Source: Ignavibacteriota bacterium (lineage in GTDB: Bacteria > Bacteroidota > Ignavibacteria > Tepidaquicellales > OLB5). From it: 64,000 nt of DNA. The position numbers and the translations under genes are program-made. Of this stretch, positions 1-64,000 are shown piece after piece. The notes below the pieces were generated by a model, which saw nothing but the letters and a program-made list of their open reading frames with translations, made no database searches and had not been told where the DNA came from. The stretch is from the NCBI GenBank assembly GCA_003820375.1, contig RPQH01000008.1, positions 8,567 through 72,566 on the forward strand, given 5' to 3'. Position 1 is the stretch's first letter, and the number at the start of each line of letters is the position of its first letter.

Positions 1-167
1 TAATGCTTGGCGGTTATTTGGAAAAAAGACCTGTTGTGAAGATTGACTCAATTATTGGGGCATTAAAAAAAGTATTGCCCGAAAGATATCATAATTTACT
101 GCCTGCAAACAGGCAGGCACTTGAAGCCGGACAAGAGCTGGTAAGAAAACAGCTTGTAGTGGCTTAA
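1..167 (+). CDS. 3' end of a CDS cut by the window edge (possibly OFOR gamma-subunit-like)
   Basis: Frame 3 is open from the window edge to TAA at 165-167 (..LLPANRQALEAGQELVRKQLVVA*). The tail pattern N-x2-A-L-x-A-G resembles C-termini of 2-oxoacid:ferredoxin oxidoreductase gamma subunits. Only ~55 codons are visible. Confidence 0.3.
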   Translation, partial: MLGGYLEKRPVVKIDSIIGALKKVLPERYHNLLPANRQALEAGQELVRKQLVVA

Positions 168-179
168 TAAAATCTGATA

Positions 180-209
180 GATTCCATTCCTGTCATGAGG
201 AATGGAATC
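180..209 (+). terminator. Hairpin downstream of the truncated CDS
   Basis: gattccattcc / ggaatggaatc form a perfect 11-bp stem with an 8-nt loop. There is no clean U-tract. Confidence 0.35.
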
Positions 210-261
210 TTAAATAAACATAAATAAAATTTTTTTTATAATTAGCGGAGTTAAAAGAAAA

Positions 262-3200
262 GTGGATAGGAAAAAAGTAACAATTGACGGTAATGAAGCA
301 GCTGCGTATGTTGCTTATAATCTGAACGAGGTTTGTGCAATTTATCCAATCACACCGTCATCCAATATGGGTGAGTGGTGCGATGCCTGGTCAGCAGCAA
401 AAAGGAAGAACCTGTGGGGGGTTATTCCTACCGTAAGCGAATTGCAGAGTGAAGGCGGTGCCTCCGGTGCCGTACATGGCGCTTTACAATCCGGTGCTTT
501 AACAACTACATTTACTGCATCCCAGGGATTACTCCTGATGATCCCGAACATGTTCAAAATTGCAGGAGAACTAACATCAACAGTATTTCATGTTTCAGCA
601 AGGTCTATAGCAGCACAGGCACTTTCAATATTTGGTGACCACAGTGATGTTATGGCTGTACGTTCTACAGGTTTTGCTATGTTTGCTTCCAATTCAATCC
701 AGGAAGTAATGGACTTTGCCTGTATAGCTCAGGCAGCTACTCTTGAAAGCAGAATTCCGTTTCTGCATTTCTTTGATGGTTTCAGGACTTCTCACGAAGT
801 TATGAAAATAGAACAGTTAAGCAATGATGACATGCTGAAAATGATAGATTATGATCTGGTTATTGCCCATAGGAAAAGAGCTTTAACTCCTGATAATCCG
901 GTAATGAGAGGAACGGCACAAAACCCTGATGTTTACTTCCAGGGAAGAGAAACCGTAAATAAATATTATGATGCTTGCCCGGATATAGTACAAAAGCAAA
1001 TGGATAAGTTTGCCGGCATCACAGGCAGACAGTATAAATTATTTGATTATGTAGGCGACCCGGAAGCAGAAAGAGTAATAGTTATGATGGGCTCAGGTGC
1101 TGAAACCGCTCACGAAACTATCGAGTATCTAACTGAAAAGAAAGAGAAAGTCGGACTTATTAAAGTTCGTTTATACAGACCGTTTTCAAACAAGCATTTA
1201 ATGGAAGCCTTGCCCCCGACAGTAAAATCTATTGCTGTATTGGACAGAACCAAAGAGCCCGGCTCTGCAGGCGAGCCTCTGTATCTTGATGTTGTAAATG
1301 CTGTAACTGAAACTTATAACAACGGTGATTTGAAATTACATTCATTCCCGAAAATTACCGGCGGAAGATACGGGTTATCATCAAAGGAGTTCTCTCCTGC
1401 AATGGTAATATCGCTTTTCGATGAAATGAAAAATGAAAGACCGAAAAATCACTTTACAATCGGTATTATTGATGATGTAACAAATACTTCCATCCCATGG
1501 GACCCAAGACTATCAATTGAACCTGAAGAAACATTCAGAGGTAAATTCTATGGATTGGGTGCAGATGGTACGGTTGGTGCAAATAAAAATTCTATAAAAA
1601 TTATCGGTGAAGAAACCGATTTCTTTGCACAGGGTTATTTTGTATATGACTCAAAAAAATCAGGTTCAACAACAACATCACATTTAAGGTTTGGACCGAG
1701 ACCAATCCGTTCAACCTATTTGATAAATAATCCGAAATTCGTTGCCTGCCATCAGCAGGTATTCCTTGAAAAAATGGATATACTTGAAGATGCAGTAAAC
1801 GGAGCAACATTCCTTTTAAATACGCAGATTTCGAAAGATAAAGTTTGGGAATCGCTTCCTGAAAAGATTCAAAAAGATATAATCAAAAAGAATATTAAAT
1901 TTTATATCATTGATGCGTATAAAGTTGCAAATGAAACAGGAATGGGAGTCAGAATCAACTCAATAATGCAGACTTGTTTCTTTGCAATATCGAATATTTT
2001 ACCAAGGGATAAAGCAATTGAATCAATTAAGAAGGCTATTAAAAAGACATATGGCAATAAGGGTGAAAAAATTGTTCAGATGAATTTTGATTCAGTAGAT
2101 AAAACACTTGAGAATTTATTCGAAGTTGAAGTACCTGCAAATGTAACAAGCAGTCTGCAGTTCCTGCCTCCTGTATCAGGTAATGCACCTGAATTTGTGA
2201 AACAATTAACTTCAAGATTAATTGACGGTAAAGGAGATTTCGTACCTGTAAGTTTAATGCCTGCAGACGGAACATATCCTGTTGGAACAGCAGCGTGGGA
2301 AAAAAGAAACATTGGACTTGAAGTTCCTATTTGGGAACAGTCAATTTGTATCCAGTGTAATAAATGCGTAATCGTTTGCCCGCATGCAGCAATAAGGGCA
2401 AAAGTATATGACGAAGCATTATTGAAAGATGCACCTGCAACTTTCCAATCAATGAAATTCAAAGGAAAAGAAATTGGCGAAGGTCATGCTTATACAATAC
2501 AGGTAGCAGTTGAAGACTGCACGGGATGCGGAATTTGTGTTGAAATATGTCCTGCTAAAAATAAAAAAGAAACAAGATTAAAAGCTCTTAACCTTGGTGA
2601 ACAGCTCCCGATAAGAGTCCAGGAAAGAGAAAACCTTGAATTCTTCCTTAATTTGCCTGAGATAGACAGGAATAAATTAAATCATTCTAATATAAAAGAA
2701 TCGCAGTTCCTGCAGCCGTTATTCGAATATTCCGGAGCATGTTCTGGATGCGGTGAAACTCCTTATGTCAAGCTGGCAAGCCAGTTATTCGGGGACAGGA
2801 TGTTAGTTGCAAATGCAACCGGATGTTCATCGATATACGGAGGTAACTTACCTACAACGCCGTGGGCAAAGAACAAAGACGGCAAAGGACCGGCATGGTC
2901 AAATTCATTATTCGAAGATAATGCTGAGTTTGGATTTGGTTTCAGACTTGCAATAGACAGCCATAATGAAAATGCAAAACAGCTTCTTGCAAAATTAGCA
3001 GGTGAAGTTGGCGAAGACCTCGCAAATGAAATCATAAATGCAGAGCAGAAAGATGAACCGGCAATATATGAACAGCGTGAAAGAGTTGAGATATTGAAGA
3101 AGAAGCTTATGGACATGAAATCGGATGAAGCAAAACAGCTTCTATCTATCGCAGATTATCTTGTAAAGAAATCGGTATGGATAATGGGCGGTGACGGCTG

Positions 3201-3885
3201 GGCATATGATATCGGTTACGGCGGATTAGATCATGTTCTTGCATCAGGCAAAAATGTTAATGTTCTTGTACTTGATACTGAAGTATATTCAAATACAGGC
3301 GGACAGATGTCTAAATCAACACCAAGAGGCGCAGTTGCAAAATTCGCAGCAGCTGGAAAACCAATGCCGAAGAAAGACCTTGCAATGCTTGCAGTAAGCT
3401 ATGGTAATATTTATGTGGCAAGAGTTGCAATGGGTGCAAGCGATACACAGACAGTCCGTGCTTTCATGGAAGCTGAAGCATATGACGGACCTTCACTCAT
3501 AATAGCATACAGTCATTGCATTGCTCATGGTATAGATATGATGAAGGGAATGTCAAATCAAAAAGCAGCAGTTGAATCAGGTCATTGGCCTTTATTCAGG
3601 TTCAATCCTGAGCTGGCGGCACAGGGACAGAATCCGTTCAAGCTTGATTCCAAAGCTCCAAAAATCCCCTTAAAGGATTATGCTTATATGGAAACAAGAT
3701 ACAAGATGTTAACCAAGAGCCATCCGGAAGAAGCAGAAAAATTAATGAAATTAGCACAGGAAGATGTAAACGGACGCTGGAAAATGTATGAAGGACTTGT
3801 AGAAGAATATGAAAAGATATCCAAAAACGGTAATGGCGACGGTGCTTTGAAACAAGCAGCAGCAGTAATAAAAAGTAAGATTTAA
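262..3885 (+). CDS. nifJ: Pyruvate:ferredoxin (flavodoxin) oxidoreductase, single-chain
   Basis: 1207-aa ORF with GTG start. It has the YPITPSS motif, two ferredoxin motifs (CIQCNKCVIVCP, CTGCGICVEICP), and the TPP motif GGDGWAYDIGYGG...LDTEVYSNTGGQ. Confidence 0.95.
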   Translation: MDRKKVTIDGNEAAAYVAYNLNEVCAIYPITPSSNMGEWCDAWSAAKRKNLWGVIPTVSELQSEGGASGAVHGALQSGALTTTFTASQGLLLMIPNMFKIAGELTSTVFHVSARSIAAQALSIFGDHSDVMAVRSTGFAMFASNSIQEVMDFACIAQAATLESRIPFLHFFDGFRTSHEVMKIEQLSNDDMLKMIDYDLVIAHRKRALTPDNPVMRGTAQNPDVYFQGRETVNKYYDACPDIVQKQMDKFAGITGRQYKLFDYVGDPEAERVIVMMGSGAETAHETIEYLTEKKEKVGLIKVRLYRPFSNKHLMEALPPTVKSIAVLDRTKEPGSAGEPLYLDVVNAVTETYNNGDLKLHSFPKITGGRYGLSSKEFSPAMVISLFDEMKNERPKNHFTIGIIDDVTNTSIPWDPRLSIEPEETFRGKFYGLGADGTVGANKNSIKIIGEETDFFAQGYFVYDSKKSGSTTTSHLRFGPRPIRSTYLINNPKFVACHQQVFLEKMDILEDAVNGATFLLNTQISKDKVWESLPEKIQKDIIKKNIKFYIIDAYKVANETGMGVRINSIMQTCFFAISNILPRDKAIESIKKAIKKTYGNKGEKIVQMNFDSVDKTLENLFEVEVPANVTSSLQFLPPVSGNAPEFVKQLTSRLIDGKGDFVPVSLMPADGTYPVGTAAWEKRNIGLEVPIWEQSICIQCNKCVIVCPHAAIRAKVYDEALLKDAPATFQSMKFKGKEIGEGHAYTIQVAVEDCTGCGICVEICPAKNKKETRLKALNLGEQLPIRVQERENLEFFLNLPEIDRNKLNHSNIKESQFLQPLFEYSGACSGCGETPYVKLASQLFGDRMLVANATGCSSIYGGNLPTTPWAKNKDGKGPAWSNSLFEDNAEFGFGFRLAIDSHNENAKQLLAKLAGEVGEDLANEIINAEQKDEPAIYEQRERVEILKKKLMDMKSDEAKQLLSIADYLVKKSVWIMGGDGWAYDIGYGGLDHVLASGKNVNVLVLDTEVYSNTGGQMSKSTPRGAVAKFAAAGKPMPKKDLAMLAVSYGNIYVARVAMGASDTQTVRAFMEAEAYDGPSLIIAYSHCIAHGIDMMKGMSNQKAAVESGHWPLFRFNPELAAQGQNPFKLDSKAPKIPLKDYAYMETRYKMLTKSHPEEAEKLMKLAQEDVNGRWKMYEGLVEEYEKISKNGNGDGALKQAAAVIKSKI

Positions 3886-3910
3886 ATAAACATAAGATTG
3901 TCTCAATACG

Positions 3911-3938
3911 GCAGCACAGACACTTTAATCTGTGCTGC
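3911..3938 (+). terminator. Hairpin after nifJ
   Basis: gcagcacaga / tctgtgctgc form a 10-bp stem with an 8-nt loop, 26 nt after the stop. The U-tract is weak. Confidence 0.4.
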
Positions 3939-3989
3939 TTAAATTGAGGCAGTTTCAAAATTTTTTATAGATTTAAAAAATAAAATAAA

Positions 3990-4979
3990 ATGGACCTCAG
4001 CACAACATATCTGGGACTCAAATTAAAGAACCCATTAGTTCCATCAGCATCTCCCCTTTCAAAAAGTATTGGTAAAATAAAAGAAATGGAAGACGCCGGT
4101 GCTTCTGCTATTGTGATGTATTCATTATTCGAAGAGCAGTTGACTCATGACGCACTTGAGCTTCATCATTACACTTCAACTACACAGGATTCTCATGCTG
4201 AAGCAACATCATATTTTCCGGAAGCAGATGATTATCATCTTGGACCTGAAGAATATCTTGAGCATATAAGAAAAGCAAAAGAAGCAGTTGATATACCAAT
4301 TATTGGAAGCTTAAACGGCTCAACACCCGGCGGATGGACAGAATATGCGAAGAAAATAGAACAAGCCGGTGCAGATGCATTAGAGTTGAACATTTATCTG
4401 CTCGCAGCAGACCTGAATAAAACATCTGCTGATATAGAGAAAATATATATTGATATCCTTCGTTCGGTTAAATCAACCGTTTCAATTCCGGTTGCAATGA
4501 AAATAAGCCCTTATTTCAGTTCACTTGCCGGATTTGCAAAACAGCTTGATGATAACGGCGCAGATGGATTAGTTTTATTTAACAGATTTTACCAGCCGGA
4601 TATTGACTTGGAAGCGCTTGAAGTAATTCCGAATGTACTTTTCAGCAATCCGCAGTCAATGAGATTGCCTTTAAGATGGATTGCAATTTTGTATGGCAAA
4701 ATTAAAGCAGATATGGCAGCAACCAGCGGTATTCACAGTGCTGAAGATGTTTTAAAAATGATGATGGTCGGAGCAAATGTAACCCAGATATTTGCAGCGT
4801 TGCATATGTTTGGTACCGGTCATATTAAGAGTTTATTAAATGATATTGAAGACTGGATGGAGAAACATGAATACGAATCTATTGAGCAAATGCGCGGAAG
4901 CATGAGCCATAAATCGGTAGCTAACCCTGCCGCTTTTGAAAGAGCCAATTATATGAAGGCATTAACAACATTTAAATAA
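3990..4979 (+). CDS. Dihydroorotate dehydrogenase-like TIM-barrel flavoprotein
   Basis: 329-aa ORF. Class-1 DHOD-family pattern is present (GSLNG.., GADALELNI, GADGLVLFNR, ATSGI). True substrate is unknown. Confidence 0.7.
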   Translation: MDLSTTYLGLKLKNPLVPSASPLSKSIGKIKEMEDAGASAIVMYSLFEEQLTHDALELHHYTSTTQDSHAEATSYFPEADDYHLGPEEYLEHIRKAKEAVDIPIIGSLNGSTPGGWTEYAKKIEQAGADALELNIYLLAADLNKTSADIEKIYIDILRSVKSTVSIPVAMKISPYFSSLAGFAKQLDDNGADGLVLFNRFYQPDIDLEALEVIPNVLFSNPQSMRLPLRWIAILYGKIKADMAATSGIHSAEDVLKMMMVGANVTQIFAALHMFGTGHIKSLLNDIEDWMEKHEYESIEQMRGSMSHKSVANPAAFERANYMKALTTFK

Positions 4980-4983
4980 GGCA

Positions 4984-5117
4984 ATTTCTAATTGTTAATT
5001 GCGAATTGATTTATCAATTTATCAGATGTGTCAGATTCATCAGATTTTTCAGATTGAATTTTCTTAATGAATCAATTTTTCAAAAAAACCGCAATTAACA
5101 ATTCGAAATTCGAAATT
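4984..5117. repeat. Inverted-repeat element with internal short repeats (no ORF)
   Basis: aattgttaattgcg (4990-5003) is the exact reverse complement of cgcaattaacaatt (5090-5103). tcagat recurs 4 times in the spacer, and the right end carries tcgaaat tcgaaat. Confidence 0.6.
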
Positions 5118-5202
5118 AAATGAGGTGATTAGCAAAAGTTTTTTTAAGATACGTATAAGTTCTTTTTTTTAGAATAGCGTAAAAATACCTGATACTATAC
5201 AA

Positions 5203-6471
5203 TTGAAAAACAGGAATGGTAAAAATTTAAAAAGAGTTAAGCTTCCGGGTAAAGAACTCAAATATCCCGGGATAAGGAGTAATAAAGACGGAAGCGAAGC
5301 TGCCGCATGGGTTGAAACAAACATAACCCAGGGAAGCTGTGCTTATCCTATAACTCCTTCCGATAAAATATACTCTCTTTATAAACTCGCAGCCGCAAAC
5401 GGACAAAAAAATCTCTGGAACGAAAATATAAGCTTCATTGAATCTGATACCGAATATAACTCAGCATCAGCATGTGAAGGTTTCGCACTTGCCGGAGGGA
5501 GAGTATCTAATTTTACTTCCGGGCAAGGCTTAGTATTAATGAAAGAAGTATTATTCACAATCGCAGGCAAGCGTCTGCCCTGTGTTTTTCATGTTGGTGC
5601 AAGAGCATTAACATCTCAAAGTATCAATATTAATGCGGGACATGATGATGTAATGGCAGTTAACGACTCCGGATGGGGAATGCTTTTTGCAAAGAATGTC
5701 CAGGAAGCAGCAGACCTTGCATTAATTGCCAGACGTACTGCAGAAGATTCATTTACACCATTTCTTTGTATACAGGATGGATTTATCACTACTCATAATG
5801 CAGAAGAAATTCTTCTCCCCGAGAAAGAGCTAATGATGGAGTTCATTGATAAACCGGAGAGTAAGCTTGTAAACTTCTTTGATACGGCAAATCCAATTAT
5901 GACTGGGGTTTTGCAGAAGCAAGACAGCTATATGAAGGGCAGAATCGCACAGCGTGATTATTATGAAAAAGTACCCGGCATTTTAAGTAATGTAATGGAA
6001 GAATATTATGGATTAACAGGACGCAGGTACGGTTTGGTTGAAAAATTCATGCTTGATGATGCGGAATATGCAATATTAGGATTAGGAAGCGGAATGGCAA
6101 ATGCAATTTCTGCTGTAAAATGGCTGAGAGAAAAAAATATTAAAGCAGGTGTATTAAATATTACCTGTTACAGACCATTCCCGAAAGATGAAATTATTAA
6201 AGCACTATCACATGTAAAAGGAATTACGGTAATTGAAAGAACCGATAATCCCCTTGCAGGAGATAATCATTTAACAACAGAAATAAAAAGCTCTTTCGCA
6301 GATGCTTTTATAAATAAAAAGATTAAGACCATACCCGGAATATATTCTTGTGTATATGGTCTCGGCGGAAGAGCAATAAACAATAATAATTTTGAAACTA
6401 TCATTAAAAATATGATAGATAATGGTAAAAAGTTCTTTGTAGTAGGAGTAGAACACGGTTTAACGCTGTGA
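5203..6471 (+). CDS. PFOR-like 2-oxoacid:acceptor oxidoreductase, alpha-type subunit
   Basis: 422-aa ORF with TTG start. It is paralogous to nifJ domains I/II in this window (GSEAAAWVETN..AYPITPS versus GNEAAAYVAYN..IYPITPS). Confidence 0.8.
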   Translation: MKNRNGKNLKRVKLPGKELKYPGIRSNKDGSEAAAWVETNITQGSCAYPITPSDKIYSLYKLAAANGQKNLWNENISFIESDTEYNSASACEGFALAGGRVSNFTSGQGLVLMKEVLFTIAGKRLPCVFHVGARALTSQSININAGHDDVMAVNDSGWGMLFAKNVQEAADLALIARRTAEDSFTPFLCIQDGFITTHNAEEILLPEKELMMEFIDKPESKLVNFFDTANPIMTGVLQKQDSYMKGRIAQRDYYEKVPGILSNVMEEYYGLTGRRYGLVEKFMLDDAEYAILGLGSGMANAISAVKWLREKNIKAGVLNITCYRPFPKDEIIKALSHVKGITVIERTDNPLAGDNHLTTEIKSSFADAFINKKIKTIPGIYSCVYGLGGRAINNNNFETIIKNMIDNGKKFFVVGVEHGLTL

Positions 6472-6478
6472 TAAATGC

Positions 6479-6568
6479 ATTCCCGCGAAAGCGGGAATCT
6501 TAACAATGATACGGATGAACAAACGGACATGTCAATAGAGATAAAGAGATTCCCGCTTTCGCGGGAAT
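6479..6568. repeat. REP/MITE-like double-hairpin element
   Basis: attcccgcgaaagcgggaat (6479-6498) and its exact reverse complement attcccgctttcgcgggaat (6549-6568). Each arm is itself a 7-bp GC-rich hairpin. Confidence 0.8.
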
Positions 6569-6580
6569 ATGTTCACATAA

Positions 6581-8062
6581 ATGTTAGAAGAAGAATTAAA
6601 AATAAAGCTTACGCATGAGATTATAGATCCCAACGAATTTGATGAGATCGTAATTGATGCATACAATAACGGCAATGCAGATGAATGCCTTGCTGCTTAT
6701 CATTTTTTTGCCCGCAGTGAAGTTCCGGCAGGTACGGCAGGAAAAAGAAGTGTATGCAGTATTGCCGCGCGGATTCCTTTGTTTAATTCGGCTAACTGCA
6801 CCGGATGCATGGATTGTGTTAATCTCTGTCCCGATAATGCCATTAAAGCTAAAGTTGTACCCGGCAGTGATGTTGAAGATAATATAGATATTTATGCTAA
6901 AGATAATGAGGAAGTGAAACTTTTTAATTTGCAGTTTGCAGTAACGGAAAAGTTCAGTAAAATAGCAAAGAAGAGAAAAGCTGAAGCGGGTAAATTTATA
7001 TTAGCCATAGACCCTGATAAATGTAAGGGTTGCGGTTTATGTGTAAAAATATGTAAAGAATCTGCTTTAAGTACAGTAGAAAAAGATGAAGCAAGGTTAG
7101 ATGAATTATATAATATATTCAATTTTTTCCGGAAATTACCGGATACTGACGCTTTATATATAGATGAAAATGAGCCAAAAGACCTGATGCTGAATCCAGC
7201 TTCTCTATTATATACAGGCGGTACATGCTCATGCAAAGGATGCGGCGAAGCTTCACCAATCAGGATGATGCTTGCTGTAACAGGTGCAAAATACGGCAAA
7301 GAAAATATCGGTATCATAAATGAAACAGGATGTATATTCGAATATTCACTTGAATATCCATATAATCCGTATTTAGTCCCCGTATTAAATTCTTCACATT
7401 CAGGCATCTGGAGCAATGCAATGGGTATAAGAGCAAGATGGAACCAGCAGGAACTGAATGATAAAAAGCTCTGGGTTATTTCAAGGAACAGCAGATTTAC
7501 CGAAAAAGGAATAAATGCTTTATCAAATTTATTAAAAAGCGGCTTAGATATCAAAATATTAATATTAGATAAATTGGGATATGACAACAGGGGGGCTGAA
7601 ATATGCTCTTTATATACTGAAGTTTTCTTTGCCCAGACAGTAACATCAAATATAGACCATTTTTACAGGGCAATAATAGCCGCAAACGAGTTTAAAGGTC
7701 CGGCAGTAATAAATATTTATGCTGCATGCCAGCCGGAACATGGCATTGCAGATGATAAAAGCCAGGAACAAGCACAGCTTGCTGTAGAATCAAGAGCATT
7801 TCCTATGTTTATTTATGACCCGCGAAAAGGAAAGACTATTAAAGAAAGACTATCTCTGAAGGGTAATCCTGCAATCAAAGACGATTGGTACAGAAATCCC
7901 AATACTGACGAAATAACGGACTTTATATATTATGCAAGAAACGAAGGACGATTTTCAAATATGTTTGAAAAAGACGGAAGTCCTAAACCGGCAATATTAA
8001 AATTGTCAGAGGACCGGATTAAAAACTGGAATATGCTGCAAAAACTTGCAAGTACAAGATAA
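6581..8062 (+). CDS. PFOR-like oxidoreductase, ferredoxin + TPP-fold (beta-type) subunit with degenerate TPP motif
   Basis: 493-aa ORF. It carries CTGCMDCVNLCP and CKGCGLCVKICK 4Fe-4S motifs and CKGCGEASP..NETGC as in nifJ (CSGCGETP..NATGC). The GDG...NTGGQ motif is replaced by SRNS...DNRGAE. Confidence 0.75.
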   Translation: MLEEELKIKLTHEIIDPNEFDEIVIDAYNNGNADECLAAYHFFARSEVPAGTAGKRSVCSIAARIPLFNSANCTGCMDCVNLCPDNAIKAKVVPGSDVEDNIDIYAKDNEEVKLFNLQFAVTEKFSKIAKKRKAEAGKFILAIDPDKCKGCGLCVKICKESALSTVEKDEARLDELYNIFNFFRKLPDTDALYIDENEPKDLMLNPASLLYTGGTCSCKGCGEASPIRMMLAVTGAKYGKENIGIINETGCIFEYSLEYPYNPYLVPVLNSSHSGIWSNAMGIRARWNQQELNDKKLWVISRNSRFTEKGINALSNLLKSGLDIKILILDKLGYDNRGAEICSLYTEVFFAQTVTSNIDHFYRAIIAANEFKGPAVINIYAACQPEHGIADDKSQEQAQLAVESRAFPMFIYDPRKGKTIKERLSLKGNPAIKDDWYRNPNTDEITDFIYYARNEGRFSNMFEKDGSPKPAILKLSEDRIKNWNMLQKLASTR

Positions 8063-8162
8063 TCTATCTTTAATTTTTCTTTTAATTTAACTGCTGTGTA
8101 TCCTGATTGAATAAAATTAATCTATCAGGGAATTTATAATTCCTTTTTGAAAGGATAGCAAC

Positions 8163-9374
8163 ATGAAAAATCTGTTTGCAGACAGAATGGAGAATGTCCC
8201 AGCATCTTTTATCCGTGAAATACTTAAATTCACACAAAGTAAAGATGTAATCTCTTTTGCAGGAGGGTTACCAAATCCTGCATTCTTTCCGGTTGAAGAT
8301 ATAAAAAAATCTGCTGTAAAAGTGCTGGAAGCCGATGGAACCAGGGTTTTGCAATATGCAGAAACCGAAGGCCATCTACCCTTAAGGGAATATATAAGCG
8401 ATTATATGCTGAGGAGAAAGAACCTTAAAGTACCTGTAGAAGAAATTCAAATCACAAACGGTTCACAGCAGGCAATAGCACTAATTTGTAAAACATTTCT
8501 TAACAAAGGTGAAACCGTAGTACTTGAAAGACCTTCGTACCTTGGTGCTATTCAGGCAATTTCATTTTATGAGCCTGAATTCCATACTGTTGAGCTTGAA
8601 GACGACGGCATAAATATAGAAGAGCTTGAAAGTACACTTGAAGCTCACCCGGCAAAATTATTTTACTCCGTTCCAAATTTTAATAACCCGTCTGGAATTA
8701 CCTGGTCACTTGAAAAAAGACAGGAAGTTGCAAGGATTCTATCTAACCATGAAATGATATATTTTGAAGATGACCCATATTACGAAGTACGGTATGAAGG
8801 CGAGCATTTACCTTCAGTAAAATCTTTTTACGATAAAAATGTAATATTAACAAGTTCATTTTCAAAAATGGTTGCTCCCGGTTTCAGAATAGGATGGATA
8901 TGTGCACAGAAAGACCTGATGGAAAAAATCGTAATATCAAAACAGGCTGCTGACCTGCAGCCGGGAACATTTGCTCAAAGAGTTCTGCACCAATACCTGA
9001 CAGATTACAATATAGAAAATCATCTTGTCAAGATAAGAGAAACTTACAAGAGGCAGAAAGATAAAATGGTAGAAATGATGAAGCAGGAGCTTCCGGAAGA
9101 AGTAAAATTTACGAATCCGCAGGGAGGAATGTTCCTTTGGGCAACCATGCCTGAAAATGCATCCTGCAGAGACGTGCTCAGTATTACCATTGAAAAGAAA
9201 GTAGTCTTTGTACCCGGTGATACATTTTACGTAGACGGCAAAGGATTTAATTGTATGAGGTTGAATTTCTCAAATTCACCGGAAGAGAAAATTGTAAAAG
9301 GTGTAAAAATATTAGCTGACGCCATGAAAGAAGTAATTGCCAAACATAATAAATTAAAAACTGTACCAGTTTAA
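8163..9374 (+). CDS. PLP-dependent aminotransferase, class I/II
   Basis: 403-aa ORF. SFSKMVAPGFRIGW is the PLP-lysine motif, and NPxG (NNPSG) is upstream. Confidence 0.85.
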   Translation: MKNLFADRMENVPASFIREILKFTQSKDVISFAGGLPNPAFFPVEDIKKSAVKVLEADGTRVLQYAETEGHLPLREYISDYMLRRKNLKVPVEEIQITNGSQQAIALICKTFLNKGETVVLERPSYLGAIQAISFYEPEFHTVELEDDGINIEELESTLEAHPAKLFYSVPNFNNPSGITWSLEKRQEVARILSNHEMIYFEDDPYYEVRYEGEHLPSVKSFYDKNVILTSSFSKMVAPGFRIGWICAQKDLMEKIVISKQAADLQPGTFAQRVLHQYLTDYNIENHLVKIRETYKRQKDKMVEMMKQELPEEVKFTNPQGGMFLWATMPENASCRDVLSITIEKKVVFVPGDTFYVDGKGFNCMRLNFSNSPEEKIVKGVKILADAMKEVIAKHNKLKTVPV

Positions 9375-9404
9375 AAAAGTTAAATTAAGAAAGGAAATCT
9401 TACA

Positions 9405-11702
9405 ATGATTCGCAAACAGGATGCATTAGATTACCATTCACAGGGAAGACATGGAAAAATAGAGGTTGTTTCTACTAAACCATGTGCAACTCAAAGAGAC
9501 CTGTCTTTGGCTTACACTCCGGGAGTTGCAGATCCGTGTAAAGAGATTGAAGCAAATCCGGATGATGCTTATCTGTATACTGCAAAAGGTAATCTTGTAG
9601 CAGTAATCAGTAACGGTACTGCAGTGCTGGGGCTTGGCGATATTGGAGCACTTGCAGGCAAACCTGTAATGGAAGGTAAAGGAGTTTTATTCAAAAGATT
9701 TGCTGATATTGATGTGTTCGATATAGAGCTGGACACTCATGACCCGGATGAGATAATTAAAGCTGTAAAGCTTCTTGAGCCGACATTCGGAGGCATTAAT
9801 CTGGAAGATATCAAAGCTCCGGAATGCTTCTACATCGAAGAAAAGCTGAAGGAAATTATGAAGATTCCTGTTTTCCATGATGACCAGCATGGTACAGCAA
9901 TTATAAGCGGTGCTGCTTTATTGAATTCATGTGAGATTACAAATAAGAAGATGGCTGAGATAAGAGTGGTTTTCAGCGGAGCCGGTGCTGCGGGTATTGC
10001 TTGTGCTAAGCTATATGAATCTCTTGGAGTGAAGCGTGAGAATATGATGCTTGTTGATACCAAAGGTATTGTGTACAAAGGCAGAAAAGAAGGCATGAAT
10101 AAATATAAAGAGTATTTTGCAGTTGAAACTGAAAAAAGAACTCTTGCTGATGCAATGAAGGGTGCTGATGTATTCTGCGGTGTCTCGGCTAAAGGTATAG
10201 TATCAAAAGAGATGATAAAATCAATGGCAGATTATCCTGTAGTTTTTGCAATGGCAAATCCTGACCCTGAAATTACATATGAAGATGCAACCAGTGCAAG
10301 AGACGATATAATTATGGCTACAGGACGCTCTGATTATCCAAACCAGGTTAACAATGTACTTGGATTCCCGTTCATTTTCAGGGGTGCTCTCGATGTTAGA
10401 GCAACAACTATCAATGAACCGATGAAGATTGCCGCTTCATATGCTCTTGCAAATCTGGCAAAAGAAGATGTTCCTGATTCTGTTATCCGTGTTTACGGCG
10501 GAAAGAGAATTGAATTCGGAAAGCACTATATTATTCCAAAGCCATTCGATCCGCGTGTACTGTTCTGGGAAGCTGCCGCTGTAGCAAAAGCTGCAATGGA
10601 TACAGGTGTTGCTCAGGTACCGTTAAAAGACATGGAGAAATATATTGACAGTCTTGAAGCACGTCTGGGCAAATCAAGGGAAGTTATGAGATTCTTCATA
10701 CATGAAGCACAGCACGGTCCGAAGAAGATAGTATTTCCAGAGGGTGAAGAAGACCATATCCTGCGTGCAGTACAGATTATTCTTGATGAAAAAATTGCCA
10801 AACCTATAGTACTGGGAAGCAGGACATTAATTAATGCAAGAATAAAAGAGCTTGGACTTGACCTGACAGGTGCTGAAATAATTAATCCTTCTAAATCCGA
10901 AAAGTATAACGAATATGCTTTGAAGTTCTATGATATAAGAAAAAGAAAAGGTATAACAAAAGCAGATGCCGACAGGATGACAAAGACGCATAACATTTTC
11001 GGAATGATGATGGTGCATGAAAATGATGCAGACGGTTTGATTTCAGGAGTAACACAGCATTACCCGGATACGGTAAGACCGGCATTGCAGATAATCGGTA
11101 AAGAAGATGGTGTTACAAATATTGCCGGCTTGTATATGATGGTATTCAAGAACCAGAATATTTTCATAACAGACCCGACAGTAAATATAGACCCATCAGT
11201 TGAACAGCTAGCCAGCATTGCACTACTCGCTGCTGAAAAGTTAAAGCAATTTGATATTGAACCGAGGATTGCAATGTTATCATTCAGTAATTTTGGAAGC
11301 ACAACTCACCCGCTATGCGAAAAAGTCCGTAAAGCAACAGAGCTTGTAAAGAAGATTGCCCCGGCACTTATTGTAGACGGTGAGATGATGGCTGATACAG
11401 CTACATCGACTGAAATATTGAATGATTTTTATCCGTTCTCTTCACTGCATGATAAAGCTAATTTACTTGTTTGTCCTGACCTTACATCTGCAAATATAGC
11501 TTACAAGCTGTTAGCTAATTTAGGCGGTGCTGTTGCAATCGGACCAATACTGCTTGGAATTAAAAAACCTGTTTACTTATTAGGTCCCGGTAATACTGTT
11601 AATGATATAGTAAACATTACAGCAATGGCAGTATATGAAGCACAGAGAAAGAGTACAGCATCAAAAGATACAACACGCAAGAAATTCGCGTTTTCAAATT
11701 AA
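9405..11702 (+). CDS. maeB: NADP-dependent malic enzyme (malic enzyme + PTA-like domain)
   Basis: 765-aa ORF. The N-terminal malic-enzyme/NAD(P)-binding part ([26 protein letters not shown]) is followed by a ~330-aa phosphate-acetyltransferase-like C-terminal domain. Confidence 0.9.
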
Positions 11703-11722
11703 CCTTTAGCTATTTATACCTG

Positions 11723-11757
11723 AACAGCGGCAGATAATTTCTACCGCTGTTTTTTTA
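11723..11757 (+). terminator. Rho-independent terminator after maeB
   Basis: aacagcgg / ccgctgtt stem followed by a T-run (ttttttt). Confidence 0.7.
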
Positions 11758-11797
11758 TATCTAATTGTATATTTTTAACAAATTTAAAACTTATATT

Positions 11798-12070
11798 ATG
11801 GAAAAAACTATATTAATAATATTAATAGGTACAAGAAAAGAATCTGCAGTAACAGTACAGCAAGTGTTAACTGCATGGGGATGTATAATTAAAACAAGGT
11901 TAGGGCTTCATGACGGAGTGCTTGAAAACTGCACAAACCAGGGCACAGTAATTTGTGAGCTTTGCGGAACAAAAGAACAGAATGAAGAACTTGCTCACAA
12001 GATTAAAGTGATACAGGGAGTTTCATCTGAGCTTGTAACGGTAGGACTGGAAGAGCCAATTAAGAATTAA
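11798..12070 (+). CDS. TM1266-like small ACT/NikR-C-like protein (putative iron-only hydrogenase system regulator)
   Basis: The ORF track starts at TTG 11765, but ATG 11798 (MEKTILIILIGTRKESAVTVQQVL..RLGLHDG..VICELCG...IQGVSSELV) matches the length and pattern of the TM1266 family as I recall it. Confidence 0.5.
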   Translation: MEKTILIILIGTRKESAVTVQQVLTAWGCIIKTRLGLHDGVLENCTNQGTVICELCGTKEQNEELAHKIKVIQGVSSELVTVGLEEPIKN

Positions 12071-12077
12071 AATCTTT

Positions 12078-12138
12078 GGAGTGCAGTAACCGTGTTACTG
12101 CTATAACATTATTTGCAGTAACACGGTTACTGCACTCC
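12078..12138. repeat. 24-bp perfect inverted repeat (likely bidirectional terminator palindrome)
   Basis: ggagtgcagtaaccgtgttactgc (12078-12101) pairs with gcagtaacacggttactgcactcc (12115-12138) across a 13-nt loop. Each arm is also a self-hairpin. Confidence 0.8.
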
Positions 12139-12144
12139 ATACAC
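12115..12144 (+). repeat. 30-bp direct repeat, left copy
   Basis: gcagtaacacggttactgcactccatacac is identical to 13501-13530. Confidence 0.9.
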
Positions 12145-12172
12145 GCTTTCCGTACTGCCAGTGTCACTTATA

Positions 12173-12204
12173 AAATAGTGAAATGGTGAAATAGTGAAAT
12201 AGTG
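12173..12204. repeat. Octamer tandem repeat (4 units)
   Basis: aaatagtg aaatggtg aaatagtg aaatagtg. Confidence 0.8.
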
Positions 12205-12287
12205 ATTAACAGGGAGTCCTGACAGACCAGAGAGATTTTCAATTAATCCAATGCTTTTTAAATCTTCAATTTCCGAAGGAGCTCGTA

Positions 12288-12351
12288 CTGCCAGTGTTTC
12301 TCCTGGATGTTTTGTAATTATAGAATTAATAAAAATCGATGACACTGGCAG
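12288..12351. repeat. Long-loop hairpin of the CTGYCAGTGT family
   Basis: ctgccagtgt (12288-12297) pairs with acactggcag (12342-12351). A third direct copy, gtactgccagtgtcac, lies at 12152-12167. Confidence 0.6.
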
Positions 12352-12816
12352 AATATGGAAGTACAGGATCCTTTGTTATTTGAAGGAGGGTTAATCATAA
12401 ATCTTATTTAATAATATTCATCACCGGTTAATTGGAGTTTTCAAGGGGTATGCTGTTAATCTCAATCTGGAGTTGTTTATAAAAATAATTACATAATATC
12501 AGTTCATAATTATATATATCAGTAACACCTTGTCTGTGTTCAATTGTAAATCCTCCATTCATCTTAAGCTGACGCTTGCCTGCCTGCCTCAGGCAGGTGT
12601 CTGGTGAATTTTTGTTAATCTAAGTTCTTTCTTTCCCTATCATATTCATCAATTAATCTAAGCTAATCCACATTGTCAAACTAACACCTGACACTGCCCT
12701 GTAATTTTTCAACCTTCCAACCTGTCATTCTTCATTAATTATGACCCCTTGACTGTCTTCAATTATCAATCTTCACCTTTGCGGTCTTAGCGGCTTGGCG
12801 TGGTGGTATATCGGCA

Positions 12817-13467
12817 AAAATTCAGAGTTGGGTTCAAAACAGTGCTAAGTTGGGTTCAAGTTGTGTCGGAGTTGGTATCAAGTTGGTATCAAGTTGGGTT
12901 ATCGTTTTTGGAAAACAGGGGTTAACTCATAGCAGTATAAGCAAATAACTCCGTCAGAAATGTGAGATTTTTGATTTAAGATTTGCGATTTTGAGCCAGA
13001 ATCGCTAATTTTTCATCAAAAAAAAAACTTCACTATATCATTAACCATTATCGCTATGGGAAAAATTTGGTAGCAAATATTTGTCGCTGTTGTTGGGGAG
13101 TTAAAGTAATACTTGAAGTTCATCCGTTTCAATTCCTGACACACCCCTTCCGCTTCGCTCCCTCCCCTCTCGAGAGGGGAATTCTTACCTCTTTATTTAT
13201 CCATGAGCTGAAATTGCTCAAAAAAGCACACTAAACACTCAATACACTCTAAGCACTCCACACACTCCAAACTATTTTTAGTTAAAACTTGACAATAAGC
13301 AATTACTATATTAAATTATACTGATAGTGCTTATATAGCTATATAAGCATAAATAACCGTTCTTTGTTAATATCGAAATGATATAAAGCATGTCGTAATA
13401 TTGTTCGAAAATGCTGCTAACGGATTTGGTTAGATTTTGGAGGGTTCAAAAAAATATGCACTGAAAA
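12817..13467 (+). repeat. ~0.65-kb non-coding repeat, copy 1
   Basis: Aligns along its length with 32584-33223 in the same orientation. The first ~470 nt are very similar by eye and the last ~170 nt are patchy. The track shows no ORF of 60 aa or more. Confidence 0.9.
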
Positions 13468-13500
13468 GTGCATATATATGTAAATCTACCTATTGTTATA

Positions 13501-13530
13501 GCAGTAACACGGTTACTGCACTCCATACAC
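13501..13530 (+). repeat. 30-bp direct repeat, right copy
   Basis: Identical to 12115-12144. It abuts the stop of the TonB-dependent receptor gene. Confidence 0.9.
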
Positions 13531-13531
13531 T

Positions 13532-15913
13532 CTACCAGCTCAATCCAATTTTTGCAAAGAAATTTCTGCCGGGTTCTTGTGTAATTGTTCCCCTGTTAGT
13601 TGATAAATGATTTCTGTATTCTTTGTCAAGAATGTTTTCTATTCCGCCATACAAATTTATTTTCACTCCGCTGAATTTGATAGGCATACTTTGTACATAT
13701 AAGTTTAGTGTAACATACCCGGGAGTTTCAACTTCGCCTGCTGCAATTTTATTTTGCCTGGCAAAAAACATTACAGAGAAATCTAAGTTAGCATATTTAC
13801 CGGCAGCAGCTTTTAATCCAATTGAACCGTTTAACGGCGGTATCTGAGGCAGGTCTAAATCGTTTTCAATATCTCTTCCTCTTACATAAGATACTGTGCT
13901 GTAAAACACAAACTTTTTGTAGAAATTATATTCAAGGTTAGCATCAAAGCCATAGAACCTGGATTTTCCGGCATTGGTCTTTATCATTGCCTGCCTGTTT
14001 TCATATGTACCCGGTATTTCAATCACCAAGTCATTTATTGTATTTAAAAAACCGCTTCCTGTAAACTTGATAACAGGATTAAACACTTTAAATCCTGCAT
14101 CCAGGAATATCCCGTTTTCCGGATTTAAATCAGGATTACCCAGTCTTACAAGGCTGCCAAGATCAATGTACTGGTATCTTTCTTCCAGCGAAGGCGAGCG
14201 GAATGAACGTGCCGCATTAAAGGTGATACTTACATCATTATATAAAGCATACATTGCACCAACATTGGCACTCCACGAAATATCATCTTCGGCTGCAGAA
14301 TTCCAAATGATTTTTTGTCCTGCCGGAGTCCAGTTCCATCCTGTATCATTGGTTATTGTATATTCGGGATTATAAGCAATGTCATTAGTCACTTTTATCT
14401 GGTCAATTCTTCCGCCGATATTTATTTTTAATTTATCTTTGAACAATCTTATTTCATCCTGTGCAAATGCCCCAATGCTCCTGTATGATGAAATCGGTAT
14501 CGGCCTCTCCCCTGTTACCTGTTTTATAGTTTTAATTACAACCGTTCCGGTCGAATCATAATCTTCAATTACCTGTTCTCTTGTTCTCCTGCTGTCGAGG
14601 TCTCTTTGCCATGCATCAAATCCTGCAATTACAAAGTTATACTTTCCCAGCAGCCAGCCCGATTGAAGTGAAAATCCTTTTGTATTGTGGTCTGCCTGCG
14701 GTTTTATGTTTAATACACTCACTTTTTTCTTTAATACATTTCCTGCATAAACCTTTTGCACAATGTGCGGAATATTTTCCACATCCCTGAAAATATACTG
14801 GTAATAAAATTTTGCAGAAACATCTTTAAGTATTTTTGAGATTTGAGATATTTTATACTCCGCACTTAACAAGCTTCTTTCTTCCTTCGGGTAAGTGACA
14901 AGAGCATTATTAGGAAATAGAGGGTACCCGCCGGGAATCCCGACATCTTTTGCAAGATAATACTGGTAATTGATTTTTATTTCATTATTCCTGAAAGGAT
15001 TAACACCGAGTACACCCGAAAAATAATTATCTTTAAAGCCGCTGTTATTAATTTCACTGTTTGGTGTTTTGATATTACCGGCTTTTCTCATTGTTCCGTT
15101 TAGCTTCAGGAACCATCTTTCGGCACCTGCATATAGAAGAAGGTTGCCGCCTGTGCTGTTGTTTACACTGTTGTAATCGCTTAATATTTTGCCGCTGAAA
15201 GTAAACTTGCCTGCATACAGATTGCTCTTTGTAATTATATTTACAACTCCGCCCAATGCTCCCGTGCCGTACAGAGATGACATACCGCCTTTGATTATTT
15301 CAATCCTCTCAATATCGTTAATATCAAAAAGTGATAACCTTGCTGATATATCCGTAGCGGTTTCTATCCTGTTGCCGTCTACAAGTGTAACAATGCTTGA
15401 ACGGTTCATTCCTCTTATGTTAATATCCGTTGCCCAGATTCCGTCCCGTGTTAATGTAACTCCTGCTTTATTTTTCATTAAGTCCGAAGCAGAAACCGGG
15501 TTTCTCTGTGTTATCTCAGAATTATCCACCACCTCAACAGGAAGCGGAATGTTTTTTAATTGTTGTTCATGTCTAAAACTTGTTACAATTATTTCGCCAA
15601 GAGTTATTGATGACTGGTCAATCTTGAATTGAACTCTCAATACTGTATCGGGCAAAACATTTAATGTAAAAGTTTCCTTCTTGTATCCAAGATAAGAAAC
15701 CATAACATCATACTTACCGGCGGGTAAATCCTGAATAAGGAAATGCCCGATTTTATCAGTAAAAACCTTATAATCCAGATTTGATATATAAATAGCTGCA
15801 TCCTGCAATCCTTGTTCTGTATTTGCATCAGTAACATTTCCGCTAATAGCGCCGGTTTGTGCATAGCCAAAATTAATCGCAAATAATAGAAATAAAATTG
15901 GAAGTATTTTCAT
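13532..15913 (-). CDS. TonB-dependent outer-membrane receptor with CarboxypepD_reg-like N-domain
   Basis: 793-aa ORF with a signal peptide. It has a carboxypeptidase-regulatory-like domain (ISGNVTD...YDVMVSYLGYK), a plug region, and a beta-barrel ending in an aromatic residue (..KIGLSW). Confidence 0.9.
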   Translation of the reverse strand: MKILPILFLLFAINFGYAQTGAISGNVTDANTEQGLQDAAIYISNLDYKVFTDKIGHFLIQDLPAGKYDVMVSYLGYKKETFTLNVLPDTVLRVQFKIDQSSITLGEIIVTSFRHEQQLKNIPLPVEVVDNSEITQRNPVSASDLMKNKAGVTLTRDGIWATDINIRGMNRSSIVTLVDGNRIETATDISARLSLFDINDIERIEIIKGGMSSLYGTGALGGVVNIITKSNLYAGKFTFSGKILSDYNSVNNSTGGNLLLYAGAERWFLKLNGTMRKAGNIKTPNSEINNSGFKDNYFSGVLGVNPFRNNEIKINYQYYLAKDVGIPGGYPLFPNNALVTYPKEERSLLSAEYKISQISKILKDVSAKFYYQYIFRDVENIPHIVQKVYAGNVLKKKVSVLNIKPQADHNTKGFSLQSGWLLGKYNFVIAGFDAWQRDLDSRRTREQVIEDYDSTGTVVIKTIKQVTGERPIPISSYRSIGAFAQDEIRLFKDKLKINIGGRIDQIKVTNDIAYNPEYTITNDTGWNWTPAGQKIIWNSAAEDDISWSANVGAMYALYNDVSITFNAARSFRSPSLEERYQYIDLGSLVRLGNPDLNPENGIFLDAGFKVFNPVIKFTGSGFLNTINDLVIEIPGTYENRQAMIKTNAGKSRFYGFDANLEYNFYKKFVFYSTVSYVRGRDIENDLDLPQIPPLNGSIGLKAAAGKYANLDFSVMFFARQNKIAAGEVETPGYVTLNLYVQSMPIKFSGVKINLYGGIENILDKEYRNHLSTNRGTITQEPGRNFFAKIGLSW

Positions 15914-15959
15914 ATAGAAATAGATTATTAACTTCTTTAATCAAATTATCTGACATTAA

Positions 15960-16012
15960 CACCTCACTCCCCAGCCCTCCATCCACATGGAGAAGGCACG
16001 GGGACTGAGGTG
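15960..16012. repeat. GC-rich imperfect palindromic (REP-like) hairpin
   Basis: cacctcactcccc...ggggactgaggtg outer arms enclose ctccat..atggag. It lies in the divergent promoter region. Confidence 0.6.
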
Positions 16013-16101
16013 CTTCAATACAAAATTAACCCGATTTTTAATCTTAAAAAATGATTAAAATCATTAAAAAACGGACTAATTTTTATTAATTTTGTATAGT
16101 T

Positions 16102-17523
16102 ATGATAAACAATACATCAGGAAAAAGGGAATACATTCTACTTACTTTAACGGTCTGTATTGTGCATTTCCTGCTTGGATTAGACATAAATATTGTTTCT
16201 GTCTCACTGCCTACCATATCACAAAGCTTTAATATAACTCCGGCATCAGCCTCAAAAGTTGTATGGATATATTTTCTTGTGCTCACATGTTTTCTTCCGT
16301 TATCGGGAAAGCTTGGTGACCAGTTCGGATTTAAGAAGCTTTATTTACTCGGGATATTCACTTTTCTTGCAGGTGCTGTGTTATGCGGTTTGTCCACATC
16401 ATTTGAAATGCTTGTTGCTTTCCGTATTCTACAGGCAGCAGGAGGTGCAATTTTATTTTCAATCACTCCTGCAATAATTTCTTCTTATCTGCCTGAAGGA
16501 ATGAAAGGAAAAGCATTCGGAATTAATTATGCATTTGTTGCACTTGGGGGAGTAGTGGGCAGAGCTTTCAGCGGTTATTTACTCGATGCATATGGATGGA
16601 GCTCAATATTTTTTATAAATATTATTCCGGGAATTGCTGCATTAGTTCTTGCTTTAAGATATATACCATCAGTCTCTCCCTCAAATAAAAAAGTATTTTT
16701 TGATGTGCTGGGTTCAATTTATATTTTCATAGGATTATTTTTCCTGCTTTTTGCCATTAACAACGGGCAGCAAATGGGATGGATGAATCAATACATAACG
16801 ACATCGTTTATAATAGCTGCAGTATTTATATACTTATTCATTAAGAGGGAAATTGATATTCCTGCACCATTATTTAATCTGAATTACTTAAAAAAGAAAA
16901 AATTCTCGTTCCCGCTAATTTCTTTTTCAGTTGTTTACATTGTTACCAACGGAATGGTTTTTTTATTCCCCTTCTACCTGCAATGGATAAAAAGCTTATC
17001 TAAACAGGAAACCGGATTGCTTATGACTATTCCATCTGTTATGCAGATTGTAAGCGGTTTTTTTGGCGGATATTTATCAGATAAAAAAAGCATAAGGATA
17101 ATTTGTACATACGGAATTATATTAACTTTTCTTTCTTATTTATTCTTCTATTTCCTGGATTCTTCTTCTGATATATTACTCATTATTGCTTCACTATCAC
17201 TTTTCGGAATTGCAATCGGTACATTTATACCTGCCAATACAAACAGGATAATGTCTTATGCAGGAATTGAAGAAAAAGGAAGTATCTCGGCATTAATGCT
17301 GACAGTTGTTAGAACAGGCTCAGCACTTGGAGTGTGTTTTTTTGCCGCAATACTATCGGTTTATATTCCGCAGGCAAATCCAATTACAGCAAATGTTCCA
17401 ATGAACATAATGGAATCAGGTTTTAAAGCAGTGTTTCTGTTTGGAACGATAGTGTGTTTGATTGGGATATATTTTGCAGTAAGATCGGAAGAGAAAGAGG
17501 TTAATCAGTATGAGGTATTATAA
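16102..17523 (+). CDS. MFS transporter (DHA2/EmrB-like, ~14 TMS)
   Basis: 473-aa hydrophobic ORF. The motif LSGKLGDQFGFKK sits after TM2, and the length fits the 14-TMS drug:H+ antiporter class. Confidence 0.85.
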   Translation: MINNTSGKREYILLTLTVCIVHFLLGLDINIVSVSLPTISQSFNITPASASKVVWIYFLVLTCFLPLSGKLGDQFGFKKLYLLGIFTFLAGAVLCGLSTSFEMLVAFRILQAAGGAILFSITPAIISSYLPEGMKGKAFGINYAFVALGGVVGRAFSGYLLDAYGWSSIFFINIIPGIAALVLALRYIPSVSPSNKKVFFDVLGSIYIFIGLFFLLFAINNGQQMGWMNQYITTSFIIAAVFIYLFIKREIDIPAPLFNLNYLKKKKFSFPLISFSVVYIVTNGMVFLFPFYLQWIKSLSKQETGLLMTIPSVMQIVSGFFGGYLSDKKSIRIICTYGIILTFLSYLFFYFLDSSSDILLIIASLSLFGIAIGTFIPANTNRIMSYAGIEEKGSISALMLTVVRTGSALGVCFFAAILSVYIPQANPITANVPMNIMESGFKAVFLFGTIVCLIGIYFAVRSEEKEVNQYEVL

Positions 17524-18886
17524 TCACAAAACTTGTGCCGCATCCTTTTTCATCAGCTAGTTTTGAAGGGCTTTTTACATCAACACTCCATCCGTGCTGT
17601 TCAACAATTTCTTTTACTATCGAGAGACCAAGACCTGTGCCTTCGTATCCTTTGTGCTTAATGTTAGTAGTTCTATAGAATTGCCTGAATATTTTCTGAA
17701 GCTCATTTTCGGGTATACCTATACCGTTATCGCTTACTTCCACTATTATATTGTTATTTTCATCTTCGTTTACTTCAACCAAAACCTTTCCTTCGTTAAA
17801 TGTATATTTCACAGCATTGCCAATCAGGTTTGAAAGTGCAAGGTCAAGAAGGACTTCATCTGCTGATACTTTATATTTCAGGATACGGTTATCGGTAAAT
17901 ACCAGGTTAATATTTTTTGAATGAGCATTTGCGCTTTTTTGTTCTATTGCTTTGCAAATAACCGCTTCAAGCTCCAGCGGTTCTTTTTTAATATTTTCAA
18001 GCAGCTTAAGCTTTGACATCTTCAATATATCACTTATAATTTCTATTCCTTCATCAAGGCGTTTTAATGTTCTTGTGAGCTTTTCTTCAACCTGCGGAGA
18101 AACCGGACCTAAATAATTATTGAGTATTATCTGAAGATATAATTGAGCCGCAACAATAGGTGACTTAATCTCATGAACAACAGCTATTGTATATTTTTGC
18201 TTTGCAGCTTCTGCTTCAAAAAGCTTATCCAGTGTACGCTGTAATTCTTCTTCCCTCTTATATAATTCACGGGCTATGCTGTTTGCTATAAAAATACTCA
18301 CGCCCATCATAAAGCTGAAACATGACGCGTATATAATAAAAAGATTTACATTTCCTCTTACGTCAGGAAACTTCAAACCTGAAATAAACAAAGTATTAAA
18401 CGCACCTGTAAATTGAAGATACCCTGTGATAGCATATATTATTATTATCAACCCAATCAACGGATATATAACCTTACCGGGCATATATAAACTGCCAATA
18501 ATTGCATGGAATATAAAGAACATTGCAAATGGGCTGATTATACCCCCTGTCACATAACAGACAAAAGATAATACTATTAAATCGGCAATAATCTGAATGA
18601 AGGCAAACAGGAAGGGATTAAAAAATTTATCTTCGTCAAGAGTAACTTTTTTCTGGACAGAATTGAATATTAAATTATATCCAAGCATTAATAGAGCAGC
18701 ACCGGTCAAAGAAAATAATTGAACCCGGCTAAGTCCGGCTTGCAGCAAAAACTCAAGTAATAATATCAAGCCTATCAGCATCCCAAACGCACCGAACCTC
18801 AGCTTTATGAACCATAAATTTCTTCTATAAATAAACCTCCAGTAAGGTTTAAATTTAAGTGTCCAATTTATTATAAAAGATTTCAT
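17501..18886 (-). CDS. Membrane sensor histidine kinase
   Basis: 461-aa ORF with a multi-TM N-terminal half, H-box VHEIKSPIV, and N/G boxes (GNAVKYT, DNGIGIP, GTGLGLSIV). Its 3' end overlaps the MFS gene by 23 nt (convergent). Confidence 0.85.
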   Translation of the reverse strand: MKSFIINWTLKFKPYWRFIYRRNLWFIKLRFGAFGMLIGLILLLEFLLQAGLSRVQLFSLTGAALLMLGYNLIFNSVQKKVTLDEDKFFNPFLFAFIQIIADLIVLSFVCYVTGGIISPFAMFFIFHAIIGSLYMPGKVIYPLIGLIIIIYAITGYLQFTGAFNTLFISGLKFPDVRGNVNLFIIYASCFSFMMGVSIFIANSIARELYKREEELQRTLDKLFEAEAAKQKYTIAVVHEIKSPIVAAQLYLQIILNNYLGPVSPQVEEKLTRTLKRLDEGIEIISDILKMSKLKLLENIKKEPLELEAVICKAIEQKSANAHSKNINLVFTDNRILKYKVSADEVLLDLALSNLIGNAVKYTFNEGKVLVEVNEDENNNIIVEVSDNGIGIPENELQKIFRQFYRTTNIKHKGYEGTGLGLSIVKEIVEQHGWSVDVKSPSKLADEKGCGTSFVIIIPHTD

Positions 18887-18899
18887 GATATAACAAATA

Positions 18900-18931
18900 T
18901 AACAAAAGCCGGAGATAGAATCCCCGGCTTT
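18900..18931 (-). terminator. Terminator after hydA
   Basis: On the minus strand: aagccgg / ccggctt stem followed by tttgtt. Confidence 0.55.
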
Positions 18932-18944
18932 AATAAATTATTAA

Positions 18945-20837
18945 TTAAGCTATGTATTTTCCTCTTTTTACATAATGCGTATGCAGCAGCTTATGAGAAA
19001 GCTTGCCGCATGGACCGTCTGTTAAGAATTTTTCATAAAGCATCTTAACATAAGGATTTTCATGTGATTTTCTTACAGTCAATCTTTCTTCTTCGGAATA
19101 AATTGCCTGCGCACGTTTTGTCCTAATTTCTTCACTAGTAGGAATTGGCTGACCGCCGCCGCCGATACATCCGCCCGGGCATGCCATTATCTCTATAAAA
19201 TGAACATCGTTCAATTCACCACGCTTTAACATTTCCATAACCAACTTTGCGTTTGCTGTTCCATGTGCTACGATAAATTTTACTTCAACGCCTTCAAGGA
19301 ATTTCCATTCTTCTCTTACGTTTTCTAATTTTACCGATGCCTGTTTTATTCCTTCAAATCCCCTGCATGGCTCAATATTTAAATTCTTGAAGGGTACTTC
19401 CCTGCCGGTTACCAGCTCATATACTGTTCTCAAAGCAGCTTCCATTACACCACCTGTTGCACCGAATATAAGTCCTGCACCTGAAGCTTCACCAAACGGG
19501 CTGTCAAATGTAGTTTCGGGCATTTCGGGTAAATAGATACCTGCTTCTTTTATCATCTTTGCCATTTCTCTTGTAGTCAAACCGTAATCAACATCTTTAA
19601 ATCCTGATGAATTCATCTCAGGCCTGTTGCATTCAAATTTCTTTGCTGCACATGGCATTAAAGCAACCGATACAACATCTGCCGGATCAATACCTGCCTG
19701 CTTGGCATAAAATGTTTTGATAATTGCACCAAACATTTGCTGAGGTGATTTAGCACTTGACATATGGTCAAGATACTGAGGATAAAAATGCTCAATATAT
19801 TTCACCCAACCCGGTGAGCATGATGTAAACTGCGGCAGCCTTACATTCGGGTCTTTATCAACCAATGCTGATTTTAACCTTAGAAGTAATTCTGTTCCTT
19901 CTTCCAATATGGTTAAGTCAGCAGTGAAGTTAGTATCAAATACTGCATCAAAACCAATTCTCTTTAAAGCAGTGTTTAGCTGTCCTGTCATCGAGTGTCC
20001 TGCACCAAGTCCAAATTCCTCGCCTATTGCCGCACGGGGAGAAGGTGCAGTCTGTATTACAACATGTTTCTTCGGGTCATCGATTGCTGACCATATTTCA
20101 TCAGACGGGTCATTTGCATGAAGTGCAGCAGTCGGGCACCTGTTGATACACTGACCGCAATTGATACAAATCACATCAGCAAGAGGTTTATCCATAAATG
20201 TGCTGATATGTGTCTGGTCACCGCGGTGCACTGCTTCAAGCACGCCAACTTCCTGTAAGTCGATACAGGTTCTTACACAGCGTTTGCAAAGAACACATTT
20301 GCTCATATCTCTTATTACCGAAAGTGAAGATTTATCTGTTTCATATTTCGGTTTTGTAACGTGACCGAAAGTATATTTATCCACACCATATTCTTCAGCA
20401 AGCTTTTGAAGTTCGCAGTTCTGGTTCCTGATACAGCTGTAGCATTCGCCGTAGTGTTCACTCAGTAATAAATCAATTATATTCTTTCTTGCTTTTCTTA
20501 CTGTTGGAGTAGATGTTTTTATTTTTATAGGTGATGTAATCGGGAAAGCACATGCTGCCTGTAAGGTTCTTATACCTTCAACCTCGACAACGCATACACG
20601 GCAAACACCGGCCACACAAAGGTCTTCATGATGGCATAATGTAGGTACATGTATCTGGTTAATTTTACATGCTTCAAGAATAGTTGTACCAAAAGGTACG
20701 CTTACTTTCTTTTCATTAATTTCAACACTAATGCTTCCGCCAATTGTATTCAGGTCTTCCTGTTTTTGTATTGTGTGCCCTTTCTGGCTTAAAGGGCTTC
20801 TTGATGTACTGCTTTTATCTGACATACTTGCCTCCAT
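18945..20837 (-). CDS. hydA: [FeFe]-hydrogenase catalytic subunit (multimeric NADH-type, M3-like architecture)
   Basis: 630-aa ORF. It has a 2Fe-2S N-domain, the His-ligated motif HYGECYSCIRNQNC, and two CxxCxxCxxxCP motifs. H-cluster motifs are FTSCSPGW (variant L1), MPCAAKKFE (L2) and EIMACPGGCIGGGGQP (L3). Confidence 0.92.
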   Translation of the reverse strand: MEASMSDKSSTSRSPLSQKGHTIQKQEDLNTIGGSISVEINEKKVSVPFGTTILEACKINQIHVPTLCHHEDLCVAGVCRVCVVEVEGIRTLQAACAFPITSPIKIKTSTPTVRKARKNIIDLLLSEHYGECYSCIRNQNCELQKLAEEYGVDKYTFGHVTKPKYETDKSSLSVIRDMSKCVLCKRCVRTCIDLQEVGVLEAVHRGDQTHISTFMDKPLADVICINCGQCINRCPTAALHANDPSDEIWSAIDDPKKHVVIQTAPSPRAAIGEEFGLGAGHSMTGQLNTALKRIGFDAVFDTNFTADLTILEEGTELLLRLKSALVDKDPNVRLPQFTSCSPGWVKYIEHFYPQYLDHMSSAKSPQQMFGAIIKTFYAKQAGIDPADVVSVALMPCAAKKFECNRPEMNSSGFKDVDYGLTTREMAKMIKEAGIYLPEMPETTFDSPFGEASGAGLIFGATGGVMEAALRTVYELVTGREVPFKNLNIEPCRGFEGIKQASVKLENVREEWKFLEGVEVKFIVAHGTANAKLVMEMLKRGELNDVHFIEIMACPGGCIGGGGQPIPTSEEIRTKRAQAIYSEEERLTVRKSHENPYVKMLYEKFLTDGPCGKLSHKLLHTHYVKRGKYIA

Positions 20838-22032
20838 TCTTTCCCGGATTGAATATCTCGTCCTTAAAATTATCTAAAATTGAAATGAAAGCATTAGGGC
20901 TTGATTGTCCCAGGCCGCACTTGGAAGCAACCTGCATTGTTTTTCCAAGCTCTTTTAGTTGATTAATGTAAGAGAATGTAAATTTATTATTCTCTATCAT
21001 TTCGATACCTTCAAGAAGCTTCACATTACCAATTCTGCAGGGAGTACATTGCCCACAGGATTCTTCAACAAAGAACTCCATAAAATTTTTCAAAATATGG
21101 AGCATGTTCCTGCTCTTATTAAATATCATTATAGAACCACCCGTAGCAACATCTTCATAAGATATGGTTCTATCGAATTGTGATTCAGGAATGCAGATGC
21201 CGGAAGCACCTCCAACCTGTACAGCTTTTGTATCTTTAGCACCTACTATAGTAAGCAGGTCACTAATTTTAATTCCCCATGGCAGTTCATATACGCCCGG
21301 TTTTTCACAATCACCGGATATGGAGAATAATTTAGAGCCGGATGATTTCCCGGTTCCCTGTTTTGCAAACCACTCTCCGCCTTTTACCAATATTTTCGGA
21401 ACGGAAGCTAGAGTTTCGACATTATTCACAGATGTTGGTTTGCCCATAAATCCTGTATTAACCGGGTAAGGAGGACGGTTCCTTGCTTCACCGCGGTTAC
21501 CTTCAAGTGATTCTATTAAAGCTGTTTCTTCTCCGCATACATAAGCTCCTGAACCCATGCGGATAATGATATCAAAGTTAAAGTCTTTTTTCCCCAGTAT
21601 GTTTTTTCCTAAAAGGTTATCTTCACGCATTTTCTTTAAGTAGTCTTCAAGAAAACTAAGCATGTATTCGTATTCACCTCTTAAGTATACTATTCCTTTT
21701 TGTGCTCCAACAGTATATCCGCCGATAACCATGCCGTCAAATACTATTTCAGGATATTCTGTTAAAAGAACGCGGTCTTTGAAAGTACCCGGTTCTCCCT
21801 CGTCAGCATTGCAAACAATATATTTAATATCAGACTTTGCGGCAGCCGTGAGCATCCATTTTGTAGCAGTTGGGAATCCGGCACCGCCTCTGCCTTTTAA
21901 TTTCGATATTTTTAACTCGTATAAAATATCTTCTCTTCCAAGCTTTAGAGCTTTCTCGATACCTTCGCCTCTTTTATAAGAAGAGAAAAGTACCTTGCCT
22001 TCTCTTTGTGTTTTTTTATATACAGATTCCAT
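20815..22032 (-). CDS. hydB: NuoF-like NADH-binding flavoprotein subunit, short form
   Basis: 405-aa ORF with GRGGAGFPT (FMN site) and ESCGQCTPCR (N3-type 4Fe-4S). It has no N-terminal 2Fe-2S domain and no C-terminal 2x[4Fe-4S] domain. Confidence 0.9.
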   Translation of the reverse strand: MESVYKKTQREGKVLFSSYKRGEGIEKALKLGREDILYELKISKLKGRGGAGFPTATKWMLTAAAKSDIKYIVCNADEGEPGTFKDRVLLTEYPEIVFDGMVIGGYTVGAQKGIVYLRGEYEYMLSFLEDYLKKMREDNLLGKNILGKKDFNFDIIIRMGSGAYVCGEETALIESLEGNRGEARNRPPYPVNTGFMGKPTSVNNVETLASVPKILVKGGEWFAKQGTGKSSGSKLFSISGDCEKPGVYELPWGIKISDLLTIVGAKDTKAVQVGGASGICIPESQFDRTISYEDVATGGSIMIFNKSRNMLHILKNFMEFFVEESCGQCTPCRIGNVKLLEGIEMIENNKFTFSYINQLKELGKTMQVASKCGLGQSSPNAFISILDNFKDEIFNPGKNGGKYVR

Positions 22033-22506
22033 TTATTTTATTTCATTAAGTATTTCAACAGCTTTTTCAGGTGTTAAGCGGGTAAAAACCCTGTCATTCA
22101 CCATCATTGCCGGTCCCTGGTCGCACATACCGAGACAATTTGTATATTCAAGTGTTATCTTTTTATCCGGTGTTGTTTCACCGAACGATATTCCAAGCTC
22201 TCTTGTAATAGCGGATTCAACATTTTCTTTGCCTGAAATATCACAGATTATAGTTCTGCACAACCTCACGATATTTCTGCCCCTTGGCTTAGAGTGTAAG
22301 AAAGAATAAAACGTAACTACACTGTAAACCTCAACAGGATGAATATCAAGCTGAAGTGCTATTTCCTGCATTGCGAAATCAGGTACATACCTGTATTTCC
22401 TTTCCACTGCCTGCAGGATAGGCAGCAGAGATGACCTGTCCTTACCGTATTGCTCAACAAGCCGTTCTATCTCTTCGGTTAAAGATGTTCTTTCCGAAAC
22501 TAGCAT
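22033..22506 (-). CDS. hydC: NuoE-like thioredoxin-fold 2Fe-2S subunit
   Basis: 157-aa ORF with Cys pattern CRTIIC...CLGMC. Confidence 0.9.
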   Translation of the reverse strand: MLVSERTSLTEEIERLVEQYGKDRSSLLPILQAVERKYRYVPDFAMQEIALQLDIHPVEVYSVVTFYSFLHSKPRGRNIVRLCRTIICDISGKENVESAITRELGISFGETTPDKKITLEYTNCLGMCDQGPAMMVNDRVFTRLTPEKAVEILNEIK

Positions 22507-22886
22507 ACTTGCTCCTTAGATTTTTTTAACAGATTTTCAACTTTACTAATTAGCTGTGCCGGTGAAATCGGTTTTTCAACAAAATCATCAACAGGAACCA
22601 TTTCACTCTTGCCAAAATCCATACCAACGGTCTTGGAAATTGATGTGTACATAATGATCGGAGTAGTGATTTTTTCTTTTCTTAACCTCTGGGCAAGAAA
22701 GAAGCCATCATCCGGTTCATCCATCATAACATCAAGAATTATAAGATCCGGGGTTTTTTCCTTAATTAAATTGTATGCGTCAGTAGGATTACCTGCGGTA
22801 ATAACCTCATATCCCTTAGCCGATAAAACGAGGGTGCTTGCATCGCGGATATCGGGGTCATCGTCTATTATTGCTATTAAAGCCAT
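22500..22886 (-). CDS. Single-domain (CheY-like) response regulator, first gene of the [FeFe]-hydrogenase operon
   Basis: 128-aa ORF with IIDDDPD...LIILDVMM receiver signature. It overlaps hydC by 7 nt. Confidence 0.85.
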   Translation of the reverse strand: MALIAIIDDDPDIRDASTLVLSAKGYEVITAGNPTDAYNLIKEKTPDLIILDVMMDEPDDGFFLAQRLRKEKITTPIIMYTSISKTVGMDFGKSEMVPVDDFVEKPISPAQLISKVENLLKKSKEQVC

Positions 22887-23042
22887 TTGACCTCCATTTA
22901 TTTACAATACAAAATTACTCACTCCTAACCCCATAAACAATGAGATAAATCATGTTTTTATGTCGGTATATATTATGCATTTATTATTAACTTGAAAGGC
23001 AGGGATTTTTGAGCTAAATTAATTTAATTATGATATCTTAAT

Positions 23043-25031
23043 ATGGGAAAGATATCCACAAAAAGTATTCAGTCACAGTTAATACTGTACTTCACAATTG
23101 CAATTCTTGTACCTGTTATTGTAATAAGCATAATTGCATCTAAGTTCATCTATAACGAAATTACCAACCGTGCCGAAAGCAAAAGTATTTCCGACCTGAA
23201 CTCAGCGGGTGAAATTTATAATCACCGGATATCACAAATTGAAAGCATAACCCGCTTAACCGCAGGCAGAAGCTTTATTATCTCATCTCTGATTGAAAAT
23301 AAAGCCGATACTTTATACAAGGAGCTTCACACCATCCTTCAGAACGAAAAGCTTGATATATTCACTATAGTTGACAAAAACGGCAAGGTTATATGCCGCG
23401 GCAGAAATTCATTCAATTCGGGTGATTATATAACTTCCGATAAATTTATCAAAAGAGTTCTTGAAACAAAAAGCACGGTATCGGGAACCGATATTGTAAG
23501 CCCGGATGAATTGAAAAAAGAAGCATTCGAGCTGGCTGACAGGGCTTATATGGAAGTGAAGCCAACCCTCATGTCAAGGGAAAGGTCTGAAAAATTCGAG
23601 AAAAACGGTATGATGATGAAGTCAGCCTCTCCGTTGTTTGATAAGAATAAGAATATCGTCGGCGTACTGATGTCAGGTGTTCTTTTGAACAGGAATTACG
23701 ATATAGTAGATAAAATTAATAATGTTGTTCATGAAAACGAAGTGTATAAAGGGCAGGATATTGGGACTGTAACAATATTTGAATACGATGTGCGTATTGC
23801 AACCAATGTTAAAAACGAAGACGGTTCGTATGCTGTTTCAACACTTGTTTCGGAAGAAGTGTATGACGAGGTAATCCTTGCCGGGCAAAAGTGGATTGGT
23901 GATGCGTTTGTGGTTAATTCCTGGTATGTATCCGCTTACAAACCGATTAGAGATATTAATGACAGGGTTATCGGTATCTTATATGTGGGAATTTTAAAAC
24001 AGCCGTTCAATGACCTTCTGCTTAATACGATATTAATATTTTCCTCAATAGCAATTGTTACGGGTATAATAATATTTTTCGTAGCGGTGATGTTTGCAAA
24101 AAAGATATCAGCCCCTCTGCGCAAGCTGGAAGAATGGGCAAAACAAATAGCGGACGGTACGTATAAATCCAATATAGCTATTAAAGCGCCGCGTGAGATA
24201 GAAAGCCTTTCTTTGTCGCTAAATTTAATGGCAAAACAGCTTGAACAGGAAAAGTTTGAGCTTGAGAACTGGGCTGAAACTCTTGAGAATAAGGTTAACC
24301 AGAGAACAGAGGAATTAAAGAGGATAAATGACCAGCTTTTCAGGTCAGAGAAGCTTGCATCAATTGGTAAGCTTGCCGCAGGCGTTGCTCACGAGATAAA
24401 TAATCCGCTCACAGGCGTACTGACCAACAGCAGCTTAATGCTTGAAGACCTTGAAGAAAATGACCCGCGAAGAGAAGATTTGCAGGTTGTGGTTAACGAA
24501 ACCATAAGATGCAGGGAAATCGTAAAACGCCTGCTTGATTTTGCCCGGCAGACCAAGCCGCAGAAAAAAATGACCGACCTGAATGCCCTGATAGAGAATA
24601 TTATTCTGCTTGTCAGAAATCAAAGTGCTTTCAGGAATATCATTATCAAAAAAGTACTGGATACTTCTATTCCGCAAATAATGGTTGATGCAGACCAGAT
24701 ACAGCAGGTTTTTATCAATTTCATTCTGAATGCCTCGGAAGCTATGCCAAATGGCGGTCAGCTTGTAGTTAATACATCATTAAACCATGCCCGGGATTAT
24801 ATTGAAATTAAGTTTTCCGACAGCGGCTGCGGTATTTCGGAGAAGGATAAAAGAAGAATTTTTGACCCGTTCTTTACCACAAAACAGCAGGGCACGGGAT
24901 TGGGATTATCGATTAGCCACGGAATAATAGAGAGACATGGAGGAAAAATTATTTTAGACAGTGAATTGGGAAAAGGTACATGTTTCACAATATTTATGCC
25001 GGTAAACTATAACAGTGATATTGATGATTGA
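23043..25031 (+). CDS. Sensor histidine kinase with periplasmic Cache-like domain and HAMP
   Basis: 662-aa ORF with two TM segments flanking a ~290-aa extracytoplasmic domain. H-box is AHEINNPLTG; the ATPase part carries GTGLGLSISHGI. Confidence 0.85.
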   Translation: MGKISTKSIQSQLILYFTIAILVPVIVISIIASKFIYNEITNRAESKSISDLNSAGEIYNHRISQIESITRLTAGRSFIISSLIENKADTLYKELHTILQNEKLDIFTIVDKNGKVICRGRNSFNSGDYITSDKFIKRVLETKSTVSGTDIVSPDELKKEAFELADRAYMEVKPTLMSRERSEKFEKNGMMMKSASPLFDKNKNIVGVLMSGVLLNRNYDIVDKINNVVHENEVYKGQDIGTVTIFEYDVRIATNVKNEDGSYAVSTLVSEEVYDEVILAGQKWIGDAFVVNSWYVSAYKPIRDINDRVIGILYVGILKQPFNDLLLNTILIFSSIAIVTGIIIFFVAVMFAKKISAPLRKLEEWAKQIADGTYKSNIAIKAPREIESLSLSLNLMAKQLEQEKFELENWAETLENKVNQRTEELKRINDQLFRSEKLASIGKLAAGVAHEINNPLTGVLTNSSLMLEDLEENDPRREDLQVVVNETIRCREIVKRLLDFARQTKPQKKMTDLNALIENIILLVRNQSAFRNIIIKKVLDTSIPQIMVDADQIQQVFINFILNASEAMPNGGQLVVNTSLNHARDYIEIKFSDSGCGISEKDKRRIFDPFFTTKQQGTGLGLSISHGIIERHGGKIILDSELGKGTCFTIFMPVNYNSDIDD

Positions 25032-26430
25032 TACAAAAGCCGAAATTTTAATAGTAGATGATGAATTAGTGATTTGCAAAAGCTGCGAAAAGATATTCAA
25101 ACGCTCAGGACATAACACAACTTATGCAACGGGAGGTGTAGAGGCTTTAAATATCCTCGAGACCCGCGAGTTTGATGTTGTGTTCACAGACCTGAAAATG
25201 ATGGATATGGGCGGAATGGAAGTGCTCAGAACCGTTAGGCAGAAATACCCCGATACTCTTGTCGTAATAATAACAGGTTATGCTACCATTGCTTCTGCAG
25301 TTGAAACCATGCGGTACGGTGCATTCGATTACCTGCCGAAACCCTTTACTCCTGCTGAGCTTATTGCCGTGCTGAATAAAGCACTTGAGAAAAGAAAGAT
25401 TATAAAGATAACATCGAATAAATATAATTACTGCCATGAAACAGGATTCGAAGGATTAATAGGCAGAAGCAAAGAGATGTGCGAAGTTTATGACATGATA
25501 AGAAAAGTCGGGGAAACCGACAGTACTGTATTAATTATCGGAGAAAGCGGAACAGGAAAAGACCTAACTGCAAAAGCAATTCACAATGTTAGCAAAAGGA
25601 AAAATGAAAAGTATATTCCGATAGATGTATCTACACTTTCATCCGGCATACTGGAAAGTGAATTGTTTGGTCATGTGAAGGGTGCCTTTACAGGTGCTTA
25701 TACTAGCAAAGAGGGATTGTTCGAAGCGGCAGATAAAGGAACGGTATTTCTTGATGAGATTGGTAACCTGCCTTTGGAAACTCAATCACGCTTACTACGG
25801 GTGCTTCAGCAGAAAGAAATTATTCCCGTTGGCAGTACTGATGTAAAAAAAGTTGATGTAAGATTAATATTTGCTACAAACAGTGACCTGAAACAGCTTG
25901 TAATGAGCAATAAGTTCAGGGAAGACCTATACTATAGAATAAATGTATTCCCCATTAAGCTGCCGCCATTGAGAGTAAGAAGAGAAGATATCCCCGATCT
26001 TGCCCTGCATTTTCTCAGGCATTACTGTGTTTTATCGGAGCGGGTAGTACCGGAAATGGATGTTGAAGCAATGGAGATACTAATGAATTTCCACTGGCCG
26101 GGTAATGTAAGAGAGCTTGAACATACTATGGAGCGTTTAACAATACTTTCTGATGGTCCGGTAATCACACCTGCACATGTATCAGCTGCAATATATAAAG
26201 CAGATGCGCCGATGAAATCAGCCCCAAGGACAGTTGAAGAGCTTAAACAGATTAAGAAACAGATGAGAGATTATTCCATACAGGAAATTGAGAAGATGTT
26301 TATAATAGATGCATTGATGCGAAACAACTGGAACATCTCGCAAGCCGCGCGAGAAGTAAACATGCAGCGTCCAAACTTCCAGGCATTGATGAAGAAGTAT
26401 GGAATAAAGAAACCTGTTACCGGCGTGTAA
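25015..26430 (+). CDS. Sigma-54-dependent response regulator (NtrC family)
   Basis: 471-aa ORF with a receiver domain, an AAA+ domain (GESGTGKD and the GAFTGA loop) and a C-terminal Fis-type HTH. Confidence 0.92.
   Translation: MILMIDTKAEILIVDDELVICKSCEKIFKRSGHNTTYATGGVEALNILETREFDVVFTDLKMMDMGGMEVLRTVRQKYPDTLVVIITGYATIASAVETMRYGAFDYLPKPFTPAELIAVLNKALEKRKIIKITSNKYNYCHETGFEGLIGRSKEMCEVYDMIRKVGETDSTVLIIGESGTGKDLTAKAIHNVSKRKNEKYIPIDVSTLSSGILESELFGHVKGAFTGAYTSKEGLFEAADKGTVFLDEIGNLPLETQSRLLRVLQQKEIIPVGSTDVKKVDVRLIFATNSDLKQLVMSNKFREDLYYRINVFPIKLPPLRVRREDIPDLALHFLRHYCVLSERVVPEMDVEAMEILMNFHWPGNVRELEHTMERLTILSDGPVITPAHVSAAIYKADAPMKSAPRTVEELKQIKKQMRDYSIQEIEKMFIIDALMRNNWNISQAAREVNMQRPNFQALMKKYGIKKPVTGV
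26360..26414 (+). repeat. 55-nt direct repeat, copy 1 (functional 3' end of the sigma-54 regulator gene)
   Basis: 51 of 55 nt are identical to 28227-28281. Confidence 0.9.
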
Positions 26431-26570
26431 ATATTGATGCTTTTAAGCATCAATATAGGTATAAAATGAGCATATTGTAGCCTTTACGCTACATTACATC
26501 TTGCAATTCTACATAATATTTTATATATTAACAGCATAAAAGCTTTCAACATATAAAATAACCGGTTATT

Positions 26571-26915
26571 GTGATAACAAGAAGAAATAGAAACTGGGAA
26601 GAAATGGCTGATCCTGCCGTTGTTAAAGAAATTGGAAATGCTTTAAAACAGATGCGGCTCAATGTAAACCTTTCTCAGGAACAGCTTGCAAAGAAATCCG
26701 GATTGGACAGAACTACAATAAGCCGTATAGAATCAGGCAGAGCTGCAACATTACTTTCACTGGTACAAATATTACGTGCATTAGATAAGCTAAACATAAT
26801 GAACATATTCGTTCAGGAACCGGAGATTAGTCCCATAAAATTATTAAAGCTTCAGGAAAAAAAACGTCAAAGAGCATATCACCATAAATCTAAAGAAACA
26901 GGAAACAATAAATGA
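26571..26915 (+). CDS. hipB: HipB-like XRE-family HTH antitoxin
   Basis: 114-aa ORF with an HTH (LSQEQLAKKSGLDRTTISRIESG). It overlaps hipA by 4 nt. Confidence 0.8.
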   Translation: MITRRNRNWEEMADPAVVKEIGNALKQMRLNVNLSQEQLAKKSGLDRTTISRIESGRAATLLSLVQILRALDKLNIMNIFVQEPEISPIKLLKLQEKKRQRAYHHKSKETGNNK

Positions 26916-28204
26916 ATACTGTTGCAAGAGTAAATATATGGGGTATGATGGTCGGGGCTATTGCGTGGCGTGATGAAACAGGATATGCAGTTTTTGAATT
27001 TGACCCTGACTTCATTAAAAAGGGAGTAAACTTAGCCCCATTAAAAATGCCATTAGAGGAAGCATTAAATGGAAGAATGATTTATTCATTCCCTGAATTA
27101 AATAATACTACATTTAAAGGATTACCGGGAATGTTGGTTGAAAGTTTGCCTGACAGATTTGGAAATACGATTATTGATGCATGGCTTGCACGCCGGGGAG
27201 GAGAACAAAATTTTAATTCTGTAGAAAGGTTATGTTATATTGGTAAAAGAGGGATGGGAGCTCTTGAGTTTGAACCGGTAATTCCGTTAATAGATGATGT
27301 TTCGGAATCAATTCAAATAAGTGAACTTGTTAACCTGACCAAAGAAATACTTAATGAAAGAAAAGATCTCGCTGTTAATATCCACGATGAAACAACAGAT
27401 GGATTATTGAAAATAATAAGAGTCGGAACATCGGCGGGAGGCAACAGAGCGAAAGCAATTATTGCATATAATGAAAACACCGGTGATGTCCGTTCCGGAC
27501 AGATTGACGGATTAAAGGACTATAGCTATTGGATTATAAAATTTGATGGTATTAATGATAAAGAATTAGGTGATCCGAAAGGTTATTGCAAAATTGAATA
27601 TGCATATTACCTTATGGCGACAGATTGCGGAATAATTATGACTGAATGTAAAACGCTGAATGAAAACCACCGCACTCACTTTATGACAAAAAGGTTTGAC
27701 CGTGACGGAATAAATAAGATTCATATGCAGTCTTTATGTTCGATAGCACATTTTGATTTCAACTTAGCAGGAGCATATTCGTATGAACAGGCATTTCAAA
27801 TAATGCGAAAGCTGAAACTGCAATATAGTGACCATGAACAATTGTACAGGAGAATGGTATTTAATGTAATAGCAAGAAATCAGGATGATCATACTAAGAA
27901 CATTTCTTTTCTAATGGATAAAGCAGGAAAATGGGGTTTATCACCTGCATATGATGTAACTTATGCTTACAACCCTGATAATATTTGGCTGCGTTCACAT
28001 CAAATGTCAATAAATGGAAAACGGGATGATATAACCGGGAATGATTTAATTGAAGTCGCTGAAAATATGAATATAAAAAAGCCGAAAGAAATTATACAGA
28101 TTGTTTTGGAAACGGTTTCCTGCTGGCGTGAGTATGCAAAAAAAGCAAATGTTAATGCAGAACATCAAAAAAAGATTTATAATGCTTTACAATTGAAAAT
28201 ATAG
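26912..28204 (+). CDS. hipA: HipA-family serine/threonine kinase toxin
   Basis: 430-aa ORF with the catalytic motif QDDHTKNISF and HipA N-terminal coupling-domain features. Confidence 0.9.
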   Translation: MNTVARVNIWGMMVGAIAWRDETGYAVFEFDPDFIKKGVNLAPLKMPLEEALNGRMIYSFPELNNTTFKGLPGMLVESLPDRFGNTIIDAWLARRGGEQNFNSVERLCYIGKRGMGALEFEPVIPLIDDVSESIQISELVNLTKEILNERKDLAVNIHDETTDGLLKIIRVGTSAGGNRAKAIIAYNENTGDVRSGQIDGLKDYSYWIIKFDGINDKELGDPKGYCKIEYAYYLMATDCGIIMTECKTLNENHRTHFMTKRFDRDGINKIHMQSLCSIAHFDFNLAGAYSYEQAFQIMRKLKLQYSDHEQLYRRMVFNVIARNQDDHTKNISFLMDKAGKWGLSPAYDVTYAYNPDNIWLRSHQMSINGKRDDITGNDLIEVAENMNIKKPKEIIQIVLETVSCWREYAKKANVNAEHQKKIYNALQLKI

Positions 28205-28226
28205 AAAAATTATCCTGTAGATTTAT

Positions 28227-28281
28227 ACATGCAGCGTCCAAACTTCCAGGCCTTGATGAAGAAGCATACAATAAAGAAACC
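28227..28281 (+). repeat. 55-nt direct repeat, copy 2 (orphan copy of the regulator 3' end)
   Basis: Would encode MQRPNFQALMKKHTIKKPAATK*, against MQRPNFQALMKKYGIKKPVTGV* in the live gene. Confidence 0.9.
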
Positions 28282-28520
28282 AGCAGCAACCAAATAATTA
28301 ATATACACACATTCCGTTATCCCGGGTAACGAAAACGCATTATTTTACCCTAACCTATTGAAAAATAATATGTTTATAATTATATTGCGACATACAGAAT
28401 TTCTTGTTCTGTTCTGCATCGAAAACTACTAGAACAAACTTCACTCGATACAGGACGTATTGTGGTTGCGTCTTGGAGAATCTTTAGCAACTGAAAAATA
28501 TTTTTTTATAAAACATTGAA

Positions 28521-30287
28521 ATGGAGACAGATTTATTTATGAAAAGTTTCATCTTTTCACTGTTTATAATATTTATATATTCTATTCAATTTTATTGCCA
28601 ATGGCAACCGGATGTAAGATTAACAAATAATAATTATGGTTCCGGTACGTCTATAAACAATGCCAAAAATATAGCTTCTTATGGAAATATTATACATGTT
28701 GTTTGGAATGATGGACGTAATGGTTATGATGATATATATTATAAACGCTCAACAAATAGTGGTCTAAACTGGGGGGAAGACATAAGATTAACTACTGATC
28801 CAAACAGCTCACAGGGAGCTTCAATAGCTGTATCTAACCAATACGTGCATGTTGTATGGAGAGATTATAGAGATGGACATCATGAAATATATTATAAACG
28901 TTCAATCGATGGAGGTATAACATGGCAAACAGATGTTCGACTAACTAACACATTGTACGATTCTATGGATCCCTCTTTAGCATTATTGGATTCAGTCCTG
29001 CATGTAGTTTGGCACACTAATCGTGATGGAGGTCTGGAAATTTATTATAAAAAATCAACAAATAATGGGGTGAACTGGGGGGCAGATAATAGATTAACAA
29101 ACAATTCAGCAATTTCAGCCTATCCTTCAATTGTAGCATATGGTTCATATGTTCACGTTGCATGGTATGATGAACGTGACAATAATAAGGAGATATATTA
29201 TAAAAAATCAACCAATACCGGTATAAATTGGGAATCTGACTTAAGACTAACCTATGACACAGCGAACTCGATGTATTCATCTATATCAGCGTCAGGCAAT
29301 AACATCTTTGTTGCTTGGGGTGATAATAGAAATGGGAACTATGAGATATATGGTATAAAGTCGACCAATAATGGCATTAACTGGTCAAATGATATTAGGT
29401 TAACTAATAATTCCAGTATCTCCAATTTTCCCAATATTGTAATTTCAGATAATATTTTTCATGTCGTGTGGCATGATTTCAGGGATGGAAATTACGAAAT
29501 ATATTATAAACGATCTACTAGTGCCGGTTTAAACTGGGAGTCAGATTACAGGTTAACAAATGCTTCTGATATTTCAGAATTTGCATCAGTATGCTTATTA
29601 AATACATCTGTAAATATAGTTTGGATGGATTATAGGGATAATAATCCGGAAATTTATTATAAACAAAACCCAACAGGTAATATAATAGTGATACCGCCAC
29701 CTGCACCAAATCTTATAGCTCCTCTAAATAATTCGACCGGACAATCATTAACACCATTGATGGATTGGGGAGATGTAACAAGCGCTATAAGTTACAGAAT
29801 CCAGATAACAACAACTGATTCTACAGCATTTTCAACAACAGTTTTTGATTCAAGTGGTATTACATCATCACAAGTTACAGTACCTTCAGGAAAACTTCAA
29901 AATAATACAAAGTATTGGTGGAGAGTTAATGCTCAAAATGCAGCAGGTGCCGGTCCGTGGTCAGTTGTTTGGAATTTTAGAACATTATTTTTAGGAATAG
30001 TAAAGGATAATGAAATACCTAAAGAATTTAAGCTATATCAGAATTATCCAAATCCCTTCAATCCAACAACACAAATTGAGTTTTCTATTCCCAAAAACAA
30101 TATTCATGTCAATATAATAGTATATGATGTATCAGGAAAAATTGTATCTATATTAGTAAATGAAAAACTAAATGCAGGTACTTATAAAGTAGATTTTAAT
30201 GGAGAAAGTTTAGCAAGCGGGGTTTGTTTTTACAAACTGGAAACTGAAGGATTTGTTGAGACGAAAAGAATGGTAATTTTAAAATAA
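28521..30287 (+). CDS. Secreted BNR/Asp-box repeat protein with FN3-like and T9SS C-terminal sorting domains
   Basis: 588-aa ORF with a signal peptide (probable start M7 at 28539). About 7 repeats of YYK[RK]S.N.G.NW follow, then a C-terminal NYPNPFNP..YDVSGK T9SS domain. Confidence 0.8.
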   Translation: METDLFMKSFIFSLFIIFIYSIQFYCQWQPDVRLTNNNYGSGTSINNAKNIASYGNIIHVVWNDGRNGYDDIYYKRSTNSGLNWGEDIRLTTDPNSSQGASIAVSNQYVHVVWRDYRDGHHEIYYKRSIDGGITWQTDVRLTNTLYDSMDPSLALLDSVLHVVWHTNRDGGLEIYYKKSTNNGVNWGADNRLTNNSAISAYPSIVAYGSYVHVAWYDERDNNKEIYYKKSTNTGINWESDLRLTYDTANSMYSSISASGNNIFVAWGDNRNGNYEIYGIKSTNNGINWSNDIRLTNNSSISNFPNIVISDNIFHVVWHDFRDGNYEIYYKRSTSAGLNWESDYRLTNASDISEFASVCLLNTSVNIVWMDYRDNNPEIYYKQNPTGNIIVIPPPAPNLIAPLNNSTGQSLTPLMDWGDVTSAISYRIQITTTDSTAFSTTVFDSSGITSSQVTVPSGKLQNNTKYWWRVNAQNAAGAGPWSVVWNFRTLFLGIVKDNEIPKEFKLYQNYPNPFNPTTQIEFSIPKNNIHVNIIVYDVSGKIVSILVNEKLNAGTYKVDFNGESLASGVCFYKLETEGFVETKRMVILK

Positions 30288-30421
30288 ATAACTTAAAAGA
30301 AGCTAAAAAATAAAATTACATTATTAGCCATAGCGTTACACTCTATAATATCATTAAAGTTTTCCCAAAAAATTAATTACGGTTAAATATACCGTAATAT
30401 TAAAAACCTTAGGAGGTATAT

Positions 30422-31192
30422 ATGAAATTATTTCTTCAAACAATTATTATTCTTGCAGTCCTGATTTCTACGGGCGTAACTTATTCACAGCAATATGAAG
30501 ATGTGGTCTATTTAAAAGACGGAAGTATTATTCACGGCACTATTATCGAACAGGTTCCGAATGTATCAGTTAAAATAAAGACAAAAGATGGAAATGTTTT
30601 TGCCTACAAGTATGAAGATATACAGAAATTTACAAAAGAGGAAGTAAAAGGAAGCTTGTATTCGTATGAAGAAAACACAAAATATGGTAACGATGGTTTC
30701 CGCTCAGGTAAATTTTTATTAGGTTTAAAAGCCGGGTATGGTGATTGGGGAAGCTTAACATATGGAATAAATTTTGAAATAGGGGTCTCTAATAATTATG
30801 GTATAGCATTGGACGTAGCATATACTTCCTGGGAAGAAGGACCTTATACTGGGAGTGTATATAACTCACATACTAATGAGTACGAAGATTATTCATATAG
30901 ATATGATTATAATTTAATCGGTGGATTGCTAAGTATGTCTTATCATTTTAGTCCCGGTAAAAAATTAGATTTATATGCTAAGGCAGGAGCTGGTTATTTC
31001 TATATTGATGCCAGTACTAAATGGTTACAGCAGCCTAATTCAGGTTATTTTTCTACTATTGGTGCCGAGGCTTCCGGTGTTGGTTATGGAGGTCAGGCAG
31101 GTATGAATTATTTCTTAACTAAAAATATTGGATTATCACTTTCAGCAGGATGGCCGTTTTATGCCAGCGGTGGTGTAACATTTAAGTTTTAA
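30422..31192 (+). CDS. Outer-membrane beta-barrel (porin-family) protein
   Basis: 256-aa ORF with an RBS (aggaggt), a signal peptide, a Gly/Tyr-rich alternating pattern and a terminal F. Confidence 0.65.
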   Translation: MKLFLQTIIILAVLISTGVTYSQQYEDVVYLKDGSIIHGTIIEQVPNVSVKIKTKDGNVFAYKYEDIQKFTKEEVKGSLYSYEENTKYGNDGFRSGKFLLGLKAGYGDWGSLTYGINFEIGVSNNYGIALDVAYTSWEEGPYTGSVYNSHTNEYEDYSYRYDYNLIGGLLSMSYHFSPGKKLDLYAKAGAGYFYIDASTKWLQQPNSGYFSTIGAEASGVGYGGQAGMNYFLTKNIGLSLSAGWPFYASGGVTFKF

Positions 31193-31259
31193 AAAATAAT
31201 AATATATTGTTTCTCTCCTTCCCAAATTTTACAATGGGAAGGAGTGTTTTAATAAACCC

Positions 31260-32495
31260 TCACTTTACCAGCACCATACGTCTCGTTTTCATGTAACTGC
31301 CTGCTTTAATCGTATAAAGATATATTCCGCTTGGATAATTTGATGCATCCCATATAATAGAGTAACTCCCTGCATTTCGCATCTGATTTACTAATACAGC
31401 AATTTCTCTTCCCATAACATCATATATAGAAAGCTTAACATCACTGCTCATTGCTAATTGATAATTGATAATTGTTACAGGATTAAACGGATTGGGGTAA
31501 TTCTGATACAGTTCGTAATCTAATGGAATATTATTGCTGACAGGTTCTATTCCTGTTTGTGTTCCGCCATTGGTTGATTTATATATTGTACCTGTTCCTG
31601 TATTTGATGCAGCTGCAAGCCAGCCGGTGCTCTGGTTTATAAAATCAACCGAATTAAAAGCTGTATTATTTAAATTAAATTGCACGGTCCATGTGTTGCC
31701 GCCATTGGTGGATTTGGAAACACCGCCAATTCCCGTACCTGAAGTTCCTGCAAGCCACCCGGTATTATTATCTATAAAATGAATTGAATTAAATCCATTA
31801 CCACTCATAGTATATTGTGTATTCCACGTATTTCCACCGTTTGTGGATTTAAAAATCCTGCCAAAACCGGAGCTTGATTTTGTTGCTAACCAGCCCGTGT
31901 TCTGGTTTATAAAGAAAACTGAATTAAATGCTGTATCAATTAAAACATATTGTGAATTCCATGTGTTACCGCCATTGGTGGATTTTTCTATTTCGCCTAT
32001 AAATCCCGAACTTGATATATTTGTCCTCCATCCTGTATTTTGGTCAATAAAGTAAACCGAAGTAACGGTGTAAGATGCCCATAATTGAATGGTCCAGGTG
32101 TTTCCACCGTTTGTAGATTTATATAATCCACCGGTTCCATTGCCCGATTTAGTTGCTAACCAGCCTGTACTTTGATTAAGAAAGAAAACCGATTTAAAAG
32201 CAGTATCTGTAGAAAAACACAGTGTATTCCATGTATTTCCACCGTTTGTAGATTTATATAATGTTCCCGTACTTGTACCTGATGAGACAGCAAGCCATCC
32301 GGTATTTATATCAATAAAGTGTACTGAATTAAATGATGCATTATTTGAAGTGTACTGTACTGTCCATTGACTGTATAAAATTGTTACCTGAAATAAAACG
32401 AACAATGATAAAAGTACCTTTGCGGCAGGTTTCATAATTTCTGTATTAATAAAATTTATTATGGTGAGCTGCAATATAAATTGATTTTTCATCAA
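31260..32495 (-). CDS. Secreted BNR/Ycf48-like propeller-repeat protein with T9SS C-terminal domain
   Basis: 411-aa ORF (probable start MKPAAKV at 32435). It has 7 repeats of KSTNGGNTW and a C-terminal NYPNPFNP domain. Confidence 0.8.
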   Translation of the reverse strand: MMKNQFILQLTIINFINTEIMKPAAKVLLSLFVLFQVTILYSQWTVQYTSNNASFNSVHFIDINTGWLAVSSGTSTGTLYKSTNGGNTWNTLCFSTDTAFKSVFFLNQSTGWLATKSGNGTGGLYKSTNGGNTWTIQLWASYTVTSVYFIDQNTGWRTNISSSGFIGEIEKSTNGGNTWNSQYVLIDTAFNSVFFINQNTGWLATKSSSGFGRIFKSTNGGNTWNTQYTMSGNGFNSIHFIDNNTGWLAGTSGTGIGGVSKSTNGGNTWTVQFNLNNTAFNSVDFINQSTGWLAAASNTGTGTIYKSTNGGTQTGIEPVSNNIPLDYELYQNYPNPFNPVTIINYQLAMSSDVKLSIYDVMGREIAVLVNQMRNAGSYSIIWDASNYPSGIYLYTIKAGSYMKTRRMVLVK

Positions 32496-32583
32496 TATAT
32501 ATTCACTTAAATTTTATACTCAAATAATTTATTGGGAATCATTATAGTGACAAATCCTGCATTTTTACTGACAATTTTTCTCT

Positions 32584-33223
32584 AAAATCAGAGTTGGGTT
32601 CAAAACAAGTCGGAGATGGGTTAAAGTTGTGTCGGAGTTGGGTTCAAGTTGGTATCAAGTTGGGTTATCGTTTATCAAAAACAGGGGTTAACTCATTGCA
32701 GTATAAGGAGATAACGCCGTCAGAAATGCGAGATTTTTGATTTAAGATTTGCGATTTTGAGCCGGAATAGCCAATTTTTCATCAAAAAAAAACTTCACTA
32801 TATCATTAACCATTATCGCTATGGGAAAAATTTGGCAGCAAATATTTGTCGCTGATGTTGGAGAGTTAAAGTATTACTTGAAGGTATTTCCGGTTCATTA
32901 TCAAACACACCCCTTCCGCTTCGCTCCCTCCCCTCTCGAGAGGGAAATCCTTACCTCTTTATTTATCTATTGATTAAAATTGCTTAAAAAGCACTCTAAA
33001 CACTCTATACACACTAAGCATTCTATACACACCAATCTATTTTTAAATAAAACTTGACAAACACAAATATCGTAAATACATTTGTATAGTGATAAATATT
33101 ATCACTTAATACAGTTCTTTAATAATATAGAGATGGTTTACAGCATGTCGTAATATAGCTGTAAAATGATGCTCACGAATTTGGTTAGATTTTGAAATGT
33201 TGAAAAAAATATGCACTGAAAAA
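32584..33223 (+). repeat. ~0.65-kb non-coding repeat, copy 2
   Basis: Colinear with 12817-13467. It begins 88 nt upstream of the minus-strand T9SS gene start. Confidence 0.9.
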
Positions 33224-33234
33224 TACCCTAAGGA

Positions 33235-33360
33235 CAATTAGCAATGAACAATTAGCAATGAACAATTAGCAATGAACAATGAGCAATGAACAATTAGCAA
33301 TGAACAATGAACAATGAACAATAAGCAATGAACAATGATCAATGAACAATTATCAATGAA
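33235..33360. repeat. Heptamer tandem array (18 units of CAATNRN)
   Basis: caattag caatgaa alternation with variants caatgag, caataag, caatgat and caattat. Confidence 0.9.
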
Positions 33361-33659
33361 GAGCTTAAGAGCCGGAAGTGAAGAGTAGATGATATATAGT
33401 GAATAAATAATGACTCCGGGTGTGTTCTATTGAAAATCCTGCAAATCTGTCTGCCTTTGGTGGAAGCTTCGGCGCAGGGAGGATCTTCGACTTACCTCGC
33501 ATAGACGCCCAACTCAAGACTCCTGGTTCACGACTCATTTTATACACCTGTATATTTTTTTTATACGGTTTTCGTTATTTCTCTTTTTTTTAATTATCTT
33601 CATACCGCAAAATTCTACTTAAATGCACATTTTGTTGAATCTGACAGGTAATTCTGATA

Positions 33660-33675
33660 TGGCACGGCAATTGCT
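33660..33675 (+). promoter_or_regulatory. Sigma-54 (-24/-12) promoter
   Basis: TGGCACGGCAATTGCT matches TGGCAC-N5-TTGCW exactly. It lies 44 nt upstream of ATG 33719, with an aaaggaga RBS in between. Confidence 0.75.
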
Positions 33676-33718
33676 TTAGTTATATACAGAATTAAAAACC
33701 AAAGGAGAACACAAAAAA

Positions 33719-34897
33719 ATGATTACCGAAAAAATATTAGTAGTAGACGATGAAGCAACAGTCTGCTCAAGCATACAAAAAATATTAACCAAAAGAGGTT
33801 ATTCAGTAGATAACTCATTGAATGCGGATGACGCAATATTAAAAATAAAAAATAATAAATTTGACCTCGTAATAACAGATTTAATGATGCCGGGAACAGA
33901 TGGAATGGAACTGCTCCAGATTATTAAACAGCATTATCCTGAGCTTGATGTTATCGTTATTACCGGTTATGCATCAATAGATACAGCAGTAAAAGCAACA
34001 AAGCTGGGAGCAATGGATTACCTTCCAAAGCCGTTTACCCCTGAAGAGCTCACCGAGATAACCAAAAGAGCTATAGAAAAGAGGAAAATGAATGTATCAA
34101 AAAAAGCTGAACCGAAGTCAAAGATAAAACCGGCTTTGAAAAAGAATGACAACATCGATATAGATATGCCGTTCAGCGAAAGTGAAGTTGAATCTCACAC
34201 TTCAAAAGAGTTTGTTGATAAGCTTTCAAGGTCCGATATTCCCCAGCAAAAGAAACCTGCAAAGAAAACCGAATTCTGCAATTCCGGACAGCGTGAATGC
34301 AGACGCCTTGTACTTGAAGGAAGAGAATGCACCGGTGAATGCCCGATAGTAAAGAAAGAAAGAGAAAGAGCAGCTAAAGCAACAGGAAAAACATTTGTTC
34401 ATACTGACGATATAATTGATGTGGATATGCCATTCAACTATTCAGAAGTTGAAAGAATTATGGGAAGCGATTACATTAACTGCATGGACAGGTCTGAAAT
34501 ACCGAGAGCCGGGTTATTCGGAAGAGATTCAAATGCAAAGCATAATGTGCTTGTTGTTGACGACGAACCGATAGTATGCCACAGCTTAAGGAAAATATTG
34601 ACAAAGCAATCATGCTCAGTTGAAGAAGCATTCGATGTTGATGCAGCACTTTTGAAAATGAGACTGAACAAATACGACCTAATATTCTTAGACCTCAAGA
34701 TGCCAAAAAGCGATGGCATGGAACTGTTGAAGTCAATAAAGAATCTTTACCCCGAAATTCCTGTAGTTATGATATCGGGTTATGCATCAATCAAGACGGC
34801 AGTAGAAGCAACCAGAGAAGGTGCATTCAACTTTATTCCCAAGCCGTTTACACCCGAAGAGCTTAAAGTTGTAACCAGAGAAGCACTGGCTGCATAA
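33719..34897 (+). CDS. Dual-receiver response regulator (REC-linker-REC) with Cys-rich linker
   Basis: 392-aa ORF with two receiver domains (VVDDE...DLMMPG; VVDDE...DLKMPK). The linker carries the duplicated motif D[IV]DMPF..SEVE...RS[DE]IP and C-x6-C-x9-C-x3-C. Confidence 0.85.
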   Translation: MITEKILVVDDEATVCSSIQKILTKRGYSVDNSLNADDAILKIKNNKFDLVITDLMMPGTDGMELLQIIKQHYPELDVIVITGYASIDTAVKATKLGAMDYLPKPFTPEELTEITKRAIEKRKMNVSKKAEPKSKIKPALKKNDNIDIDMPFSESEVESHTSKEFVDKLSRSDIPQQKKPAKKTEFCNSGQRECRRLVLEGRECTGECPIVKKERERAAKATGKTFVHTDDIIDVDMPFNYSEVERIMGSDYINCMDRSEIPRAGLFGRDSNAKHNVLVVDDEPIVCHSLRKILTKQSCSVEEAFDVDAALLKMRLNKYDLIFLDLKMPKSDGMELLKSIKNLYPEIPVVMISGYASIKTAVEATREGAFNFIPKPFTPEELKVVTREALAA

Positions 34898-34924
34898 ATA
34901 AAATATACACATAACTTTTTATTA

Positions 34925-34959
34925 AAAAAGCTGCGGGTAATCGCAGCTTTTTGTTTTTT
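34925..34959 (+). terminator. Rho-independent terminator
   Basis: aaaaagctgcg / cgcagcttttt stem with a 6-nt loop and a T-run. Confidence 0.8.
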
Positions 34960-35054
34960 CAAGCATTTAGGGATAAATATTTTCTTTGCATAATATTCTT
35001 TTTCTTTTTATATTTGAACAAGACAAAAAGGTCTTATTATCATAATATACTGAA

Positions 35055-35492
35055 ATGTTTTATTCCCGTTATTGCGAATACGTAATTAGAGCCCTGTCCT
35101 ACTTGTCACAATACCAACAAGAGAACAAATACATTATGGCCCGGGAAGTGGCTGATAAGACCGGTATCCCCTATCATTTTCTCTCAAAGATATTCCAGGA
35201 CCTTACAACGACCAGATGGGTACAATCTAAAAAAGGAAAGAACGGCGGTTTCATGCTTGCAGCAGACGGCAGTTCGCTCTCTTTATTAGAAATTATCAAG
35301 TGGAGTGACGGTATTCATAATTTCAATCAATGCATTCTTGGCGACAAAGTTTGCGGTGAAGATTTTGAATGCAGCGTTCACAGAAAATGCTGCCGTTTGA
35401 GGCTTGAGATAGCTGATTTTTTTGAGAAGATGACAATAGGTGAATTTTCGGAAATAAGGAGTGAGACACTGGGACAAAAACAGTTGAATTAG
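35055..35492 (+). CDS. Rrf2-family transcriptional regulator
   Basis: 145-aa ORF with an N-terminal wHTH (YVIRALSYLS...). The C-terminal Cys residues (CILGDKVCGEDFEC) are compatible with Fe-S binding. Confidence 0.8.
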   Translation: MFYSRYCEYVIRALSYLSQYQQENKYIMAREVADKTGIPYHFLSKIFQDLTTTRWVQSKKGKNGGFMLAADGSSLSLLEIIKWSDGIHNFNQCILGDKVCGEDFECSVHRKCCRLRLEIADFFEKMTIGEFSEIRSETLGQKQLN

Positions 35493-35597
35493 AAATGCTA
35501 CAGTTGATTTGGAGACTGGTTTTTACTGCTGAATTTTGATACGATGATGAGTTAATCTTTTTAGAATACGTGGGTTGATTCTCTTTTATTGTTTACG

Positions 35598-36179
35598 ATG
35601 AAGACAATTATTTTAGGAATGGGAAACACCCTGATAAGTGACGATGGGATAGGGATTGTTACATTGCGTTACCTGGAGAAAGTTTTAAGCCATTGCAAAG
35701 AAATTACCTTCTGCGAGACATCATGGGGTGGATTTAGAATCATAGACTTACTTGAGGGTTTTGATTATGCCGTTGTAATTGATTCAATTAAAACCGGAAA
35801 TAAGCCGACAGGTTCTATATACCATTATAAGCCTACAGATTTACTGCCTACACTGCGTTTAACTTCATACCACGATATAAATTTCATTACGGCATTAAGG
35901 CTTGCAGAGTCAATAAATGCAAAAGTCCCGTCCGATATAGACATTTTCGCCATCGAAGTTGAAGATAACCGCAGCATAAATGAAACAATCAATCCAACGT
36001 TGTGGAACAGCATCAAAGAATGCTCACAAGTCATTGCCGATAAATTATTCGAGAAAAACATTATTACATTTAAAATTCCTGCTGAAGAGTTTATTGGAAT
36101 AAAATCAGTTGATGAACTGGATTTATTATATCCCGAAAAAACAGCAGACAGAATAGAAACCGGATTAATTAACAATTAA
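35598..36179 (+). CDS. Hydrogenase maturation endopeptidase (HycI/FrhD/HoxW family) with C-terminal extension
   Basis: MKTIILGMGNTLISDDGIGI signature. The ORF track begins at TTG 35589; ATG 35598 is preferred. Confidence 0.8.
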   Translation: MKTIILGMGNTLISDDGIGIVTLRYLEKVLSHCKEITFCETSWGGFRIIDLLEGFDYAVVIDSIKTGNKPTGSIYHYKPTDLLPTLRLTSYHDINFITALRLAESINAKVPSDIDIFAIEVEDNRSINETINPTLWNSIKECSQVIADKLFEKNIITFKIPAEEFIGIKSVDELDLLYPEKTADRIETGLINN

Positions 36180-36192
36180 GAAAAATAAAGGA

Positions 36193-36876
36193 ATGAAAAC
36201 CGAGTCTGTACAATTACCAGGTAAATTATCAAAAAGAGAAGAAGATCTGAGATCTTCATTCCTGAAACAACTGGAAACAATACCGAACAGCGAAAAGATA
36301 AAATCCTGCATACAGTGCGGCACATGCACGGGTTCATGCCCGGTATCATATGCCATGGATATTTCGCCAAGAGAGATAATTGCATTGTTCAGGGCAGGAG
36401 ACCTTGAAACCCTTTTGAACAGCAAGTCTATCTGGATATGCGCATCATGCTATTCATGCCAGACAAGATGCCCCTCATTAATAAAAGTTACCGATATAAT
36501 GTATGCTTTGAAACGGCTTGCAATGGAAAAAGGCATATTCCCGAAGAAATTCCCTGCTCCTGCACTTTCAGAGACATTCGTAAAAGTTATGAATAACTAT
36601 GGACGGCTTCATGAGCCATTGCTTATTGTAAGATTTTTACTCAAGACTACTCCGTTCAAATTGCTTAATATGATGCCTTTGAGCCTGAAAATGGCAAAAA
36701 GAAAAAGAGTTGCTTATGTCCCTTCAAAAATAAAAGGACTTGAAGGATTTAAGAAGATAATAAAAAAAGCAGAGTTGATGGATTCTCCAAAGGAACTGCT
36801 GGAACCTCAATATTTGAAAGGTTCAGTTGGATACAGTGCTATTGCCAAAGAAACAGTAATGGAATCTAAAAAATAA
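36193..36876 (+). CDS. hdrC: Heterodisulfide reductase subunit C-like
   Basis: 227-aa ORF with CIQCGTCTGSCP and CASCYSCQTRCP motifs. Confidence 0.85.
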   Translation: MKTESVQLPGKLSKREEDLRSSFLKQLETIPNSEKIKSCIQCGTCTGSCPVSYAMDISPREIIALFRAGDLETLLNSKSIWICASCYSCQTRCPSLIKVTDIMYALKRLAMEKGIFPKKFPAPALSETFVKVMNNYGRLHEPLLIVRFLLKTTPFKLLNMMPLSLKMAKRKRVAYVPSKIKGLEGFKKIIKKAELMDSPKELLEPQYLKGSVGYSAIAKETVMESKK

Positions 36877-36890
36877 ATTAAGTTAATCAA

Positions 36891-37766
36891 ATGGATTATA
36901 CATATTACCCGGGCTGCAGTTTAGAATCAGCTCATAAAAGTTACAGCGATTCTGTTAAAAAAGTTTTTAAACATCTCGATTGTAATCTGATAGAATTGGA
37001 AGATTGGAATTGCTGCGGTGCAACTGCATATATGGGTGTAAAAGAAACCCTGTCATTTGCAATTTCTGCAAGAAACCTTGCACTTGCCGAAAAACATAAA
37101 AGAGATGTTATTGCTCCCTGCAGCGCATGTTATACAGTGTTAAGTAAAACCAACAGGTATTTAAAACAGCTTCCTGATTTTCACCAGAAAGTAAATGAAT
37201 GCCTGAAAGAAGCAGGTCTGCAGTATAATCTGACGGCTAGTGTAAGACATCCCCTTGATGTGCTGATAAATGATATAGGACTTGATAAGATAAAAGAGAA
37301 ATGTGTAAGAAGCCTTAAAGGATTGAAGATTGCTAACTATTACGGATGCCAGCTTGTAAGACCCGAAAGAGGATTTGATGACAGGGAAGTGCCCATGACA
37401 ATGGACAATTTATTTGAAGCATGCGGCGCTGAAAATGTTTATTATCCCTTTAAAGTAAAATGCTGCGGCGGTATGCTGATGACTACTTATGAAGACATTG
37501 CTTTGAAATTATCAAAAGAAATAATTGCATCGGCAGTAGAAAACAAAGCTGATTGTATTGTAACAACGTGCCCGCTTTGCCAGATGAATCTTGAAGCTTA
37601 CCAGGATTTGATTAATAAACATTACAACACGAATTATGACATGCCGGTATTTTTCTTCACCCAGGTTCTGGGAATGGCATTTGGATTTGATGAAAAAGAA
37701 CTTGGAATAGATACACTTTTAACTAAAGGAATTAAATTAAACGGTTTAACAACCATACATAATTAA
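36891..37766 (+). CDS. hdrB: Heterodisulfide reductase subunit B-like (two CCG domains)
   Basis: 291-aa ORF with CCG motifs DWNCCGA and KVKCCGG plus CPLC. Confidence 0.85.
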   Translation: MDYTYYPGCSLESAHKSYSDSVKKVFKHLDCNLIELEDWNCCGATAYMGVKETLSFAISARNLALAEKHKRDVIAPCSACYTVLSKTNRYLKQLPDFHQKVNECLKEAGLQYNLTASVRHPLDVLINDIGLDKIKEKCVRSLKGLKIANYYGCQLVRPERGFDDREVPMTMDNLFEACGAENVYYPFKVKCCGGMLMTTYEDIALKLSKEIIASAVENKADCIVTTCPLCQMNLEAYQDLINKHYNTNYDMPVFFFTQVLGMAFGFDEKELGIDTLLTKGIKLNGLTTIHN

Positions 37767-37772
37767 TATAAC

Positions 37773-38639
37773 ATGGACAACAAATTGTCAACAAACGGTT
37801 CACCAAACGGAGAAATAAGAATAGGTTTCTTTATCTGCCACTGCGGTGTAAATATTTCTACTATTGTTAATGTAGCTGAAGTAAGAGATTATGTAGCCAC
37901 ACTTCCGCACGTTGTTGTATCGAAAGATTATAAGTTCATGTGTTCAGACCCGGGGCAGGAAATAATAATAAATGCCGTAAAGACCAATAAGCTTAACAGG
38001 GTTGTAGTAGCAGCATGTTCACCATTGATGCATGAAGGAACATTCAGAGGTGCCTGTGAAAAAGCGGGAATCAATAAATTTTTATTCCAGATGGCAAATA
38101 TCCGTGAACATTGTTCATGGGTTCATGACGATAAAATTCGTGCAACGGAAAAAGCCAAAGCACTTGCACATGCGGCAGTGAAACGCGTTTCGTTCCATGT
38201 ACCGATGACCGTAAAAAAAGCAAAGGTTAATCCTGATACATTAATAGTAGGCGGAGGAATCTCTGGTATACAGGCAGCACTGGATATAGCTGATTCAGGC
38301 AACAATGTTTACCTGGTGGAAAGAGAACCTTCTATCGGCGGTAAGATGGCTTTGTTCGATAAGACATTCCCAACACTTGACTGCTCTGCTTGTATCTTAA
38401 CGCCTAAGATGGTATCGGTAGGACACAGGGATACAATAAAGTTATATACATGGAGTGAAGTTGTTGCAGTTTCGGGATTTTTAGGAAACTTTAAAGTAAC
38501 AATTAAAAAGAAAGCCCGGTATGTGGATACAGATAAATGCACAGGATGCGGACAATGCTGGAGCCACTGCCCTGCTACGAGATTCCCGTCAAAAAGACAG
38601 GTATTCTTTGGTGATAAACTGATTAACGAAAAAAGATAA
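37773..38639 (+). CDS. hdrA: HdrA N-terminal fragment (N-terminal Cys domain + first part of FAD domain + first half of inserted ferredoxin domain)
   Basis: 288-aa ORF with FICHCG, ACSPLMHE, IREHCSW, the FAD dinucleotide motif LIVGGGISGIQAALDIADSG, and CTGCGQCWSHCP. It stops about 20 codons later. Confidence 0.8.
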   Translation: MDNKLSTNGSPNGEIRIGFFICHCGVNISTIVNVAEVRDYVATLPHVVVSKDYKFMCSDPGQEIIINAVKTNKLNRVVVAACSPLMHEGTFRGACEKAGINKFLFQMANIREHCSWVHDDKIRATEKAKALAHAAVKRVSFHVPMTVKKAKVNPDTLIVGGGISGIQAALDIADSGNNVYLVEREPSIGGKMALFDKTFPTLDCSACILTPKMVSVGHRDTIKLYTWSEVVAVSGFLGNFKVTIKKKARYVDTDKCTGCGQCWSHCPATRFPSKRQVFFGDKLINEKR

Positions 38640-39041
38640 ATGTTACTAAAAGAAATAAAAGAACTGCTTAAATGCAATTGGTATTCTTCAGAAGAATTAC
38701 TGAATAAAGAAATACAATATTGCTTTGCAGCAGACTTAATGAGCGATGTATTAAGATACGGACGCACAGGTTCGCTTTTGATGACCGGCTTAACGAGCAA
38801 TCAAATACTTCAGGTTGCAGAGATACTTGACCTTAGCGGGATAATTTTTGTAAGAGGCAAAAAACCCGATGAAAATATAATAGCTACTGCAGAATTAAGG
38901 AAAATACCATTACTTTCAACTAATTTACTTTTATTTGACTCATGCGGTATACTGTACGCTCAAGGATTACGGGGAGGTAAAAGCAACCTGATGGAAAACG
39001 ATGAACCAAAGAGCAATGTACAGTCAATCGTTCACGATTAA
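38640..39041 (+). CDS. DRTGG domain protein
   Basis: 133-aa ORF whose ATG directly abuts the hdrA-N stop. It has the LMSDVL..GRTGSLLMTG pattern. Confidence 0.7.
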   Translation: MLLKEIKELLKCNWYSSEELLNKEIQYCFAADLMSDVLRYGRTGSLLMTGLTSNQILQVAEILDLSGIIFVRGKKPDENIIATAELRKIPLLSTNLLLFDSCGILYAQGLRGGKSNLMENDEPKSNVQSIVHD

Positions 39042-39441
39042 AGGCGGCGATTTCATAAATGCCGGTACGGTATCGGTTAGAATTAAACGGTTACTGAAAG
39101 AAATAGGCTTAAAACCGGATATAATTTATAGAGCAGCAATTTGCTGTTACGAAGCTGAAATGAATGTGGTCATGTATGCAAACGAGGCAACACTGGATTT
39201 TACGATTACTGTAGAAAATATTACTGTAAAATTATCGGATAAGGGACCGGGAATAAAAAATATAGAGCTCGCAATGAAGGAAGGATATTCGACTGCTACG
39301 GAAAAAATGAGAGAGATGGGTTTTGGCGCAGGAATGGGATTACCAAATATTAAAAATAATGCTGATGTATTCGAGATTGAGTCAGAGATTGCAAAGGGAA
39401 CTATCATCAGCTTTAAGATAAACTTAAATGGAAAGCATTAA
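39001..39441 (+). CDS. Anti-sigma-factor-type GHKL ATPase / serine kinase-like protein
   Basis: 146-aa ORF with HATPase_c-like motifs (DKGPGI, GFGAGMGLPN). Confidence 0.7.
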   Translation: MNQRAMYSQSFTIKGGDFINAGTVSVRIKRLLKEIGLKPDIIYRAAICCYEAEMNVVMYANEATLDFTITVENITVKLSDKGPGIKNIELAMKEGYSTATEKMREMGFGAGMGLPNIKNNADVFEIESEIAKGTIISFKINLNGKH

Positions 39442-40765
39442 TAACGGGAATTCGGGTCATTCAATATATTTCGATCCATCGAAATGTAACGGAGATATGG
39501 CTTGCCTCAGGATTTGCCCTGTAGAAGCTATCAGAGTCCGTAACAGAAAATCATATATGCTTCCGGAGAAATGTATTGATTGCGGTGTATGCGTGCAGGC
39601 ATGCAAATCAAAAGCAATTATTCCTTTAACCAATTCATTTACTGACCTCTCAAGCTTTAAATATACGATTGCAATTCCTTCGCTATCCATTTACAGCCAG
39701 TTTGACAGGCACATTACTCCTGATGTAATACTATCGGCGCTTAAGAAGATAGGTTTTAATGAAGTTGTTGATATAACTAAAGCTTGTGTAACCGTTTACA
39801 AAGCTATAAAAAAATATCTCAATGATAACAAAGGAAGAAAACCGCTTATATGCACATTTTGTCCAACTTGTTTGCGTCTAATTCACACAAAATATCCCGA
39901 GTTAATCCAGCATGTAATACCTGTTATCTCACCGATAGAGTTGGCAGCACGCGAAGCAAGAATTGAATATGCAAAAAGATACAGGGTAAAAAAGGAAGAA
40001 ATCGGAATCATTTACATAACACCATGCCCTTCCAGGTTAGCATTAATATCACAGGAAGATGAAAATTATTATCCAAGCTTTGACGGTGCAATTCCTATTA
40101 CAGATATTTATAACAGCCTTTACGCAGCTATTAATACTACATTAAAAGACAGGCATAACGGAACAGAGCATTTTGCAATGAACGGCTTTGGGCTGCATTT
40201 CGGATACCTGGGCGGACTCAGCTATATGCTCGGCACAAATAATCATATAACAATTTCGGGAATAAACAATGTACAGTTCCTGCTAGATGAAATTGACAAA
40301 GGAAAATTAAGCAATATAGAGTTTGTAGAAATGAACTCATGCCAGGAAGCATGTACCGGTGGCTCATTGGTTGTTGAAAACGCATACATGGCAGTAAATA
40401 AAATGAAATATCTTATTGATGAATTTGGGGAAAAGAAACTGCCCATCGGCAAAAAAGATGATACAGATATTAATTCGGTTTATTCGGATTCAATTTTCCC
40501 TTCTATAAACGGGGAACAAAATAATGTTGACCTTGAAGATGCAATAGGAAAGATATCAAAACGGAATGAAATATATTCACAGCTAATGAAAATAAACTGC
40601 AGTGCATGCGGTTCACCGACATGCATGAGCTTTGCAGAAGATGTTGTGCACGATGAAGCCAATATGAATGACTGCATATTTGTTCAGAATGAAGAGTTAA
40701 AGCATAAGTTAAAAGAAAAGATAATGACAATTCTTGAATTACAGCAAAAGCTTAACGAAAAATGA
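39428..40765 (+). CDS. [FeFe]-hydrogenase-like (H-cluster domain) putative sensory protein with N-terminal 2x4Fe-4S and C-terminal 4-Cys domain
   Basis: 445-aa ORF. Ferredoxin motifs are CNGDMACLRICP and CIDCGVCVQACK. Degenerate H-domain motifs are CTFCPTC (L1-like), TPCPSR (L2-like, no Lys) and EMNSCQEACTGG (L3-like). C-terminal CSACGSPTCMSFAE. Confidence 0.75.
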   Translation: MESINNGNSGHSIYFDPSKCNGDMACLRICPVEAIRVRNRKSYMLPEKCIDCGVCVQACKSKAIIPLTNSFTDLSSFKYTIAIPSLSIYSQFDRHITPDVILSALKKIGFNEVVDITKACVTVYKAIKKYLNDNKGRKPLICTFCPTCLRLIHTKYPELIQHVIPVISPIELAAREARIEYAKRYRVKKEEIGIIYITPCPSRLALISQEDENYYPSFDGAIPITDIYNSLYAAINTTLKDRHNGTEHFAMNGFGLHFGYLGGLSYMLGTNNHITISGINNVQFLLDEIDKGKLSNIEFVEMNSCQEACTGGSLVVENAYMAVNKMKYLIDEFGEKKLPIGKKDDTDINSVYSDSIFPSINGEQNNVDLEDAIGKISKRNEIYSQLMKINCSACGSPTCMSFAEDVVHDEANMNDCIFVQNEELKHKLKEKIMTILELQQKLNEK

Positions 40766-41097
40766 AATTAAAAGAATTAACAGAGAAATGCGGGCTGGAA
40801 ACCGTTAACGGCTTTGCTGATGAAAATAAAGAAATAGCCGGTGCTTATTCAAGTGACCTCCTGAGCGATGTAATTGCCAATGCAAAAAAAGATTTTGTCT
40901 GGATAACATTGCAGACTCATTTAAATATAATTGCAGTAGCAGCACTGAAAGAGCTTGCAGCTATAATAATAGTAAATAATAAAGAAATAGACAAAGATAC
41001 ATTACAAAAAGCGGAAGAAGAAAAAGTTACTCTTTTAAGAACAGGATTAAATACTTTTCAGATAAGCGGAAAAATTTATGAGTGCGGTATTCATTAA
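40762..41097 (+). CDS. DRTGG domain protein
   Basis: 111-aa ORF with the LLSDVI pattern. It is paralogous to 38640-39041. Confidence 0.65.
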   Translation: MKLKELTEKCGLETVNGFADENKEIAGAYSSDLLSDVIANAKKDFVWITLQTHLNIIAVAALKELAAIIIVNNKEIDKDTLQKAEEEKVTLLRTGLNTFQISGKIYECGIH

Positions 41098-41111
41098 AAA
41101 CAAAATGTTTA

Positions 41112-41825
41112 ATGAAAATAAAAGCAGATATCCATATTCATACATGCTTATCACCTTGTGCAGATATATTAATATCGCCAAAAAGAATAGTGGAAAAGGC
41201 ATTTAATACAGATTTAAATATGATTTTTATAACAGACCATAATTCACTTAATAATGCAGAAGCGGCAATCAAAGCTGCCCGGTATTATCCATCGCTTGCA
41301 GTTTACCCCGGTATGGAAATCACTTCAAGAGAGGAAGTTCACATACTCGGACTTTTCGGAAATATGGCTGATGCTCTAAGCACAGAAGAAGTAATTACAA
41401 CTTACCTGCCTGATGCAGTAAGTGATTCTGAATACCGTGAGCAAATCATAGCAAATGAGTTTGATGAAGTTGAAGGGTTCTGTTTAAAATCATTATTCAA
41501 TGCAGTAAATATTAAGACTGAAGATATAATAAAACTTATACACAATAATAACGGAATTGCAGCAGCGGCACATATAGACAGGCCAAGCTTTTCAATAATA
41601 AGCCAATTAGGGTTTATTCCGGATGATATAGGATTTGATGCATTGGAGATTTCACCAAACCTTGATATAGAAAAAGCAAAAGAAAAATATCCTGAATACT
41701 TAGGAAAATATAAATTCTTAAGAGGTTCCGATTCTCATTCATTGAATTGGATAGGTTCCGTTTACACTGAGTTTGAAGGTAAAAATAATACCTTTGGAGA
41801 GTTTGCACAGTATTTAATTTCCTGA
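41112..41825 (+). CDS. PHP-domain phosphoesterase
   Basis: MKIKADIHIHTCLSPC..FITDHN..AAHIDR metal-binding His/Asp pattern. The ORF track start at 41082 overlaps the upstream gene; ATG 41112 is preferred. Confidence 0.75.
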   Translation: MKIKADIHIHTCLSPCADILISPKRIVEKAFNTDLNMIFITDHNSLNNAEAAIKAARYYPSLAVYPGMEITSREEVHILGLFGNMADALSTEEVITTYLPDAVSDSEYREQIIANEFDEVEGFCLKSLFNAVNIKTEDIIKLIHNNNGIAAAAHIDRPSFSIISQLGFIPDDIGFDALEISPNLDIEKAKEKYPEYLGKYKFLRGSDSHSLNWIGSVYTEFEGKNNTFGEFAQYLIS

Positions 41826-41827
41826 TA

Positions 41828-42367
41828 ATGCAGGATATTTCATTACATATACTTGATATAGCTGAAAATTCAATCAAAGCAGGTGCAAATTTTATTGAGA
41901 TAGCGATAAACGAAGATACAGAGAAAAATTCTTTGACAATTGAAATAAGAGACAACGGAAAAGGAATGAGCAGCGAGATGGCTGCTAAAGTGAAGGACCC
42001 GTTTACAACATCAAGGACAGAAAGAAAAGTAGGTTTAGGGCTTTCACTTCTTGAACAGGCAGCAATAGCAGCAGGAGGAAAAGTAACGGTTGAATCTGAA
42101 GAAGGAAAAGGCACAACGGTAAAAGCAGAATTCATGTATGATCATATAGACAGGAAACCGATGGGAAAAATTACTGATACTCTTATTTCGTTATTATCTA
42201 ATGAAAATAATATAGATATCAAATACACTCATAAAAAGAACACAGGTGAATTTGAATTTGTCAGCACACAATTAAAAAGTTTATTAGGATTAAATTCCTT
42301 AAAAGACAGCAAAGTGTTAATTGTACTTAAAGAAATTATAAACTCCAAATTAGAAGAAATATCATAG
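41828..42367 (+). CDS. GHKL (histidine-kinase-like) ATPase domain protein
   Basis: 179-aa ORF with LHILDIAENSIKAGA (N-box), DNGKGM and GLGLSLL. Confidence 0.75.
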   Translation: MQDISLHILDIAENSIKAGANFIEIAINEDTEKNSLTIEIRDNGKGMSSEMAAKVKDPFTTSRTERKVGLGLSLLEQAAIAAGGKVTVESEEGKGTTVKAEFMYDHIDRKPMGKITDTLISLLSNENNIDIKYTHKKNTGEFEFVSTQLKSLLGLNSLKDSKVLIVLKEIINSKLEEIS

Positions 42368-42375
42368 GAGAAAAA

Positions 42376-42828
42376 ATGGAAGCTGATGTTATCGACAAAA
42401 TAATAGAGAAACATCCTAAAGAGCCATCATCAATTATACAGGTACTTCTTGATGTTCAAAGTGAACTGTATTATTTACCCGAAGATGTTCTTAAATACGT
42501 TTCCGCTGAATTAAAAGTACCTATAAGCAGAACTTACAATCTTGCTACGTTTTATAAAGCATTCAGCTTAAAGCCAAAAGGCAAACATCCTATTTCAGTT
42601 TGTACGGGTACTGCCTGTTACGTTGAAGGTGCTGATAAATTAATGGAGCAGTTTGAAAGAGAATTGGGTATAAAAGACGGGGAGACAACTGCTGACAAGA
42701 AATTCAGCTTAGAAAGTGTAAGATGTCTTGGCTGCTGCGGATTAGCACCTGTAGTAACAGTAGGCAAGAACTTACATGGCAAGCTGCCGTCTTCAAAAGT
42801 TGGTAAAATTTTAAAACAATATAAATAA
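42376..42828 (+). CDS. NuoE/HydC-like 2Fe-2S subunit
   Basis: 150-aa ORF with CTGTAC...CLGCCGLAP. Confidence 0.9.
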   Translation: MEADVIDKIIEKHPKEPSSIIQVLLDVQSELYYLPEDVLKYVSAELKVPISRTYNLATFYKAFSLKPKGKHPISVCTGTACYVEGADKLMEQFERELGIKDGETTADKKFSLESVRCLGCCGLAPVVTVGKNLHGKLPSSKVGKILKQYK

Positions 42829-42836
42829 AAAGTAAA

Positions 42837-43226
42837 ATGGCTTCAAAAATATCAATCGAAGACTTAGCCAAAATAAGGAAAGAGACATTGAGAACGATGA
42901 ACCTGAGAGAAGGTTCAGGAAAAGTTAAGATGAATGTGCATATGGGTACATGCGGTATTGCAGCAGGAGCAAGGAAAATCCTCGAGGCAGTACTGAGCGA
43001 GGTTGAAACACGCGGGCTAAATGATATAATAGTAACAAATTCCGGCTGTGCAGGGCTTTGCAGCCAGGAACCTATGATGACTGTAGAGGTCTATAACGAA
43101 CCGGCACCGGTTAAATATGTTTCTCTTACACCGGAAAAGGTTAAAAAGATTTTTGATTCACACGTTTTAAAAGGTGAAATAGTAAAAGAATATGCACTCG
43201 CTTTAGGCAGCGAGACAACGGTATAA
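42837..43226 (+). CDS. Thioredoxin-like [2Fe-2S] ferredoxin
   Basis: 129-aa ORF with MGTCGIAAGA...GCAGLCSQEP. Confidence 0.8.
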   Translation: MASKISIEDLAKIRKETLRTMNLREGSGKVKMNVHMGTCGIAAGARKILEAVLSEVETRGLNDIIVTNSGCAGLCSQEPMMTVEVYNEPAPVKYVSLTPEKVKKIFDSHVLKGEIVKEYALALGSETTV

Positions 43227-43252
43227 AGTTTTTTAACTAAAGGAGTAAATAA

Positions 43253-45079
43253 ATGGCATACAGAACATATTTAATGGTATGCGCGGGTACTGGATGTGTA
43301 GCCAATAACTCGATGAAAATTAAAGAAAAGCTGGAAGATGAATTACTTAAACGGGGAATTCATAATGAGGTCAGTGTAGTAACAACAGGATGCAACGGCT
43401 TCTGTGCTGCAGGACCTCTGATGGTTGTACAACCCGATGGAGTATTTTACCAGCTTTTAAAAGAGAGCGATATTCCACTGCTTGTAGAAGAGCATTTCAT
43501 AAAAGGACGGCCGGTAAAGAAATTAATGTACACTCCTCCCAAGGAGAAGTCGTCTATCCCGAAAATGTCAGACATCCCCTTCTTTGCTAACCAAACTTTG
43601 ATTGCATTGAAAAACAGGGGCCTGATTGACCCGGAAAAAATTGACGAATACATTGCAAGAGGCGGTTATGAGGCCCTTGCAAAAGTATTAACTACAATGA
43701 CATCTGAAGAGGTAATAAAAGAGATTAAAGATTCCGGTTTACGCGGCAGAGGAGGCGGAGGATTCCCAACAGGTATTAAATGGGAAACCTGTAAGAGAAT
43801 GGAAGCTGATACAAGGTATGTTATCTGTAATGCAGATGAGGGTGACCCCGGTGCATTCATGGATAGAAGCATTATTGAATCAGACCCTCATGCAGTTTTA
43901 GAAGGAATGTGTATAGGTGCATTTGCCATCGGTGCTTCTGACGGATATATCTATATCAGGAATGAATACCCTATTGCACTGCAAAGATTGCAGGTAGCAA
44001 TTAAGCAGGCACGTGAATACGGTCTTCTGGGGAAGAACATATTCGGTACAGATTTCAGCTTTGATGTCAGGATAGTCAGAGGAGCCGGAGCATTCGTTTG
44101 CGGTGAATCAACTGCACTCATGGCATCAATAGAAGGCAAGCCGGGCGAACCGAGAGCTAAATATGTTCATACGGTTGAAAAAGGACTTCACGATAAGCCG
44201 ACATGTCTTAATAATGTTGAGACATGGGCTAATGTTGCACAGATAATAACCAGAGGTGCTTCATGGTTCTCAAGCATAGGTACCGGAGATGTCTCCGAAG
44301 ATGCATGGGGCGGAAGTAAAGGTACAAAAGTATTTTCACTTTCAGGTAAAGTAAATAACACCGGATTAATAGAAGTACCGATGGGTATATCACTCCGCCA
44401 GATAATTTATGATATAGGCGGCGGAATAAAAGACGGAAAGAAATTTAAAGCTGTACAGACAGGCGGACCATCAGGCGGATTTATTCCTGAAAGCCTGCTT
44501 GACCTGCCGGTTGATTATGAAGAACTGACTAGAGTCGGCTCTATGATGGGTTCCGGAGGTATGGTTGTTACCGATGAGGATAACTGCATGGTTGAAATGG
44601 CAAAATATTTTCTCAGCTTCACACAGGCTGAATCATGCGGAAAATGTATTCCATGCAGGGAAGGTACAAAGAGAATGCTGGATATACTTGAAAAAATAAC
44701 AACCGGTGAAGGCACTGAAGAAGATCTTGTATTGCTTGAAGAGCTTTCATACATGGTTGTTGACTCATCGCTGTGTGCTTTAGGCGGTTCAGCACCGAAC
44801 CCGGTATTGACTACCTTAAAATATTTCAGAGATGAATACGAGACTCACGTAAGAGATAAAAAGTGTCCTGCTCACTGCTGCAAAGCTTTAATAAAGTACT
44901 CGATCGATCCGAATATATGCGTAGAAAAAGGACATGGCTGCGGTGTATGTTCAAAGAGCTGTCCTGACGGAGCAATAATAGGTGAATCAAAACAGGTACA
45001 CTATATTGACCTGATGAAATGCGGAAAATGCGGCATATGTTATGACTCGTGTAAGTTTAATGCAATTTATATTGAATAA
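43253..45079 (+). CDS. NuoF/HydB-like flavoprotein, long form (N-terminal 2Fe-2S + FMN/NADH + C-terminal 2x4Fe-4S)
   Basis: 608-aa ORF. N-terminal CAGTGC..GCNGFCAAGP, then GRGGGGFPTG and ESCGKCIPCREG. The C-terminus carries CVEKGHGCGVCSKSCP and CGKCGICYDSC. Confidence 0.9.
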   Translation: MAYRTYLMVCAGTGCVANNSMKIKEKLEDELLKRGIHNEVSVVTTGCNGFCAAGPLMVVQPDGVFYQLLKESDIPLLVEEHFIKGRPVKKLMYTPPKEKSSIPKMSDIPFFANQTLIALKNRGLIDPEKIDEYIARGGYEALAKVLTTMTSEEVIKEIKDSGLRGRGGGGFPTGIKWETCKRMEADTRYVICNADEGDPGAFMDRSIIESDPHAVLEGMCIGAFAIGASDGYIYIRNEYPIALQRLQVAIKQAREYGLLGKNIFGTDFSFDVRIVRGAGAFVCGESTALMASIEGKPGEPRAKYVHTVEKGLHDKPTCLNNVETWANVAQIITRGASWFSSIGTGDVSEDAWGGSKGTKVFSLSGKVNNTGLIEVPMGISLRQIIYDIGGGIKDGKKFKAVQTGGPSGGFIPESLLDLPVDYEELTRVGSMMGSGGMVVTDEDNCMVEMAKYFLSFTQAESCGKCIPCREGTKRMLDILEKITTGEGTEEDLVLLEELSYMVVDSSLCALGGSAPNPVLTTLKYFRDEYETHVRDKKCPAHCCKALIKYSIDPNICVEKGHGCGVCSKSCPDGAIIGESKQVHYIDLMKCGKCGICYDSCKFNAIYIE

Positions 45080-45090
45080 AGGAGAACAAC

Positions 45091-46854
45091 ATGATAAAAT
45101 TAACTATAGACGGAAAACAACTCGAGGTTTTTGAAGATACCTCTATATTAAAAGCTGCGGAAAAAGCTGGTATTTGGATACCTACTATGTGTCATTGTGA
45201 TTACATAGAACCATATGGTGTATGCCGTCTTTGCAGTGTTGAGGTGGTAAAAGGAAAAAGAAGCCGTATTGTAACTGCCTGCAACTATCCCGTCAGGGAA
45301 GGGCTTACGGTCAGAACAAACTCCGAAAGAGTAAAATGGATAAGAAAAATCATTATGGAGCTTATGCTTTCACGCTGGCCTAATGTTCCCGCTGTAAAGG
45401 AAATGGCTGAACAGCTTGGTATATCCAAACCAAGATTTGAAAGCAAAGAAAAAGATGAAGCTGAAGATGCATGTATATTATGCGGTATGTGCGTTAATGT
45501 TTGCAATGACCTTGTAGGTAAAGGCGTACTCGGATTTTCGAAAATGGGAATTGAAAGAGAAGTTGTTCTTCCTTACAATGAACGCTCGGAAGAATGTATC
45601 GCATGCGGTGCATGCGCTTATGTTTGCCCGACCAAGCATATTAAAGTTAAATCACTTGAATATGAAAGAGGAGCAATACAGGACTGGAGCCTAGCATCCA
45701 AAACTGCAATTTATGTTCCTACCATGCAGGCTGTACCAAGAGTACCGACTATCGATGAGGCATCCTGTATCAACAAGCAAACCGGCGGATGTAAAGCATG
45801 TCAAACATACTGCGAGCCGGGAGCTATAAATTATGATATGAAAGATGAAGAAATCGAGGTCGAAGTTGGACAGATACTGATTACTACAGGATACCAGCTT
45901 ATGGACCTGACAAAGATGCCGCAGTTTGGTTACGGGCGTCTTGATAATGTATATTCATCACTTGATTTTGAACATATGCTTAACTCAACCGGACCGACTA
46001 ACGGTACAATTCAGTGTAAAGACGGCTCAGTTCCAAGAGCAGTTGGTATTATTCACTGCATTGGTTCAAGAGATGAAAATTATCACAAATACTGCTCAAG
46101 AGTATGCTGTATGTATGCTCTGAAATTTGCACATCTTATTAAAGACAGAACAACAGCAGAAGTATATCAATTCTATATTGATATGAGGGCATTTGGAAAA
46201 GGGTATGAAGAATTCTACAAGAGACTGCTTGATGAAGGAGTAAACATGATAAGAGGTAAAGTCGGAGAAGTAACCGAATGCAGGGTTGACGGCGAAAAGC
46301 CATTCCTGAAAGTTGCATGTGAAGATACACTAATAGGAAAATTCAGGGAAATTCCGCTTGATATGGTAATCCTGTGTCCTGCAATAGAATCGAATGCAGA
46401 CTCATCGGATTTGAAAAAGATATTCTCAATCAGCCAGAGTCCTGATAAATTCTTCCTCGAAAGACATCCAAAGCTTGACCCGATGTCAACAATGACAGAC
46501 GGAATATTTATAGCAGGGTGTGCCCAGGGACCGAAGGATATTCCGGATTCGGTTGCACAGGCATCAGGAGCCGCAGCAAAGATATTATCACTTATTTCAG
46601 TTGGTGAAGTTGCAGTTGATCCTATCAAAGCTGAAATAGTTGAAGAACGCTGCAGCGGATGCCGTATCTGTAATAACCTGTGTCCGTACGGTGCTATATC
46701 ATATATTGATGAAAAGAAAATATCCTTCATTAATGATATGTTATGCAAAGGATGCGGAACATGTGTAGCTGCATGCCCGTCATCAGTAATTACAGGCAAA
46801 GGATTCACAGATGCACAGATAATGGCAGAAATTGAAGGCTTATTGGCTATATAA
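45091..46854 (+). CDS. Fusion protein: HydA/NuoG-type 2Fe-2S + 2x4Fe-4S N-domain joined to the C-terminal two-thirds of HdrA
   Basis: 587-aa ORF. Residues 1-~190 resemble the N-terminus of hydA in this window (IDGK..ILKAA..IPTMCH..GVCRLCSVEV; CILCGMCVNVC; CIACGACAYVCP). The rest continues HdrA exactly where 37773-38639 stops (KTAIYVPTMQAVP..C..CKACQTYC..ILITTGY..IHCIGSRD..CSRVCC..IFIAGCAQGPKDI..CSGCRICNNLCP..CKGCGTCVAACP). Confidence 0.85.
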   Translation: MIKLTIDGKQLEVFEDTSILKAAEKAGIWIPTMCHCDYIEPYGVCRLCSVEVVKGKRSRIVTACNYPVREGLTVRTNSERVKWIRKIIMELMLSRWPNVPAVKEMAEQLGISKPRFESKEKDEAEDACILCGMCVNVCNDLVGKGVLGFSKMGIEREVVLPYNERSEECIACGACAYVCPTKHIKVKSLEYERGAIQDWSLASKTAIYVPTMQAVPRVPTIDEASCINKQTGGCKACQTYCEPGAINYDMKDEEIEVEVGQILITTGYQLMDLTKMPQFGYGRLDNVYSSLDFEHMLNSTGPTNGTIQCKDGSVPRAVGIIHCIGSRDENYHKYCSRVCCMYALKFAHLIKDRTTAEVYQFYIDMRAFGKGYEEFYKRLLDEGVNMIRGKVGEVTECRVDGEKPFLKVACEDTLIGKFREIPLDMVILCPAIESNADSSDLKKIFSISQSPDKFFLERHPKLDPMSTMTDGIFIAGCAQGPKDIPDSVAQASGAAAKILSLISVGEVAVDPIKAEIVEERCSGCRICNNLCPYGAISYIDEKKISFINDMLCKGCGTCVAACPSSVITGKGFTDAQIMAEIEGLLAI

Positions 46855-46895
46855 TAAAAGATTTAAGAGAAATATAATTTAATATTCATATTATA

Positions 46896-47327
46896 ATGGA
46901 AACTCAAATAAAATCAAAAGAGAATTTTAATCCAAGGATAGTTGCCTTTCTTTGCAACTGGTGTACATACACAGGTGCAGACCTTGCAGGTGTAGCACGC
47001 ATGAAATCTTCACCAAGTGTCCGTGTAATAAGGACCATGTGCAGCGGAAGAGTTGACCCTACATTTGTTTTAAAAGCGTTCAAGATGGGAGCTGACGGAG
47101 TTATGATAGGCGGATGCCACATCGGAGACTGTCATTATTCAGAAGGTAATTTTAAAACATTGAGAAGGGTGGAATTTCTTAAGATAATGCTGAAGGATTT
47201 TGGTATTGACCCCAAAAGATTACGGCTTGAATGGATATCTGCTTCGGAAGGTGATAAATATGCTCATGTTACAAATGAGTTCGAGAAGGAACTGAGAGAA
47301 CTGGGACCATTAGTATTACAGGAGTAA
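46896..47327 (+). CDS. mvhD: MvhD/FlpD-like hydrogenase delta subunit
   Basis: 143-aa ORF with FLCNWCTY..GADLAG..CSGRVDP..GGCHIGDCHY. Confidence 0.9.
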   Translation: METQIKSKENFNPRIVAFLCNWCTYTGADLAGVARMKSSPSVRVIRTMCSGRVDPTFVLKAFKMGADGVMIGGCHIGDCHYSEGNFKTLRRVEFLKIMLKDFGIDPKRLRLEWISASEGDKYAHVTNEFEKELRELGPLVLQE

Positions 47328-47540
47328 TTCCCAAATACCAAAGCAAAGAATAATAAATAAAAATGAACCACAAAGACACTAAGCAAAAGAGAAATTGAAT
47401 TATTAAGTAAAGATGTTGAATTGATAAAAACAGTCTTACATGAACAATATTTAACTTAGCAGCTTTGTGACTTAGCAGTAAAAGATGTTTGAAAGATATT
47501 GAAATTTAAAAAATAGAAGTAAATTTAAAATTACAAAATC

Positions 47541-48527
47541 ATGTCTAAACCAAAACTTGCATTATATTGGGCTTCATCTTGCGGCGGATGTGAGATAGCT
47601 GTAGTAGATCTGGAAGCAAAAATTCTTGATGTAGCCGGTTTCTTTGAAATTGTGTTATGGCCTTGTGTAATGGATTTTAAATATAAAGATATTGAAGCAC
47701 TGCCTGACGGCGATATTACACTCTGCCTGTTCAACGGAGCAATAAGAACTTCCGAGAATGAACATCTTGCAAAAATGCTCAGGGCAAAATCTAAAGTAAT
47801 GGTTGCTTTCGGCTCATGTGCAGGTGACGGAGCTATTCCTTCATTAGCTAATTTCTACGATAAGGACTCTATATACGAATACGTTTTCAAAACATGTCCT
47901 TCACTGGAAGAATCATCCAGGGGTGTTTATCCGGAGACTAAAACTACTATGCCCGAGGGTGAAATCGAAATACCGGTCTTCTGGGAAACGGTAAAAACAC
48001 TTGACCAGGTGATTGATGTTGATTATTATATTCCCGGCTGCCCGCCGCAGACATTTCAGATAGCAGCAGCAGTTGAAGCTGTAATTGATATTCTGCAGAA
48101 CGGTAAGCCGCTTCCTCCAAAGGGAACAGTATTAGGTGCCGGAGATAAAACATGCTGTGATGACTGCACCAGAGTAAAGAGCGAAAAGAAGATAAAAAAA
48201 TTCTACAGGCCGCAGGATATAATTACTGATCCCGAACAATGCCTGCTGGAGCAGGGTATTGTTTGCATGGGACCTGCTACACGCAATGGATGTGAAGCAT
48301 TATGCATGAAAGCAAACATGGGATGCAGAGGATGTTACGGACCTCCTGAAGGTGTGCTTGACCAGGGTGCCAAGATGGTTTCTGCTTTAAGCTCGGTCAT
48401 TGACGCTCAGAATCCTGAAGACGCAAAGAAAATAATAGATACCATTGCAGATCCGCTTGGTACATTTTACAGGTTTTCAATGGCTTCATCAATATTAAGA
48501 AGAGTACAGAAAAAAAATAACAAGTAA
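47541..48527 (+). CDS. mvhG: [NiFe]-hydrogenase small subunit (group 3, Mvh/F420-non-reducing type)
   Basis: 328-aa ORF with WASSCGGCEI, PGCPP and a C-terminal CMGPATRNGCEALC..GCRGCYGP. Confidence 0.88.
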   Translation: MSKPKLALYWASSCGGCEIAVVDLEAKILDVAGFFEIVLWPCVMDFKYKDIEALPDGDITLCLFNGAIRTSENEHLAKMLRAKSKVMVAFGSCAGDGAIPSLANFYDKDSIYEYVFKTCPSLEESSRGVYPETKTTMPEGEIEIPVFWETVKTLDQVIDVDYYIPGCPPQTFQIAAAVEAVIDILQNGKPLPPKGTVLGAGDKTCCDDCTRVKSEKKIKKFYRPQDIITDPEQCLLEQGIVCMGPATRNGCEALCMKANMGCRGCYGPPEGVLDQGAKMVSALSSVIDAQNPEDAKKIIDTIADPLGTFYRFSMASSILRRVQKKNNK

Positions 48528-48545
48528 ACTTTATTATCTAATACA

Positions 48546-50021
48546 ATGAGACAAATAAAAATTGACCCAGTAACAAGATTAGAAGGACATGGCAAAATAG
48601 ACATTTTTGTAAATGATGAGGGTAACGTTGAGAATTGTTATTTTCAGGTTCCCGAGTTAAGAGGATTCGAGAAATTTGCCCAGGGACGCCCGGTAGAAGA
48701 AATGCCAAGAATAACGACAAGAATTTGCGGTGTATGCCCTGAAGCTCATCATATGGCAGCCGCCAAAGCATGTGATGCTGTCTATAAAGTAAAAATTCCT
48801 TCTGCAGGAAAAAAACTGAGAGAACTGCTTTATAATGTATTTTATACAACCGACCATACGGTTCACTTTTATGCACTTGGCGGACCGGATTTTGTTGTTG
48901 GTCCCGATGCTCCTGCAGCAGAAAGAAACATTATTGGTGTGATAAACAAAGTAGGTTTGGAAGTAGGCGGCAAGGTAATAAAGCTCAGGTCTATGTGCCA
49001 GGAGATAATCCAGATGCTCGGCGGAAAGAAAATCCACCAGGTTGCAGCTATTCCCGGCGGCGTATCAAGAGGAATTAACAACGAAGAAAGAGATAAGATT
49101 AAAGAATATTCTAAATATTTTGTGGATTTCGGACAATTTACTTTTAAGATATTCGAAGACATAGTTCTGAAGAACAAAGCATATGTTGATATGATACTTT
49201 CCGACCCGTTTGTACATAAGACATATTACATGGGAATGGTAGATGAGAATAACCAGGTAAACTTCTACGATGGAAAAGTTAAGGTTGTTGATCCTGACGG
49301 AAACGAATTCTGCAAATACAGTCCAGAAGATTATCTAAAGCATATTACTGAACATACTGAGAAATGGAGCTATTTAAAATACCCGTATCTTAAGAACGTG
49401 GGATGGAAGGGATTTGTTGACGGAAAAGACAGCGGTGTTTACCGTGCAACCCCTCTTTCAAGATTGAACGTTACAAATGGAATGCCCACTCCCCTTGCTC
49501 AGGCAGAATATGAAAAATATTTTGAGACATTAACAGGCGACAAGTCAGGAAAGAAACCGGTTCACCACACACTTGCAACACACTGGGCAAGAATAATCGA
49601 GCTTCAGTATGCAGCAGAGAAGGTTGTGGAATTGATTAATGACCCTGAGATAACTTCACCTGATTACAGAGCTATTCCAACTGAAATTCCTACCGAAGGA
49701 ATTGGAATAGTAGAAGCTCCAAGAGGAACTTTGACACATCATTACAAAACCGATGAAAGAGGAATTGTAACTGAAGCCAACTTAATTGTTGGAACAACAA
49801 ACAACCATGCTGCAATTTCAATGTCAATTAAAAAAGCAGCACAGGGATTAATACACAAAGGTGTTGAAATTACCGATGGTGTATTGAACAGGATAGAAAT
49901 GGCATTCAGAGCATATGACCCGTGTTTCGGATGTGCAACACATTCCTTACCGGGAGAGATGCCGATAGAACTAAATATAAGAAATTCTGAAGGCGAGATA
50001 ATACAGACAGCTAAGAGATAA
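48546..50021 (+). CDS. mvhA: [NiFe]-hydrogenase large subunit (group 3, Mvh type)
   Basis: 491-aa ORF. N-terminal RICGVCPEAHH and C-terminal DPCFGCATH are followed by a 25-aa cleavable extension. Confidence 0.92.
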   Translation: MRQIKIDPVTRLEGHGKIDIFVNDEGNVENCYFQVPELRGFEKFAQGRPVEEMPRITTRICGVCPEAHHMAAAKACDAVYKVKIPSAGKKLRELLYNVFYTTDHTVHFYALGGPDFVVGPDAPAAERNIIGVINKVGLEVGGKVIKLRSMCQEIIQMLGGKKIHQVAAIPGGVSRGINNEERDKIKEYSKYFVDFGQFTFKIFEDIVLKNKAYVDMILSDPFVHKTYYMGMVDENNQVNFYDGKVKVVDPDGNEFCKYSPEDYLKHITEHTEKWSYLKYPYLKNVGWKGFVDGKDSGVYRATPLSRLNVTNGMPTPLAQAEYEKYFETLTGDKSGKKPVHHTLATHWARIIELQYAAEKVVELINDPEITSPDYRAIPTEIPTEGIGIVEAPRGTLTHHYKTDERGIVTEANLIVGTTNNHAAISMSIKKAAQGLIHKGVEITDGVLNRIEMAFRAYDPCFGCATHSLPGEMPIELNIRNSEGEIIQTAKR

Positions 50022-50065
50022 ATTTAATAACTTTACATTAACTTTTTTTGTTAATATTATAAGAG

Positions 50066-50251
50066 TTGAAATTTCAGGCATTGGTAAAATTATTGGAAAA
50101 AGATGGATGGTTTATGGTCAGGCAAAAAGGAAGTCATAGACAATACCATCATCCGGCAAAAAAGGGTACTGTTACAATTGCCGGTAAGCCAAATGATGAC
50201 GTACCAACAGGTACATTAAACAATATATTAAAACAAGCACAACTGAAATAA
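50066..50251 (+). CDS. hicA: HicA mRNA-interferase toxin
   Basis: 61-aa ORF with TTG start and KLLEKDGW..VRQKGSHRQYHHP signature. Confidence 0.85.
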   Translation: MKFQALVKLLEKDGWFMVRQKGSHRQYHHPAKKGTVTIAGKPNDDVPTGTLNNILKQAQLK

Positions 50252-50252
50252 C

Positions 50253-50474
50253 ATGGAATATCTTATAATAATAGAAAAATCAAAGACCGGATATAGCGCT
50301 TATCCACCCGACTTACCAGGTGTAGGAGTAACCGGAAAGACAAAAAAATTAGTACTTGCACTTATAAAAGAAGCCATAGAATTCCATTTAGAAGATATTT
50401 ATTCAAGCGGGAAAAAAATTCCTAAACCTAAAAATGAGGCTGCTACTGTTACAGTAAAAATTAAGGCTGCATAG
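50253..50474 (+). CDS. hicB: HicB antitoxin
   Basis: 73-aa ORF starting 1 nt after hicA. YSAYPPDLPGVGVTG..EAIEFHLE is the UPF0150/HicB N-domain pattern. Confidence 0.8.
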   Translation: MEYLIIIEKSKTGYSAYPPDLPGVGVTGKTKKLVLALIKEAIEFHLEDIYSSGKKIPKPKNEAATVTVKIKAA

Positions 50475-50503
50475 TAACTCATTTAGCTAAAAAATTATTT
50501 CTA

Positions 50504-50573
50504 CTGTCAGTGTCTCTTTACCGATTTACTTTAACAAGAAAATTGAAATAAAGAACACTGACAGATTTTTTTT
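50504..50573 (+). terminator. Long-loop hairpin + T-run (CTGYCAGTGT family)
   Basis: ctgtcagtgt (50504-50513) pairs with acactgacag (50555-50564), followed by atttttttt. Confidence 0.5.
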
Positions 50574-50728
50574 AAACTCTTCTGCTGTCTTTATTTATAC
50601 CAGTCCGTCAAGTTTGATAAGAAACAATATCAGACCTTTATTATTAGGCTCTATAAATGAGTTTTTCTCTAAATTATTTGTTCATATTTTTGTATAAGAA
50701 TAATTCACATATATAAATTATAATATAA

Positions 50729-51208
50729 ATGGCCGCACATCCCAAAATTTCTGTAATAGCGCTGGGGAACGACAAAATGGGCGATGATGCTGCAGCATTG
50801 ATTGCAGCAAGAGACCTTCAAAAAAAATACGGCTCACAAATAACAGTTTTAGAAATTCCGGTTGCCGGGTTTGGATTGTTTGATAAGATAAAGGATTACG
50901 ATAAGGTTTTAATACTTGATTCAATATCAACAAATCATAACAAGCCGGGCACAATCATAAAGCTTCACAAAAGTGATATAACCAAAATCCTTTCATGGTC
51001 ACCCCATTATGTTGGCATGCCTGAGATATTTAAGTTTGCCGAACAGATGCAGATAAGATTTCCTGAGGACCTGCAAATACTTGCCGTAAAGATAGAAGAC
51101 CCTTACCGCATTGGAGAAGGAATGAGCGAAAGTGTAAAAAGTAAATTGCCTGAAATGGTTAATAAGGCATCTCAGATTGTGGATGAGTGGCTGGAAGAGC
51201 AAGAATAA
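50729..51208 (+). CDS. Hydrogenase maturation endopeptidase (HyaD/HoxW/FrhD family)
   Basis: 159-aa ORF with VIALGNDKMGDDAAALIAA signature. Confidence 0.85.
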   Translation: MAAHPKISVIALGNDKMGDDAAALIAARDLQKKYGSQITVLEIPVAGFGLFDKIKDYDKVLILDSISTNHNKPGTIIKLHKSDITKILSWSPHYVGMPEIFKFAEQMQIRFPEDLQILAVKIEDPYRIGEGMSESVKSKLPEMVNKASQIVDEWLEEQE

Positions 51209-51211
51209 AAA

Positions 51212-51502
51212 TTATTTATAAATATTTCCTCTGAAATCAATTCCCAGAATTAAAATTTCTTTAAGTTTACTGTCGTATTTAAAAATAATTCGAATTTACC
51301 CGACTCTTAATCTTAAATATCCTTCCCAGGTTCCCTTTAATCTTTTAATATCCAGTTCTTTTATAGGAAGGATACTAAATTCCGAAATATAATTATTAAG
51401 AAATATTATCTTCTCCTTTATCTTGCTTTTCTCTTTATTTGTAATCGAATCTAAAAATTTTAATGATGAATCACTAAATTTAACTTTTAACCCATTATCC
51501 AT
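51212..51502 (-). pseudogene. RelE/ParE-family toxin gene interrupted by an in-frame TAA
   Basis: The 68-codon ORF ends ..GYLRLRVG*. The same frame continues IRIIFKYDSKLKEILILGIDFRGNIYK*, reconstituting the family pattern RxRxG-x-xRIIF...I..I..R...Y. Confidence 0.6.
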
Positions 51503-51699
51503 TTGGTCATGTCTTTAAATTTCTTGGAGTCATAGTCTTTGGGCTCCCCAAACCTTTTAATTATATCATCCATTTCCTTTTTACTTACAGTAGGAAGTAA
51601 TATCTCTAAAAGTTTATTTCTTTCTTCATTAATTACAGATCTCACACTATCAGTAATTAATTGCATTAATTCAGATTTATTTATATTAATCTTATCCAT
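51487..51699 (-). CDS. Putative antitoxin upstream of the RelE-like gene
   Basis: 70-aa ORF overlapping the toxin start by 16 nt. No family was recognised; the call rests on position. Confidence 0.4.
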   Translation of the reverse strand: MDKININKSELMQLITDSVRSVINEERNKLLEILLPTVSKKEMDDIIKRFGEPKDYDSKKFKDMTKWIMG

Positions 51700-51990
51700 T
51701 CGATATTGTTTCTTAAAAAATAGAAAAAAAATTCAAAATAAAACACCTATTTGTATTGACAATATTGGTAACATTTTTCAATTCTTTATTGTCTCAACCA
51801 GTACTGCTGTTGTTGAATTTTCCTTTATAACCTTTTATTTCTTTCTAAAAATTACGGATATCTCTATAACCGGCATATTTATAATACTTTACAGCAACTA
51901 TATATCTTTAATCTAACGTTACAAACATGACATAAATCATAGGTAAAAAACAGCTTATTTCTTATTTTTGTACATACAAATTGTGTCATC

Positions 51991-52350
51991 ATGCATGAAC
52001 TTTCTATTGCACAAAACATACTTGAGATAGTGCATCAATACGTGCCGGCTGAAGAGCTTGAGAACGTTGAATTTGTTAAAGTGAAGGTCGGTGAAGTGGC
52101 AGGTGTTGTAACCGACTCTCTCACTTTTGGATTTGAAGCTATTACTGCAGGAACATCTCTTAACAATGCAAAACTTGCCGTCGAAAATATTCCGTTTAAA
52201 GTACAATGCAATTTATGCAGTAAAATATTTTCCAATGAATTTGGAATTACAATTTGTCCATTATGCAATAGTTCAAACACAAAAATTTTATCGGGCATGG
52301 AACTTCAGGTAACTGAAGTTCTGCTCAAAGAAAATGAAGAAGAACAATGA
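51991..52350 (+). CDS. hypA: Hydrogenase nickel-insertion protein HypA
   Basis: 119-aa ORF with MHELSIAQNILE and CNLC...CPLC zinc site. Confidence 0.92.
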   Translation: MHELSIAQNILEIVHQYVPAEELENVEFVKVKVGEVAGVVTDSLTFGFEAITAGTSLNNAKLAVENIPFKVQCNLCSKIFSNEFGITICPLCNSSNTKILSGMELQVTEVLLKENEEEQ

Positions 52351-52997
52351 GTGTAATAACAATTGAAAGAAAAGTCCTTGAAAAAAATGATGAAATAGCA
52401 TCACAGAACAGGGCGCTGTTAAAAGAGAATAAAATATTTACAATCAATCTTGTAAGCTCTCCCGGCTCAGGAAAGACATCATTGCTTGAAAAAACTTTTG
52501 AGCATTTTTCTGGTAAAGTAAAAACAGCAGTAATAGAAGGTGATGTGCAGACAAACCTTGATGCAGAGCGTGTTGCTAAATACAATGTTCCTGTTGTTCA
52601 AATTGTAACAAACGGTGCCTGCCATCTTGAAGCTAAGCTTGTGAAAGATGCATTAGAAAGCTTAAACCTGAAAGACGTCCATTTATTATTTATTGAAAAC
52701 GTAGGGAATCTTGTTTGTCCTGCAGCTTATGACCTGGGTGAGGATATGAAAGTTGTAATCGCAAGCACGACCGAAGGCGACGATAAACCGTTAAAATATC
52801 CGAGAATGTTCCTGAATGCATCAGTTTTGTTAATTAATAAAATTGACCTGCTTCCCTATCTTGACTGCAGTTTAGAAGAGCTTAAGAAGAATGCTCTTTC
52901 GATAAATCCTGCATTGAAAGTATTTACAGTATCCGGCAGGACCGGCAAAGGGGTTAAAGAATGGTGTTCGTGGCTTGAAAGCAATATAATAAAATGA
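52347..52997 (+). CDS. hypB: Hydrogenase nickel-incorporation GTPase HypB
   Basis: 216-aa ORF with SSPGSGKTS P-loop, ENVGNLVCP and NKIDL. Confidence 0.92.
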   Translation: MSVITIERKVLEKNDEIASQNRALLKENKIFTINLVSSPGSGKTSLLEKTFEHFSGKVKTAVIEGDVQTNLDAERVAKYNVPVVQIVTNGACHLEAKLVKDALESLNLKDVHLLFIENVGNLVCPAAYDLGEDMKVVIASTTEGDDKPLKYPRMFLNASVLLINKIDLLPYLDCSLEELKKNALSINPALKVFTVSGRTGKGVKEWCSWLESNIIK

Positions 52998-55276
52998 AGG
53001 AACGTGTTAAAATATCAATTCAGGGTGCTGTACAGGGGGTCGGGTTCCGGCCTTTTGTGTTTAACCTTGCATCCGAATTGCAGCTCAATGGCTGGGTTTT
53101 AAATTCATCCGAAGGAGTTTTTATAGAAGCTGAAGGTGAAAAAGATATATTGGAAAAATTTATTTTCAGGCTGGATAAGGATAAACCTGCTATTTCATTT
53201 ATTCAAAGCTTCGAAAGCTCATTTGTTGATTTCAAAGGTTACACAGATTTCAATATTATTCATAGCGAAAACAACGGAACCAAGACTGCACTAATTTTAC
53301 CTGATATTGCAATTTGCGATAAGTGCCTTGATGAAATTTTTAATTCCACAGATAGAAGATACTTATATCCGTTCACAAACTGCACTAACTGCGGACCACG
53401 GTTTAGTATAATCGAACAGTTGCCATATGACAGGTGCAACACAGCAATGAAGGTTTTTGAGATGTGTGATGAATGCAGAGAAGAGTATGAAAATCCAAAA
53501 GACAGGCGGTTTCACGCACAGCCAAATGCTTGTTCTAAGTGCGGTCCTCACGTTGAGCTGTGGAATAATGATGGCATAATTCTTTCGTTACATCAGGAAG
53601 CAATCGAAGAAACAGTAAAAGCAATTAAGGCGGGAAAGATAGCTGCAGTAAAAGGAATTGGCGGATTTCATTTGATTTGTGACGCAGGAAATGATGATGC
53701 TGTAAAAGAGTTAAGGAAACGTAAACAAAGGGAAGAGAAACCGCTGGCTTTAATGTATCCAAACATTGAAAGAGTTATTGAGGATTGTGAAGTGTCGGAA
53801 TTGGAAAAAAGATTGTTACTTTCTCCCGAATCACCTATTGTATTGCTGAAGAAGAAAGACAAACATACTACATTAGCAGATTCAATAGCTCCGGGAAATC
53901 CATATCTTGGCATAATGCTGCCATACACTCCGCTTCACCATATATTATTAAAAGAGTTTAATCTTCCTGTTGTAGCAACAAGCGGAAATTTATCGGATGA
54001 ACCAATCTGCATTGATAATAATGAAGCATTGGAAAGATTGAAATGTATTGCGGATATATTCCTTGTTCATAACAGGCCGATAAAACGCCATGTGGATGAT
54101 TCGATAGTAAGAGTAATAATGGATAGAGAAATGCTTGTCCGCCGTGCAAGAGGTTATGCTCCACTGCCGGTAAGAATGAATGAATCTATGCCAAAGTTAA
54201 TTGCTGTTGGTGCACATTTAAAAAATACCATTGCAGTTTCGTCAGATAAAAATGTATTTATCTCTCAGCATATTGGTGACCTTGAAACACCCGAAGCATA
54301 TACTGCATTTGAAAACGTTATTGATGACCTGTCAAATATGTATGAGATAAAACCCGAAGCAATTGCCTGTGATATACATCCCGATTACCTTTCTTCAAAG
54401 TATGCTAATTCAAGGGATATTAAGGTAATACCTGTTCAGCATCATTATGCACACATCATTTCATGCATGGCTGAAAATGAAGTTGAGGGTAATGCACTTG
54501 GAGTATCATGGGATGGAACAGGGTTGGGAACCGATGGTACTATATGGGGCGGCGAATTTTTGAAAATAAATGAAGATGGATTTAAAAGATTTGCCCATTT
54601 AGCAACATTCAAATTACCCGGCGGCGATAAAGCTATAAAAGAAATTTGGCGTATTAAAGCCGGAGTATTATATGAGATGTTTGGCGAAGAATGTTTTGAT
54701 AAATATGCATATTTGTTTAAAAATATTAAGGAGAATGAGCTGAATGTTGTTAAGAAAATGCTGATGAATGACATTAACTCTCCTTATACATCCAGTGCAG
54801 GAAGATTGTTTGATGCTGTGGCTTCATTGACAGGAATAAGTGACAAAGCAAATTTCGAAGGACAGGCAGCTATGAATCTGGAGTTTGATATAGGAAATAC
54901 AAAAACAGATGATGTTTACCAGCAAATGGTCATGGAATGTAACAATATGTTAACAATTGATTGGACATTTATGATTGAAGAAATAATAAATGATATCAAA
55001 GAGAAAGATATTCCATACATTTCTGCTAAGTTTCACAATACACTTGCAGAAATTATATTTTCTATAGCTCAATTATCAAATGAAGAAAAAATTGTGTTAT
55101 CAGGCGGATGTTTCCAGAATAAATACTTAACTGAAAAAACAATTAACTTGCTTAAAAATAACGGATTTAAGGTTTATTGGCATCAGAGGGTTCCGCCAAA
55201 TGACGGTGGAATTTCATTAGGACAGTTAACAGCAGCCGCAAAACAAATTAATAAGGAGAAAGAAAAATGTGCTTAG
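52994..55276 (+). CDS. hypF: Carbamoyltransferase HypF
   Basis: 760-aa ORF with an acylphosphatase-like N-terminus, two zinc-finger pairs (CDKC..CTNCGPRF; CDEC..CSKCGP), and YrdC- and Kae1-like domains. Confidence 0.95.
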   Translation: MKERVKISIQGAVQGVGFRPFVFNLASELQLNGWVLNSSEGVFIEAEGEKDILEKFIFRLDKDKPAISFIQSFESSFVDFKGYTDFNIIHSENNGTKTALILPDIAICDKCLDEIFNSTDRRYLYPFTNCTNCGPRFSIIEQLPYDRCNTAMKVFEMCDECREEYENPKDRRFHAQPNACSKCGPHVELWNNDGIILSLHQEAIEETVKAIKAGKIAAVKGIGGFHLICDAGNDDAVKELRKRKQREEKPLALMYPNIERVIEDCEVSELEKRLLLSPESPIVLLKKKDKHTTLADSIAPGNPYLGIMLPYTPLHHILLKEFNLPVVATSGNLSDEPICIDNNEALERLKCIADIFLVHNRPIKRHVDDSIVRVIMDREMLVRRARGYAPLPVRMNESMPKLIAVGAHLKNTIAVSSDKNVFISQHIGDLETPEAYTAFENVIDDLSNMYEIKPEAIACDIHPDYLSSKYANSRDIKVIPVQHHYAHIISCMAENEVEGNALGVSWDGTGLGTDGTIWGGEFLKINEDGFKRFAHLATFKLPGGDKAIKEIWRIKAGVLYEMFGEECFDKYAYLFKNIKENELNVVKKMLMNDINSPYTSSAGRLFDAVASLTGISDKANFEGQAAMNLEFDIGNTKTDDVYQQMVMECNNMLTIDWTFMIEEIINDIKEKDIPYISAKFHNTLAEIIFSIAQLSNEEKIVLSGGCFQNKYLTEKTINLLKNNGFKVYWHQRVPPNDGGISLGQLTAAAKQINKEKEKCA

Positions 55277-55524
55277 CAGTACCGGGTAAGATAATGAGTA
55301 TTACCCAGATTAATGAGTTTGAAAGAATGGGCAAAGTAAACTTCGGAGGCATAACGAAAGACATAAACCTGTCATATGTCCCCGAAGCAAAAGTGGATGA
55401 TTATGTTATTGTTCATGTCGGTTTTGCTCTCAGTGTAGTTGATGAAGAAGAAGCACAAAAAGTTTTTGAATATCTGAAGGAAATGGATGATATTGATGAA
55501 CTAAATGCAGATGAATCGAAATGA
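55267..55524 (+). CDS. hypC: Hydrogenase assembly chaperone HypC
   Basis: 85-aa ORF with N-terminal MCLAVPGKI. Confidence 0.92.
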
Positions 55525-56618
55525 AATACATAGATGAATATAGAGATGCAGTATCCGCAAAGAAACTTGCTAATGCAATAACTGATATTACCACAAAGCA
55601 ATGGACGATCATGGAAATCTGCGGGGGGCAAACTCATTCTATAGTTAAATACGGAATTGATGAACTGCTCCCAAAGCAAATTACACTTGTACATGGACCC
55701 GGATGTCCTGTTTGTGTTACACCTATTGAGATAATTAATAAGGCAATTGAGATAGCTTCAAGAGAAAATGTGATTTTTTGCTCATTTGGCGATATGCTGC
55801 GTGTACCGGGGACAGAAAAGGATTTACTTTCAGTGAAGGCGTCAGGGGGTGATGTAAGAATTGTGTATTCACCTATGGATGCAGTAAAGCTTGCGGAAAG
55901 CAATCCTGACAAGGAAGTTGTATTCTTTGCTGTGGGATTTGAAACAACAGCACCCGCAAACGCAATGGCTGTATATAAGGCAAAAGAGCTTAAATTATCA
56001 AATTTTTCAATCCTGGTATCACATGTTTTAGTACCGCCTGCTATTGAAGCTATCCTTTCAGCACCGAACCACATTGTGCAGGGATTCCTTGCGGCAGGTC
56101 ATGTATGTACTGTTATGGGATATGAGGAGTACTTCCCTATTTCAGAAAAATACAAAGTGCCGATTGTAGTGACTGGTTTTGAACCTGTTGATATTTTACA
56201 TGGAATATATATGTGCATAAAACAGCTTGAAAATGGAAGATATGAGGTTGAAAACCAATATACACGATCTGTGAAAAAAGAAGGAAATACAGGTGCACAA
56301 AGCATAATTAAGAAGGTATTTAGGGTAGTTCATCGCAAATGGCGGGGAGTTGGAGAGATTCCTTACAGCGGATTAGGATTGAATGATGAATATATTGATT
56401 ATGATGCAGAAAGAAGGTTTAATCTGACTGAGATGACTACAGAAGAATCAAAGGACTGTATTGCAGGAGAAATTTTGCAGGGATTTAAGAAGCCTTTTGA
56501 ATGCACTGCTTTTGGCAATAAATGCACACCTGAGTTTCCTATTGGTGCTCCTATGGTTTCATCGGAGGGAGCTTGTGCAGCGTATTACCGTTATCGGAAG
56601 CTGGAGGTTAGAAGTTAG
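55521..56618 (+). CDS. hypD: Hydrogenase maturation factor HypD
   Basis: 365-aa ORF with GPGCPVCV and FETT motifs. The last codons (..EVRS*) are encoded by the gttagaa repeat. Confidence 0.95.
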
Positions 56619-56633
56619 AAGTTAGAAGTTAGA
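56607..56633. repeat. Left arm: heptamer array (gttagaa x ~4)
   Basis: gttagaagttagaagttagaagttaga is the inverted partner of 57033-57062. Confidence 0.85.
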
Positions 56634-56669
56634 TTAAAAGTTTGTTTTTAATATATAACTACAATAAAA

Positions 56670-57032
56670 ATGATAAAGTCCTATAAAGATTTGAATGTAT
56701 ATCAGGCATCTTTTTCTGTAGCTATGGAAATATTTGAATTAACTAAAAAATTTCCAAGAGAAGAAATCTATTCTTTAACAGACCAAATAAGAAGATCTTC
56801 CAGATCTGTTACATCTAACATTGTTGAAGGATGGGCAATGCGGAGATATGAAAACGTTTTTAAAAGACATTTGGTCAATTCCCTCGGTTCCTGTGCTGAG
56901 ACAAGTGTATGGATAGAATTTGCATTTTAGTGTAAATATATAGAAGAAGAAACATTTAACTGCATTATTAATCAATGCAATGAAGTTGGTAAAATGTTGA
57001 ATTCTCTACATGATAATTGGAAATCATTTTAA
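56670..57032 (+). pseudogene. Four-helix-bundle protein (23S rRNA intervening-sequence protein family) with in-frame TAG
   Basis: 86 codons (YKDLNVYQ..REEIYSLTDQIRRSSRSVTSNIVEG..) end at TAG 56928-56930. The same frame continues CKYIEEETFNCIINQCNEVGKMLNSLHDNWKSF* to the family-typical length of ~120 aa. Confidence 0.7.
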
Positions 57033-57062
57033 TCTAACTTCTAACTTCTAGCTTCTAACTTC
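57033..57062. repeat. Right arm: inverted heptamer array
   Basis: tctaacttctaacttctagcttctaacttc is the reverse complement of the gttagaa array, with 1-2 mismatches. Confidence 0.85.
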
Positions 57063-57094
57063 TTATTTGTCGAAAGTTTAAAAGAAAAGAGTAA

Positions 57095-58141
57095 ATGAAA
57101 AATAAAGAATTTATATTATCCTGCCCGGTTGAGATACAAAAATACCCATCTGTTATGATGGCTCATGGCGGGGGCGGAAAGCTTATGCATAATCTCATCG
57201 AAAAGATGTTTATGCCGGAATTCAGCAAAATAGATGCAGGTAAGAGGCATGACTCTGCCGTGATTGATATTTCTTCAAATAAGCTTGCATTTACAACCGA
57301 TTCTTATGTAATCCATCCTTTATTCTTTCCGGGCGGCGATATTGGCTCGCTTGCTGTGCATGGTACGGTAAATGACCTTGCTATGAGCGGTGCTGTTCCC
57401 AAATACATCAGTGCAGGGTTCATCATAGAAGAAGGATTACCGATGGAAACACTATGGAGAATTGTCAATTCCATGAAGGAAACAGCAAAAATCTGCGGTG
57501 TAGAAATAATTACAGGTGATACTAAGGTTGTAGATAAAGGCAAAGGTGATGGAATATTTATTAATACTTCAGGAATTGGCGTTATTGAGCATAATTTGAG
57601 CATAAATCCAGCATCCATTAAAGAAGGAGATGCTATTATTATTAACGGGGATATCGGAAGACACGGTATTGCTATAATGGCAGTCAGAGAAGGGCTTGAG
57701 TTCGAAACGGTAATCGAAAGCGATTCTGCACCTCTTAATAGTATTGTAAATAAGCTAATTAATGAAGGTATCGAAATCCACTGTATGCGTGACCTTACCA
57801 GGGGCGGTTTATCCAGTGCACTTGCCGAAATTGCTGAAGCTTCTAATTTTGGCATAAATATTAATGAAAAGGATATTCCTGTTAGGGAAGATGTGCGGGG
57901 TGCCTGCGAGATACTCGGACTTGACCCGCTTTATGTTGCTAATGAAGGAAGGTTTGTTTTGTTTGTTCCGGAAAAAGATGCGGCTAAAGCATTACAATTA
58001 ATGCAGTTAGAAGAGCCGGCTGTTTCCATGATAGGTACTGTAAATACCAATAATAAAGGCATGGTTACTATGAAGAGCGTTATTGAGGCATCAAGAATTA
58101 TAGACATGCTGAGCGGTGAGCAGCTTCCGAGGATTTGCTGA
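57095..58141 (+). CDS. hypE: Hydrogenase maturation factor HypE
   Basis: 348-aa ORF of the AIR-synthase-like fold with the canonical C-terminus ..PRIC*. Confidence 0.95.
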
Positions 58142-58930
58142 TTTTTGGCGATTTTCGCATAATTTAAATATGCTTATCGCTGATATTTTATGTTTCACGT
58201 GAAACATTTGTATAAAAATTGCGACATTTTTTTACCCAAATTAGCACAATTGGGTAACTTAATACCCTGCTGCTATTAGACTTAACTACTAAAATCATTT
58301 TCTTTAATTTTAAGCTGTATTTGCGGTATTTAGGATGATTTTACTGCAAAAATAATCACGCTATCTGCTTATTTATATAATTGTTATATGGATATTTCGT
58401 ATATTTGAAAACATCATTTATGCATTTTACAACAGAATGATAGCATGATGAACGCAAAATGTTGAATATTGAGTTATATTTAACATAATTGGGTTATGAA
58501 GCTCTCCTCTCATATATAAATCCACCAGACTTGATAAAATGGGGCATAAATGAGAATTATAGGTTACACGGATTAAGATGAAATACAATCAACTGAATAT
58601 AACGCGTAATATTGTCGCAATTTATTAGTAATGAACCTTATGCATTTTCGCAAGTGTTATTCATGCTAAGTCTATAAATACGAATAAGTCCTGAATCCGG
58701 AATAATTTTACAAATAACTTAAAATTTCAATCCATTAAAGAACTCAGGACTTAGTAAGTTTTTTCAATCATCCATTAAGCTTACTAAGTCCTGGGATTAT
58801 TCGTTCATTAACGATTATATCTATCTAAATAATTTTATAAAGAGATAAGAATAACTCTAATCAAAAGACTTAGCAAGAATATCTGTATTACATGCATAAG
58901 GTCGATTAACAATTCAGTTTTTTTTAAAAT

Positions 58931-60589
58931 CTATTTTATTAAAACCAACTTCCTTGTTTCAACAAACTCCCCTGCTTGCAATGAATAAAAATACACACCG
59001 CTTGCAAAATCTCCTGCATTCCAATCAACTTCGTGAATGCCTGCTTCCAGCTTACCGTTTATAAGGGTTGCTACTTCTCTTCCGGTTATATCATAAATTT
59101 TCAATACCACATGTTCCACCCCCCTTGCCCCCCTTTTAGGGGGGATTGAAAAGCGGATGCGGGTTGATGGATTGAAGGGATTGGGATAGTTTTGTGATAA
59201 TTCAAATCTATCAGGTATGTGCGTTGAGCTTGGGTTTGTTCCCACAAACTGAGAATATTTTATTGTTGTGAGCCCCTGTACACTGCTACCTGACACAAAT
59301 ACATTATTAAATTTATCTAAACCAAGAAAGTTCGCATAATCCGTCGATGAATTACTCGGGCTGTTATATATTTGCAGCCATTGCTGAACTCCGGATGAGT
59401 TATATTTAATTGTTGTATAATCCCATCCTGAACCACTTCCGGGTCTGGGACTATTATCACTGAAACCTGTTACATACACGTTATCGTATTTATCAATTTT
59501 TATTGACGAAGGTATATCCAAATTATTATAAGGGTCGTTATACCTCTGTACCCATTGCTGCACTCCGGATGAGTTATATTTAATTGTAGCGAAGTCCCTT
59601 TGTGTACCGGTACCTGTGCTATAGCCAGTTATATATACATTACTGCTGCTATCTACAGCTATTGAAGTGGCCTTATCTTCATATGCGCCTCCGGGTGAAA
59701 AGTATTTTTGGGTCCATATAGAATCACCTGATGAATTGTATTTAATCGTTACAAAATGGGAATTATAACTACTCCCTGTGCAACCGCCGGTTACATAAAT
59801 ATTACCAAGTTTATCCAAAGCTATTGATGTTGTCTCATCAAACCAATTTCCTGTACCATTATATCTTCTTACCCACTGCTCAACACCTGATGAATTATAC
59901 TTTATCGTACAATAATCATTGGATAAGCTATCGATCCAACAGCTTGAACCTGTTATATATACATTACCTAGTCTATCCAGTACTAAAGCAATAGCTCCGT
60001 TAAACTTTTGATAATCATCTATACTGCCTGTATATCTTGTTTCCCATTGTTTCACTCCGGAAGTATTGTATTTTATTGTAACACAATCATATCCTGTATA
60101 ATTATCACCCACACTTTGTCCTGTCACATATGTATTTCCTGAGTCATCGGTTTTAAGTGAAAACGCAATGTCAATTGAATTTCCTGAACCATTGTAAATT
60201 TGTACCCATTGCAGTATACCTGAGGAACTATATTTTATTGTGCAGTAATCACTTGTAGTATAATAAGAATTCCAATTAGTCACACCTGTAATATAAACGT
60301 TACCCCATTTATCCACATCAATTGAATAACCAATATCCATATAGCTGTAAGTACCGTTATATGTCTTTACCCATTGAAGTACACCTGAGGAATTATATTT
60401 AATTGTTATTATATCATGCGAATCTATTAGCCAGCATACTCCAGTAATATATACATTTCCTGAATCATCAATTGCACCTGTATTTGCACTGCTGTTTGGA
60501 TATATTGCCGCCCATTCCTGTGTTACCTGTGCAAGTGATATATTTATTGTACAAAATGAAATAAATAAATAAGTAAAAATCTTTTTCAT
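58931..60589 (-). CDS. Secreted SBBP beta-propeller-repeat protein with T9SS C-terminal domain
   Basis: 552-aa ORF with a signal peptide, ~9 repeats of ..NVY[IV]TG....D[YF].T[IV]KYN.SGV.QW, and a C-terminal NYPNPFNPST domain. Confidence 0.8.
   Translation of the reverse strand: MKKIFTYLFISFCTINISLAQVTQEWAAIYPNSSANTGAIDDSGNVYITGVCWLIDSHDIITIKYNSSGVLQWVKTYNGTYSYMDIGYSIDVDKWGNVYITGVTNWNSYYTTSDYCTIKYSSSGILQWVQIYNGSGNSIDIAFSLKTDDSGNTYVTGQSVGDNYTGYDCVTIKYNTSGVKQWETRYTGSIDDYQKFNGAIALVLDRLGNVYITGSSCWIDSLSNDYCTIKYNSSGVEQWVRRYNGTGNWFDETTSIALDKLGNIYVTGGCTGSSYNSHFVTIKYNSSGDSIWTQKYFSPGGAYEDKATSIAVDSSSNVYITGYSTGTGTQRDFATIKYNSSGVQQWVQRYNDPYNNLDIPSSIKIDKYDNVYVTGFSDNSPRPGSGSGWDYTTIKYNSSGVQQWLQIYNSPSNSSTDYANFLGLDKFNNVFVSGSSVQGLTTIKYSQFVGTNPSSTHIPDRFELSQNYPNPFNPSTRIRFSIPPKRGARGVEHVVLKIYDITGREVATLINGKLEAGIHEVDWNAGDFASGVYFYSLQAGEFVETRKLVLIK
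59115..59146. repeat. GC-rich palindrome embedded in-frame in the T9SS domain
   Basis: cccccc-tttta-gggggg (59128-59144), preceded by a C-run. It encodes PPKRGARGVEH. Confidence 0.75.
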
Positions 60590-60600
60590 GATGTTTTCTT

Positions 60601-62244
60601 TTATTTAAGTAAAACTAATTTCTTCGTATCAATCACTACTCCATCTGAAATCAATGAATAGAAATACACACCGCTTGCAAAATCTCCTGCATTCCAATCA
60701 ACTTCATGTGTGCCGGGAGTGAGCTTATCATTTATGAGAATCGCAACTTCCCTGCCAAGTATATCAAAGATTTTCAGGGACACTATCCCCCCTTTACCAA
60801 AGGGGGGACTAAGGGGGGTTTCCGGAATTTCAAACTTTATCTTTGTTGATGGATTGAATGGATTGGGATAGTTTTGTGATAATTCAAATCTATCCGGTAT
60901 GTTAGATGAGATTGGATTTGCACCAACAAACTGTGAATATTTTATTGTTACCAATTTTCTATTATAATTATTATATAAATGACTCGTCCCGGTTACATAT
61001 ACATTACCTGTTTTATCGATTGCCATTGAAGTTGCTACATCTACAGAGGTGGAATCACCATTATAAATTTGCGCCCATTGTAGGATACCTGATGAATTAA
61101 ATTTCACTGTGCAAAAGTCATTAATAGTATTAGTGGAAGATAATAATCCTGTTAAATAAATATTCCCCAACTTATCCATTGAACTGGCAAGTGGCTTACC
61201 AGATCCATAAAATGTAGGTGCATTATATACAGCAACCCATTGCTGAACACCTGATGTGTTATATTTGACTGTAGCGTAGCCGCGTTCTCCCTGTATTGAA
61301 ACGTTATTCCCCGATACATATGCGTTACCCAGCGTATCTACTATCATAGTAGATGCAATATCAGACATATTAGCTGGATCTTTGTACAATTTCACCCATT
61401 GTTGTACTCCGGACTTATCATATTTAATTGTACAATAATCAAATCCTATTTGACCGAGGCTTCCTCCAGTTACATAAACATTGCTATTAAAATCAACACC
61501 AATAGCATAGGTATTTTCCCAACTCGAATCATATATCCTAGCCCATTGAAAAACACCTGATGAATTGTATTTAACTGTACAATAGTCATAATAATTATTA
61601 TTAAAACCGCAGCTACCGCATATAAATACATTACCTGCGGTATCTATTGCTAATGCAGTACTCCATTCATTACCTATAATATCGTATGGTTGTGCCCATT
61701 GCTGAACACCTGATGTGTTATACTTAATAGTGTAAAATCCACGACCGGATGCAAGGCTATAACTATCTCCTGCTACATATATATTTCCTTTTTTGTCTAT
61801 TTTTACATCAGTAGGCCAATCCGAATTATTACCTGGTCCGTTAAATCTTTGTACCCACTGTTGAATACCCGAAGAATTGTATTTTATAGTACAGAAATCC
61901 TCCATTGTCCCTATACCAATACTGCTTCCTGTTACATATATATTACCGGATTTATCAATTGCCATAGCTGTTACCTTATCGGCTGAATCAGCCGGTGAAT
62001 TATAATATGTTACCCATTGCTGAATACCTGATGGACTGTATTTAATAATACAGTAGTCTGTTTGAGTACCCGGATTTATTTTACTGCATGATATATATAT
62101 ATTTCCCGCAGAGTCAGTTACTAAAAATGCATTATCAGAAGATAATGGTCCATTGAATATTTGTAACCACTCCTGTGTTACCTGTGCAAGTGATATATTT
62201 ATTGTACAAAATGAAATAAATAAATAAGTAAAAATCTTTTTCAT
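60601..62244 (-). CDS. Secreted SBBP beta-propeller-repeat protein with T9SS C-terminal domain (paralog)
   Basis: 547-aa ORF with the same repeat type. Its first 26 residues are identical to those of 58931-60589. Confidence 0.8.
   Translation of the reverse strand: MKKIFTYLFISFCTINISLAQVTQEWLQIFNGPLSSDNAFLVTDSAGNIYISCSKINPGTQTDYCIIKYSPSGIQQWVTYYNSPADSADKVTAMAIDKSGNIYVTGSSIGIGTMEDFCTIKYNSSGIQQWVQRFNGPGNNSDWPTDVKIDKKGNIYVAGDSYSLASGRGFYTIKYNTSGVQQWAQPYDIIGNEWSTALAIDTAGNVFICGSCGFNNNYYDYCTVKYNSSGVFQWARIYDSSWENTYAIGVDFNSNVYVTGGSLGQIGFDYCTIKYDKSGVQQWVKLYKDPANMSDIASTMIVDTLGNAYVSGNNVSIQGERGYATVKYNTSGVQQWVAVYNAPTFYGSGKPLASSMDKLGNIYLTGLLSSTNTINDFCTVKFNSSGILQWAQIYNGDSTSVDVATSMAIDKTGNVYVTGTSHLYNNYNRKLVTIKYSQFVGANPISSNIPDRFELSQNYPNPFNPSTKIKFEIPETPLSPPFGKGGIVSLKIFDILGREVAILINDKLTPGTHEVDWNAGDFASGVYFYSLISDGVVIDTKKLVLLK
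60785..60822. repeat. GC-rich palindrome embedded in-frame in the T9SS domain (variant)
   Basis: cccccc-tttaccaaa-gggggg followed by actaagggggg. It encodes ETPLSPPFGKGGI. Confidence 0.75.
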
Positions 62245-62255
62245 GATGTTTTCTT

Positions 62256-64000
62256 TTATTTAAGTAAAATAAGTTTCTTTGTATCAATCACCACACCATC
62301 AGCAATTAATGAATAAAAATACACACCGCTTGCAAAATCTCCTGCATTCCATTCCACTTCATGCGTGCCTGCTTCAAGATTGCCGTTTATAAGGGTTGCT
62401 GCTTCTCTTCCGGTTATATCATAAATTTTCAATACCACATGTTCCACCCCCCTTGCCCCCCTTATAGGGGGGATTGAAAAACTAATGTGAGTGGATGGAT
62501 TGAAGGGATTGGGATAGTTTTGAGAAAGAGAAAAATTTTCAGGTATTTTATTATTTGTATTAATGTTGCCAGTAATTCCATTAAATAGTATTCGCCAGAC
62601 ACTATAATTCGTACCCGTTACCAGGTAACCATTATTTACACTGAATGAATATGCGCTTAAATTTGGAGGTAAGTCATTATTCAAAGAAATCCAGTTTATT
62701 CCATTGTTTGTTGAATAGTAAATACCGTGAGATTCAGTGCCCGCAAATACAGTATTGCTATACACATAAAGTGATTTAACTCTTTGCTTTGTTAAACTTG
62801 TTGAGATCCAATTTTGTCCATTATCATATGAAATACTTATTCCGGTACTTCCTCCGGCATAAATAATATTATTATTGGCAGCTATCGCCCATATATATTG
62901 ATTGTTTAAAACTGGTTGACTCCAATTTGTCCCATTGTTTGATGATATAAATAATCCTGTACTGGTACCTGCAAATACATTACTATTATTTGCTGCAAGT
63001 GAATAAACAGATTGAAATTGACCTGTTGATATCCAATTTACTCCATTATTAGTAGAACGATTTACCTGGTGATAGTCACCTGCAAAAACATCATTACCTT
63101 TAATTTTCAGTGAATGAACAGGAGTGCTTAAAGCTGTTTTAGACCAGTTTATACCGTTATTTGTTGAAATATATACACCAACATGGCTAAATGTATCAGA
63201 TGCCCATACACCTGCATATAAATTATTACCGTTGACTGCAAATGAAGAAACATCATAATCAAAATTTAACGGATACCAGTTTGCTCCATAATCAGATGAC
63301 CTGTATGTTGCTCCAATAAAGGATAAACCTGAAGCAGCAAACATGTAATTATCTTTTGATACAATAGAATTTACAGTCCGGAAATTCATACTTGTTTGTA
63401 CCCAATTCTGACCGTTATTAGATGACTTTAAAACGCCTAATTGGGATGAGCCGGCTAAAATAGTATTGTTCACAGGTAATAAAGCATAGAAGCTGTTATA
63501 ATTAATATTATTCTGAGTCCAGTTTAAGCCATTGTTAGTTGAGACAAATAGTCCGGAATAATTTGTTCCTGCGATAATATTATTATCGATTGGAATTACA
63601 CTATTAACATTTTTATCGATTAAACCAAGTGGTATCCAATTTTCACAGTAATTTGTAGAATATAATAATCCATGCGTATTGGTTCCTGCAAGAATCCTAC
63701 TTCCATAATCAACAAGTGTGTTAATATCACTAATATAATAGTTAACAGGAATCCAGTTTGCTCCATTATTTGATGAACGGAATGTACCCCCACCTGTTCC
63801 CTGAAAAAGATATTCATCTTTTACCAACAAAGAATGAATCTCATAAAACGATTGACCTTGAGTCCAATTTAATCCGTAATCTGTTGATATATAAAATCCA
63901 TTACCTCCGGCAAATACATAATTATTTTTTATTGCTATAGAAAATATATATAGATTATTAACGCTTGTCTGAATCCAGTTTGAACCATTATTTGTGGATA
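62256..64000 (-). CDS. Secreted BNR/Ycf48-like repeat protein with T9SS C-terminal domain; 5' end beyond the window
   Basis: The frame stays open upstream of the track's Met (63830) to the window edge (..STNNGSNWIQTS..). It has many S.NNG.NW repeats and a C-terminal NYPNPFNPST domain. Confidence 0.8.
   Translation of the reverse strand, partial: STNNGSNWIQTSVNNLYIFSIAIKNNYVFAGGNGFYISTDYGLNWTQGQSFYEIHSLLVKDEYLFQGTGGGTFRSSNNGANWIPVNYYISDINTLVDYGSRILAGTNTHGLLYSTNYCENWIPLGLIDKNVNSVIPIDNNIIAGTNYSGLFVSTNNGLNWTQNNINYNSFYALLPVNNTILAGSSQLGVLKSSNNGQNWVQTSMNFRTVNSIVSKDNYMFAASGLSFIGATYRSSDYGANWYPLNFDYDVSSFAVNGNNLYAGVWASDTFSHVGVYISTNNGINWSKTALSTPVHSLKIKGNDVFAGDYHQVNRSTNNGVNWISTGQFQSVYSLAANNSNVFAGTSTGLFISSNNGTNWSQPVLNNQYIWAIAANNNIIYAGGSTGISISYDNGQNWISTSLTKQRVKSLYVYSNTVFAGTESHGIYYSTNNGINWISLNNDLPPNLSAYSFSVNNGYLVTGTNYSVWRILFNGITGNINTNNKIPENFSLSQNYPNPFNPSTHISFSIPPIRGARGVEHVVLKIYDITGREAATLINGNLEAGTHEVEWNAGDFASGVYFYSLIADGVVIDTKKLILLK
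62445..62474. repeat. GC-rich palindrome embedded in-frame in the T9SS domain
   Basis: cccccc-ttata-gggggg (62456-62472). It encodes PPIRGARGVEH. Confidence 0.75.

Follow-up and report, generated by a model that had tools for sequence, protein, structure and literature searches.

A 30-bp direct repeat around non-coding DNA in an Ignavibacteriota contig consists of two REP copies from a RAYT-associated family

Background

What kind of event leaves about 1.36 kb of DNA without a convincing gene between two perfect 30-bp direct repeats? The question is raised by a locus in a 64-kb stretch of DNA (64,000 nucleotides, hereafter the window) from an uncultivated Ignavibacteriota lineage. The initial annotation placed the DNA inside a bidirectional terminator palindrome. 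It offered two explanations, a duplication of the target by a non-autonomous element or recombination between REP-like hairpins.

REPs are short mobile palindromes that serve a small transposase, the RAYT. RAYTs are HUH/Y1 enzymes related to the IS200 transposases, and their substrates are the flanking hairpins (PMC3116915, PMC3337134). They have been described as domesticated, single-copy genes that move REPINs (PMC5581495). Here the repeats of the window are assigned to a REP family, the enclosed DNA is dissected, and the possible origins of the locus are weighed. The reading we favour is duplication or recombination associated with REPs.

Results

The direct repeat is made of REP copies

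The 30-mer GCAGTAACACGGTTACTGCACTCCATACAC occurs exactly twice, at 12115-12144 and 13501-13530, both on the + strand and both as first annotated. A further copy with 3 mismatches lies on the - strand at 12072-12101. The chance expectation for a 30-mer match is none (100 shuffles), and the identity stretches to 33 nt with 1 mismatch (12115-12147 / 13501-13533). The left copy is indeed the arm of a perfect inverted repeat, which measures 25 bp instead of the 24 bp first given (12077-12101 / 12115-12139; 13-nt spacer). Folded as single-stranded DNA, this doublet (12077-12139) reaches -31.4 kcal/mol (z = -12.4).

Two features had gone unnoticed. Each single arm is itself an 8-bp hairpin, GCAGTAAC-NNN-GTTACTGC, whose stem and 3-nt loop fold as DNA at -7 kcal/mol (z = -4). 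The left arm also pairs with the distal copy over a longer stretch than with its neighbour (12077-12111 / 13491-13525, 34/35).

The doublet at 12077-12139 is a REPIN, that is, two inverted REPs of the form GGAGT-GCAGTAAC-NNN-GTTACTGC on either side of a 13-nt spacer, and 13501-13525 is a third REP. REP-L (12077-12101, + strand), which is the REPIN's left arm, consists of the GGAGT flank and the hairpin GCAGTAAC-CGT-GTTACTGC. The spacer TATAACATTATTT (12102-12114) follows, and its first 7 nt pair with the TGTTATA just 5' of the distal REP. The right arm, REP-R1 (12115-12144, + strand), is the first 30-mer copy and is built of GCAGTAAC-ACG-GTTACTGC, ACTCC and ATACAC. The exact second copy, REP-R2 (13501-13530, + strand), has the orientation of REP-R1 and is inverted relative to REP-L, with which it forms the 35-nt pairing. 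With the distal 30-mer being a third REP, oriented like the right arm, the 30-bp direct repeat resolves into two REP copies. Past ACTCC, R1 and R2 are still identical at 8/9 nt.

All three copies are extragenic and sit where two convergent genes end, between their stops. The initial annotation had conceded that their pairing would be coincidental if the 30-mer were an abundant, scattered REP. A REP it is, but it is not abundant locally: these three copies at one locus are the only ones in 64 kb, so a high copy number does not explain why they occur together.

The terminator reading is not supported. What follows the REPIN is ATACACGC on the + strand and AAAGATTTTAA on the - strand, so that the T-tract is absent on both sides. 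A terminator scan does not call the palindrome, and the REPIN lacks the combination of GC-rich hairpin and T-tract that defines an intrinsic bidirectional terminator. A terminator-like hairpin followed by T7 is found at 13454-13475 on the - strand, downstream of the TonB-receptor gene. It lies at the right end of the 0.65-kb repeat described below, and its A7 run and hairpin are kept in 5/5 copies of that repeat.

The REP family flanks RAYT genes in related contigs

The motif GGAGTGCAGTAACNNNGTTACTGC was found at 36 genome loci, where our own estimate predicts about 0.3, and a second search pattern added 9 metagenome loci with the REP motif. The inverted-doublet architecture is shared by 28 other doublets. 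GGAGT / ACTCC is invariant across all doublets, although the motif is itself part of the search pattern. The second hairpin was compared in 20 distinct doublets. Compensatory changes occur at 4/8 pairs, with 23 cells carrying double changes, and 94% of cells are paired, against 23-44% in slid controls; the score was reached by 0/500 shuffles. Ca. Scalindua rubra carries 7 exact REP hits, and related genomes carry several loci each.

In four contigs (L007, L041, L050 and L051) the REP-L 24-mer is found upstream of a RAYT gene, and inverted REP copies lie on both sides of it. The encoded proteins score 87.1 bits (L007), 93.6 (L041/P0124), 84.5 (L050/P0125) and 93.6 (L051/P0128) against the NCBIfam model for REP-associated tyrosine transposase (REP_Tyr_transpos), whose equivalog cutoff is 80 bits. 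A RAYT of the related contigs also matches Pfam Y1_Tnp, and the only PDB relative is the E. coli TnpA-REP, 4ER8. RAYT homologues detected by tblastn adjoin REP doublets in L009+L018 and in L046. The six RAYT-flanking REP loci belong to Ignavibacteriota-like and Planctomycetota contigs. One of them, L041, is an Ignavibacteriae MAG with the same GenBank accession series as the receptor of the window. The option of REP-like hairpins was correct in kind. Membership of the palindrome in a REP family flanking RAYT genes also speaks against the terminator reading.

Local duplication is typical of this REP family. Eight 36-nt copies in tandem precede the RAYT of L041, eight 18-nt partial copies with sharp junctions (ATAAT|GTTAC) follow a REPIN in L042, and L050 has two copies. 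Tandem arrays of this family occur elsewhere free of any insert.

The DNA was gained in a short intergenic gap

The locus is bordered on the left by a small gene of 90 aa (11798-12070, + strand), called TM1266-like in the initial annotation. It has no Pfam hit and ends, with its stop, 7 nt short of the left REP. To the right lies the convergent TonB-dependent receptor gene (13532-15913, - strand). As was claimed, the right 30-mer copy abuts the stop of this gene, ending 1 nt before the TAG. An orthologue of the small gene (90-91 aa) keeps the same position in the contigs L037 and P0002. Gene order at the site is also the same in both, with receptors that are 78% (L037) and 79% (P0002) identical to that of the window. 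Between the orthologous genes, L037 has 82 bp and the P0002 contig 27 bp, with no REP in either. About 1.4 kb was therefore gained in the lineage of the window, and the DNA is an insertion, as proposed. The empty site had been expected to hold the hairpin only; the short gap is there in the relatives, but the hairpin is not. Intermediates with only a REPIN or only a REP tandem were not found among relatives, the nearest of which are 78-79% identical in protein.

The enclosed DNA is a mosaic of non-coding repeats

The enclosed 1.36 kb is a lineage-specific mosaic of other non-coding repeats and not one element. Its parts are a 0.65-kb unit, a hairpin element some 70 nt long, short tandem arrays, and AT-rich DNA of unique sequence. 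The hairpin element, GTACTGCCAGTGT...ACACTGGCAGAAT, occupies 12285-12355 and has two inverted homologous copies in L050. A solo end of it, GTACTGCCAGTGT, stands at 12152-12164 on the + strand. The CTGCCAGTGT motifs noted earlier are present, at 12152, 12285 and 12342. The octamer array was likewise located, at 12173-12205, as 4.1 copies of AAATAGTG; a similar array lies within the 0.65-kb unit of L047. A 53-nt block (12750-12802, + strand) recurs only beside the unit copy of L049, on its left, and marks a long form of the unit. At 12583-12597 the sequence reads as a small GC-rich hairpin, CCTGCC-TCA-GGCAGG.

Two resemblances are recorded here as side observations. The GC-rich hairpin resembles GC hairpins of the L048 and L049 units and GC-rich inserts in Scalindua REP doublets. 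The segment 12427-12555 is weakly similar (133 nt) to the start of L044.

The absence of a convincing gene holds: the largest ORF between the 30-mers is 72 aa and has no Pfam hit. Rfam 15 at the gathering threshold gave no hits in the whole window, and its E-value mode, applied to both long intergenic regions, returned nothing more than generic matches to long-hairpin miRNAs, all far below the threshold. No tRNA or tmRNA gene was detected. Nor is a source of the 1.36 kb in a plasmid, phage or virus supported, as blastn against plasmids and phages and an exact 31-mer search in viral contigs returned no match.

The 0.65-kb repeat also proved real. Copy 1 (12818-13467, + strand) and copy 2 (32584-33222, + strand) are 84% identical over 653 nt. 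They belong to a dispersed family of which five copies were found in three contexts, and whose ends are imprecise and mosaic. Copy 2 lies in a divergent intergenic region with no REP or REP remnant within 500 nt. Inside the unit, at 13289-13317 on the + strand, is a promoter-like TTGACA-17 nt-TAAATT, of which the TTGACA is invariant in 5/5 copies. In 3/5 copies it points into a convergent gene and not to a gene start.

All six frames are closed in three unit copies, copy 1 among them. A coding origin was rejected on this ground and because a profile of the best pseudo-peptide matched nothing but three short, spurious ORFs. When 1.84 billion proteins were searched exhaustively, the outcome was one more spurious ORF only, plus a weak match to a 430-aa protein that involves one short (22-residue) stretch of the query, in five stretches. 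A structured RNA after the promoter is not supported either; the RNAalifold consensus is just -8 kcal/mol and its covariation term is unfavourable.

The unit lies between same-orientation REPs at two unrelated loci

In L047, too, REPs of one orientation stand on both sides of the unit, although the neighbouring genes are unrelated to those of the window. The orientation of the REPs relative to the unit strand is the same as in the window. The spacers between REP and unit measure 678/33 nt in the window vs 78/96 nt in L047, and no similarity was found between them. In 3/5 copies the unit has no nearby REP, and the best matches to REP remnants beside these three are no better than in shuffled sequence. 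With unrelated spacers and REP-less copies, the link between REP and unit could be indirect. A third candidate for such cargo was L013, where two REP doublets lie 1.1 kb apart; it was rejected, as the genes between them are ordinary (SWIB, DUF2442).

Discussion

A proposed course of events

We consider it probable, at roughly 0.6, that the locus is a REP cluster of a RAYT system, and that its REPs and the mosaic of about 1.36 kb were gained in a short gap through REP duplication or recombination. REP identity, the association with RAYT genes in related contigs, the polarity of the insertion and the mosaic, non-coding content are observed, and the order of events and the enzyme responsible are what we infer here. 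The starting state would have been a gap of roughly 30-80 bp between the two convergent genes, into which a REPIN landed. The right-hand REP would then have duplicated, as it often does in tandem in this family. The mosaic may have arrived by recombination from REP to REP, or by strand exchange with donor DNA that carried REPs, and this exchange could have been homologous or catalysed by a RAYT on single-stranded hairpins. Alternatively, the mosaic may have been built by successive insertions into the REP tandem. The flanks give two clues to the pairing of the copies. Palindromy of the inner flanks (TATAACA/TGTTATA) suggests that REP-L and REP-R2 were the original partners, and identity of the outer flanks suggests that R1 and R2 are duplicates. 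The one clue speaks for another insertion register than the other.

The mosaic might instead have accrued alone, with REPs or REPINs inserted later and separately at both edges, by the gene ends, so that the direct repeat is merely two members of one REP family. This course is unlikely, though the habits of the family lend it some weight: REPs lie directly 3' of stop codons at several loci (the left REP of L047, L042 and L044). The wholly different spacers in the window and in L047 and the three unit copies without REPs fit it as well. Separate insertions would not give the 8/9 nt that R1 and R2 share beyond the REP core. In unselected DNA of these genomes there is, by our tally, about one REP locus per roughly 118 kb, and at such low density the same-orientation bracketing of one unit family at two unrelated loci is improbable by chance.

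That bracketing raises a broader thought, that direct REP pairs define a translocatable non-coding cassette, in which a RAYT or recombination between REP hairpins moves the 0.65-kb module with its promoter and terminator. We regard this as quite unlikely. Such movement would be loosely comparable to that of integron cassettes at attC sites. Were it true, REP-RAYT systems would shuffle regulatory DNA besides copying themselves, an added function for a system commonly regarded as a self-contained passenger that is inherited vertically.

The specific form of this thought is very unlikely. It holds that the DNA from R1 to R2 is a non-autonomous element of the IS200/IS605 type with promoter-bearing cargo, whose same-orientation hairpins act as left and right ends that the RAYT cuts and rejoins on single-stranded DNA, so that the cargo moves from one REP site to another. 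One cargo family is bracketed by REPs at two unrelated loci in matching orientation to the unit strand, and the sharp junctions of the partial REPs in the L042 tandem suggest site-specific cutting and joining. The kinship of RAYTs with IS200 transposases (PMC3116915, PMC3337134; Pfam Y1_Tnp) would supply a suitable enzyme, but RAYTs are described as moving REPINs and not cargo (PMC5581495). The fixed distance to a hairpin expected of such an element is not what the copies have: the REP-cargo spacers are unrelated in sequence and differ in length (678/33 vs 78/96 nt), and three of the five copies are hairpin-free, so the cargo spreads without REPs. Neither circles nor excised forms were observed.

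It is highly improbable that REP-L and REP-R2 once flanked a RAYT that has since been lost or replaced. Their inverted arrangement mirrors the REP-RAYT-REP order of L007, L041, L050 and L051, but tblastn with the RAYTs of L007 and L041 found no RAYT in the 64-kb window and nothing above noise in 12145-13500, and the region is filled by identifiable non-coding repeats.

Hardly tenable is the remaining explanation of the initial annotation, a MITE-like insertion into the right arm of a terminator hairpin with a 30-bp target-site duplication: it would account for perfect direct repeats around ORF-free DNA and for the empty site in relatives, but the duplicated stretch is a REP unit, which many genomes carry independently and which forms insert-free tandems elsewhere, the hairpin is missing from the empty site, the insert (12145-13500) combines four or more unrelated repeat modules and has no terminal inverted repeats (the only inverted repeats being the REPs), and target duplications usually span about 2-14 bp, far less than 30 bp.

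Under REP-associated duplication or recombination, an odd 30-bp duplication around ORF-less DNA becomes a REP-RAYT locus of an uncultivated lineage, and the REP assignment guards against its mis-annotation as a transposon footprint or a terminator. Two findings may be of use to REPIN researchers: the presence of one 24-nt REP core with related RAYTs in at least three phyla, and a non-coding 0.65-kb unit bracketed by REPs at two unrelated loci.

Comparison with known systems

The reference systems are the E. coli BIMEs with TnpA-REP and the REPINs of Pseudomonas fluorescens (Nunvar 2010, Bertels & Rainey 2011, Ton-Hoang 2012, Messing 2012). As in these systems, the unit is a short extragenic hairpin with a candidate conserved 5' flank, and it occurs in inverted doublets whose short spacer would let them fold as a long hairpin or a 'clover'. 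Tandem clusters and presence or absence at orthologous sites are also shared, and the REPs of related contigs flank an HUH/Y1 transposase gene of about 550 bp that passes REP_Tyr_transpos and matches 4ER8. The hosts differ, being Ignavibacteriota and Planctomycetota and not Proteobacteria, and the candidate flank is GGAGT where E. coli REPs have GTAG. REPs are usually described as lineage-specific, whereas here one 24-nt core is common to several phyla, and REPs are sparse in the window, with a single locus in 64 kb. The two arms in the window have identical hairpins, whereas those of Scalindua differ, as do the Y and Z REPs in the BIMEs of E. coli.

With IS200/IS605 elements and their ORF-less derivatives (PATEs) the locus shares hairpins in the same orientation at the segment ends, the lack of terminal inverted repeats, and a related transposase family that works on single-stranded hairpins. 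Unlike these elements, it holds no transposase, TnpB or guide RNA (no Rfam hit), the distances from hairpin to cargo vary, the cargo also occurs hairpin-free, and no defined target tetranucleotide was identified. The 0.65-kb unit itself resembles the reused or 'putative mobile' promoters of prokaryotes (PMC3575422) in that its copies are intergenic and highly similar, lie beside unrelated genes and keep a sigma-70-like promoter, but it is much longer than a promoter and its predicted promoter faces a convergent gene in 3/5 copies.

REP-mediated rearrangements are comparable in that REPs lie at both borders of the gained segment and the repeat of about 30 nt has the length of a REP. Shyamala et al., in 1990, reportedly found REPs at the join point of tandem duplications in Salmonella. 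The gained DNA of the window differs from such cases in being a mosaic of dispersed non-coding repeats and not a duplicate of adjacent genes. The locus belongs to a class of junk-DNA hotspots already known from bacteria and does not represent a new element.

Hairpins at the locus

The 30-mer GCAGTAACACGGTTACTGCACTCCATACAC, for which no occurrence is expected by chance, is present in exact copies at 12115-12144 (R1) and 13501-13530 (R2), as the initial annotation had described. Identity between the two extends to 33 nt with one mismatch. R1 forms the right arm of a perfect inverted repeat (12077-12101 / 12115-12139, spacer 13 nt), which measures 25 bp, not the 24 bp first given. As single-stranded DNA, 12077-12139 folds at -31.4 kcal/mol (z = -12). 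Two features had been overlooked. Each arm is itself an 8-bp hairpin, GCAGTAAC-NNN-GTTACTGC, and the left arm (REP-L) also pairs with R2 (35 nt, 97%) because TATAACA 3' of the left arm matches TGTTATA 5' of the distal copy.

The locus lies between a small ORF of 90 aa (11798-12070, + strand) and a TonB-dependent receptor gene (13532-15913, - strand). A malic enzyme/phosphotransacetylase fusion gene precedes this pair and an MFS transporter gene follows it. The longest open frame between the 30-mers is 72 aa and the tested ORFs have no Pfam match, in agreement with the earlier view that the enclosed DNA holds no convincing gene. The palindrome had also been called a bidirectional terminator. 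A canonical terminator is ruled out, as on neither strand is the palindrome followed by a T-tract and the terminator scan made no call at 12077-12139.

The REP family and its transposases

The motif GGAGTGCAGTAACNNNGTTACTGC (21 specified bases) was scanned in 185,579 species-representative genomes and found at 36 loci, against approximately 0.3 expected by chance by our own estimate. The hosts are nearly all Candidatus Scalindua or Brocadiaceae (Planctomycetota), plus two contigs (GC-rich Cytophagia MAG). In the genomes with hits the motif makes up the opening half of a doublet consisting of a T-run, GGAGT, hairpin 1, a few nucleotides, hairpin 2, ACTCC and ATA(T). Hairpin 2 varies between copies with the pairing retained (ATCATC/GATGAT, ATCGAC/GTCGAT, ATTGAC/GTCAAT, ATTAAC/GTTAAT, AGTAAC/GTTACT). 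Across 20 distinct doublets, compensatory double changes occur at 4 of its 8 pairs, and 94% of cells pair, versus 23-44% in slid controls.

In one contig (L007) a distance of 590 nt separates the doublet halves. The 184-aa ORF between them reaches 87.1 bits with the NCBIfam model NF047646, 'REP-associated tyrosine transposase' (RAYT; equivalog, cutoff 80), and also matches Pfam Y1_Tnp. A homologue of this RAYT on a Scalindua contig (L009+L018) has doublets at both sides. The REP variant of the window itself was found at nine loci in the metagenome scan. The RAYT gene of contig L041 (93.6 bits; sole PDB relative E. coli TnpA-REP, 4ER8) has eight tandem 36-nt REPs directly upstream (2711-2996) and three inverted REPs after it. 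Further RAYT homologues adjoin the same REP or lie between inverted copies in L046, L050 and L051. L041 encodes GenBank protein RPI13299.1 of an 'Ignavibacteriae bacterium' MAG, and the receptor in the window, RPI19109.1 (Ignavibacteriae MAG), belongs to the same accession series.

RAYT genes are related to IS200, have a short length of about 500 bp and typically lie between REPINs, which are pairs of inverted REPs; tandem REPIN clusters are common (PMC3337134, PMC3116915, PMC5581495). The hairpin, doublet and RAYT-flanking features match this published definition, and for this reason we read 12077-12139 as a REPIN and the second 30-mer as a third REP, with a probability of about 0.9 for the REP identity. 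The 'REP-like hairpins' that the initial annotation offered as one option are borne out in kind, as a REP family whose members flank RAYT genes.

Contigs L001-L036, L039-L047, L050 and L051 share the 24-nt REP core, GGAGT-GCAGTAAC-NNN-GTTACTGC. In those of Planctomycetota (Scalindua/Brocadiaceae) and in the Ignavibacteriota-like ones the accompanying RAYTs have 48-72% identity to that of L041. In the Cytophagia MAG the 8-kb stretches read show the core but no RAYT. Zixibacteria, TA06, Marinimicrobia and Patescibacteria are further sources of named RAYT homologues. REPs are usually described as lineage-specific, and a core that spans phyla is unusual for them. Some Scalindua doublets (L006 7923-8000; L014 20-108; L019 5367-5455; L022, L025, L034) contain GC-rich hairpin inserts of 20-40 nt, between the hairpins or in the loop of hairpin 2, that look like a further layer of miniature insertions. 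The REP at L020 1979-2007 stands alone as one long palindrome, GGAGT-hairpin-ACTCC, that closes on itself, a form that Bertels and Rainey explain as a REPIN with the centre excised.

Probable gain of the interval

The order of neighbouring genes (aminotransferase, malic enzyme, small ORF, receptor, MFS) is preserved around receptor homologues of 78-79% identity. The gap between the convergent stops is 1461 bp in the window, versus 82 bp in L037 and 27 bp in the contig encoding homologue P0002. Relatives with an empty site therefore exist, but the hairpin proposed as the target is absent from these sites; the L037 gap contains unrelated small hairpins and no REP. In a 68% relative (L038) the receptor gene is followed by different non-coding DNA and then by the contig end. 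No intermediate state was seen among the relatives compared (receptor identity 78-79% and 68%), because they are distant. The simplest reading, which we consider likely, is that the lineage of the window gained the REPs and about 1.36 kb at this site.

Elsewhere, a comparison of 17501-51208 with L037 1-9891 and with L038 shows that the hydrogenase gene block (41082-51208) is inverted relative to L037 and lies at a distance from the MFS gene (16102-17523). The gene order of the window on that side agrees with L038 instead.

The enclosed repeat mosaic

The DNA between R1 and R2 is a mosaic of non-coding repeats. It includes copy 1 (12818-13467) of a dispersed 0.65-kb unit. Copy 2 occupies a divergent intergenic region of the window (32584-33222, 84% identity) and a third copy is in L047 (4580-5221, 76%). 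Copies in L048 (5777-6433, 91/82% over two conserved blocks) and L049 (5521-6234, 85/80% over two such blocks) were recovered with a spurious ORF of the unit as protein-database bait, which brings the family to five copies, spread over at least three contig sets. The unit is closed in all six frames, neither profile search nor exhaustive protein search found a real protein relative, and there is no relative in Rfam. The copies have in common an array of 11-nt period at the left end, a block of about 100 nt that is nearly invariant, a promoter-like site TTGACA-17-TAAATT (13289-13317, + strand), and a terminator-like A7 run and hairpin at the right end (13475-13454, - strand), immediately 3' of the receptor gene. 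In its middle the unit is variable and modular, and the ends are imprecise; copy 1 and the L049 copy have an extra 53 nt in common at the left. The RNA consensus fold downstream of the promoter-like site is weak.

A hairpin element of about 70 nt, GTACTGCCAGTGT...ACACTGGCAGAAT, is found at 12285-12355 with a solo end at 12152-12164, and has two inverted homologues in an Ignavibacteria-like contig (L050, 4000-4069 and 4110-4178). Short tandem arrays (12173-12205, 12485-12523) and a small GC hairpin (12583-12597) are also present; the remainder is AT-rich and without matches. The 1.36 kb matched no plasmid or phage record, and an exact 31-mer from the unit matched no viral contig.

Intergenic tandem arrays with 7-14-nt periods are common in the window and related contigs. 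Examples are a 14-mer repeated nine times after unit copy 2 (33234-33360) and inverted GTTAGAA arrays 387 nt apart (56607-56633 / 57033-57063). Similar arrays adjoin REPs and units (L047 5360-5460; L044 190-290; L041 2500-2540). Three adjacent ORFs of about 520-550 aa (58931-63830, - strand) have conserved ends in common and many internal repeats at spacings of about 153-174 nt, and a 588-aa ORF (28521-30287) has six 153-nt repeats. These may encode repeat-domain surface proteins.

Association of REPs with the unit

The L047 unit also lies between two co-oriented REPs (4477 and 5318), which are oriented to the unit as those of the window are. Its site is between the ends of two convergent ORFs, one of 1038 aa, read as a putative R subunit of a type I restriction enzyme, and one of 415 aa that resembles aminotransferases of the 2-amino-3-ketobutyrate CoA ligase type. 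DNA unselected for REPs (the rest of the window, L037, L038, L048 and L049) contains one REP locus in about 118 kb, and double bracketing at two unrelated loci is therefore unlikely by chance. The REP-to-unit spacers are unrelated (678/33 nt in the window, 78/96 nt in L047), and REPs and unit were not transferred together as a single conserved block. Within 500 nt of the remaining three unit copies there is neither a REP nor a remnant of one; the unit can spread without REPs.

Origin of the arrangement

The repeats are REPs of a RAYT family, and the approximately 1.4 kb gained is a non-coding repeat mosaic. The route by which this mosaic ended up between two direct REPs is inferred. Local duplication is characteristic of the REP family, as seen in the 36-nt tandems of L041 and two tandem REPs in L050. 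In L042 (10024-10176) eight tandem 18-nt partial REPs (GTTACTGCACTCCATAAT) come after a REPIN, and their sharp ATAAT|GTTAC junctions hint at site-specific cutting and joining, or at slippage. Beyond the REP core R1 and R2 have 8 of 9 nt in common, which argues for derivation of one from the other and against independent arrival. On these two grounds we favour, tentatively and at somewhat less than even odds, a route that would begin with a REPIN whose right arm became duplicated, the mosaic then being placed between the copies. Entry could have been by REP-by-REP recombination or strand exchange with donor DNA that carried REPs, or by successive insertions into the REP tandem. The clues to register conflict: inner-flank palindromy joins REP-L with R2, and outer-flank identity joins R1 with R2. 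A more novel reading is that direct REP pairs possibly mobilise non-coding cargo.

The initial annotation was partly right; its observation stands, and its proposal that a non-autonomous element had duplicated its target on insertion does not. We reject a classical transposon with a target duplication of 30 bp on three grounds: the insert lacks terminal inverted repeats, it is a mosaic, and the 'target' is missing at the empty sites. Nor is a decayed RAYT locus supported.

Comparison with known systems

The locus represents the REP/REPIN-RAYT systems, which are a known kind and have been little described in these phyla. RAYT groups are found in many bacterial classes, and Group 4 is common in Chlorobia (Bertels et al.). 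The system differs from the textbook one in its foot, which is GGAGT and not GTAG, in the identical core across phyla and in its low local density. The 0.65-kb unit resembles the reported 'reused promoters' (PMC3575422).

Follow-up and report, generated by a model that had tools for sequence, protein, structure and literature searches.

Mosaic intergenic repeats such as the BIMEs of enterobacteria, the BOX elements of Streptococcus pneumoniae and the NIMEs and Correia elements of Neisseria are 30-300 bp long and based on palindromes or inverted repeats, and some of them carry protein-binding sites or outward promoters. Direct repeats of 11 bp are used by iteron-type plasmid and phage origins and by R1 parC-type centromeres. 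The LDR sequences of E. coli are type I toxin-antitoxin repeats of ~500 bp that seem free of ORFs at a 60-aa cut-off and have their own promoters. Tandem heptanucleotide repeats are known in cyanobacteria (STRR), in Beggiatoaceae and in some Bacteroidetes (PMC4679880).

We analyzed a stretch of 64,000 nucleotides (the window) of chromosomal DNA with ~37% GC from an anaerobic Ignavibacteriales bacterium, whose genes include those for PFOR, an [FeFe]-hydrogenase, an [NiFe]-hydrogenase and T9SS cargo proteins. Its best-matching relatives are MAGs of Ignavibacteria. A preliminary description of this DNA had pointed to a module of about 0.65 kb that occurs twice. The look-alike stretches belong to a previously undescribed family of gene-free repeats in some uncultured Ignavibacteria. 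As to what the family is, we give an even chance to a lineage-specific, non-autonomous interspersed mosaic element, ~650 bp long and free of ORFs, with a putative protein-binding array and a putative outward promoter, which would have spread without inverted repeats or short duplications.

Two copies in the window and a family in related genomes

The two copies lie on the plus strand at 12817-13477 (copy 1) and 32584-33233 (copy 2) and are ~84-88% identical. They had been described as colinear and in the same orientation, and alignment with both MAFFT and BLASTN bears this out: the mean column identity in the MAFFT alignment is 88% with flanks counted, and BLASTN aligns 653 nt at 84.2% identity (684 bits). 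Identity is highest on the left, at 90-96% over ~320 nt, and falls to ~80% over the right ~200 nt. The extent of copy 1 comes from its end-to-end alignment with copy 2 and 19 metagenomic copies, and that of copy 2 from alignment and profile matches; set against the 19 further copies, the refined ends are 12817/12822 and 13472/13477 for copy 1 and 32584 and 33233 for copy 2. The start and end sequence common to the family is (A)AAAATCAGAGTTGGG … GAAAAATRCMCTAAAG. Copy 1 lacks the usual right tip (…ATRCMCTAAAG) as well as a heptamer tail, and its right tip is atypical. The longest ORFs in the two copies encode 55 aa and 50 aa, so that neither holds an ORF of 60 aa or more, as had been stated.

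A sequence search of relatives for further homologous copies was successful. Scanning JGI metagenomes with a 23-mer common to both copies, we found 20 loci in the samples Ga0105092 and Ga0209819; leaving out two duplicates and adding a second, divergent copy on contig L004 gives 19 distinct further copies with their flanks. Retrieval by this 23-mer favours copies whose left core is intact. The further copies are 75-91% identical to copy 1, have the same sharp boundaries and lie on contigs of related Ignavibacteriales. The family thus comprises at least 21 copies, which sit in unrelated intergenic contexts and in either orientation. Matches to the left and right profiles always occur together, in the same order and at the same spacing, and never alone.

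Other collections yielded no match to the unit. The invariant 23-mer is absent from 185,579 GTDB species representatives, a BLASTN search of phage and plasmid records in distant mode returned just a chance low-complexity match, and exact-pattern scans of IMG/VR gave no match to the unit itself. The 11-mer pattern matched a siphovirus tail region and a GVMAG contig, the sole arrays in the databases with a similar unit; these have just the tandem unit in common with the element, and the matches were judged to be due to chance.

Organization of the unit

The copies share a fixed plan: an array and left core, a replaceable cassette, a promoter-like site with hairpin and right core, and usually a heptamer tail. 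The left module is ~330 nt long and opens with seven phased units, followed by the conserved core. Tandem Repeats Finder reported a period of 11 with 4.9 units in copy 1 and 4.5 in copy 2 (consensus AAGTTGGGTTC). Read in register, the array consists of ~7 phased units, each made of a 7-nt core (GTTGGGT) and a 4-nt spacer, and spans 12826-12902 in copy 1 and 32592-32668 in copy 2, both on the plus strand. The 11-nt units AGTTGG(G/T)(T/A)TCA of the preliminary description are therefore present with the period expected of them, but their number rises from 5-6 to 7. A two-unit 11-mer pattern occurs five times in the window (0.02 expected), each time within one of the two copies. Seven units on one face of the helix are predicted to form a cooperative platform for a DNA-binding protein encoded elsewhere, which could be a recombinase or transposase, or else a winged-helix or iteron-type protein.

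The remainder of the left module, at 12903-13140 of copy 1 (plus strand), was delimited in the 21-copy alignment and by the left profile (nhmmer, E=1e-100). It includes the block ACTTCACTATATCATTAACCATTATCGCTATGGGAAAA and a sub-array of GATTTnn heptamers, which corresponds to the gatttt-rich stretch noted before. The left core holds a replaceable sub-block with three variants, two of which are heptamer arrays. A candidate minus-strand promoter in the invariant block, TTGCTA-N18-GATAAT, was discarded: it is lost in the divergent second copy on L004, and its conservation is biased because the site lies within the 23-mer used for retrieval.

The central cassette measures 130-250 nt and comes in at least five types that cannot be aligned with one another. 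Its building blocks are heptamer arrays and hairpins rich in GC (CCCCTCTCGAGAGGGG, CCCCCTTCGAAAGGGGG), the latter with T-rich DNA after them. The cassette of copy 1 (type 1; 13141-13273, plus strand), placed by the position of the unalignable types, contains the palindrome tcccctctcgagagggga at 13163-13180, a T-rich stretch and, at 13227-13272, a CACTC-rich run detected by Tandem Repeats Finder, the CAC/CTA low-complexity run of the earlier account. The GC palindrome, which that account had called perfect, is so in copy 1, but its counterpart in copy 2 (32929-32945) has one mismatch. The cassette may be dispensable filler that is turned over by slippage or replacement.

The right module is ~200 nt long and starts with an A/T-rich tract. 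It was delimited on the plus strand by alignment (copy 1), profile and a promoter-site survey. In copy 1 (13274-13477) the tract is followed by a -35 hexamer TTGACA (13289-13294), a 17-nt spacer, a -10 hexamer TAAATT (13312-13317) and a hairpin (13328-13349), and then by a stretch of ~130 nt that is conserved in sequence only; copy 2 (33039-33233) has TTGACA at 33054-33059, TACATT at 33077-33082 and a hairpin at 33088-33106. Both promoter-like sites reported earlier, TTGACA-N17-TAAATT and TTGACA-N17-TACATT, are thus where they had been placed, as are the two different palindromes 3' of the -10 hexamer. Across the family, 18 of 20 copies have TTGACA as the -35 hexamer, and likewise 18 of 20 have either TAAATT (15) or TACATT (3) as the -10 hexamer. 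The spacer is variable in sequence and 17 nt long in every parsable copy (19 of 20). The three TACATT copies, copy 2 among them, read TACATTTG and also fit TAnnTTTG, the motif of Bacteroidota. In 19 of 20 copies the site is followed by a hairpin of 7-13 bp, which belongs to one of three unrelated sequence classes; downstream of it, ~130-150 nt are conserved, again in sequence only.

The site thus has two hexamers at a fixed 17-nt spacing, as expected of a promoter of sigma-70 type or of the Bacteroidota type TTTG…TAnnTTTG. In a single sequence, TTGACA/-10-type matches are not rarer than chance (5 found, 7.7 expected in shuffles), so the weight of the site comes entirely from its conservation across 20 copies. 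TTGACA-type -35 boxes are rare upstream of the genes of this lineage (2 in 115 upstream regions), and promoter function is for this reason not established. We infer that TTGACA-N17-TAAATT is an outward-facing, rightward promoter. The product would be an RNA of ~150 nt, largely unstructured but with a hairpin at its 5' end, which is predicted to run on into the heptamer tail and the terminator of the neighbouring gene.

A tail is present in ~15 of 19 copies; it is 30-150 nt long and made of tandem repeats, either heptamers or 9-mers, of which several kinds occur. That of copy 2 is a 127-nt (ACAATTAGCAATGA)n array on the plus strand at 33234-33360, with the heptamers CAATTAG/CAATGAA, a period of 14 and 9.1 repeat copies by Tandem Repeats Finder. 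Tandem heptamer arrays are also found elsewhere in the window. In most copies a hairpin that resembles a terminator, as a rule the one belonging to the convergent neighbour, lies 30-150 nt past the tail; these hairpins were read by eye, the automatic terminator scan of the right flanks being too strict and returning no matches.

A structured RNA gene had been among the suggestions for the module. A unit of ~650 nt with no ORF, local hairpins and many copies near terminator hairpins might be taken for a structured non-coding RNA of large size, or for a ribozyme or intron that lacks an ORF, for example a group IIC intron or a guide of omega-RNA or bridge-RNA type. The structural tests make this highly improbable. 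Rfam gave no match in the window at the gathering score, nor any at E<=1-10, in line with the earlier failure to recognize an RNA family, and in 15 further loci (132 kb) it found just two tRNAs, both outside the element. In the left module the RNAalifold structure conservation index was 0.18 on the plus and 0.13 on the minus strand, and in the right module it was 0.02 and 0.07; 10 pairs with zero compensatory change were predicted in the right module and weak, scattered pairs in the left, and the central third is unalignable. Fold z-scores of the single sequence were -2.3 on the plus and -0.8 on the minus strand. The sole structure kept with changing sequence is the short hairpin just past the promoter-like site, and neither a conserved terminator nor a conserved fold was found within the unit. 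With indices of 0.02-0.18 and no Rfam match, the suggestion of a structured RNA gene fails.

That the module is non-coding holds up. Among the 21 copies there is no ORF with a conserved start and stop, and the small ORFs of the element had no Pfam match at E<=1. Short ORFs do occur in several frames of the 11-mer region, and a 23-aa ORF on the minus strand is present in 10 of 20 copies, as might be expected of a decayed protein-coding gene or of a long direct repeat of type I toxin-antitoxin kind encoding a small peptide. In copy 1 just 10 aa of this ORF are left, its length differs in other variants, indels between copies shift the frames, and an intact ORF, which would speak for a decayed gene, was found in none of the copies. 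We regard such an origin as scarcely credible.

Insertion sites, neighbours and age of the family

We compared both loci with relatives at ~82% nucleotide identity (Logan contigs L101-L103). At the copy 1 locus the order of malic enzyme gene, 90-aa ORF and convergent TonB receptor gene is kept, and the gap between the 90-aa ORF and the receptor gene is 1461 nt in the window, 82 nt in L103, 27 nt in the P0122 contig from JGI and 105 nt in L023. At the copy 2 locus, L101 and L102 align colinearly with 17529-26416 and 33528-44870 (81-83% nucleotide identity) and lack 26417-33527, which in the window is 7.1 kb of DNA with genes for HipA and three T9SS or outer-membrane proteins and with the element at its right edge. 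In L101 and L102 the sigma-54 activator gene is followed directly by the response-regulator gene, the gaps measuring 457 and 229 nt. At the L006 locus the element lies exactly at the point where gene order departs from L104, and no copy was found in L021-L104. Both window loci are thus unoccupied in sister genomes, a comparison that suggests arrival of the element by insertion; the relatives are too diverged, or have a different neighbour, for the junctions to be placed to the base.

A 30-nt direct repeat, GCAGTAACACGGTTACTGCACTCCATACAC, which forms an 8-bp hairpin, lies on either side of the 1.36-kb insert with copy 1. A repeat search placed its left copy at 12115-12144 and its right copy, which abuts the stop codon of the TonB-dependent receptor gene, at 13501-13530 (both plus strand). 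An inverted copy is present at 12079-12102, and with it GCAGTAACACGGTTACTGCACTCCATACAC has the look of a bidirectional terminator that was there originally. On L017, which belongs to another genome, the element lies between genes for a type I restriction protein and an aminotransferase and is flanked on both sides by 26 nt of the same sequence. This 26-30-nt hairpin sequence was found nowhere else in the window or in ~0.3-0.36 Mb of related sequence, and a flank search of 17 copies detected no flanking direct repeats at other copies. Either the hairpin was duplicated by insertion at these sites, or a larger unit that carries the hairpin moves. It is conceivable, and we rate it as a rather unlikely idea, that the family is a new class of non-autonomous mobile element whose movement needs neither inverted repeats nor short target duplications: a recombinase encoded in trans would act on the array, the element's own outward transcript, conserved, unstructured and with a heptamer tail at its end, would help it to target or integrate at terminator hairpins, and the 26-30-nt duplications would be the footprint.

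The genes beside the copies have housekeeping or accessory functions and are unrelated to one another. Transposase or integrase families do not recur among the neighbouring ORFs, and none was found in the 52 neighbours scanned. The sole recurrent neighbours are T9SS cargo proteins with a C-terminal domain (24 of 179 ORFs, at 14 loci). On its right side the element faces the 3' end of a gene in 11 of 18 copies and a 5' end in 7; in these 7 a co-directional gene starts 146-495 nt past the right end, and transcription from the element would also enter it. This arrangement, and the recurrence of T9SS cargo genes, is what one would expect of a cis-regulatory or promoter cassette for adjacent genes such as those for T9SS cargo. 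However, the 11 copies that face a convergent gene end speak against such a role, as do the copies L006 and L017, each of which lies between two convergent genes (the flanks of the L006 copy measure 41 nt and 20 nt). Moreover, the response-regulator gene past copy 2 has its own conserved sigma-54 promoter, TGGCACGGCAATTGCT (33660-33675), which is also present in L101 and L102, both without the element. The orientation statistics thus largely refute a cis-regulatory cassette, which we hold to be very unlikely.

When copies are compared in pairs, identity averages 89% over the array region, 84% over what remains of the left module and 77% over the right module, and the centre is unalignable. The maximum between any two copies is ~96% for the left part, 93.5% for the mid-left and 91% for the right; near-identical pairs are missing, and hence there is no sign of recent movement. 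Identities are uncorrelated between modules (r = 0.17, 0.14 and -0.13), and the variants of sub-block, cassette and hairpin are not linked to each other. Taken together, the lack of near-identical pairs, the uncorrelated modules and the unlinked variants show that the family is old, and that it is either star-like or has been shuffled by recombination between copies. All 20 copies that are not cut by a contig end have kept every module despite a mean divergence of 11-23%. Together with the pattern of kept hexamers and varied spacer, this argues for some constraint, and full-length retention with blocky conservation fits a selected cellular function as well as it fits a mobile element.

One such function, and the main rival reading, would be that of a multi-copy small-RNA gene with its own control region, the right module being the gene itself (promoter, 5' hairpin, unstructured conserved seed region, heptamer tail and borrowed terminator), the array in the left module serving as a platform for an OmpR/PhoB- or LytTR-type regulator and the copies being kept by selection and not by mobility. 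We think of this as possible, with a real if minor chance of being correct. It would account for the retention of the modules, for the preserved hexamers around a varying spacer, for a hairpin whose structure outlasts changes in its sequence and for the terminator-like hairpins that by eye often lie past the tail, and it would suit copies between convergent genes, where a cis-regulatory role is impossible. Sites of winged-helix response regulators are laid out as a 7-nt core and a 4-nt spacer, a layout that the array matches. Yet the array lies ~470 nt upstream of the promoter-like site, with the unalignable cassette in between, which is too far for ordinary activation, and the unit is without a conserved fold or terminator of its own. 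Duplicated small-RNA genes normally share the promoter and the RNA alone and not, as here, 330 nt of upstream DNA, and both window loci are insertions relative to sister genomes. The small-RNA and mobile-element readings are not mutually exclusive, and the unit could be a selected small-RNA gene today or have been one from the beginning.

Among the natures proposed in the preliminary description, then, the structured RNA gene drops out, and a non-autonomous mobile element or iteron platform fits best, given at least 21 dispersed copies, empty sites and a phased array. As a non-autonomous interspersed mosaic element, the unit may have spread by tyrosine, serine or HUH-type recombination or by recombination at repeats, and its insertion would have favoured terminator-proximal intergenic DNA at gene ends. 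It may have been mobile in the past and may now be partly domesticated.

If the element is mobile or recombinogenic, it marks variable parts of Ignavibacteriales genomes; both window copies sit in DNA missing from sister genomes, and T9SS cargo genes cluster around the copies. Mobility would also open up the study of a mechanism, not of DDE type, by which DNA spreads in Ignavibacteria. Should the element be a selected unit of small RNA plus platform, it would represent a regulatory family that is large and unannotated, in a phylum for which hardly any small RNAs are known. Either way, the family accounts for long 'empty' intergenic regions and for probable assembly breaks in Ignavibacteriales MAGs, and its annotation can make use of the left and right profiles.

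Comparison with known systems

Like MITEs, the element is multi-copy and non-coding, has sharp ends and is absent from the orthologous sites of relatives; unlike them, it has no related ORF-bearing (autonomous) version among the sequences found. No inverted repeat of at least 9 nt recurs between left and right flanks or ends in 19 copies, and internal inverted repeats are limited to local hairpins. A short target-site duplication of fixed length was found in none of 17 copies; two copies share one 26-30-nt hairpin sequence on both sides. We therefore rejected a MITE or other DDE-transposon derivative, and no match to a known IS or MITE family, which might have explained the two copies, emerged.

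Other mobile or invertible systems fit no better. A PATE or omega-RNA end of IS200/IS605 type was dismissed because at its left end the element has a direct-repeat array and no hairpin, with no Rfam match and structure conservation indices of at most 0.18. An ORF-less group II (IIC) intron was dismissed because the ends on the plus strand are AAAAAUCAGAG… and …CUAAAG and not 5' GUGYG, and no Rfam match was obtained even at E<=10. Nor do inverted repeats bracket the promoter-like site as in an inverton: an 8-9-nt complement (TCACTATAT / ATATAGTGA) is present in only 6 of 20 copies, and no copy has a flipped segment. The possibility that the left and right modules are an internal duplication of each other was examined and dropped.

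The element resembles the E. coli LDR in size range, in the absence of an ORF of at least 60 aa and in its promoter-like site; no antisense pair was detected in it, and no conserved small hydrophobic ORF was found, and a type I toxin-antitoxin long direct repeat was rejected on the latter ground. The element has the tandem direct repeats at helical spacing that characterize iterons, and it shares with iteron-type origins and parC a set of 5-7 tandem repeats spaced by a helical turn near A/T-rich DNA and a promoter. It differs from them in having no adjacent rep or par gene, in its ~20 or more copies and in the ~470 nt between array and promoter-like site. An iteron replication origin was ruled out by the at least 21 chromosomal copies and by the lack of any rep-like family among the Pfam-scanned neighbours of ~20 copies.

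Tandem heptamers like those of STRR-type arrays make up the tails, the left flanks and the sub-arrays inside the element; the published heptamer arrays stand alone (PMC4679880), whereas here the arrays punctuate and flank a conserved unit of 650 bp. As is typical of interspersed mosaic elements, the family is multi-copy and intergenic and consists of ordered blocks with variable inserts. With BIME, BOX, NIME and Correia repeats it has in common that it is free of ORFs, lies in intergenic DNA, often past gene ends, and is built of blocks in fixed order around a variable middle. It differs from them in its length of ~650 bp (two to ten times theirs), in having neither terminal inverted repeats nor a palindromic basis, and in the presence of a complete bipartite promoter-like site together with 77 bp of phased direct repeats. 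Of the systems compared, it is these mosaic intergenic repeats, BIME, BOX, NIME and Correia, that the family behaves most like.

The island holding the second element copy and its surroundings

The second copy of the 650-bp element (32584-33233) lies in a 7.1-kb island (26417-33527) that is missing in relatives colinear with the window on both sides at ~82% nucleotide identity. Besides this copy, the island contains HipA, a BNR/T9SS protein, an outer-membrane beta-barrel protein and a second T9SS protein. The HipA toxin gene (26912-28204) is located inside a 1.87-kb insert, which is missing from the sister-genome contigs L101 and L102 and is flanked by a 63-nt direct repeat (26352-26414 and 28219-28281, 89% identical) whose sequence is that of the sigma-54 activator gene's 3' end. 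The insert looks like the product of a site-specific integration into the end of this gene.

Beyond the island, a perfect sigma-54 promoter (TGGCACGGCAATTGCT, 33660-33675) is found 44 nt upstream of a gene for a double-receiver response regulator and is kept in L101 and L102. Such a promoter is consistent with control of the response-regulator gene by the adjoining pair of sensor kinase and sigma-54 activator.

Synteny with L101 and L102 breaks at 17529 and at 51922-52705. In both contigs hypA/hypB adjoin a histidine kinase gene; in the window, that DNA is ~34 kb away and inverted. The neighbourhood of element copy 1 comes after the [NiFe]-hydrogenase genes in L103, a third sister-genome contig. 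The placement of hypA/hypB and the gene order in L103 indicate that a large rearrangement separates the sister genomes.

Tandem arrays and repeated genes

Arrays of tandemly repeated 7-9-nt units are frequent between the genes of this lineage, both in the window (5008-5055, 12173-12205, 31450-31474, 33234-33360, 56607-56633 and 57033-57063) and in many of the metagenome loci, and they tend to lie where inserted or repeated units begin or end. One array, at 31441-31476, is situated within the C-terminal coding region of a T9SS gene, in inverted orientation relative to the heptamer tail of copy 2 (33234-33360).

Inverted GTTAGAA heptamer arrays (36 nt, 94% complementary) lie on either side of a 23S_rRNA_IVP/four-helix-bundle gene (56597-57062; Pfam PF05635, E=2.7e-25), which is broken by an in-frame stop near 56930. 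This region looks like a small inserted unit with heptamer arrays as its borders.

Three tandem genes on the minus strand (58931-63830; 552, 547 and 524 aa) are composed of internally repeated ~160-nt units and have stretches of ~240-265 nt in common that are 86-90% identical. The three form a repeat-protein cluster that arose by recent duplication.

Hairpins and small repeats near element copies

Directly 3' of the 90-aa ORF at the copy 1 locus is a long near-perfect hairpin (12069-12141), the right arm of which is the sequence duplicated at 13501-13530. The hairpin is probably the original bidirectional terminator. Its matches to microRNA precursors were spurious, scoring far below the gathering score.

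A ~70-nt hairpin repeat (CGTACTGCCAGTGT … ACACTGGCAG) occurs at 12283-12355, with several copies in the metagenome loci L016, L009 and L013; the intergenic regions surrounding element copies carry it in either orientation. A distinct MITE-like repeat, ~130-170 nt long and bounded by inverted ends (GTGTCWGGTG…CACCTGACAC), is present at 12543-12712 and, elsewhere, in L009 (8059-8208), L020 and, inverted, L007. It adjoins several of the 650-bp element copies, the distance between the two varying. L101 and the left flanks of six element copies carry a related small element, which has the ends GTCAGCGTC/GACGCTGAC.

Inserted within the L007 element copy (about 5650) is a 14-nt palindrome, TCCGCCTAGGCGGA, that recurs in the flanks of other copies, near those of L020 and L012. 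It is a small REP-like unit that seems to insert independently.

Follow-up and report, generated by a model that had tools for sequence, protein, structure and literature searches.

Non-bifurcating activity that depends on NADH and needs no ferredoxin has been shown for two [FeFe] hydrogenases, S. wolfei Hyd1ABC and S. aciditrophicus HydAB, whose beta subunits carry no extra Fe-S domains (Losey et al. 2017/2020; PMC5626996, PMC7311640); the original prediction's account of the S. wolfei work is accurate. An I. album protein, YP_005845236, has been given as predicted non-bifurcating (Losey et al. 2020, Table S1; PMC7311640). The 2013 M. roseus genome paper took all three [FeFe] enzymes of that organism as bifurcating. 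In current structural work, the B3/B4 clusters are regarded as essential for bifurcation and non-bifurcating homologues are without B2-B5, while the B1-FMN-C1 "flavobicluster" has been proposed as the minimal bifurcation site. As cited there, deletion of B3/B4 abolishes bifurcation in the HydABC of T. kivui. The NiFe-HydABCSL complex of A. mobile is a known case in which a long HydB is paired with a [NiFe] hydrogenase.

The window analysed here, 64,000 nucleotides of an Ignavibacteriota bacterium contig (RPQH01000008.1), encodes two HydB paralogs (Table 1). The shorter one belongs to an [FeFe]-hydrogenase cassette of a class that is previously described and predicted for the phylum, and thus ordinary. 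The operon holding the longer one is unusual, and more so than the original prediction recognised.

Table 1. Features of the two hydrogenase loci, with positions counted from the first nucleotide of the window.
Feature	Position	Strand	Remarks
Histidine kinase, 461 aa	17501..18886	(-)	Downstream of hydA; Pfam HisKA/HATPase_c
Putative terminator-like hairpin, 12-bp stem and T-run	18905..18931	(-)	Directly 3' of hydA stop; consensus match only
HydA, M3-type [FeFe]-hydrogenase catalytic subunit, 630 aa	18945..20837	(-)	Pfam and H-cluster motifs
Short HydB, NuoF-like, 405 aa	20815..22032	(-)	FMN/NADH site and one [4Fe-4S]
HydC, NuoE-like, 157 aa	22033..22506	(-)	One [2Fe-2S] (C1); Pfam 2Fe-2S_thioredx E 8.7e-49
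Single-domain response regulator, first gene of hydCBA unit	22500..22886	(-)	Pfam Response_reg E 1.6e-22
HdrC-like (227 aa, 2x CxxCxxCxxxC) and HdrB-like (291 aa, CCG domains)	36193..37766	(+)	Kept in L003, L004
N-terminal half of split HdrA, 288 aa	37773..38639	(+)	N-domain cluster, FAD GGGxSG, first ferredoxin motif
Regulatory cassette: DRTGG, HATPase, HydS-like, DRTGG-like, PHP, HATPase	38640..42367	(+)	Order kept in L003, L004
BfuC/HydC (150 aa) and HydD-like thioredoxin-fold protein (129 aa)	42376..43226	(+)	Pfam 2Fe-2S_thioredx E 2.7e-51, E 4.5e-06
Long Bfu-type HydB, 608 aa	43253..45079	(+)	Pfam, PDB alignment, conserved Cys
Fusion protein, 587 aa: BfuA/NuoG-like stub (residues 1-~190) :: HdrA C-half (residues ~200-585)	45091..46854	(+)	
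MvhD (143 aa), [NiFe] small subunit (328 aa, 16 Cys), [NiFe] large subunit (491 aa)	46896..50021	(+)	
HycI-type maturation protease and HypA/B/F/D/E genes for [NiFe] enzyme	50729..58141	(+)	

The hydCBA cassette and its short HydB

The original prediction placed a HydB without either extra Fe-S domain beside hydA, and its coordinates proved exact. Domain annotation of both paralogs with Pfam found Complex1_51K (E 9e-40), NADH_4Fe-4S (E 9e-25) and nothing else in short HydB, and both extra Fe-S regions in the long one. The cysteines agree: the only clustered ones in short HydB are C326/C329/C332/C372, which form the NuoF-type [4Fe-4S] site (B1/N3). By Pfam and ligand alignment, short HydB has neither the N-terminal [2Fe-2S] (B5) nor the C-terminal 2x[4Fe-4S] (B3/B4). 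The five B2/Zn ligands of A. mobile are all missing as well, with C438 replaced by N, C476 replaced by E, and H525, C531 and C536 lying past the C-terminus. The FMN, NADH and [4Fe-4S] motifs are all intact, with the signatures DEGEPGTFKDR, GSGAYVCGEE and GGASG, and the retained CGEE points to NADH rather than NADPH.

The partner subunits are likewise recognisable. The four cysteines of HydC are at positions 83/88/124/128. HydA contains Fer2_4, NADH-G_4Fe-4S_3, two Fer4, Fe_hyd_lg_C (E 1e-88) and Fe_hyd_SSU domains, and is catalytically intact by motif, with the H-cluster motifs L1/L2/L3 present as TSCSP(338), MPCAAK(394) and EIMACPGGCIGG(549). Its top PDB match is A. woodii HydA1 (7q4v_A, E 1.6e-184). 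The stop of the response regulator gene overlaps the hydC start. The same cassette, RR-hydC(157)-hydB(398)-hydA(638)-HK, is found in the cultured Rosettibacter firmus (L001), where a response regulator also precedes hydC and a 486-aa histidine kinase occupies the equivalent position. By gene order, the histidine kinase is a conserved partner of the hydCBA cassette, and the flanking two-component genes may control its expression.

Losey et al. (2020) described criteria for non-bifurcating beta subunits, numbered on TmHydB. Extra [Fe-S] domains are absent from these subunits, and Pfam and the cysteines show only the NuoF-type [4Fe-4S] in short HydB. At the NADH site, where Thr/Ser at 232 and Lys/Ser/Ala at 234 are expected, it has T232/K234, and at the FMN site (~312; Y180 of Nqo1) it has Tyr, not Phe. 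GGASG stands in place of the GGPSG of positions 427-431, a leaky criterion in that GGPSG was found in 13 representatives with the T/K/Y signature. Short HydB is also co-encoded with HydC and an H-cluster-bearing HydA, as the class requires. Measured against the BfuBC core of Bfu enzymes (Schut et al. 2022), it falls outside, being without B2-B5 and having T/K/Y in place of A202/M204/F.

These features are widely shared. The best 120 database homologues, from Ignavibacteria, are 397-406 aa long with the same two domains, and carry T/K (119/120), the Tyr (120/120) and GGASG (118/120). An exhaustive search found T/K/Y in all of the ~30 nearest 50%-identity representatives, which are also without a Cys-rich tail except for P0251; in the nearest of these, NuoE is fused to NuoF, as in the typed S. 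aciditrophicus HydB. In a tree of 19 sequences, built by neighbour joining and not by maximum likelihood, the typed bifurcating HydBs and the long paralog form one clade (98% bootstrap). Short HydB lies outside this clade of proven bifurcating enzymes, as sister to the I. album orthologue (100% bootstrap), and the S. wolfei clade pairs as sister group with the bifurcating clade, not with the short clade of Ignavibacteria. Short HydB shares ~41% identity with S. wolfei Hyd1B, 39.5% with E. coli NuoF and 42-46% with bifurcating HydBs. Because S. wolfei Hyd1B is distant and placed separately in the tree, we infer the function of short HydB from its domain architecture and signature residues instead of close homology.

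Predicted function of the [FeFe] hydrogenase

The product of the RR-hydC-hydB-hydA unit is probably a cytoplasmic heterotrimer, an [FeFe] hydrogenase that belongs to the non-bifurcating, NAD(H)-linked class. The original prediction of a simple NADH-linked hydrogenase has gained backing from the loss of domains, the T/K/Y/GGASG residues, the missing B2 ligands and the tree. It is still a prediction, in which NADH-only activity and physiology are extrapolated from gene order, domains, ligands, signatures, conservation and tree position. The non-bifurcating assignment is sound but not new, having already been printed for the I. album orthologue. NADH would give a hydride to the FMN in HydB, from which single electrons would leave through the lone [4Fe-4S] (B1/N3) into the [2Fe-2S]/[4Fe-4S] chain of HydA. 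This chain would feed the H-cluster, where protons would be reduced in a reversible reaction, while HydC would supply just the NuoE-type [2Fe-2S]. As short HydB is without the ferredoxin-docking 2x[4Fe-4S], the N-terminal [2Fe-2S] and B2/Zn, neither a low-potential ferredoxin branch nor bifurcation or confurcation is expected. NADH-driven H2 evolution would be feasible solely at very low H2 pressure, and the enzyme would otherwise work in uptake, from H2 to NADH.

It is unlikely that the enzyme still bifurcates or confurcates, either through a separate small Fe-S protein (HydD-like or ferredoxin-like) acting in trans or through ferredoxin docking on HydA. The proposed minimal site, B1-FMN-C1, is present in this enzyme too and its HydA most resembles HydA1 of bifurcating complexes, both of which count against the non-bifurcating assignment. 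Like monomeric CpI, HydA could in principle take electrons straight from ferredoxin. A HydD-like protein is encoded within the window, but in the [NiFe]/Hdr operon, and bifurcation was what the M. roseus genome paper (2013) assumed for all three [FeFe] enzymes. However, the cassette common to the window and Rosettibacter contains no ferredoxin-domain gene, and the T/K/Y residues near NADH and FMN are those of non-bifurcating enzymes. The typed S. wolfei and S. aciditrophicus enzymes of equal architecture work without ferredoxin, and the B3/B4 deletion in T. kivui HydABC, as cited in the structural work, argues in the same direction.

A trimer acting mainly as an H2-sensing, regulatory hydrogenase that feeds the flanking two-component system, and not in metabolism, is very improbable. 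Response regulator and histidine kinase genes flank hydCBA in both the window and Rosettibacter, and a HydS-type sensor kinase is adjacent in the latter. HydA nevertheless retains L1/L2/L3 including the proton-relay Cys (TSC-S-P), a variant also present in active A. woodii HydA1 and S. wolfei Hyd1A. In addition, HydA has an NADH-oxidising partner and, by Pfam, carries none of the PAS/kinase fusions that typify sensory enzymes of group C/D. Finally, that the 405-aa ORF is a sequencing or assembly truncation of a long HydB with further domains in an adjacent frame, or a decaying pseudogene, was rejected: nothing was found in its favour except the length gap to the 608-aa paralog, the hydC stop touches the ATG of hydB, which in turn runs 23 nt into hydA, so that extra domains have no room, the homologues of similar length (78-100% identity) stem from many separately assembled genomes, among them that of a cultured isolate, the Rosettibacter cassette is alike, and the cofactor motifs are unbroken.

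Recognising short HydB as non-bifurcating is of value for accurate annotation. [FeFe] hydrogenases with such a subunit are routinely named "bifurcating" or "[NiFe] hydrogenase diaphorase" (M. roseus genome paper, JGI names). Treating them as NADH-only alters the predicted energetics of fermentation. With NADH as the sole electron donor, H2 can be produced only while its pressure stays at a few tens of Pa, which would imply dependence on H2 scavengers or else an enzyme that runs in the uptake direction. Models of community H2 flux would be affected, since anaerobic digesters, anammox granules and subsurface aquifers all harbour abundant Ignavibacteria.

The operon around the long HydB

The long HydB lies within a conserved 17-gene operon (35589-51208), which is the predicted [NiFe]/Hdr operon, its neighbours being HdrC-, HdrB- and HdrA-like proteins, MvhD and the [NiFe] small and large subunits. 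The ORF itself was recovered as predicted, with both extra Fe-S domains: an N-terminal thioredoxin-like [2Fe-2S] region, SLBB, and C-terminal Fer4 motifs (2x[4Fe-4S]). It aligns over its full length to solved bifurcating HydBs (7t2r_B, E 1e-241; 7q4v_B, E 2e-237), and was placed inside the 98% bifurcating clade of the 19-sequence neighbour-joining tree. A/M/F/GGPSG and the B1, B3, B4 and B5 cysteines are kept among the 120 orthologues listed, 7 of which are missing the first two N-terminal cysteines. In the NAD(H) pocket (CGEE; PPFP), all 120 listed have E287 replaced by S (the position of E. coli NuoF E183) and F307 by H. In the B2/Zn site, C476 is T/S in 120/120 listed, with H525, C438, C531 and C536 kept. 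Since its NAD(H) pocket is changed and one B2/Zn ligand is replaced, the competence of long HydB in NADH/ferredoxin bifurcation is not assured. The idea that a bifurcation-competent HydB had been recruited to the [NiFe]/Hdr system thus holds for its location and Bfu type, but a transfer from the [FeFe] enzyme has no support. Relatives such as Rosettibacter, I. album and M. roseus also retain [FeFe] HydABC with a long HydB.

The HdrA of this operon is split. Its N-terminal half aligns to residues 11-266 of HdrA in 8rvu_a (E 2e-96), and is 288-290 aa long in the comparison loci L003 and L004. Its C-terminal half is part of the fusion protein, in which residues 201-585 correspond to HdrA 276-653 of 8rvu_a (PDB, E 3e-111) and residues 2-187 match the BfuA stub of Wor-Bfu (9mqx_A; PDB, E 4e-37). 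Nearly all of the 120 fusion homologues listed are 586-589 aa long, the range extending up to 615. Pfam identified FlpD in MvhD (E 1e-52), and Oxidored_q6 and NiFeSe_Hases in the [NiFe] subunits. The large subunit carries RICGVC and DPCFGCATH motifs, and matches 7t2r_D (E 2e-117) and MvhA 5odc_F (E 1e-114). The HydS-like protein of the regulatory cassette (39428-40765) is without H-cluster motifs.

Our tentative proposal, for which the odds are somewhat less than even, is that the products of the operon make up one Mvh-Hdr-Bfu super-complex, so far undescribed and common across Ignavibacteria. It would comprise an Mvh-type [NiFe] hydrogenase and an Hdr module with split HdrA (the FAD bifurcation site), which the BfuA-stub::HdrA-C fusion would hard-wire to a BfuBC core (the FMN/Fe-S bifurcation site). 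The remodelled pocket (E to S at NuoF-E183, F to His) could possibly serve NADP(H). Coupling of H2, ferredoxin, a pyridine nucleotide and some disulfide would fall to this two-site machine, and the balancing of NADH to the simple [FeFe] NADH:H2 enzyme. Should the products of the Mvh, split-Hdr and Bfu genes indeed assemble into a single complex, two bifurcation families that differ in mechanism would be naturally fused in it, and it would be a tractable bacterial system in which to study their coupling. This gene set has been labelled simply MvhADG/HdrABC (Kadnikov 2020), and our literature search found no description of the split HdrA, the BfuA-stub fusion, or NuoE/NuoF inside an Mvh-Hdr operon.

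Comparison with known systems

The short-HydB enzyme most resembles S. wolfei Hyd1ABC in layout. Both have three separate subunits with an identical arrangement of cofactors (Losey Table S7), an M3-type HydA with TSCSP as L1, a HydB of ~405 aa with FMN and one [4Fe-4S], a HydC with one [2Fe-2S], and the T/K/Y signature without GGPSG. They differ in that core identity is ~41%, GGASG stands where S. wolfei has GGTSG, the two belong to different deep lineages in the neighbour-joining tree, HydA has ~55 aa more in Ignavibacteria, and two-component genes flank the operon here. I. album YP_005845236 (409 aa), from another species than this MAG, shares a 79% identical core, T/K/Y/GGASG and the phylum, its non-bifurcating status being likewise a prediction. 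In S. aciditrophicus HydAB, HydC and HydB are fused, whereas they are separate polypeptides here. The nearest representatives from outside Ignavibacteria (~50% identical) share its NuoE::NuoF architecture and T/K/Y, a likeness at the level of architecture that draws on the literature description. The bifurcating HydABC of T. maritima (7p5h), A. woodii (7q4v) and T. kivui (8a6t) have homologous HydA, HydC and NuoF core of HydB; short HydB is without their B5, B2/Zn and B3/B4, and has T/K/Y where they have A/M/F.

The [NiFe]/Hdr operon shares several traits with NiFe-HydABCSL of A. mobile (7t2r), which provides the top PDB match of both long HydB and the [NiFe] large subunit and has hisK- and hydD-like operon genes as well. 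The A. mobile complex, however, has five subunits and no Hdr or MvhD, and its HydA has four N-terminal clusters and an H-cluster-less hydrogenase-like domain. The operon here encodes the BfuA stub::HdrA C-half fusion, MvhD, HdrB, HdrC, the HdrA N-half, a Cys-rich small subunit and a changed HydB pocket, and the 587-aa protein matches 7t2r_A at its N-terminus only, in two stretches (best residues 2-94). All Mvh and Hdr subunits of the methanogen MvhADG-HdrABC (group 3c [NiFe]; 5odc) can be recognised. Unlike in that complex, HdrA is split inside its inserted ferredoxin domain, the C-half is fused to a BfuA stub, and NuoE/NuoF are embedded in the operon. Bam-Bfu and Wor-Bfu (9mqx) show the Type 2 Bfu design, in which a truncated BfuA stub joins BfuBC to another redox module, as it does here; co-occurrence of Bfu and HdrA has been proposed for Bam-Bfu.

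The [FeFe] hydrogenase locus

The 405-aa NuoF-like subunit (short HydB) is encoded between hydC and hydA of an [FeFe] hydrogenase, and a 608-aa paralog (long HydB) lies within a [NiFe]/Hdr operon (Table). The original prediction described the short form as lacking the N-terminal 2Fe-2S and C-terminal 2x[4Fe-4S] domains that the long form possesses. Domain annotation agrees on both counts: the former has only two Pfam domains, and the latter additionally has a thioredoxin-like [2Fe-2S] region at its N-terminus and Fer4 motifs at its C-terminus.

Table. Features of the two hydrogenase loci in window coordinates.
Feature	Position	Strand	Evidence or content
Histidine kinase	17501-18886	-	ORF call
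Strong terminator-like hairpin	18931-18905	-	Consensus-type match
HydA, 630 aa	18945-20837	-	Pfam: full M3 set
Short HydB, NuoF-like, 405 aa	20815-22032	-	Pfam: Complex1_51K and NADH_4Fe-4S only
HydC/NuoE, 157 aa	22033-22506	-	ORF call
Response regulator	22500-22886	-	ORF call
HycI-type maturation protease	35589-36179		Brackets the [NiFe]/Hdr operon
HdrA N-half, 288 aa	37773-38639		HdrA 11-266, E 2e-96; beside hdrC and hdrB
HydS-like protein, 445 aa	39428-40765		Fe_hyd_lg_C E 3e-24; ferredoxin and C-terminal 'FeS' domains
Long HydB, 608 aa	43253-45079	+	
Fusion protein, 587 aa, 'HydA-like'	45091-46854		BfuA/NuoG-like [2Fe-2S]/[4Fe-4S] stub joined in-frame to HdrA C-half
HycI-type maturation protease	50729-51208		Brackets the [NiFe]/Hdr operon

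The short length could potentially have been explained by a sequencing error that truncated or frameshifted the ORF. However, hydC ends where the hydB ATG begins, and the last 23 nt of hydB overlap the start of hydA, junctions so tight that no adjacent frame could hold lost domains. In a set of 5.8 billion proteins, the best 120 homologues are also 397-406 aa long, 78-100% identical, and contain the same two Pfam domains; those with names belong to Ignavibacteria, Melioribacter, and Rosettibacter. Truncation is ruled out by these two observations. A matching RR-HydC(157)-HydB(398)-HydA(638)-HK cassette is found in the cultured Rosettibacter firmus.

HydA comprises [2Fe-2S], His-ligated [4Fe-4S], 2x[4Fe-4S], and H-domains with an SSU-like tail. 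The H-cluster motifs L1, L2, and L3 are retained, as are the four cysteines of HydC. The L1 motif of HydA (residues 338-342) reads TSCSP instead of the textbook TSCCP. The same variant occurs in Syntrophomonas wolfei Hyd1A, in Acetobacterium woodii HydA1, for which a structure has been solved, and in HydAs paired with short as well as with long HydBs. TSCSP is therefore a common natural variant, neither a defect of the H-cluster nor a marker of the non-bifurcating class. Ahead of the [2Fe-2S] domain is a Ser/Lys/Gln-rich extension (residues 1 to ~35), which is missing from S. wolfei Hyd1A (574 aa). The HydA that partners the Rosettibacter short HydB (638 aa) is comparably long. Translation could start at the ATG at 20837 or at 20825.

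The window is AT-rich. A scan of the region for sigma-70 promoter consensus sequences returned matches at chance level (19 found vs. 19.4 expected). About 24 nt 5′ of the response-regulator ATG, TAATTTTG (22910-22917, minus strand) fits TAnnTTTG, the Bacteroidetes-type -7 promoter consensus. On the plus strand (23043-26430), a histidine kinase of the Cache/HAMP type is encoded together with a sigma-54-dependent response regulator, divergently from the hydrogenase operon. Elsewhere in the window are a HipA-like toxin kinase and several secreted proteins that carry sorting domains of the T9SS at their C-termini (26912-28204; 28521-30287; 58931-63830). Among three adjoining minus-strand ORFs of ~550 aa, the two scanned (all but 62256-63830) encode SBBP beta-propeller repeat proteins. 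This gene content fits a Bacteroidota/Ignavibacteriota origin.

Signature residues and phylogeny of the short HydB

Four criteria part bifurcating from non-bifurcating NADH-dependent beta subunits, and are set in Table S1 of that study at Thermotoga maritima HydB positions 232, 234, ~312, and 427-431 (Losey et al., 2020; PMC7311640). The main text places the FMN-site Phe/Tyr at 367 instead of ~312; counting along the 7p5h_B alignment yields F312 (in GAGAF), whereas residue 367 is a valine (V367), which shows the table to be correct. At 232/234, the bifurcating T. maritima enzyme has A/M (DEGDPGAFMNR) and the short HydB T/K (DEGEPGTFKDR). At ~312, F (GAGAFVCGEE) is replaced by Y (GSGAYVCGEE), and at 427-431, GGPSG is replaced by GGASG. 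Every tested position is thus in the non-bifurcating state, and these states are conserved among the best 120 homologues (T/K in 119, Y in all 120, GGASG in 118).

The cluster ligands point in the same direction. Non-bifurcating homologues are missing clusters B2-B5 and a conserved His ligand (Schut et al., 2022). Of the B2 ligands of Acetomicrobium mobile, C438 is N and C476 is E in the short HydB, while H525, C531, and C536 fall past its C-terminus; apart from the four B1/N3 ligands, it has no clustered cysteines. The NADH/FMN motifs, including CGEE, are intact. According to the 2025 NfnABC structure paper, a minimal B1-FMN-C1 'flavobicluster' is also present in non-bifurcating enzymes, which are without B2-B5, and B3/B4 are essential.

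A neighbor-joining tree (362 columns, 200 bootstraps) was anchored with the typed bifurcating HydBs of T. maritima, A. woodii, and A. mobile, taken from PDB alignments, and with the typed non-bifurcating E. coli NuoF and S. wolfei Hyd1B, the latter picked by a genome scan as the NuoF adjoining an H-cluster HydA. Five sequences predicted as non-bifurcating by Losey et al., including that of Ignavibacterium album, and long and short forms from Ignavibacteria were also included. The bifurcating types and the long HydB of the window formed one clade (98% support). The short HydB fell outside it, in a 100% group with the I. album and Rosettibacter short forms, and so is not placed within the proven bifurcating enzymes.

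Close kinship with S. wolfei Hyd1B is ruled out by an identity of only ~41% and the lack of a shared grouping. The Syntrophomonadaceae short clade containing Hyd1B branches as sister of the bifurcating clade (82%), not of the Ignavibacteria short clade, which lies elsewhere in the tree. Short HydBs are thus non-monophyletic in this tree and do not make up a single tight family, and there may have been more than one loss or gain of the extra Fe-S domains. The functional call for the short HydB consequently rests on its architecture and signature residues.

A HMMER search run exhaustively against 1.84 billion representatives is in agreement. The ~30 nearest clusters all carry T/K/Y, with a Cys-rich tail in a single representative protein (P0251), and a protein combining A/M/F with a ferredoxin tail is not reached until rank 31. 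The nearest relatives beyond Ignavibacteria (~50% identity) are NuoE::NuoF fusions, the same architecture as that of the typed Syntrophus aciditrophicus HydB.

The [NiFe]/Hdr operon

The top PDB match of the long HydB is chain B of A. mobile NiFe-HydABCSL (E 1e-241), so its association with a [NiFe] enzyme is a known combination. The large subunit, which carries RICGVC and DPCFGCATH motifs, matches methanogen MvhA about as well as A. mobile HydL. Judging from its gene content, the operon is not of the A. mobile type. Residues 2-187 of the fusion protein are a BfuA/NuoG stub (top match the Wor-Bfu stub 9mqx_A) and residues 201-585 correspond to HdrA 276-653 (E 3e-111), placing the HdrA C-half 6.5 kb downstream of its N-half. 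The two halves are separated by a regulatory cassette and by the genes for NuoE/BfuC, a HydD-like protein, and the long HydB; the fusion gene is followed by those for MvhD, a small subunit rich in cysteine, the large subunit, HycI, and the Hyp proteins. The whole gene order is kept in two other Ignavibacteria genomes, with fusion proteins 83% and 71% identical, and nearly all of at least 120 fusion homologues are 586-589 aa long (up to 615). The HycI-type gene at 35589-36179 is a weak match (E 2e-05), with its position kept in both genomes. The HydS-like protein belongs to the regulatory cassette, neighbors DRTGG, HATPase, and PHP proteins, and cannot bind a canonical H-cluster because all three H-cluster motifs are missing.

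All B1, B3, B4, and B5 cysteines, A/M/F/GGPSG, and four of the five B2 ligands are kept among 120 orthologues of the long HydB, although the first two N-terminal cysteines are missing from 7 of these sequences. Each of the 120 also has an altered nucleotide pocket. At ~283-305, CGES replaces CGEE, its Ser aligning with E183 of E. coli NuoF, and PRAKYVHT replaces PRxxPPFP, so that the adenine-stacking Phe becomes His. Thr/Ser (~483) occupies the position of the A. mobile B2/Zn ligand C476, and an eight-residue insertion, GDVSxDxW, is found at 347-354. These changes may reflect a shifted pyridine-nucleotide specificity. Substitutions of NuoF E183, in work by Morina and colleagues from 2011, reportedly move complex I toward NADPH; support for such engineering was not found in the literature searched. 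NADP(H) use by the long HydB is put forward only as a hypothesis.

Schut et al. (2022) assign NiFe-Bfu enzymes chiefly to Synergistetes and the archaeal ones to Halorhabdus, and pair Bfu with HdrA only in Bam-Bfu. A full-text literature search for a described Hdr-linked NiFe-Bfu returned only an Ignavibacteriae MAG annotated plainly as 'group 3c MvhADG/HdrABC' (Kadnikov et al., 2020); a MetVF-Hdr cluster was unrelated. No description of a split HdrA with its C-half on a BfuA stub, an arrangement kept across Ignavibacteria, was found in the literature searched. The split-HdrA/Bfu/Mvh operon deserves separate study.

Comparison with relatives and published enzymes

The bifurcation-competent HydB had been proposed to be recruited to the [NiFe]/Hdr system. 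Its location there is right, although the nature of the operon was only partly captured. Recruitment itself is not demonstrable, because relatives also keep a long-HydB [FeFe] HydABC and the NiFe/Hdr-linked HydBs form a distinct clade, 64% identical to the FeFe-linked long HydB of Rosettibacter. In R. firmus (GCA_036860695.1), a canonical long-HydB (661 aa) [FeFe] hydCBA set and the short-HydB set share one 14-kb block (987-14659) with a HydS-type hydrogenase-domain::histidine-kinase fusion and several response regulators, which suggests that H2 sensing controls which hydrogenase is made.

The signature residues, missing B2-B5 clusters, and tree position together make it quite probable that the hydCBA product is a non-bifurcating NAD(H)-linked HydABC, in support of the simple NADH-linked enzyme originally predicted. 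The absence of extra clusters in HydB had been correctly taken as a non-bifurcating mark, in agreement with Losey et al. (2020). The reading is not new for the phylum, as the I. album orthologue YP_005845236 (409 aa; T, K, Y, GGASG), 79% identical to the short HydB over the core, is already listed in Table S1 among predicted non-bifurcating NADH-dependent enzymes (PMC7311640). The window protein joins this published class. The non-bifurcating reading corrects older annotation practice, in which all three [FeFe] enzymes of Melioribacter roseus were taken as bifurcating in its genome paper and short-HydB homologues carry the JGI label '[NiFe] hydrogenase diaphorase'.

Follow-up and report, generated by a model that had tools for sequence, protein, structure and literature searches.

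How did a toxin-antitoxin pair come to lie directly behind a sigma-54-dependent response regulator gene (REG), between two copies of that gene's own 3' end? The movement of chromosomal toxin-antitoxin modules off plasmids, phages and transposons is poorly documented, and the locus considered here, part of a 64-kb stretch of DNA that was analysed as a whole (the window), documents such a movement cleanly: both junctions are present, as are an empty site and an orphan that can be dated. The reading that we favour, and consider probable with some reservation, is that the hipBA cassette entered REG within its last ~70 nt, with a long target duplication, by host recombination. The features on which the argument draws are listed below, with the support for each in brackets; L133 is a related metagenomic contig.

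25024–26430, plus strand: REG, a sigma-54-dependent response regulator gene (NtrC/AtoC-like: receiver, AAA+ and Fis-type HTH), the insertion target, intact (Pfam; NCBI RPI19114.1)
26360–26414, plus strand: left repeat copy c1, the functional 3' end of REG, encoding MQRPNFQALMKKYGIKKP, the last part of the HTH recognition helix (direct reading, repeat search)
26431–26456, no strand: 26-bp palindrome ATATTGATGCTT-TT-AAGCATCAATAT, 1 nt past the REG stop, whose core TGATGCTTTTAAGCATCA (26435–26452) is the operator-like site O1 (motif search)
26476–26493, no strand: second operator-like palindrome O2, TGTAGCCTTTACGCTACA, 41 nt from O1 (motif search)
26604–26915, plus strand: hipB antitoxin gene, XRE-type HTH, 103 aa from ATG (Pfam HTH_3, 1e-13; NCBI RPI19115.1)
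26912–28204, plus strand: hipA toxin kinase gene, 430 aa, intact (Pfam Couple_hipA and HipA_C; NCBI RPI19116.1)
28227–28297, plus strand: orphan, made up of the second 55-nt repeat copy c2 (28227–28281) and the old tail and stop (AATK-stop), decaying (contiguous with the L133 homology at 28224–28492)
28298–28492, plus strand: the ancestral flank beyond REG, which L133 shares (85% identity across 28224–28492; ~93% from ~28330 by hand count)

The duplicated gene end and the pair between its copies

When read directly, 26360–26414 and 28227–28281 form a direct repeat that is identical at 51 of 55 positions, the sole such pair within the 64-kb window; the first 25 nt of the two copies are the same, 25 bases being also the longest exact match that they share, and a repeat search lengthened the pair to 63 nt at 89% (26352–26414 and 28219–28281). 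The repeat scored 77.8 bits, where shuffled flanks reached no more than 22.3 bits, and a 25-mer from the repeat start had two matches in the window at ≤3 mismatches as opposed to none in 100 shuffles. The duplication itself, first proposed in a sequence-only reading of this DNA, was thus confirmed by direct reading, repeat search and shuffle controls. Beyond the repeat the two sequences show no relationship (~8/18 positions match by hand count, versus 51/55 inside the repeat), and this full divergence places the repeat boundary inside the regulator ORF. A sensitive search found no third copy in the 64-kb window, including where the 7.1-kb block described below ends on the right; tandem accretion, which would have put a third copy at that end, was rejected because no copy is there.

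The REG protein, an exact match to NCBI RPI19114.1 (468/471 aa, stop at 26428–26430), carries the Pfam domains Response_reg, Sigma54_activat, AAA_lid_14 and HTH_8 (residues 422–462), and has orthologs at 63–94% aa identity. Its last four codons and stop (26416–26430) read VTGV-stop, where the orphan instead has the tail AATK-stop. The orphan reads MQRPNFQALMKKHTIKKPAATK followed by its own stop at 28295–28297, and it stands in frame with hipA, behind the hipA TAG stop. Two further claims of the sequence-only reading are borne out by these tails: that the orphan keeps an open frame with its own stop, and that the insertion supplied a replacement 3' end, as the working REG ends in a four-residue tail unlike the displaced one.

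The same reading had placed hipB and hipA between the repeats, and both are intact and supported by Pfam there. The cassette extends from ~26415/26431 to 28226 (~1.8 kb) and comprises two palindromes, a promoter, hipB, hipA and a 22-nt trailer. hipB lies upstream of hipA in the same direction, its stop overlapping the hipA ATG at 26912; NCBI starts hipB at a GTG at 26571 (114 aa). The matches of hipB to the NCBIfam models couple_hipB and HipB were both under cut-off; those of hipA to PF13657 (3e-17) and PF07804 (7e-50) were both over the gathering cut-off, and the HipA motifs S174-A-G-G-x-R-x-K181 and D325-D-H-T-K-N330 were invariant in an alignment of 20 homologs that included the window protein. 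By its domains, gene order, kinase motifs and palindromes, the pair fits the type II toxin-antitoxin system HipBA, as a putative toxin and antitoxin. The GC3 of hipB and hipA is 0.27–0.28, compared with 0.326 ± 0.032 in 20 core genes of the window. The nearest other hipA homolog is only 71% identical: no hipA homolog above this value was found in databases and an exact hipA look-up gave no contig, so a search for the same cassette elsewhere yielded no second copy. The relatives of the pair that were examined, at 64–71% aa identity (L135–L139, L146–L152), are at unrelated sites.

The palindrome ahead of hipB, which had been put at 26432–26459, is real, but its coordinates are 26431–26456. The motif TGWWGC-N6-GCWWCA has two matches in the 64 kb (0.07 expected), O1 and O2, and among 139 fetched loci it occurs only in five hipBA loci, always upstream of hipB; from this distribution the 26-bp palindrome, in the cassette promoter region, is probably a HipB operator. 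In the 71%-related cassette of L135 a palindrome occupies the position equivalent to O1 and aligns with it, and in the window O2 is followed by a promoter-like TTGCAA-17-TATATT at 26501–26529. The operator motif begins directly after the REG stop, which is the cassette edge. We rejected the palindrome as an att site or other recombination feature, the motif being associated with hipB, and as a terminator, none being called there; an Rfam scan of 26–34 kb gave nothing near the gathering score.

The empty site and the ancestral gene end

L133, a metagenomic contig of 1.7 kb, belongs to another species-level lineage (~12% diverged) and is not a sister strain. Its positions 1–1199 match window positions 25219–26417 at 88% nt identity, and its positions 1139–1405 match 28224–28492 at 85%. 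As a single REG 3' end in L133 joins both window flanks without hipBA, L133 represents the empty site; a repeat-collapsed assembly could mimic such a site, though contigs normally break at repeats of this kind. L007 and L008 (long contigs, 80–82% nt identity) and eight more orthologous loci have neither hipBA nor a duplicated 3' end, and L009 and L010 have a different island, a type III restriction-modification (R-M) system, at the same position without such repeats. In all, the duplicated REG 3' end was found in none of 11 orthologous loci. The proposal of an insertion into the end of REG therefore held when compared with loci that lack hipBA, and orthologs showing the duplication without hipBA, which would have spoken against it, were not seen among these 11. 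A scan of metagenomes with a repeat-core pattern that allowed for wobble positions gave, among the matches listed, no close relative of the window by BLAST.

The copies themselves carry a direction. c1 differs from the empty-site sequence of L133 at 2/55 positions, and at all four mismatches between c1 and c2 it is c1 that keeps the outgroup state and c2 that is derived. The two tails, which we tried to polarise with six ortholog tails, cannot be polarised, as VTGV-stop and AATK-stop are equally close to L133 (11/18 positions each, by hand count from the alignment). On the sequence evidence the orphan represents the ancestral REG 3' end, now displaced and predicted to be non-functional.

We found no clear recombination breakpoint inside REG (best uncorrected p = 0.008–0.08), with a weak uncorrected signal near 25.9–26.0 kb in a test for import of the REG 3' part together with hipBA. 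At synonymous sites, pairs differ by 0.39–0.45 at the REG 3' end versus 0.46 gene-wide; given no extra conservation of this kind, nothing special attaches to the 38 nt over which the window, L133 and L134 are identical, and the REG 3' end was rejected as an unusually conserved DNA site of the sort that recurrent att use would leave.

The cassette is also the left part of a 7.1-kb block (26.4–33.5 kb) that is absent from the next-closest relatives, L007 and L008. The remainder of this block, 28.3–33.5 kb, has a low GC3 (0.22–0.24) and ends in a dispersed ~640-nt repeat found also at 12.8–13.5 kb, which suggests that it has a history of its own.

Possible routes of insertion

If hipBA entered REG in the way that we favour, the insertion would have duplicated at least 55 bp and at most 74 bp of the target. 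The left copy would have kept the Fis-type HTH of REG complete, with the gene then ending in a new four-residue tail, and REG stayed intact because 55 bases of its end were duplicated; the right copy, with the old tail, stop and downstream flank, would have been left as the orphan and have acquired four substitutions since. Most likely, we infer, the route was recombination by host functions without a dedicated recombinase. Incoming or circularised DNA of a related strain, carrying hipBA beside a copy of the REG 3' end, would have recombined through the ~55-bp homology, either in a Campbell-type single crossover or in a homology-anchored recombination with an illegitimate right join at 28226/28227, and the cassette, once in place, would presumably have persisted because it is addictive, with HipB autoregulating it through both palindromes. 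Campbell-type crossover, illegitimate recombination and an integrase acting in trans are the routes that may have been taken. The VTGV tail has the length of every REG tail in the closest clade, and its initial V is common to L133; this hints at a genuine regulator allele brought by the insert and not at random sequence, and such an allele would be easier to reconcile with Campbell or att-type integration than with a duplication made by a simple staggered cut.

Insertions of this layout, termed 'insertion with long target duplication', have been described for R-M gene complexes (Nobusato et al. 2000, Gene 259:99; Furuta, Abe & Kobayashi 2010, NAR 38:2428, PMC2853133), and were recognised by an insert of <20 kb, a repeat of >30 bp, alignment of both repeats to a single empty-site copy and a lack of mobility genes (PMC2853133). 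Like toxin-antitoxin pairs, R-M complexes act as addiction modules. Here the insert of ~1.8 kb holds a complete gene system (hipB and hipA), the direct repeat is 55 nt (51/55), both repeats align to one copy in L133 with conserved flanks (a short contig, ~12% diverged), and the scanned ORFs include no linked mobility genes, the repeat not being multi-copy (two copies within 64 kb). Pfam scans of 25 window proteins (62 ORFs in the window) identified no integrase or transposase and, beyond hipBA and REG, only metabolic, hydrogenase, sensor and T9SS families; for the ORFs of 35–43 kb the evidence is synteny with L007 genes, which have no mobility domains. Nor does the cassette have terminal inverted repeats, the best end-to-end inverted match being 7 nt. 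A transposon or IS insertion was rejected on account of the 55-nt repeat (compared with duplications of 2–14 bp), the absence of terminal inverted repeats and the absence of a transposase in the scanned ORFs; an integron cassette was rejected since the repeat consists of target-gene coding sequence.

We consider it unlikely that the event was site-specific, with the repeats as the attL and attR of an integrase-less, CIME- or satellite-like element whose att copies the REG 3' end and whose recombinase acted in trans. Direct repeats derived from the target do stand at both ends, they are the 3' end of a gene that was restored, the replacement tail resembles a real regulator tail in being of the same length, and an analogous locus described below (L143/L145), with hipBA between long direct repeats in the same geometry, adjoins a tyrosine integrase; an integrase could moreover lie elsewhere in the genome. 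Against this, there is no recombinase in the cassette or in the scanned ORFs of the window, neither the cassette nor the duplicated 3' end recurs at the 11 orthologous loci, as repeated att use would have it, the type III R-M island at the same position in L009 and L010 has no such repeats, and the synonymous differences at the REG 3' end (given above) are close to those of the whole gene. Repeats of >30 bp were, in addition, what Furuta et al. used to separate their cases from typical site-specific events (PMC2853133). The sequence-only reading had likened the cassette to a site-specific island while noting the lack of an integrase; the lack holds for the scanned ORFs, and with no terminal inverted repeats, a site not reused in 11 loci and ordinary synonymous conservation, nothing points to such an island. 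Integrase-mediated attL/attR formation accounts for the layout no better than does an integrase-independent insertion with long target duplication.

The order of events might also be reversed, which we regard as improbable. hipBA would already have stood behind a REG ending in VTGV-stop, and a block from an L133-like donor, consisting of the last 71 nt of the donor REG, its 190-nt flank and BNR/T9SS genes to ~33.5 kb, would have been inserted 22 nt past hipA by illegitimate recombination, the orphan being a hitch-hiking donor fragment. The absence of the whole 26.4–33.5 kb from L007 and L008, the low GC3 of its larger part, the dispersed repeat at its end and tails that cannot be polarised would all suit such a history. 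It requires more events, however, and no relative has REG adjacent to hipBA; REG and flank are native in L133, which has the REG body most similar to that of the window, and since both are similarly close to L133 (flank 85–93%, REG 88%), neither looks foreign. The weakest alternative, a chimeric metagenomic contig that joins two strains at a shared 3' end, is very improbable: the window does come from a MAG and metagenomes do hold strain mixtures, but the junction at 28226/28227 is the unique hipA trailer entering the repeat (for which spanning reads are needed), the copies have four differences and no exact match longer than 25 bases, which is under the usual assembly k-mers, and two contigs on record (78,093 and 102,477 nt) carry these same genes.

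On the favoured account, insertion by host recombination with a long target duplication, a toxin-antitoxin pair moved into a core cluster of genes for hydrogenase regulation and spared the gene that it struck. Its operon now lies between the regulator and its probable target promoter, and the new tail indicates how the C-terminus of a transcription factor can be altered by such an insertion.

Other hipBA loci and known systems

Among eight independent hipBA loci examined, two have long direct repeats of unrelated sequence (55 nt and 114–122 nt), and a third has a 15-nt repeat over the last codons of the neighbouring gene. The second long-repeat locus, L143/L145 (unrelated, probably Bacteroidales), has a hipBA 50% identical to that of the window within the 114–122-nt repeats, with a tyrosine integrase adjoining the cassette; its repeat is single-copy at loci without hipBA, and its right repeat begins 23 nt after the hipA stop, so that in both long-repeat loci this distance is 22–23 nt. 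One might speculate from these cases that hipBA cassettes of Bacteroidota and Ignavibacteriota are mobile units that insert beside or into gene ends with long, variable duplications by a shared mechanism without a linked recombinase, much as R-M complexes have been proposed to do, a generalisation that we consider doubtful. The hipBA locus of the window is a single example, and does not by itself reveal the mechanism or mobility of this unit.

In E. coli, HipA is a Ser/Thr kinase and HipB an XRE repressor of palindromic operators, whose half-sites are TATCC/GGATA. The window pair is like E. coli-type hipBA in gene order and overlap, domains, kinase motifs and paired palindromes upstream of hipB, whereas its half-sites are TGWWGC/GCWWCA and its HipA is remote from characterised HipA proteins (NCBIfam YjjJ far under cut-off; HipT/HipA_C matches in the PDB at 1e-8). 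Integrase islands and prophages that enter the 3' end of a tRNA, tmRNA or protein-coding gene bring a substitute 3' end in their attP. With them the locus shares repeats of the target end, terminal codons derived from the element and a displaced old end; it differs from them in its small size (1.8 kb), in having no integrase in the scanned ORFs, in a site not reused in 11 loci, and in imperfect repeats without recognisable core and arm organisation.

The R-M insertions are closer. In the Haemophilus influenzae cases the repeats are 46 bp and 44/46 identical (PMC2853133). The two are alike in a small addiction-type pair, in the absence of a linked mobility gene, in imperfect repeats of tens of base pairs, in a single copy at the empty site and in the survival of a neighbouring gene, whose 3' end or stop codon falls within the repeat. 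Unlike the R-M cases, which were compared within species, the window was compared across lineages ~12% diverged, its host is an uncultured member of the Ignavibacteriota, and the tail of its left copy may be a foreign allele of the target. DNA breakage by the R-M systems was suggested by the authors of that work as a possible driver of such insertions; R-M systems cut DNA, whereas the cargo here is a type II toxin-antitoxin pair (HipA kinase and HipB), and that driver is absent. As the footprint is nonetheless the one reported for R-M systems, it suggests that the long-duplication route is independent of DNA-cutting cargo. The locus is in this sense a fairly ordinary case of the layout described for R-M systems, now with toxin-antitoxin cargo.

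The orphan regulator end and the empty site

The gene struck by the insertion, the sigma-54-dependent response regulator gene REG, is preceded by its cognate Cache/HAMP histidine kinase gene and lies in a hydrogenase/redox cluster with PFOR, FeFe- and NiFe-hydrogenase subunits, Hyp maturation genes and two-component sensors; NCBI entries RPI19113-RPI19120 ('MAG: Ignavibacteriae bacterium'), on contigs of 78,093 and 102,477 nt, are exact protein matches to the window. Around the left edge of the insertion lie:

25024-26430, plus strand: REG, with receiver, AAA+ and Fis-type HTH domains
26431-26456: palindrome, one base past the REG stop codon

The left repeat copy (26360-26414) is the genuine REG end, reading …MQRPNFQALMKKYGIKKPVTGV, and the right copy (28227-28281) is an orphan whose frame, MQRPNFQALMKKHTIKKPAATK, closes at a stop codon of its own (28295-28297). 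They are identical at 51 of 55 positions, including the whole of the first 25 nt, and a repeat search lengthened the match to 63 nt (89% identity). The pair scored 77.8 bits (shuffled flanks, ≤22.3 bits), the 25-mer had two matches in 64 kb at ≤3 mismatches and none in 100 shuffles, and no third copy was found in the 64-kb window. The sequence-only reading had described this duplication, the open frame of the orphan and a hipBA pair between the copies, all of which we recovered, the domains detected being HTH_3 for hipB and Couple_hipA + HipA_C for hipA; hipB and hipA share a 4-nt overlap, and HipA retains the conserved kinase motifs. The orphan shares the reading frame of hipA, whose TAG stop is at 28202-28204, and read-through of this stop (28202-28297) would extend HipA by 31 residues, the last of them being the old REG tail; the shared frame is probably coincidental.

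A genome-collection scan yielded five orthologous kinase-regulator pairs (63–74% aa identity), none of them with hipBA (0/5), and a protein search identified nearer REG relatives at 94, 88, 84, and 83%. The 90% cluster of the REG protein had two further members, one of which, P0242, is encoded on the 1,671-nt contig L133, and it is this contig that decides the matter. As L133 1-1199 aligns to window 25219-26417 at 88% and L133 1139-1405 to window 28224-28492 at 85%, a single REG 3' end there joins the left flank of the window to the post-orphan sequence, without hipBA. L133 is the empty site called for by the proposal that hipBA had inserted into the end of REG, and this part of the sequence-only reading is right. 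At none of 11 orthologous loci (0/11) does the REG 3' end occur twice, i.e., the duplication was not seen apart from hipBA in relatives.

Adjoining this junction, the non-coding window segment 28330-28492 (L133 1245-1405) is ~93% identical to L133 by manual count versus 88% in the adjoining coding sequence, in a comparison of these two sequences. It contains a promoter-like site (28358-28386) and three predicted hairpins and had no Rfam match; we regard it as a candidate small RNA or regulatory leader.

At the four differences between the copies, the left one has GCA and TAT GGA and the orphan GCC and CAT ACA. The left state matches L133, L134, and L008, and L007 shares its GCA codon but has its own TAC TCC in place of TAT GGA; the orphan changes include loss of a Gly common to most orthologs. 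Because the left copy keeps the state of the relatives, the orphan is the drifted copy, as expected of a displaced fragment. Past the 55 nt the copies match at ~8/18 positions (manual count) versus 51/55 before, an abrupt loss of similarity inexplicable by later drift, and the duplication therefore ends at ~26414-26417, inside the ORF. As to which C-terminus is ancestral, the tail sequences themselves (each matching that of L133 at 11/18 positions by manual count) are too short to polarise; the orphan tail is nonetheless the positional ancestor, since it and all sequence beyond it continue the L133 homology. The left tail, VTGV*, is new to REG, and to that extent the replacement 3' end suggested by the sequence-only reading stands. 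In both tails KKP is followed by exactly four residues, as in every close relative (PVISQ, PTVSQ, PASVN, PAAAN), and we estimate a ~5% chance of a random sequence stopping at that exact codon; this match in length is a weak hint that VTGV* may itself derive from a regulator allele brought in with the insert.

Operator-like palindromes and the downstream block

The palindrome had previously been placed at 26432-26459; it is present between the copies, at 26431-26456. Its core is TGATGCTTTTAAGCATCA, with a sibling, TGTAGCCTTTACGCTACA, 41 nt downstream. The pattern TGWWGC-N6-GCWWCA has two matches in the window (0.07 expected), precisely these two cores, and among 139 loci it occurs only in five with related hipBA, always upstream of hipB. 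Because of this restriction, and because the palindrome aligns with that of a 71%-related hipBA cassette in L135, it is best read as a HipB operator-like site belonging to hipBA regulation, and nothing recognisable of the cassette lies to its left. We rejected two other roles, that of an att site, as the motif is tied to hipB upstream regions, and that of a terminator, as none was called at that spot. In L135 the upstream DUF2779 gene (end 1995) has its stop codon at the centre of the operator-like palindrome TGTAGCTTATAAGCATCA (1984-2001), so cassette edges abutting gene ends recur; no duplication was detectable at that edge.

The next-closest long contigs, L007 and L008 (80–82% nt; 49.5 and 78.8 kb), are collinear with window 17.5–26.4 kb and, on the right, with 33.5–41.3 kb (L007) and 33.5–41.5 kb (L008), and the window therefore carries 7.1 kb (26400-33530) that they lack. 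hipBA is only the left part of this block, the remainder of which, with the sequence beyond it, comprises:

28521-30287, plus strand: BNR-repeat T9SS protein
30422-31192, plus strand: 256-aa protein with no Pfam match
31260-32495, minus strand: second T9SS-tailed repeat protein
within the 7.1-kb block: ~1 kb of repetitive non-coding DNA
33541-33554: palindrome TATACACCTGTATA, counterpart of one conserved directly after REG in L007/L008
33660-33675: perfect sigma-54 promoter TGGCACGGCAATTGCT, the sole one in 64 kb, 106 nt downstream of TATACACCTGTATA
33719-34897: double-receiver gene behind the sigma-54 promoter

GC3 was 0.27–0.28 for hipB and hipA, just under that of 20 core genes (0.326 ± 0.032, minimum 0.284), and 0.22–0.24, under the core range, for 28521-30287 and 30422-31192, the plus-strand genes that were scored. 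A non-coding direct repeat of ~640 nt (12818-13467 and 32584-33222; 80–96% identical, 19.76 kb apart), its second copy at the right end of the block, may represent a MITE-like element or else a scar left by recombination.

In L007/L008 the palindrome lies 46–270 nt after REG, followed by a sigma-54 promoter ahead of the double-receiver gene; from this arrangement, the TGGCACGGCAATTGCT promoter and its gene are probably REG's own target, displaced 7.1 kb from REG in the window. In L002-L004, the stop codon of the regulator gene is followed by a similar box, CAGGTGTATATTTTTTTTAT. Just upstream of the enhancer-like palindrome is a tandem array (33233-33372) of 7/14-nt units, CAATGAA / CAATTAG (~9 copies of the 14-mer), and L009 and L013 have comparable heptamer arrays after the stop codon of the regulator gene. 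In L009 (6833-13752) and L010, of an 83%-identical lineage, a different island lies just downstream of the regulator gene, beginning with GAATTGC-type heptamer repeats and encoding a type III restriction enzyme (ResIII/RE_endonuc), a DUF3800 protein and an N6/N4 methyltransferase; the site downstream of REG looks like a hotspot for defence/addiction cargo. Separately, hypA adjoins the sensor kinase gene in L007 (4-351) and L008 (2-419), and in the window (51924-52350) it lies ~34 kb from the sensor kinase block in the opposite relative orientation, indicating that a large segment was inverted or translocated, with a breakpoint near 17.5 kb.

Probable routes of insertion

The sequence-only reading had likened the cassette to a site-specific island, which our searches did not support: there were no integrase or transposase domains in the 25 window proteins scanned, no terminal inverted repeats (best match 7 nt), and no extra synonymous-site conservation at the REG 3' end. 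Its statement that the window lacks an integrase holds for those 25 proteins, and for 35–43 kb, outside the scan, it rests on synteny with L007 genes without mobility domains. Most likely are two host-driven routes. In one, a Campbell-type single crossover would have joined the chromosomal REG 3' end to circular or circularised DNA in which hipBA adjoined ~70 nt from the 3' end of a related regulator gene, which would account for two genuine-looking tails. In the other, homology-anchored recombination in the REG body would have been accompanied by an illegitimate right-hand join at 28226/28227. A mosaic-breakpoint test in REG gave a weak signal (best uncorrected p 0.008–0.08), REG being clearly nearest L133 to ~codon 330 and about equidistant from L133, L007, and L134 beyond.

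Site-specific integration by an integrase acting in trans seems improbable to us, though a distant case, in IMG/VR contigs L143/L144, L145 and L142, lends it some support. In these contigs a hipBA cassette with 50% identity to that of the window lies within 114–122-nt direct repeats:

L143 2400-2521 and 4299-4419: direct repeats, 92–93% identical (also in L144, L145, L142)

There the right repeat begins 23 nt past the hipA stop (22 nt in the window), a tyrosine integrase gene follows after another ~650 nt, and the repeat is single-copy at hipBA-less loci, being found with the right flank in L157 and L162 and, more distantly, L154 and L158-L161. This cassette also adjoins a second, divergent hipBA.

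As to the generality of the footprint, eight independent hipBA loci of this family were examined, and long flanking direct repeats occur at 2/8, the window and L143/L145. A third locus (L136-L138) has a 70%-related cassette between exact 15-nt direct repeats, TCTTCTCCCAAATTG (L136 75-89 / 1963-1977; 30 bits, null maximum 22), the downstream copy encoding the last residues of the adjoining convergent hemerythrin gene; L138 has an upstream tRNA-like 5' fragment, with no ARAGORN tRNA call there. The remaining 5/8 loci have no flanking direct repeats, and we consider the recurrence suggestive, not a statistic.

Among the other rivals, the reverse order, in which the orphan came in with the 28.3–33.5 kb block, is less probable than integration in trans, as it requires more steps and no genome supports it. 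An assembly artefact is unlikely, given that the repeat is entered from unique sequence and that no exact match between the copies exceeds 25 bases.

Comparison with restriction-modification insertions

For restriction-modification (R-M) systems, Furuta, Abe and Kobayashi defined 'insertion with long target duplication' by an insert of <20 kb, repeats of >30 bp, no mobility genes, and both repeats aligning to one copy at the empty site (PMC2853133); such repeats often span the stop codon, leaving the target gene intact (PMC2853133). The window locus agrees with every one of these operational criteria, the small insert, long repeats, one-copy empty site and lack of mobility genes (here among the proteins scanned) being common to both. 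A later review takes the comparison of R-M and toxin-antitoxin (TA) systems as addiction modules further (PMC3874152). The searchable literature yielded no account of such a footprint for a type II TA pair, and an earlier report elsewhere is possible. The two differ in cargo: for R-M systems, where no mechanism has been settled on, published work suggests that the cargo itself breaks DNA, which cannot apply here because HipA is a protein kinase. The hipBA locus is a new example, with TA cargo in Ignavibacteriota, of an already known insertion footprint.
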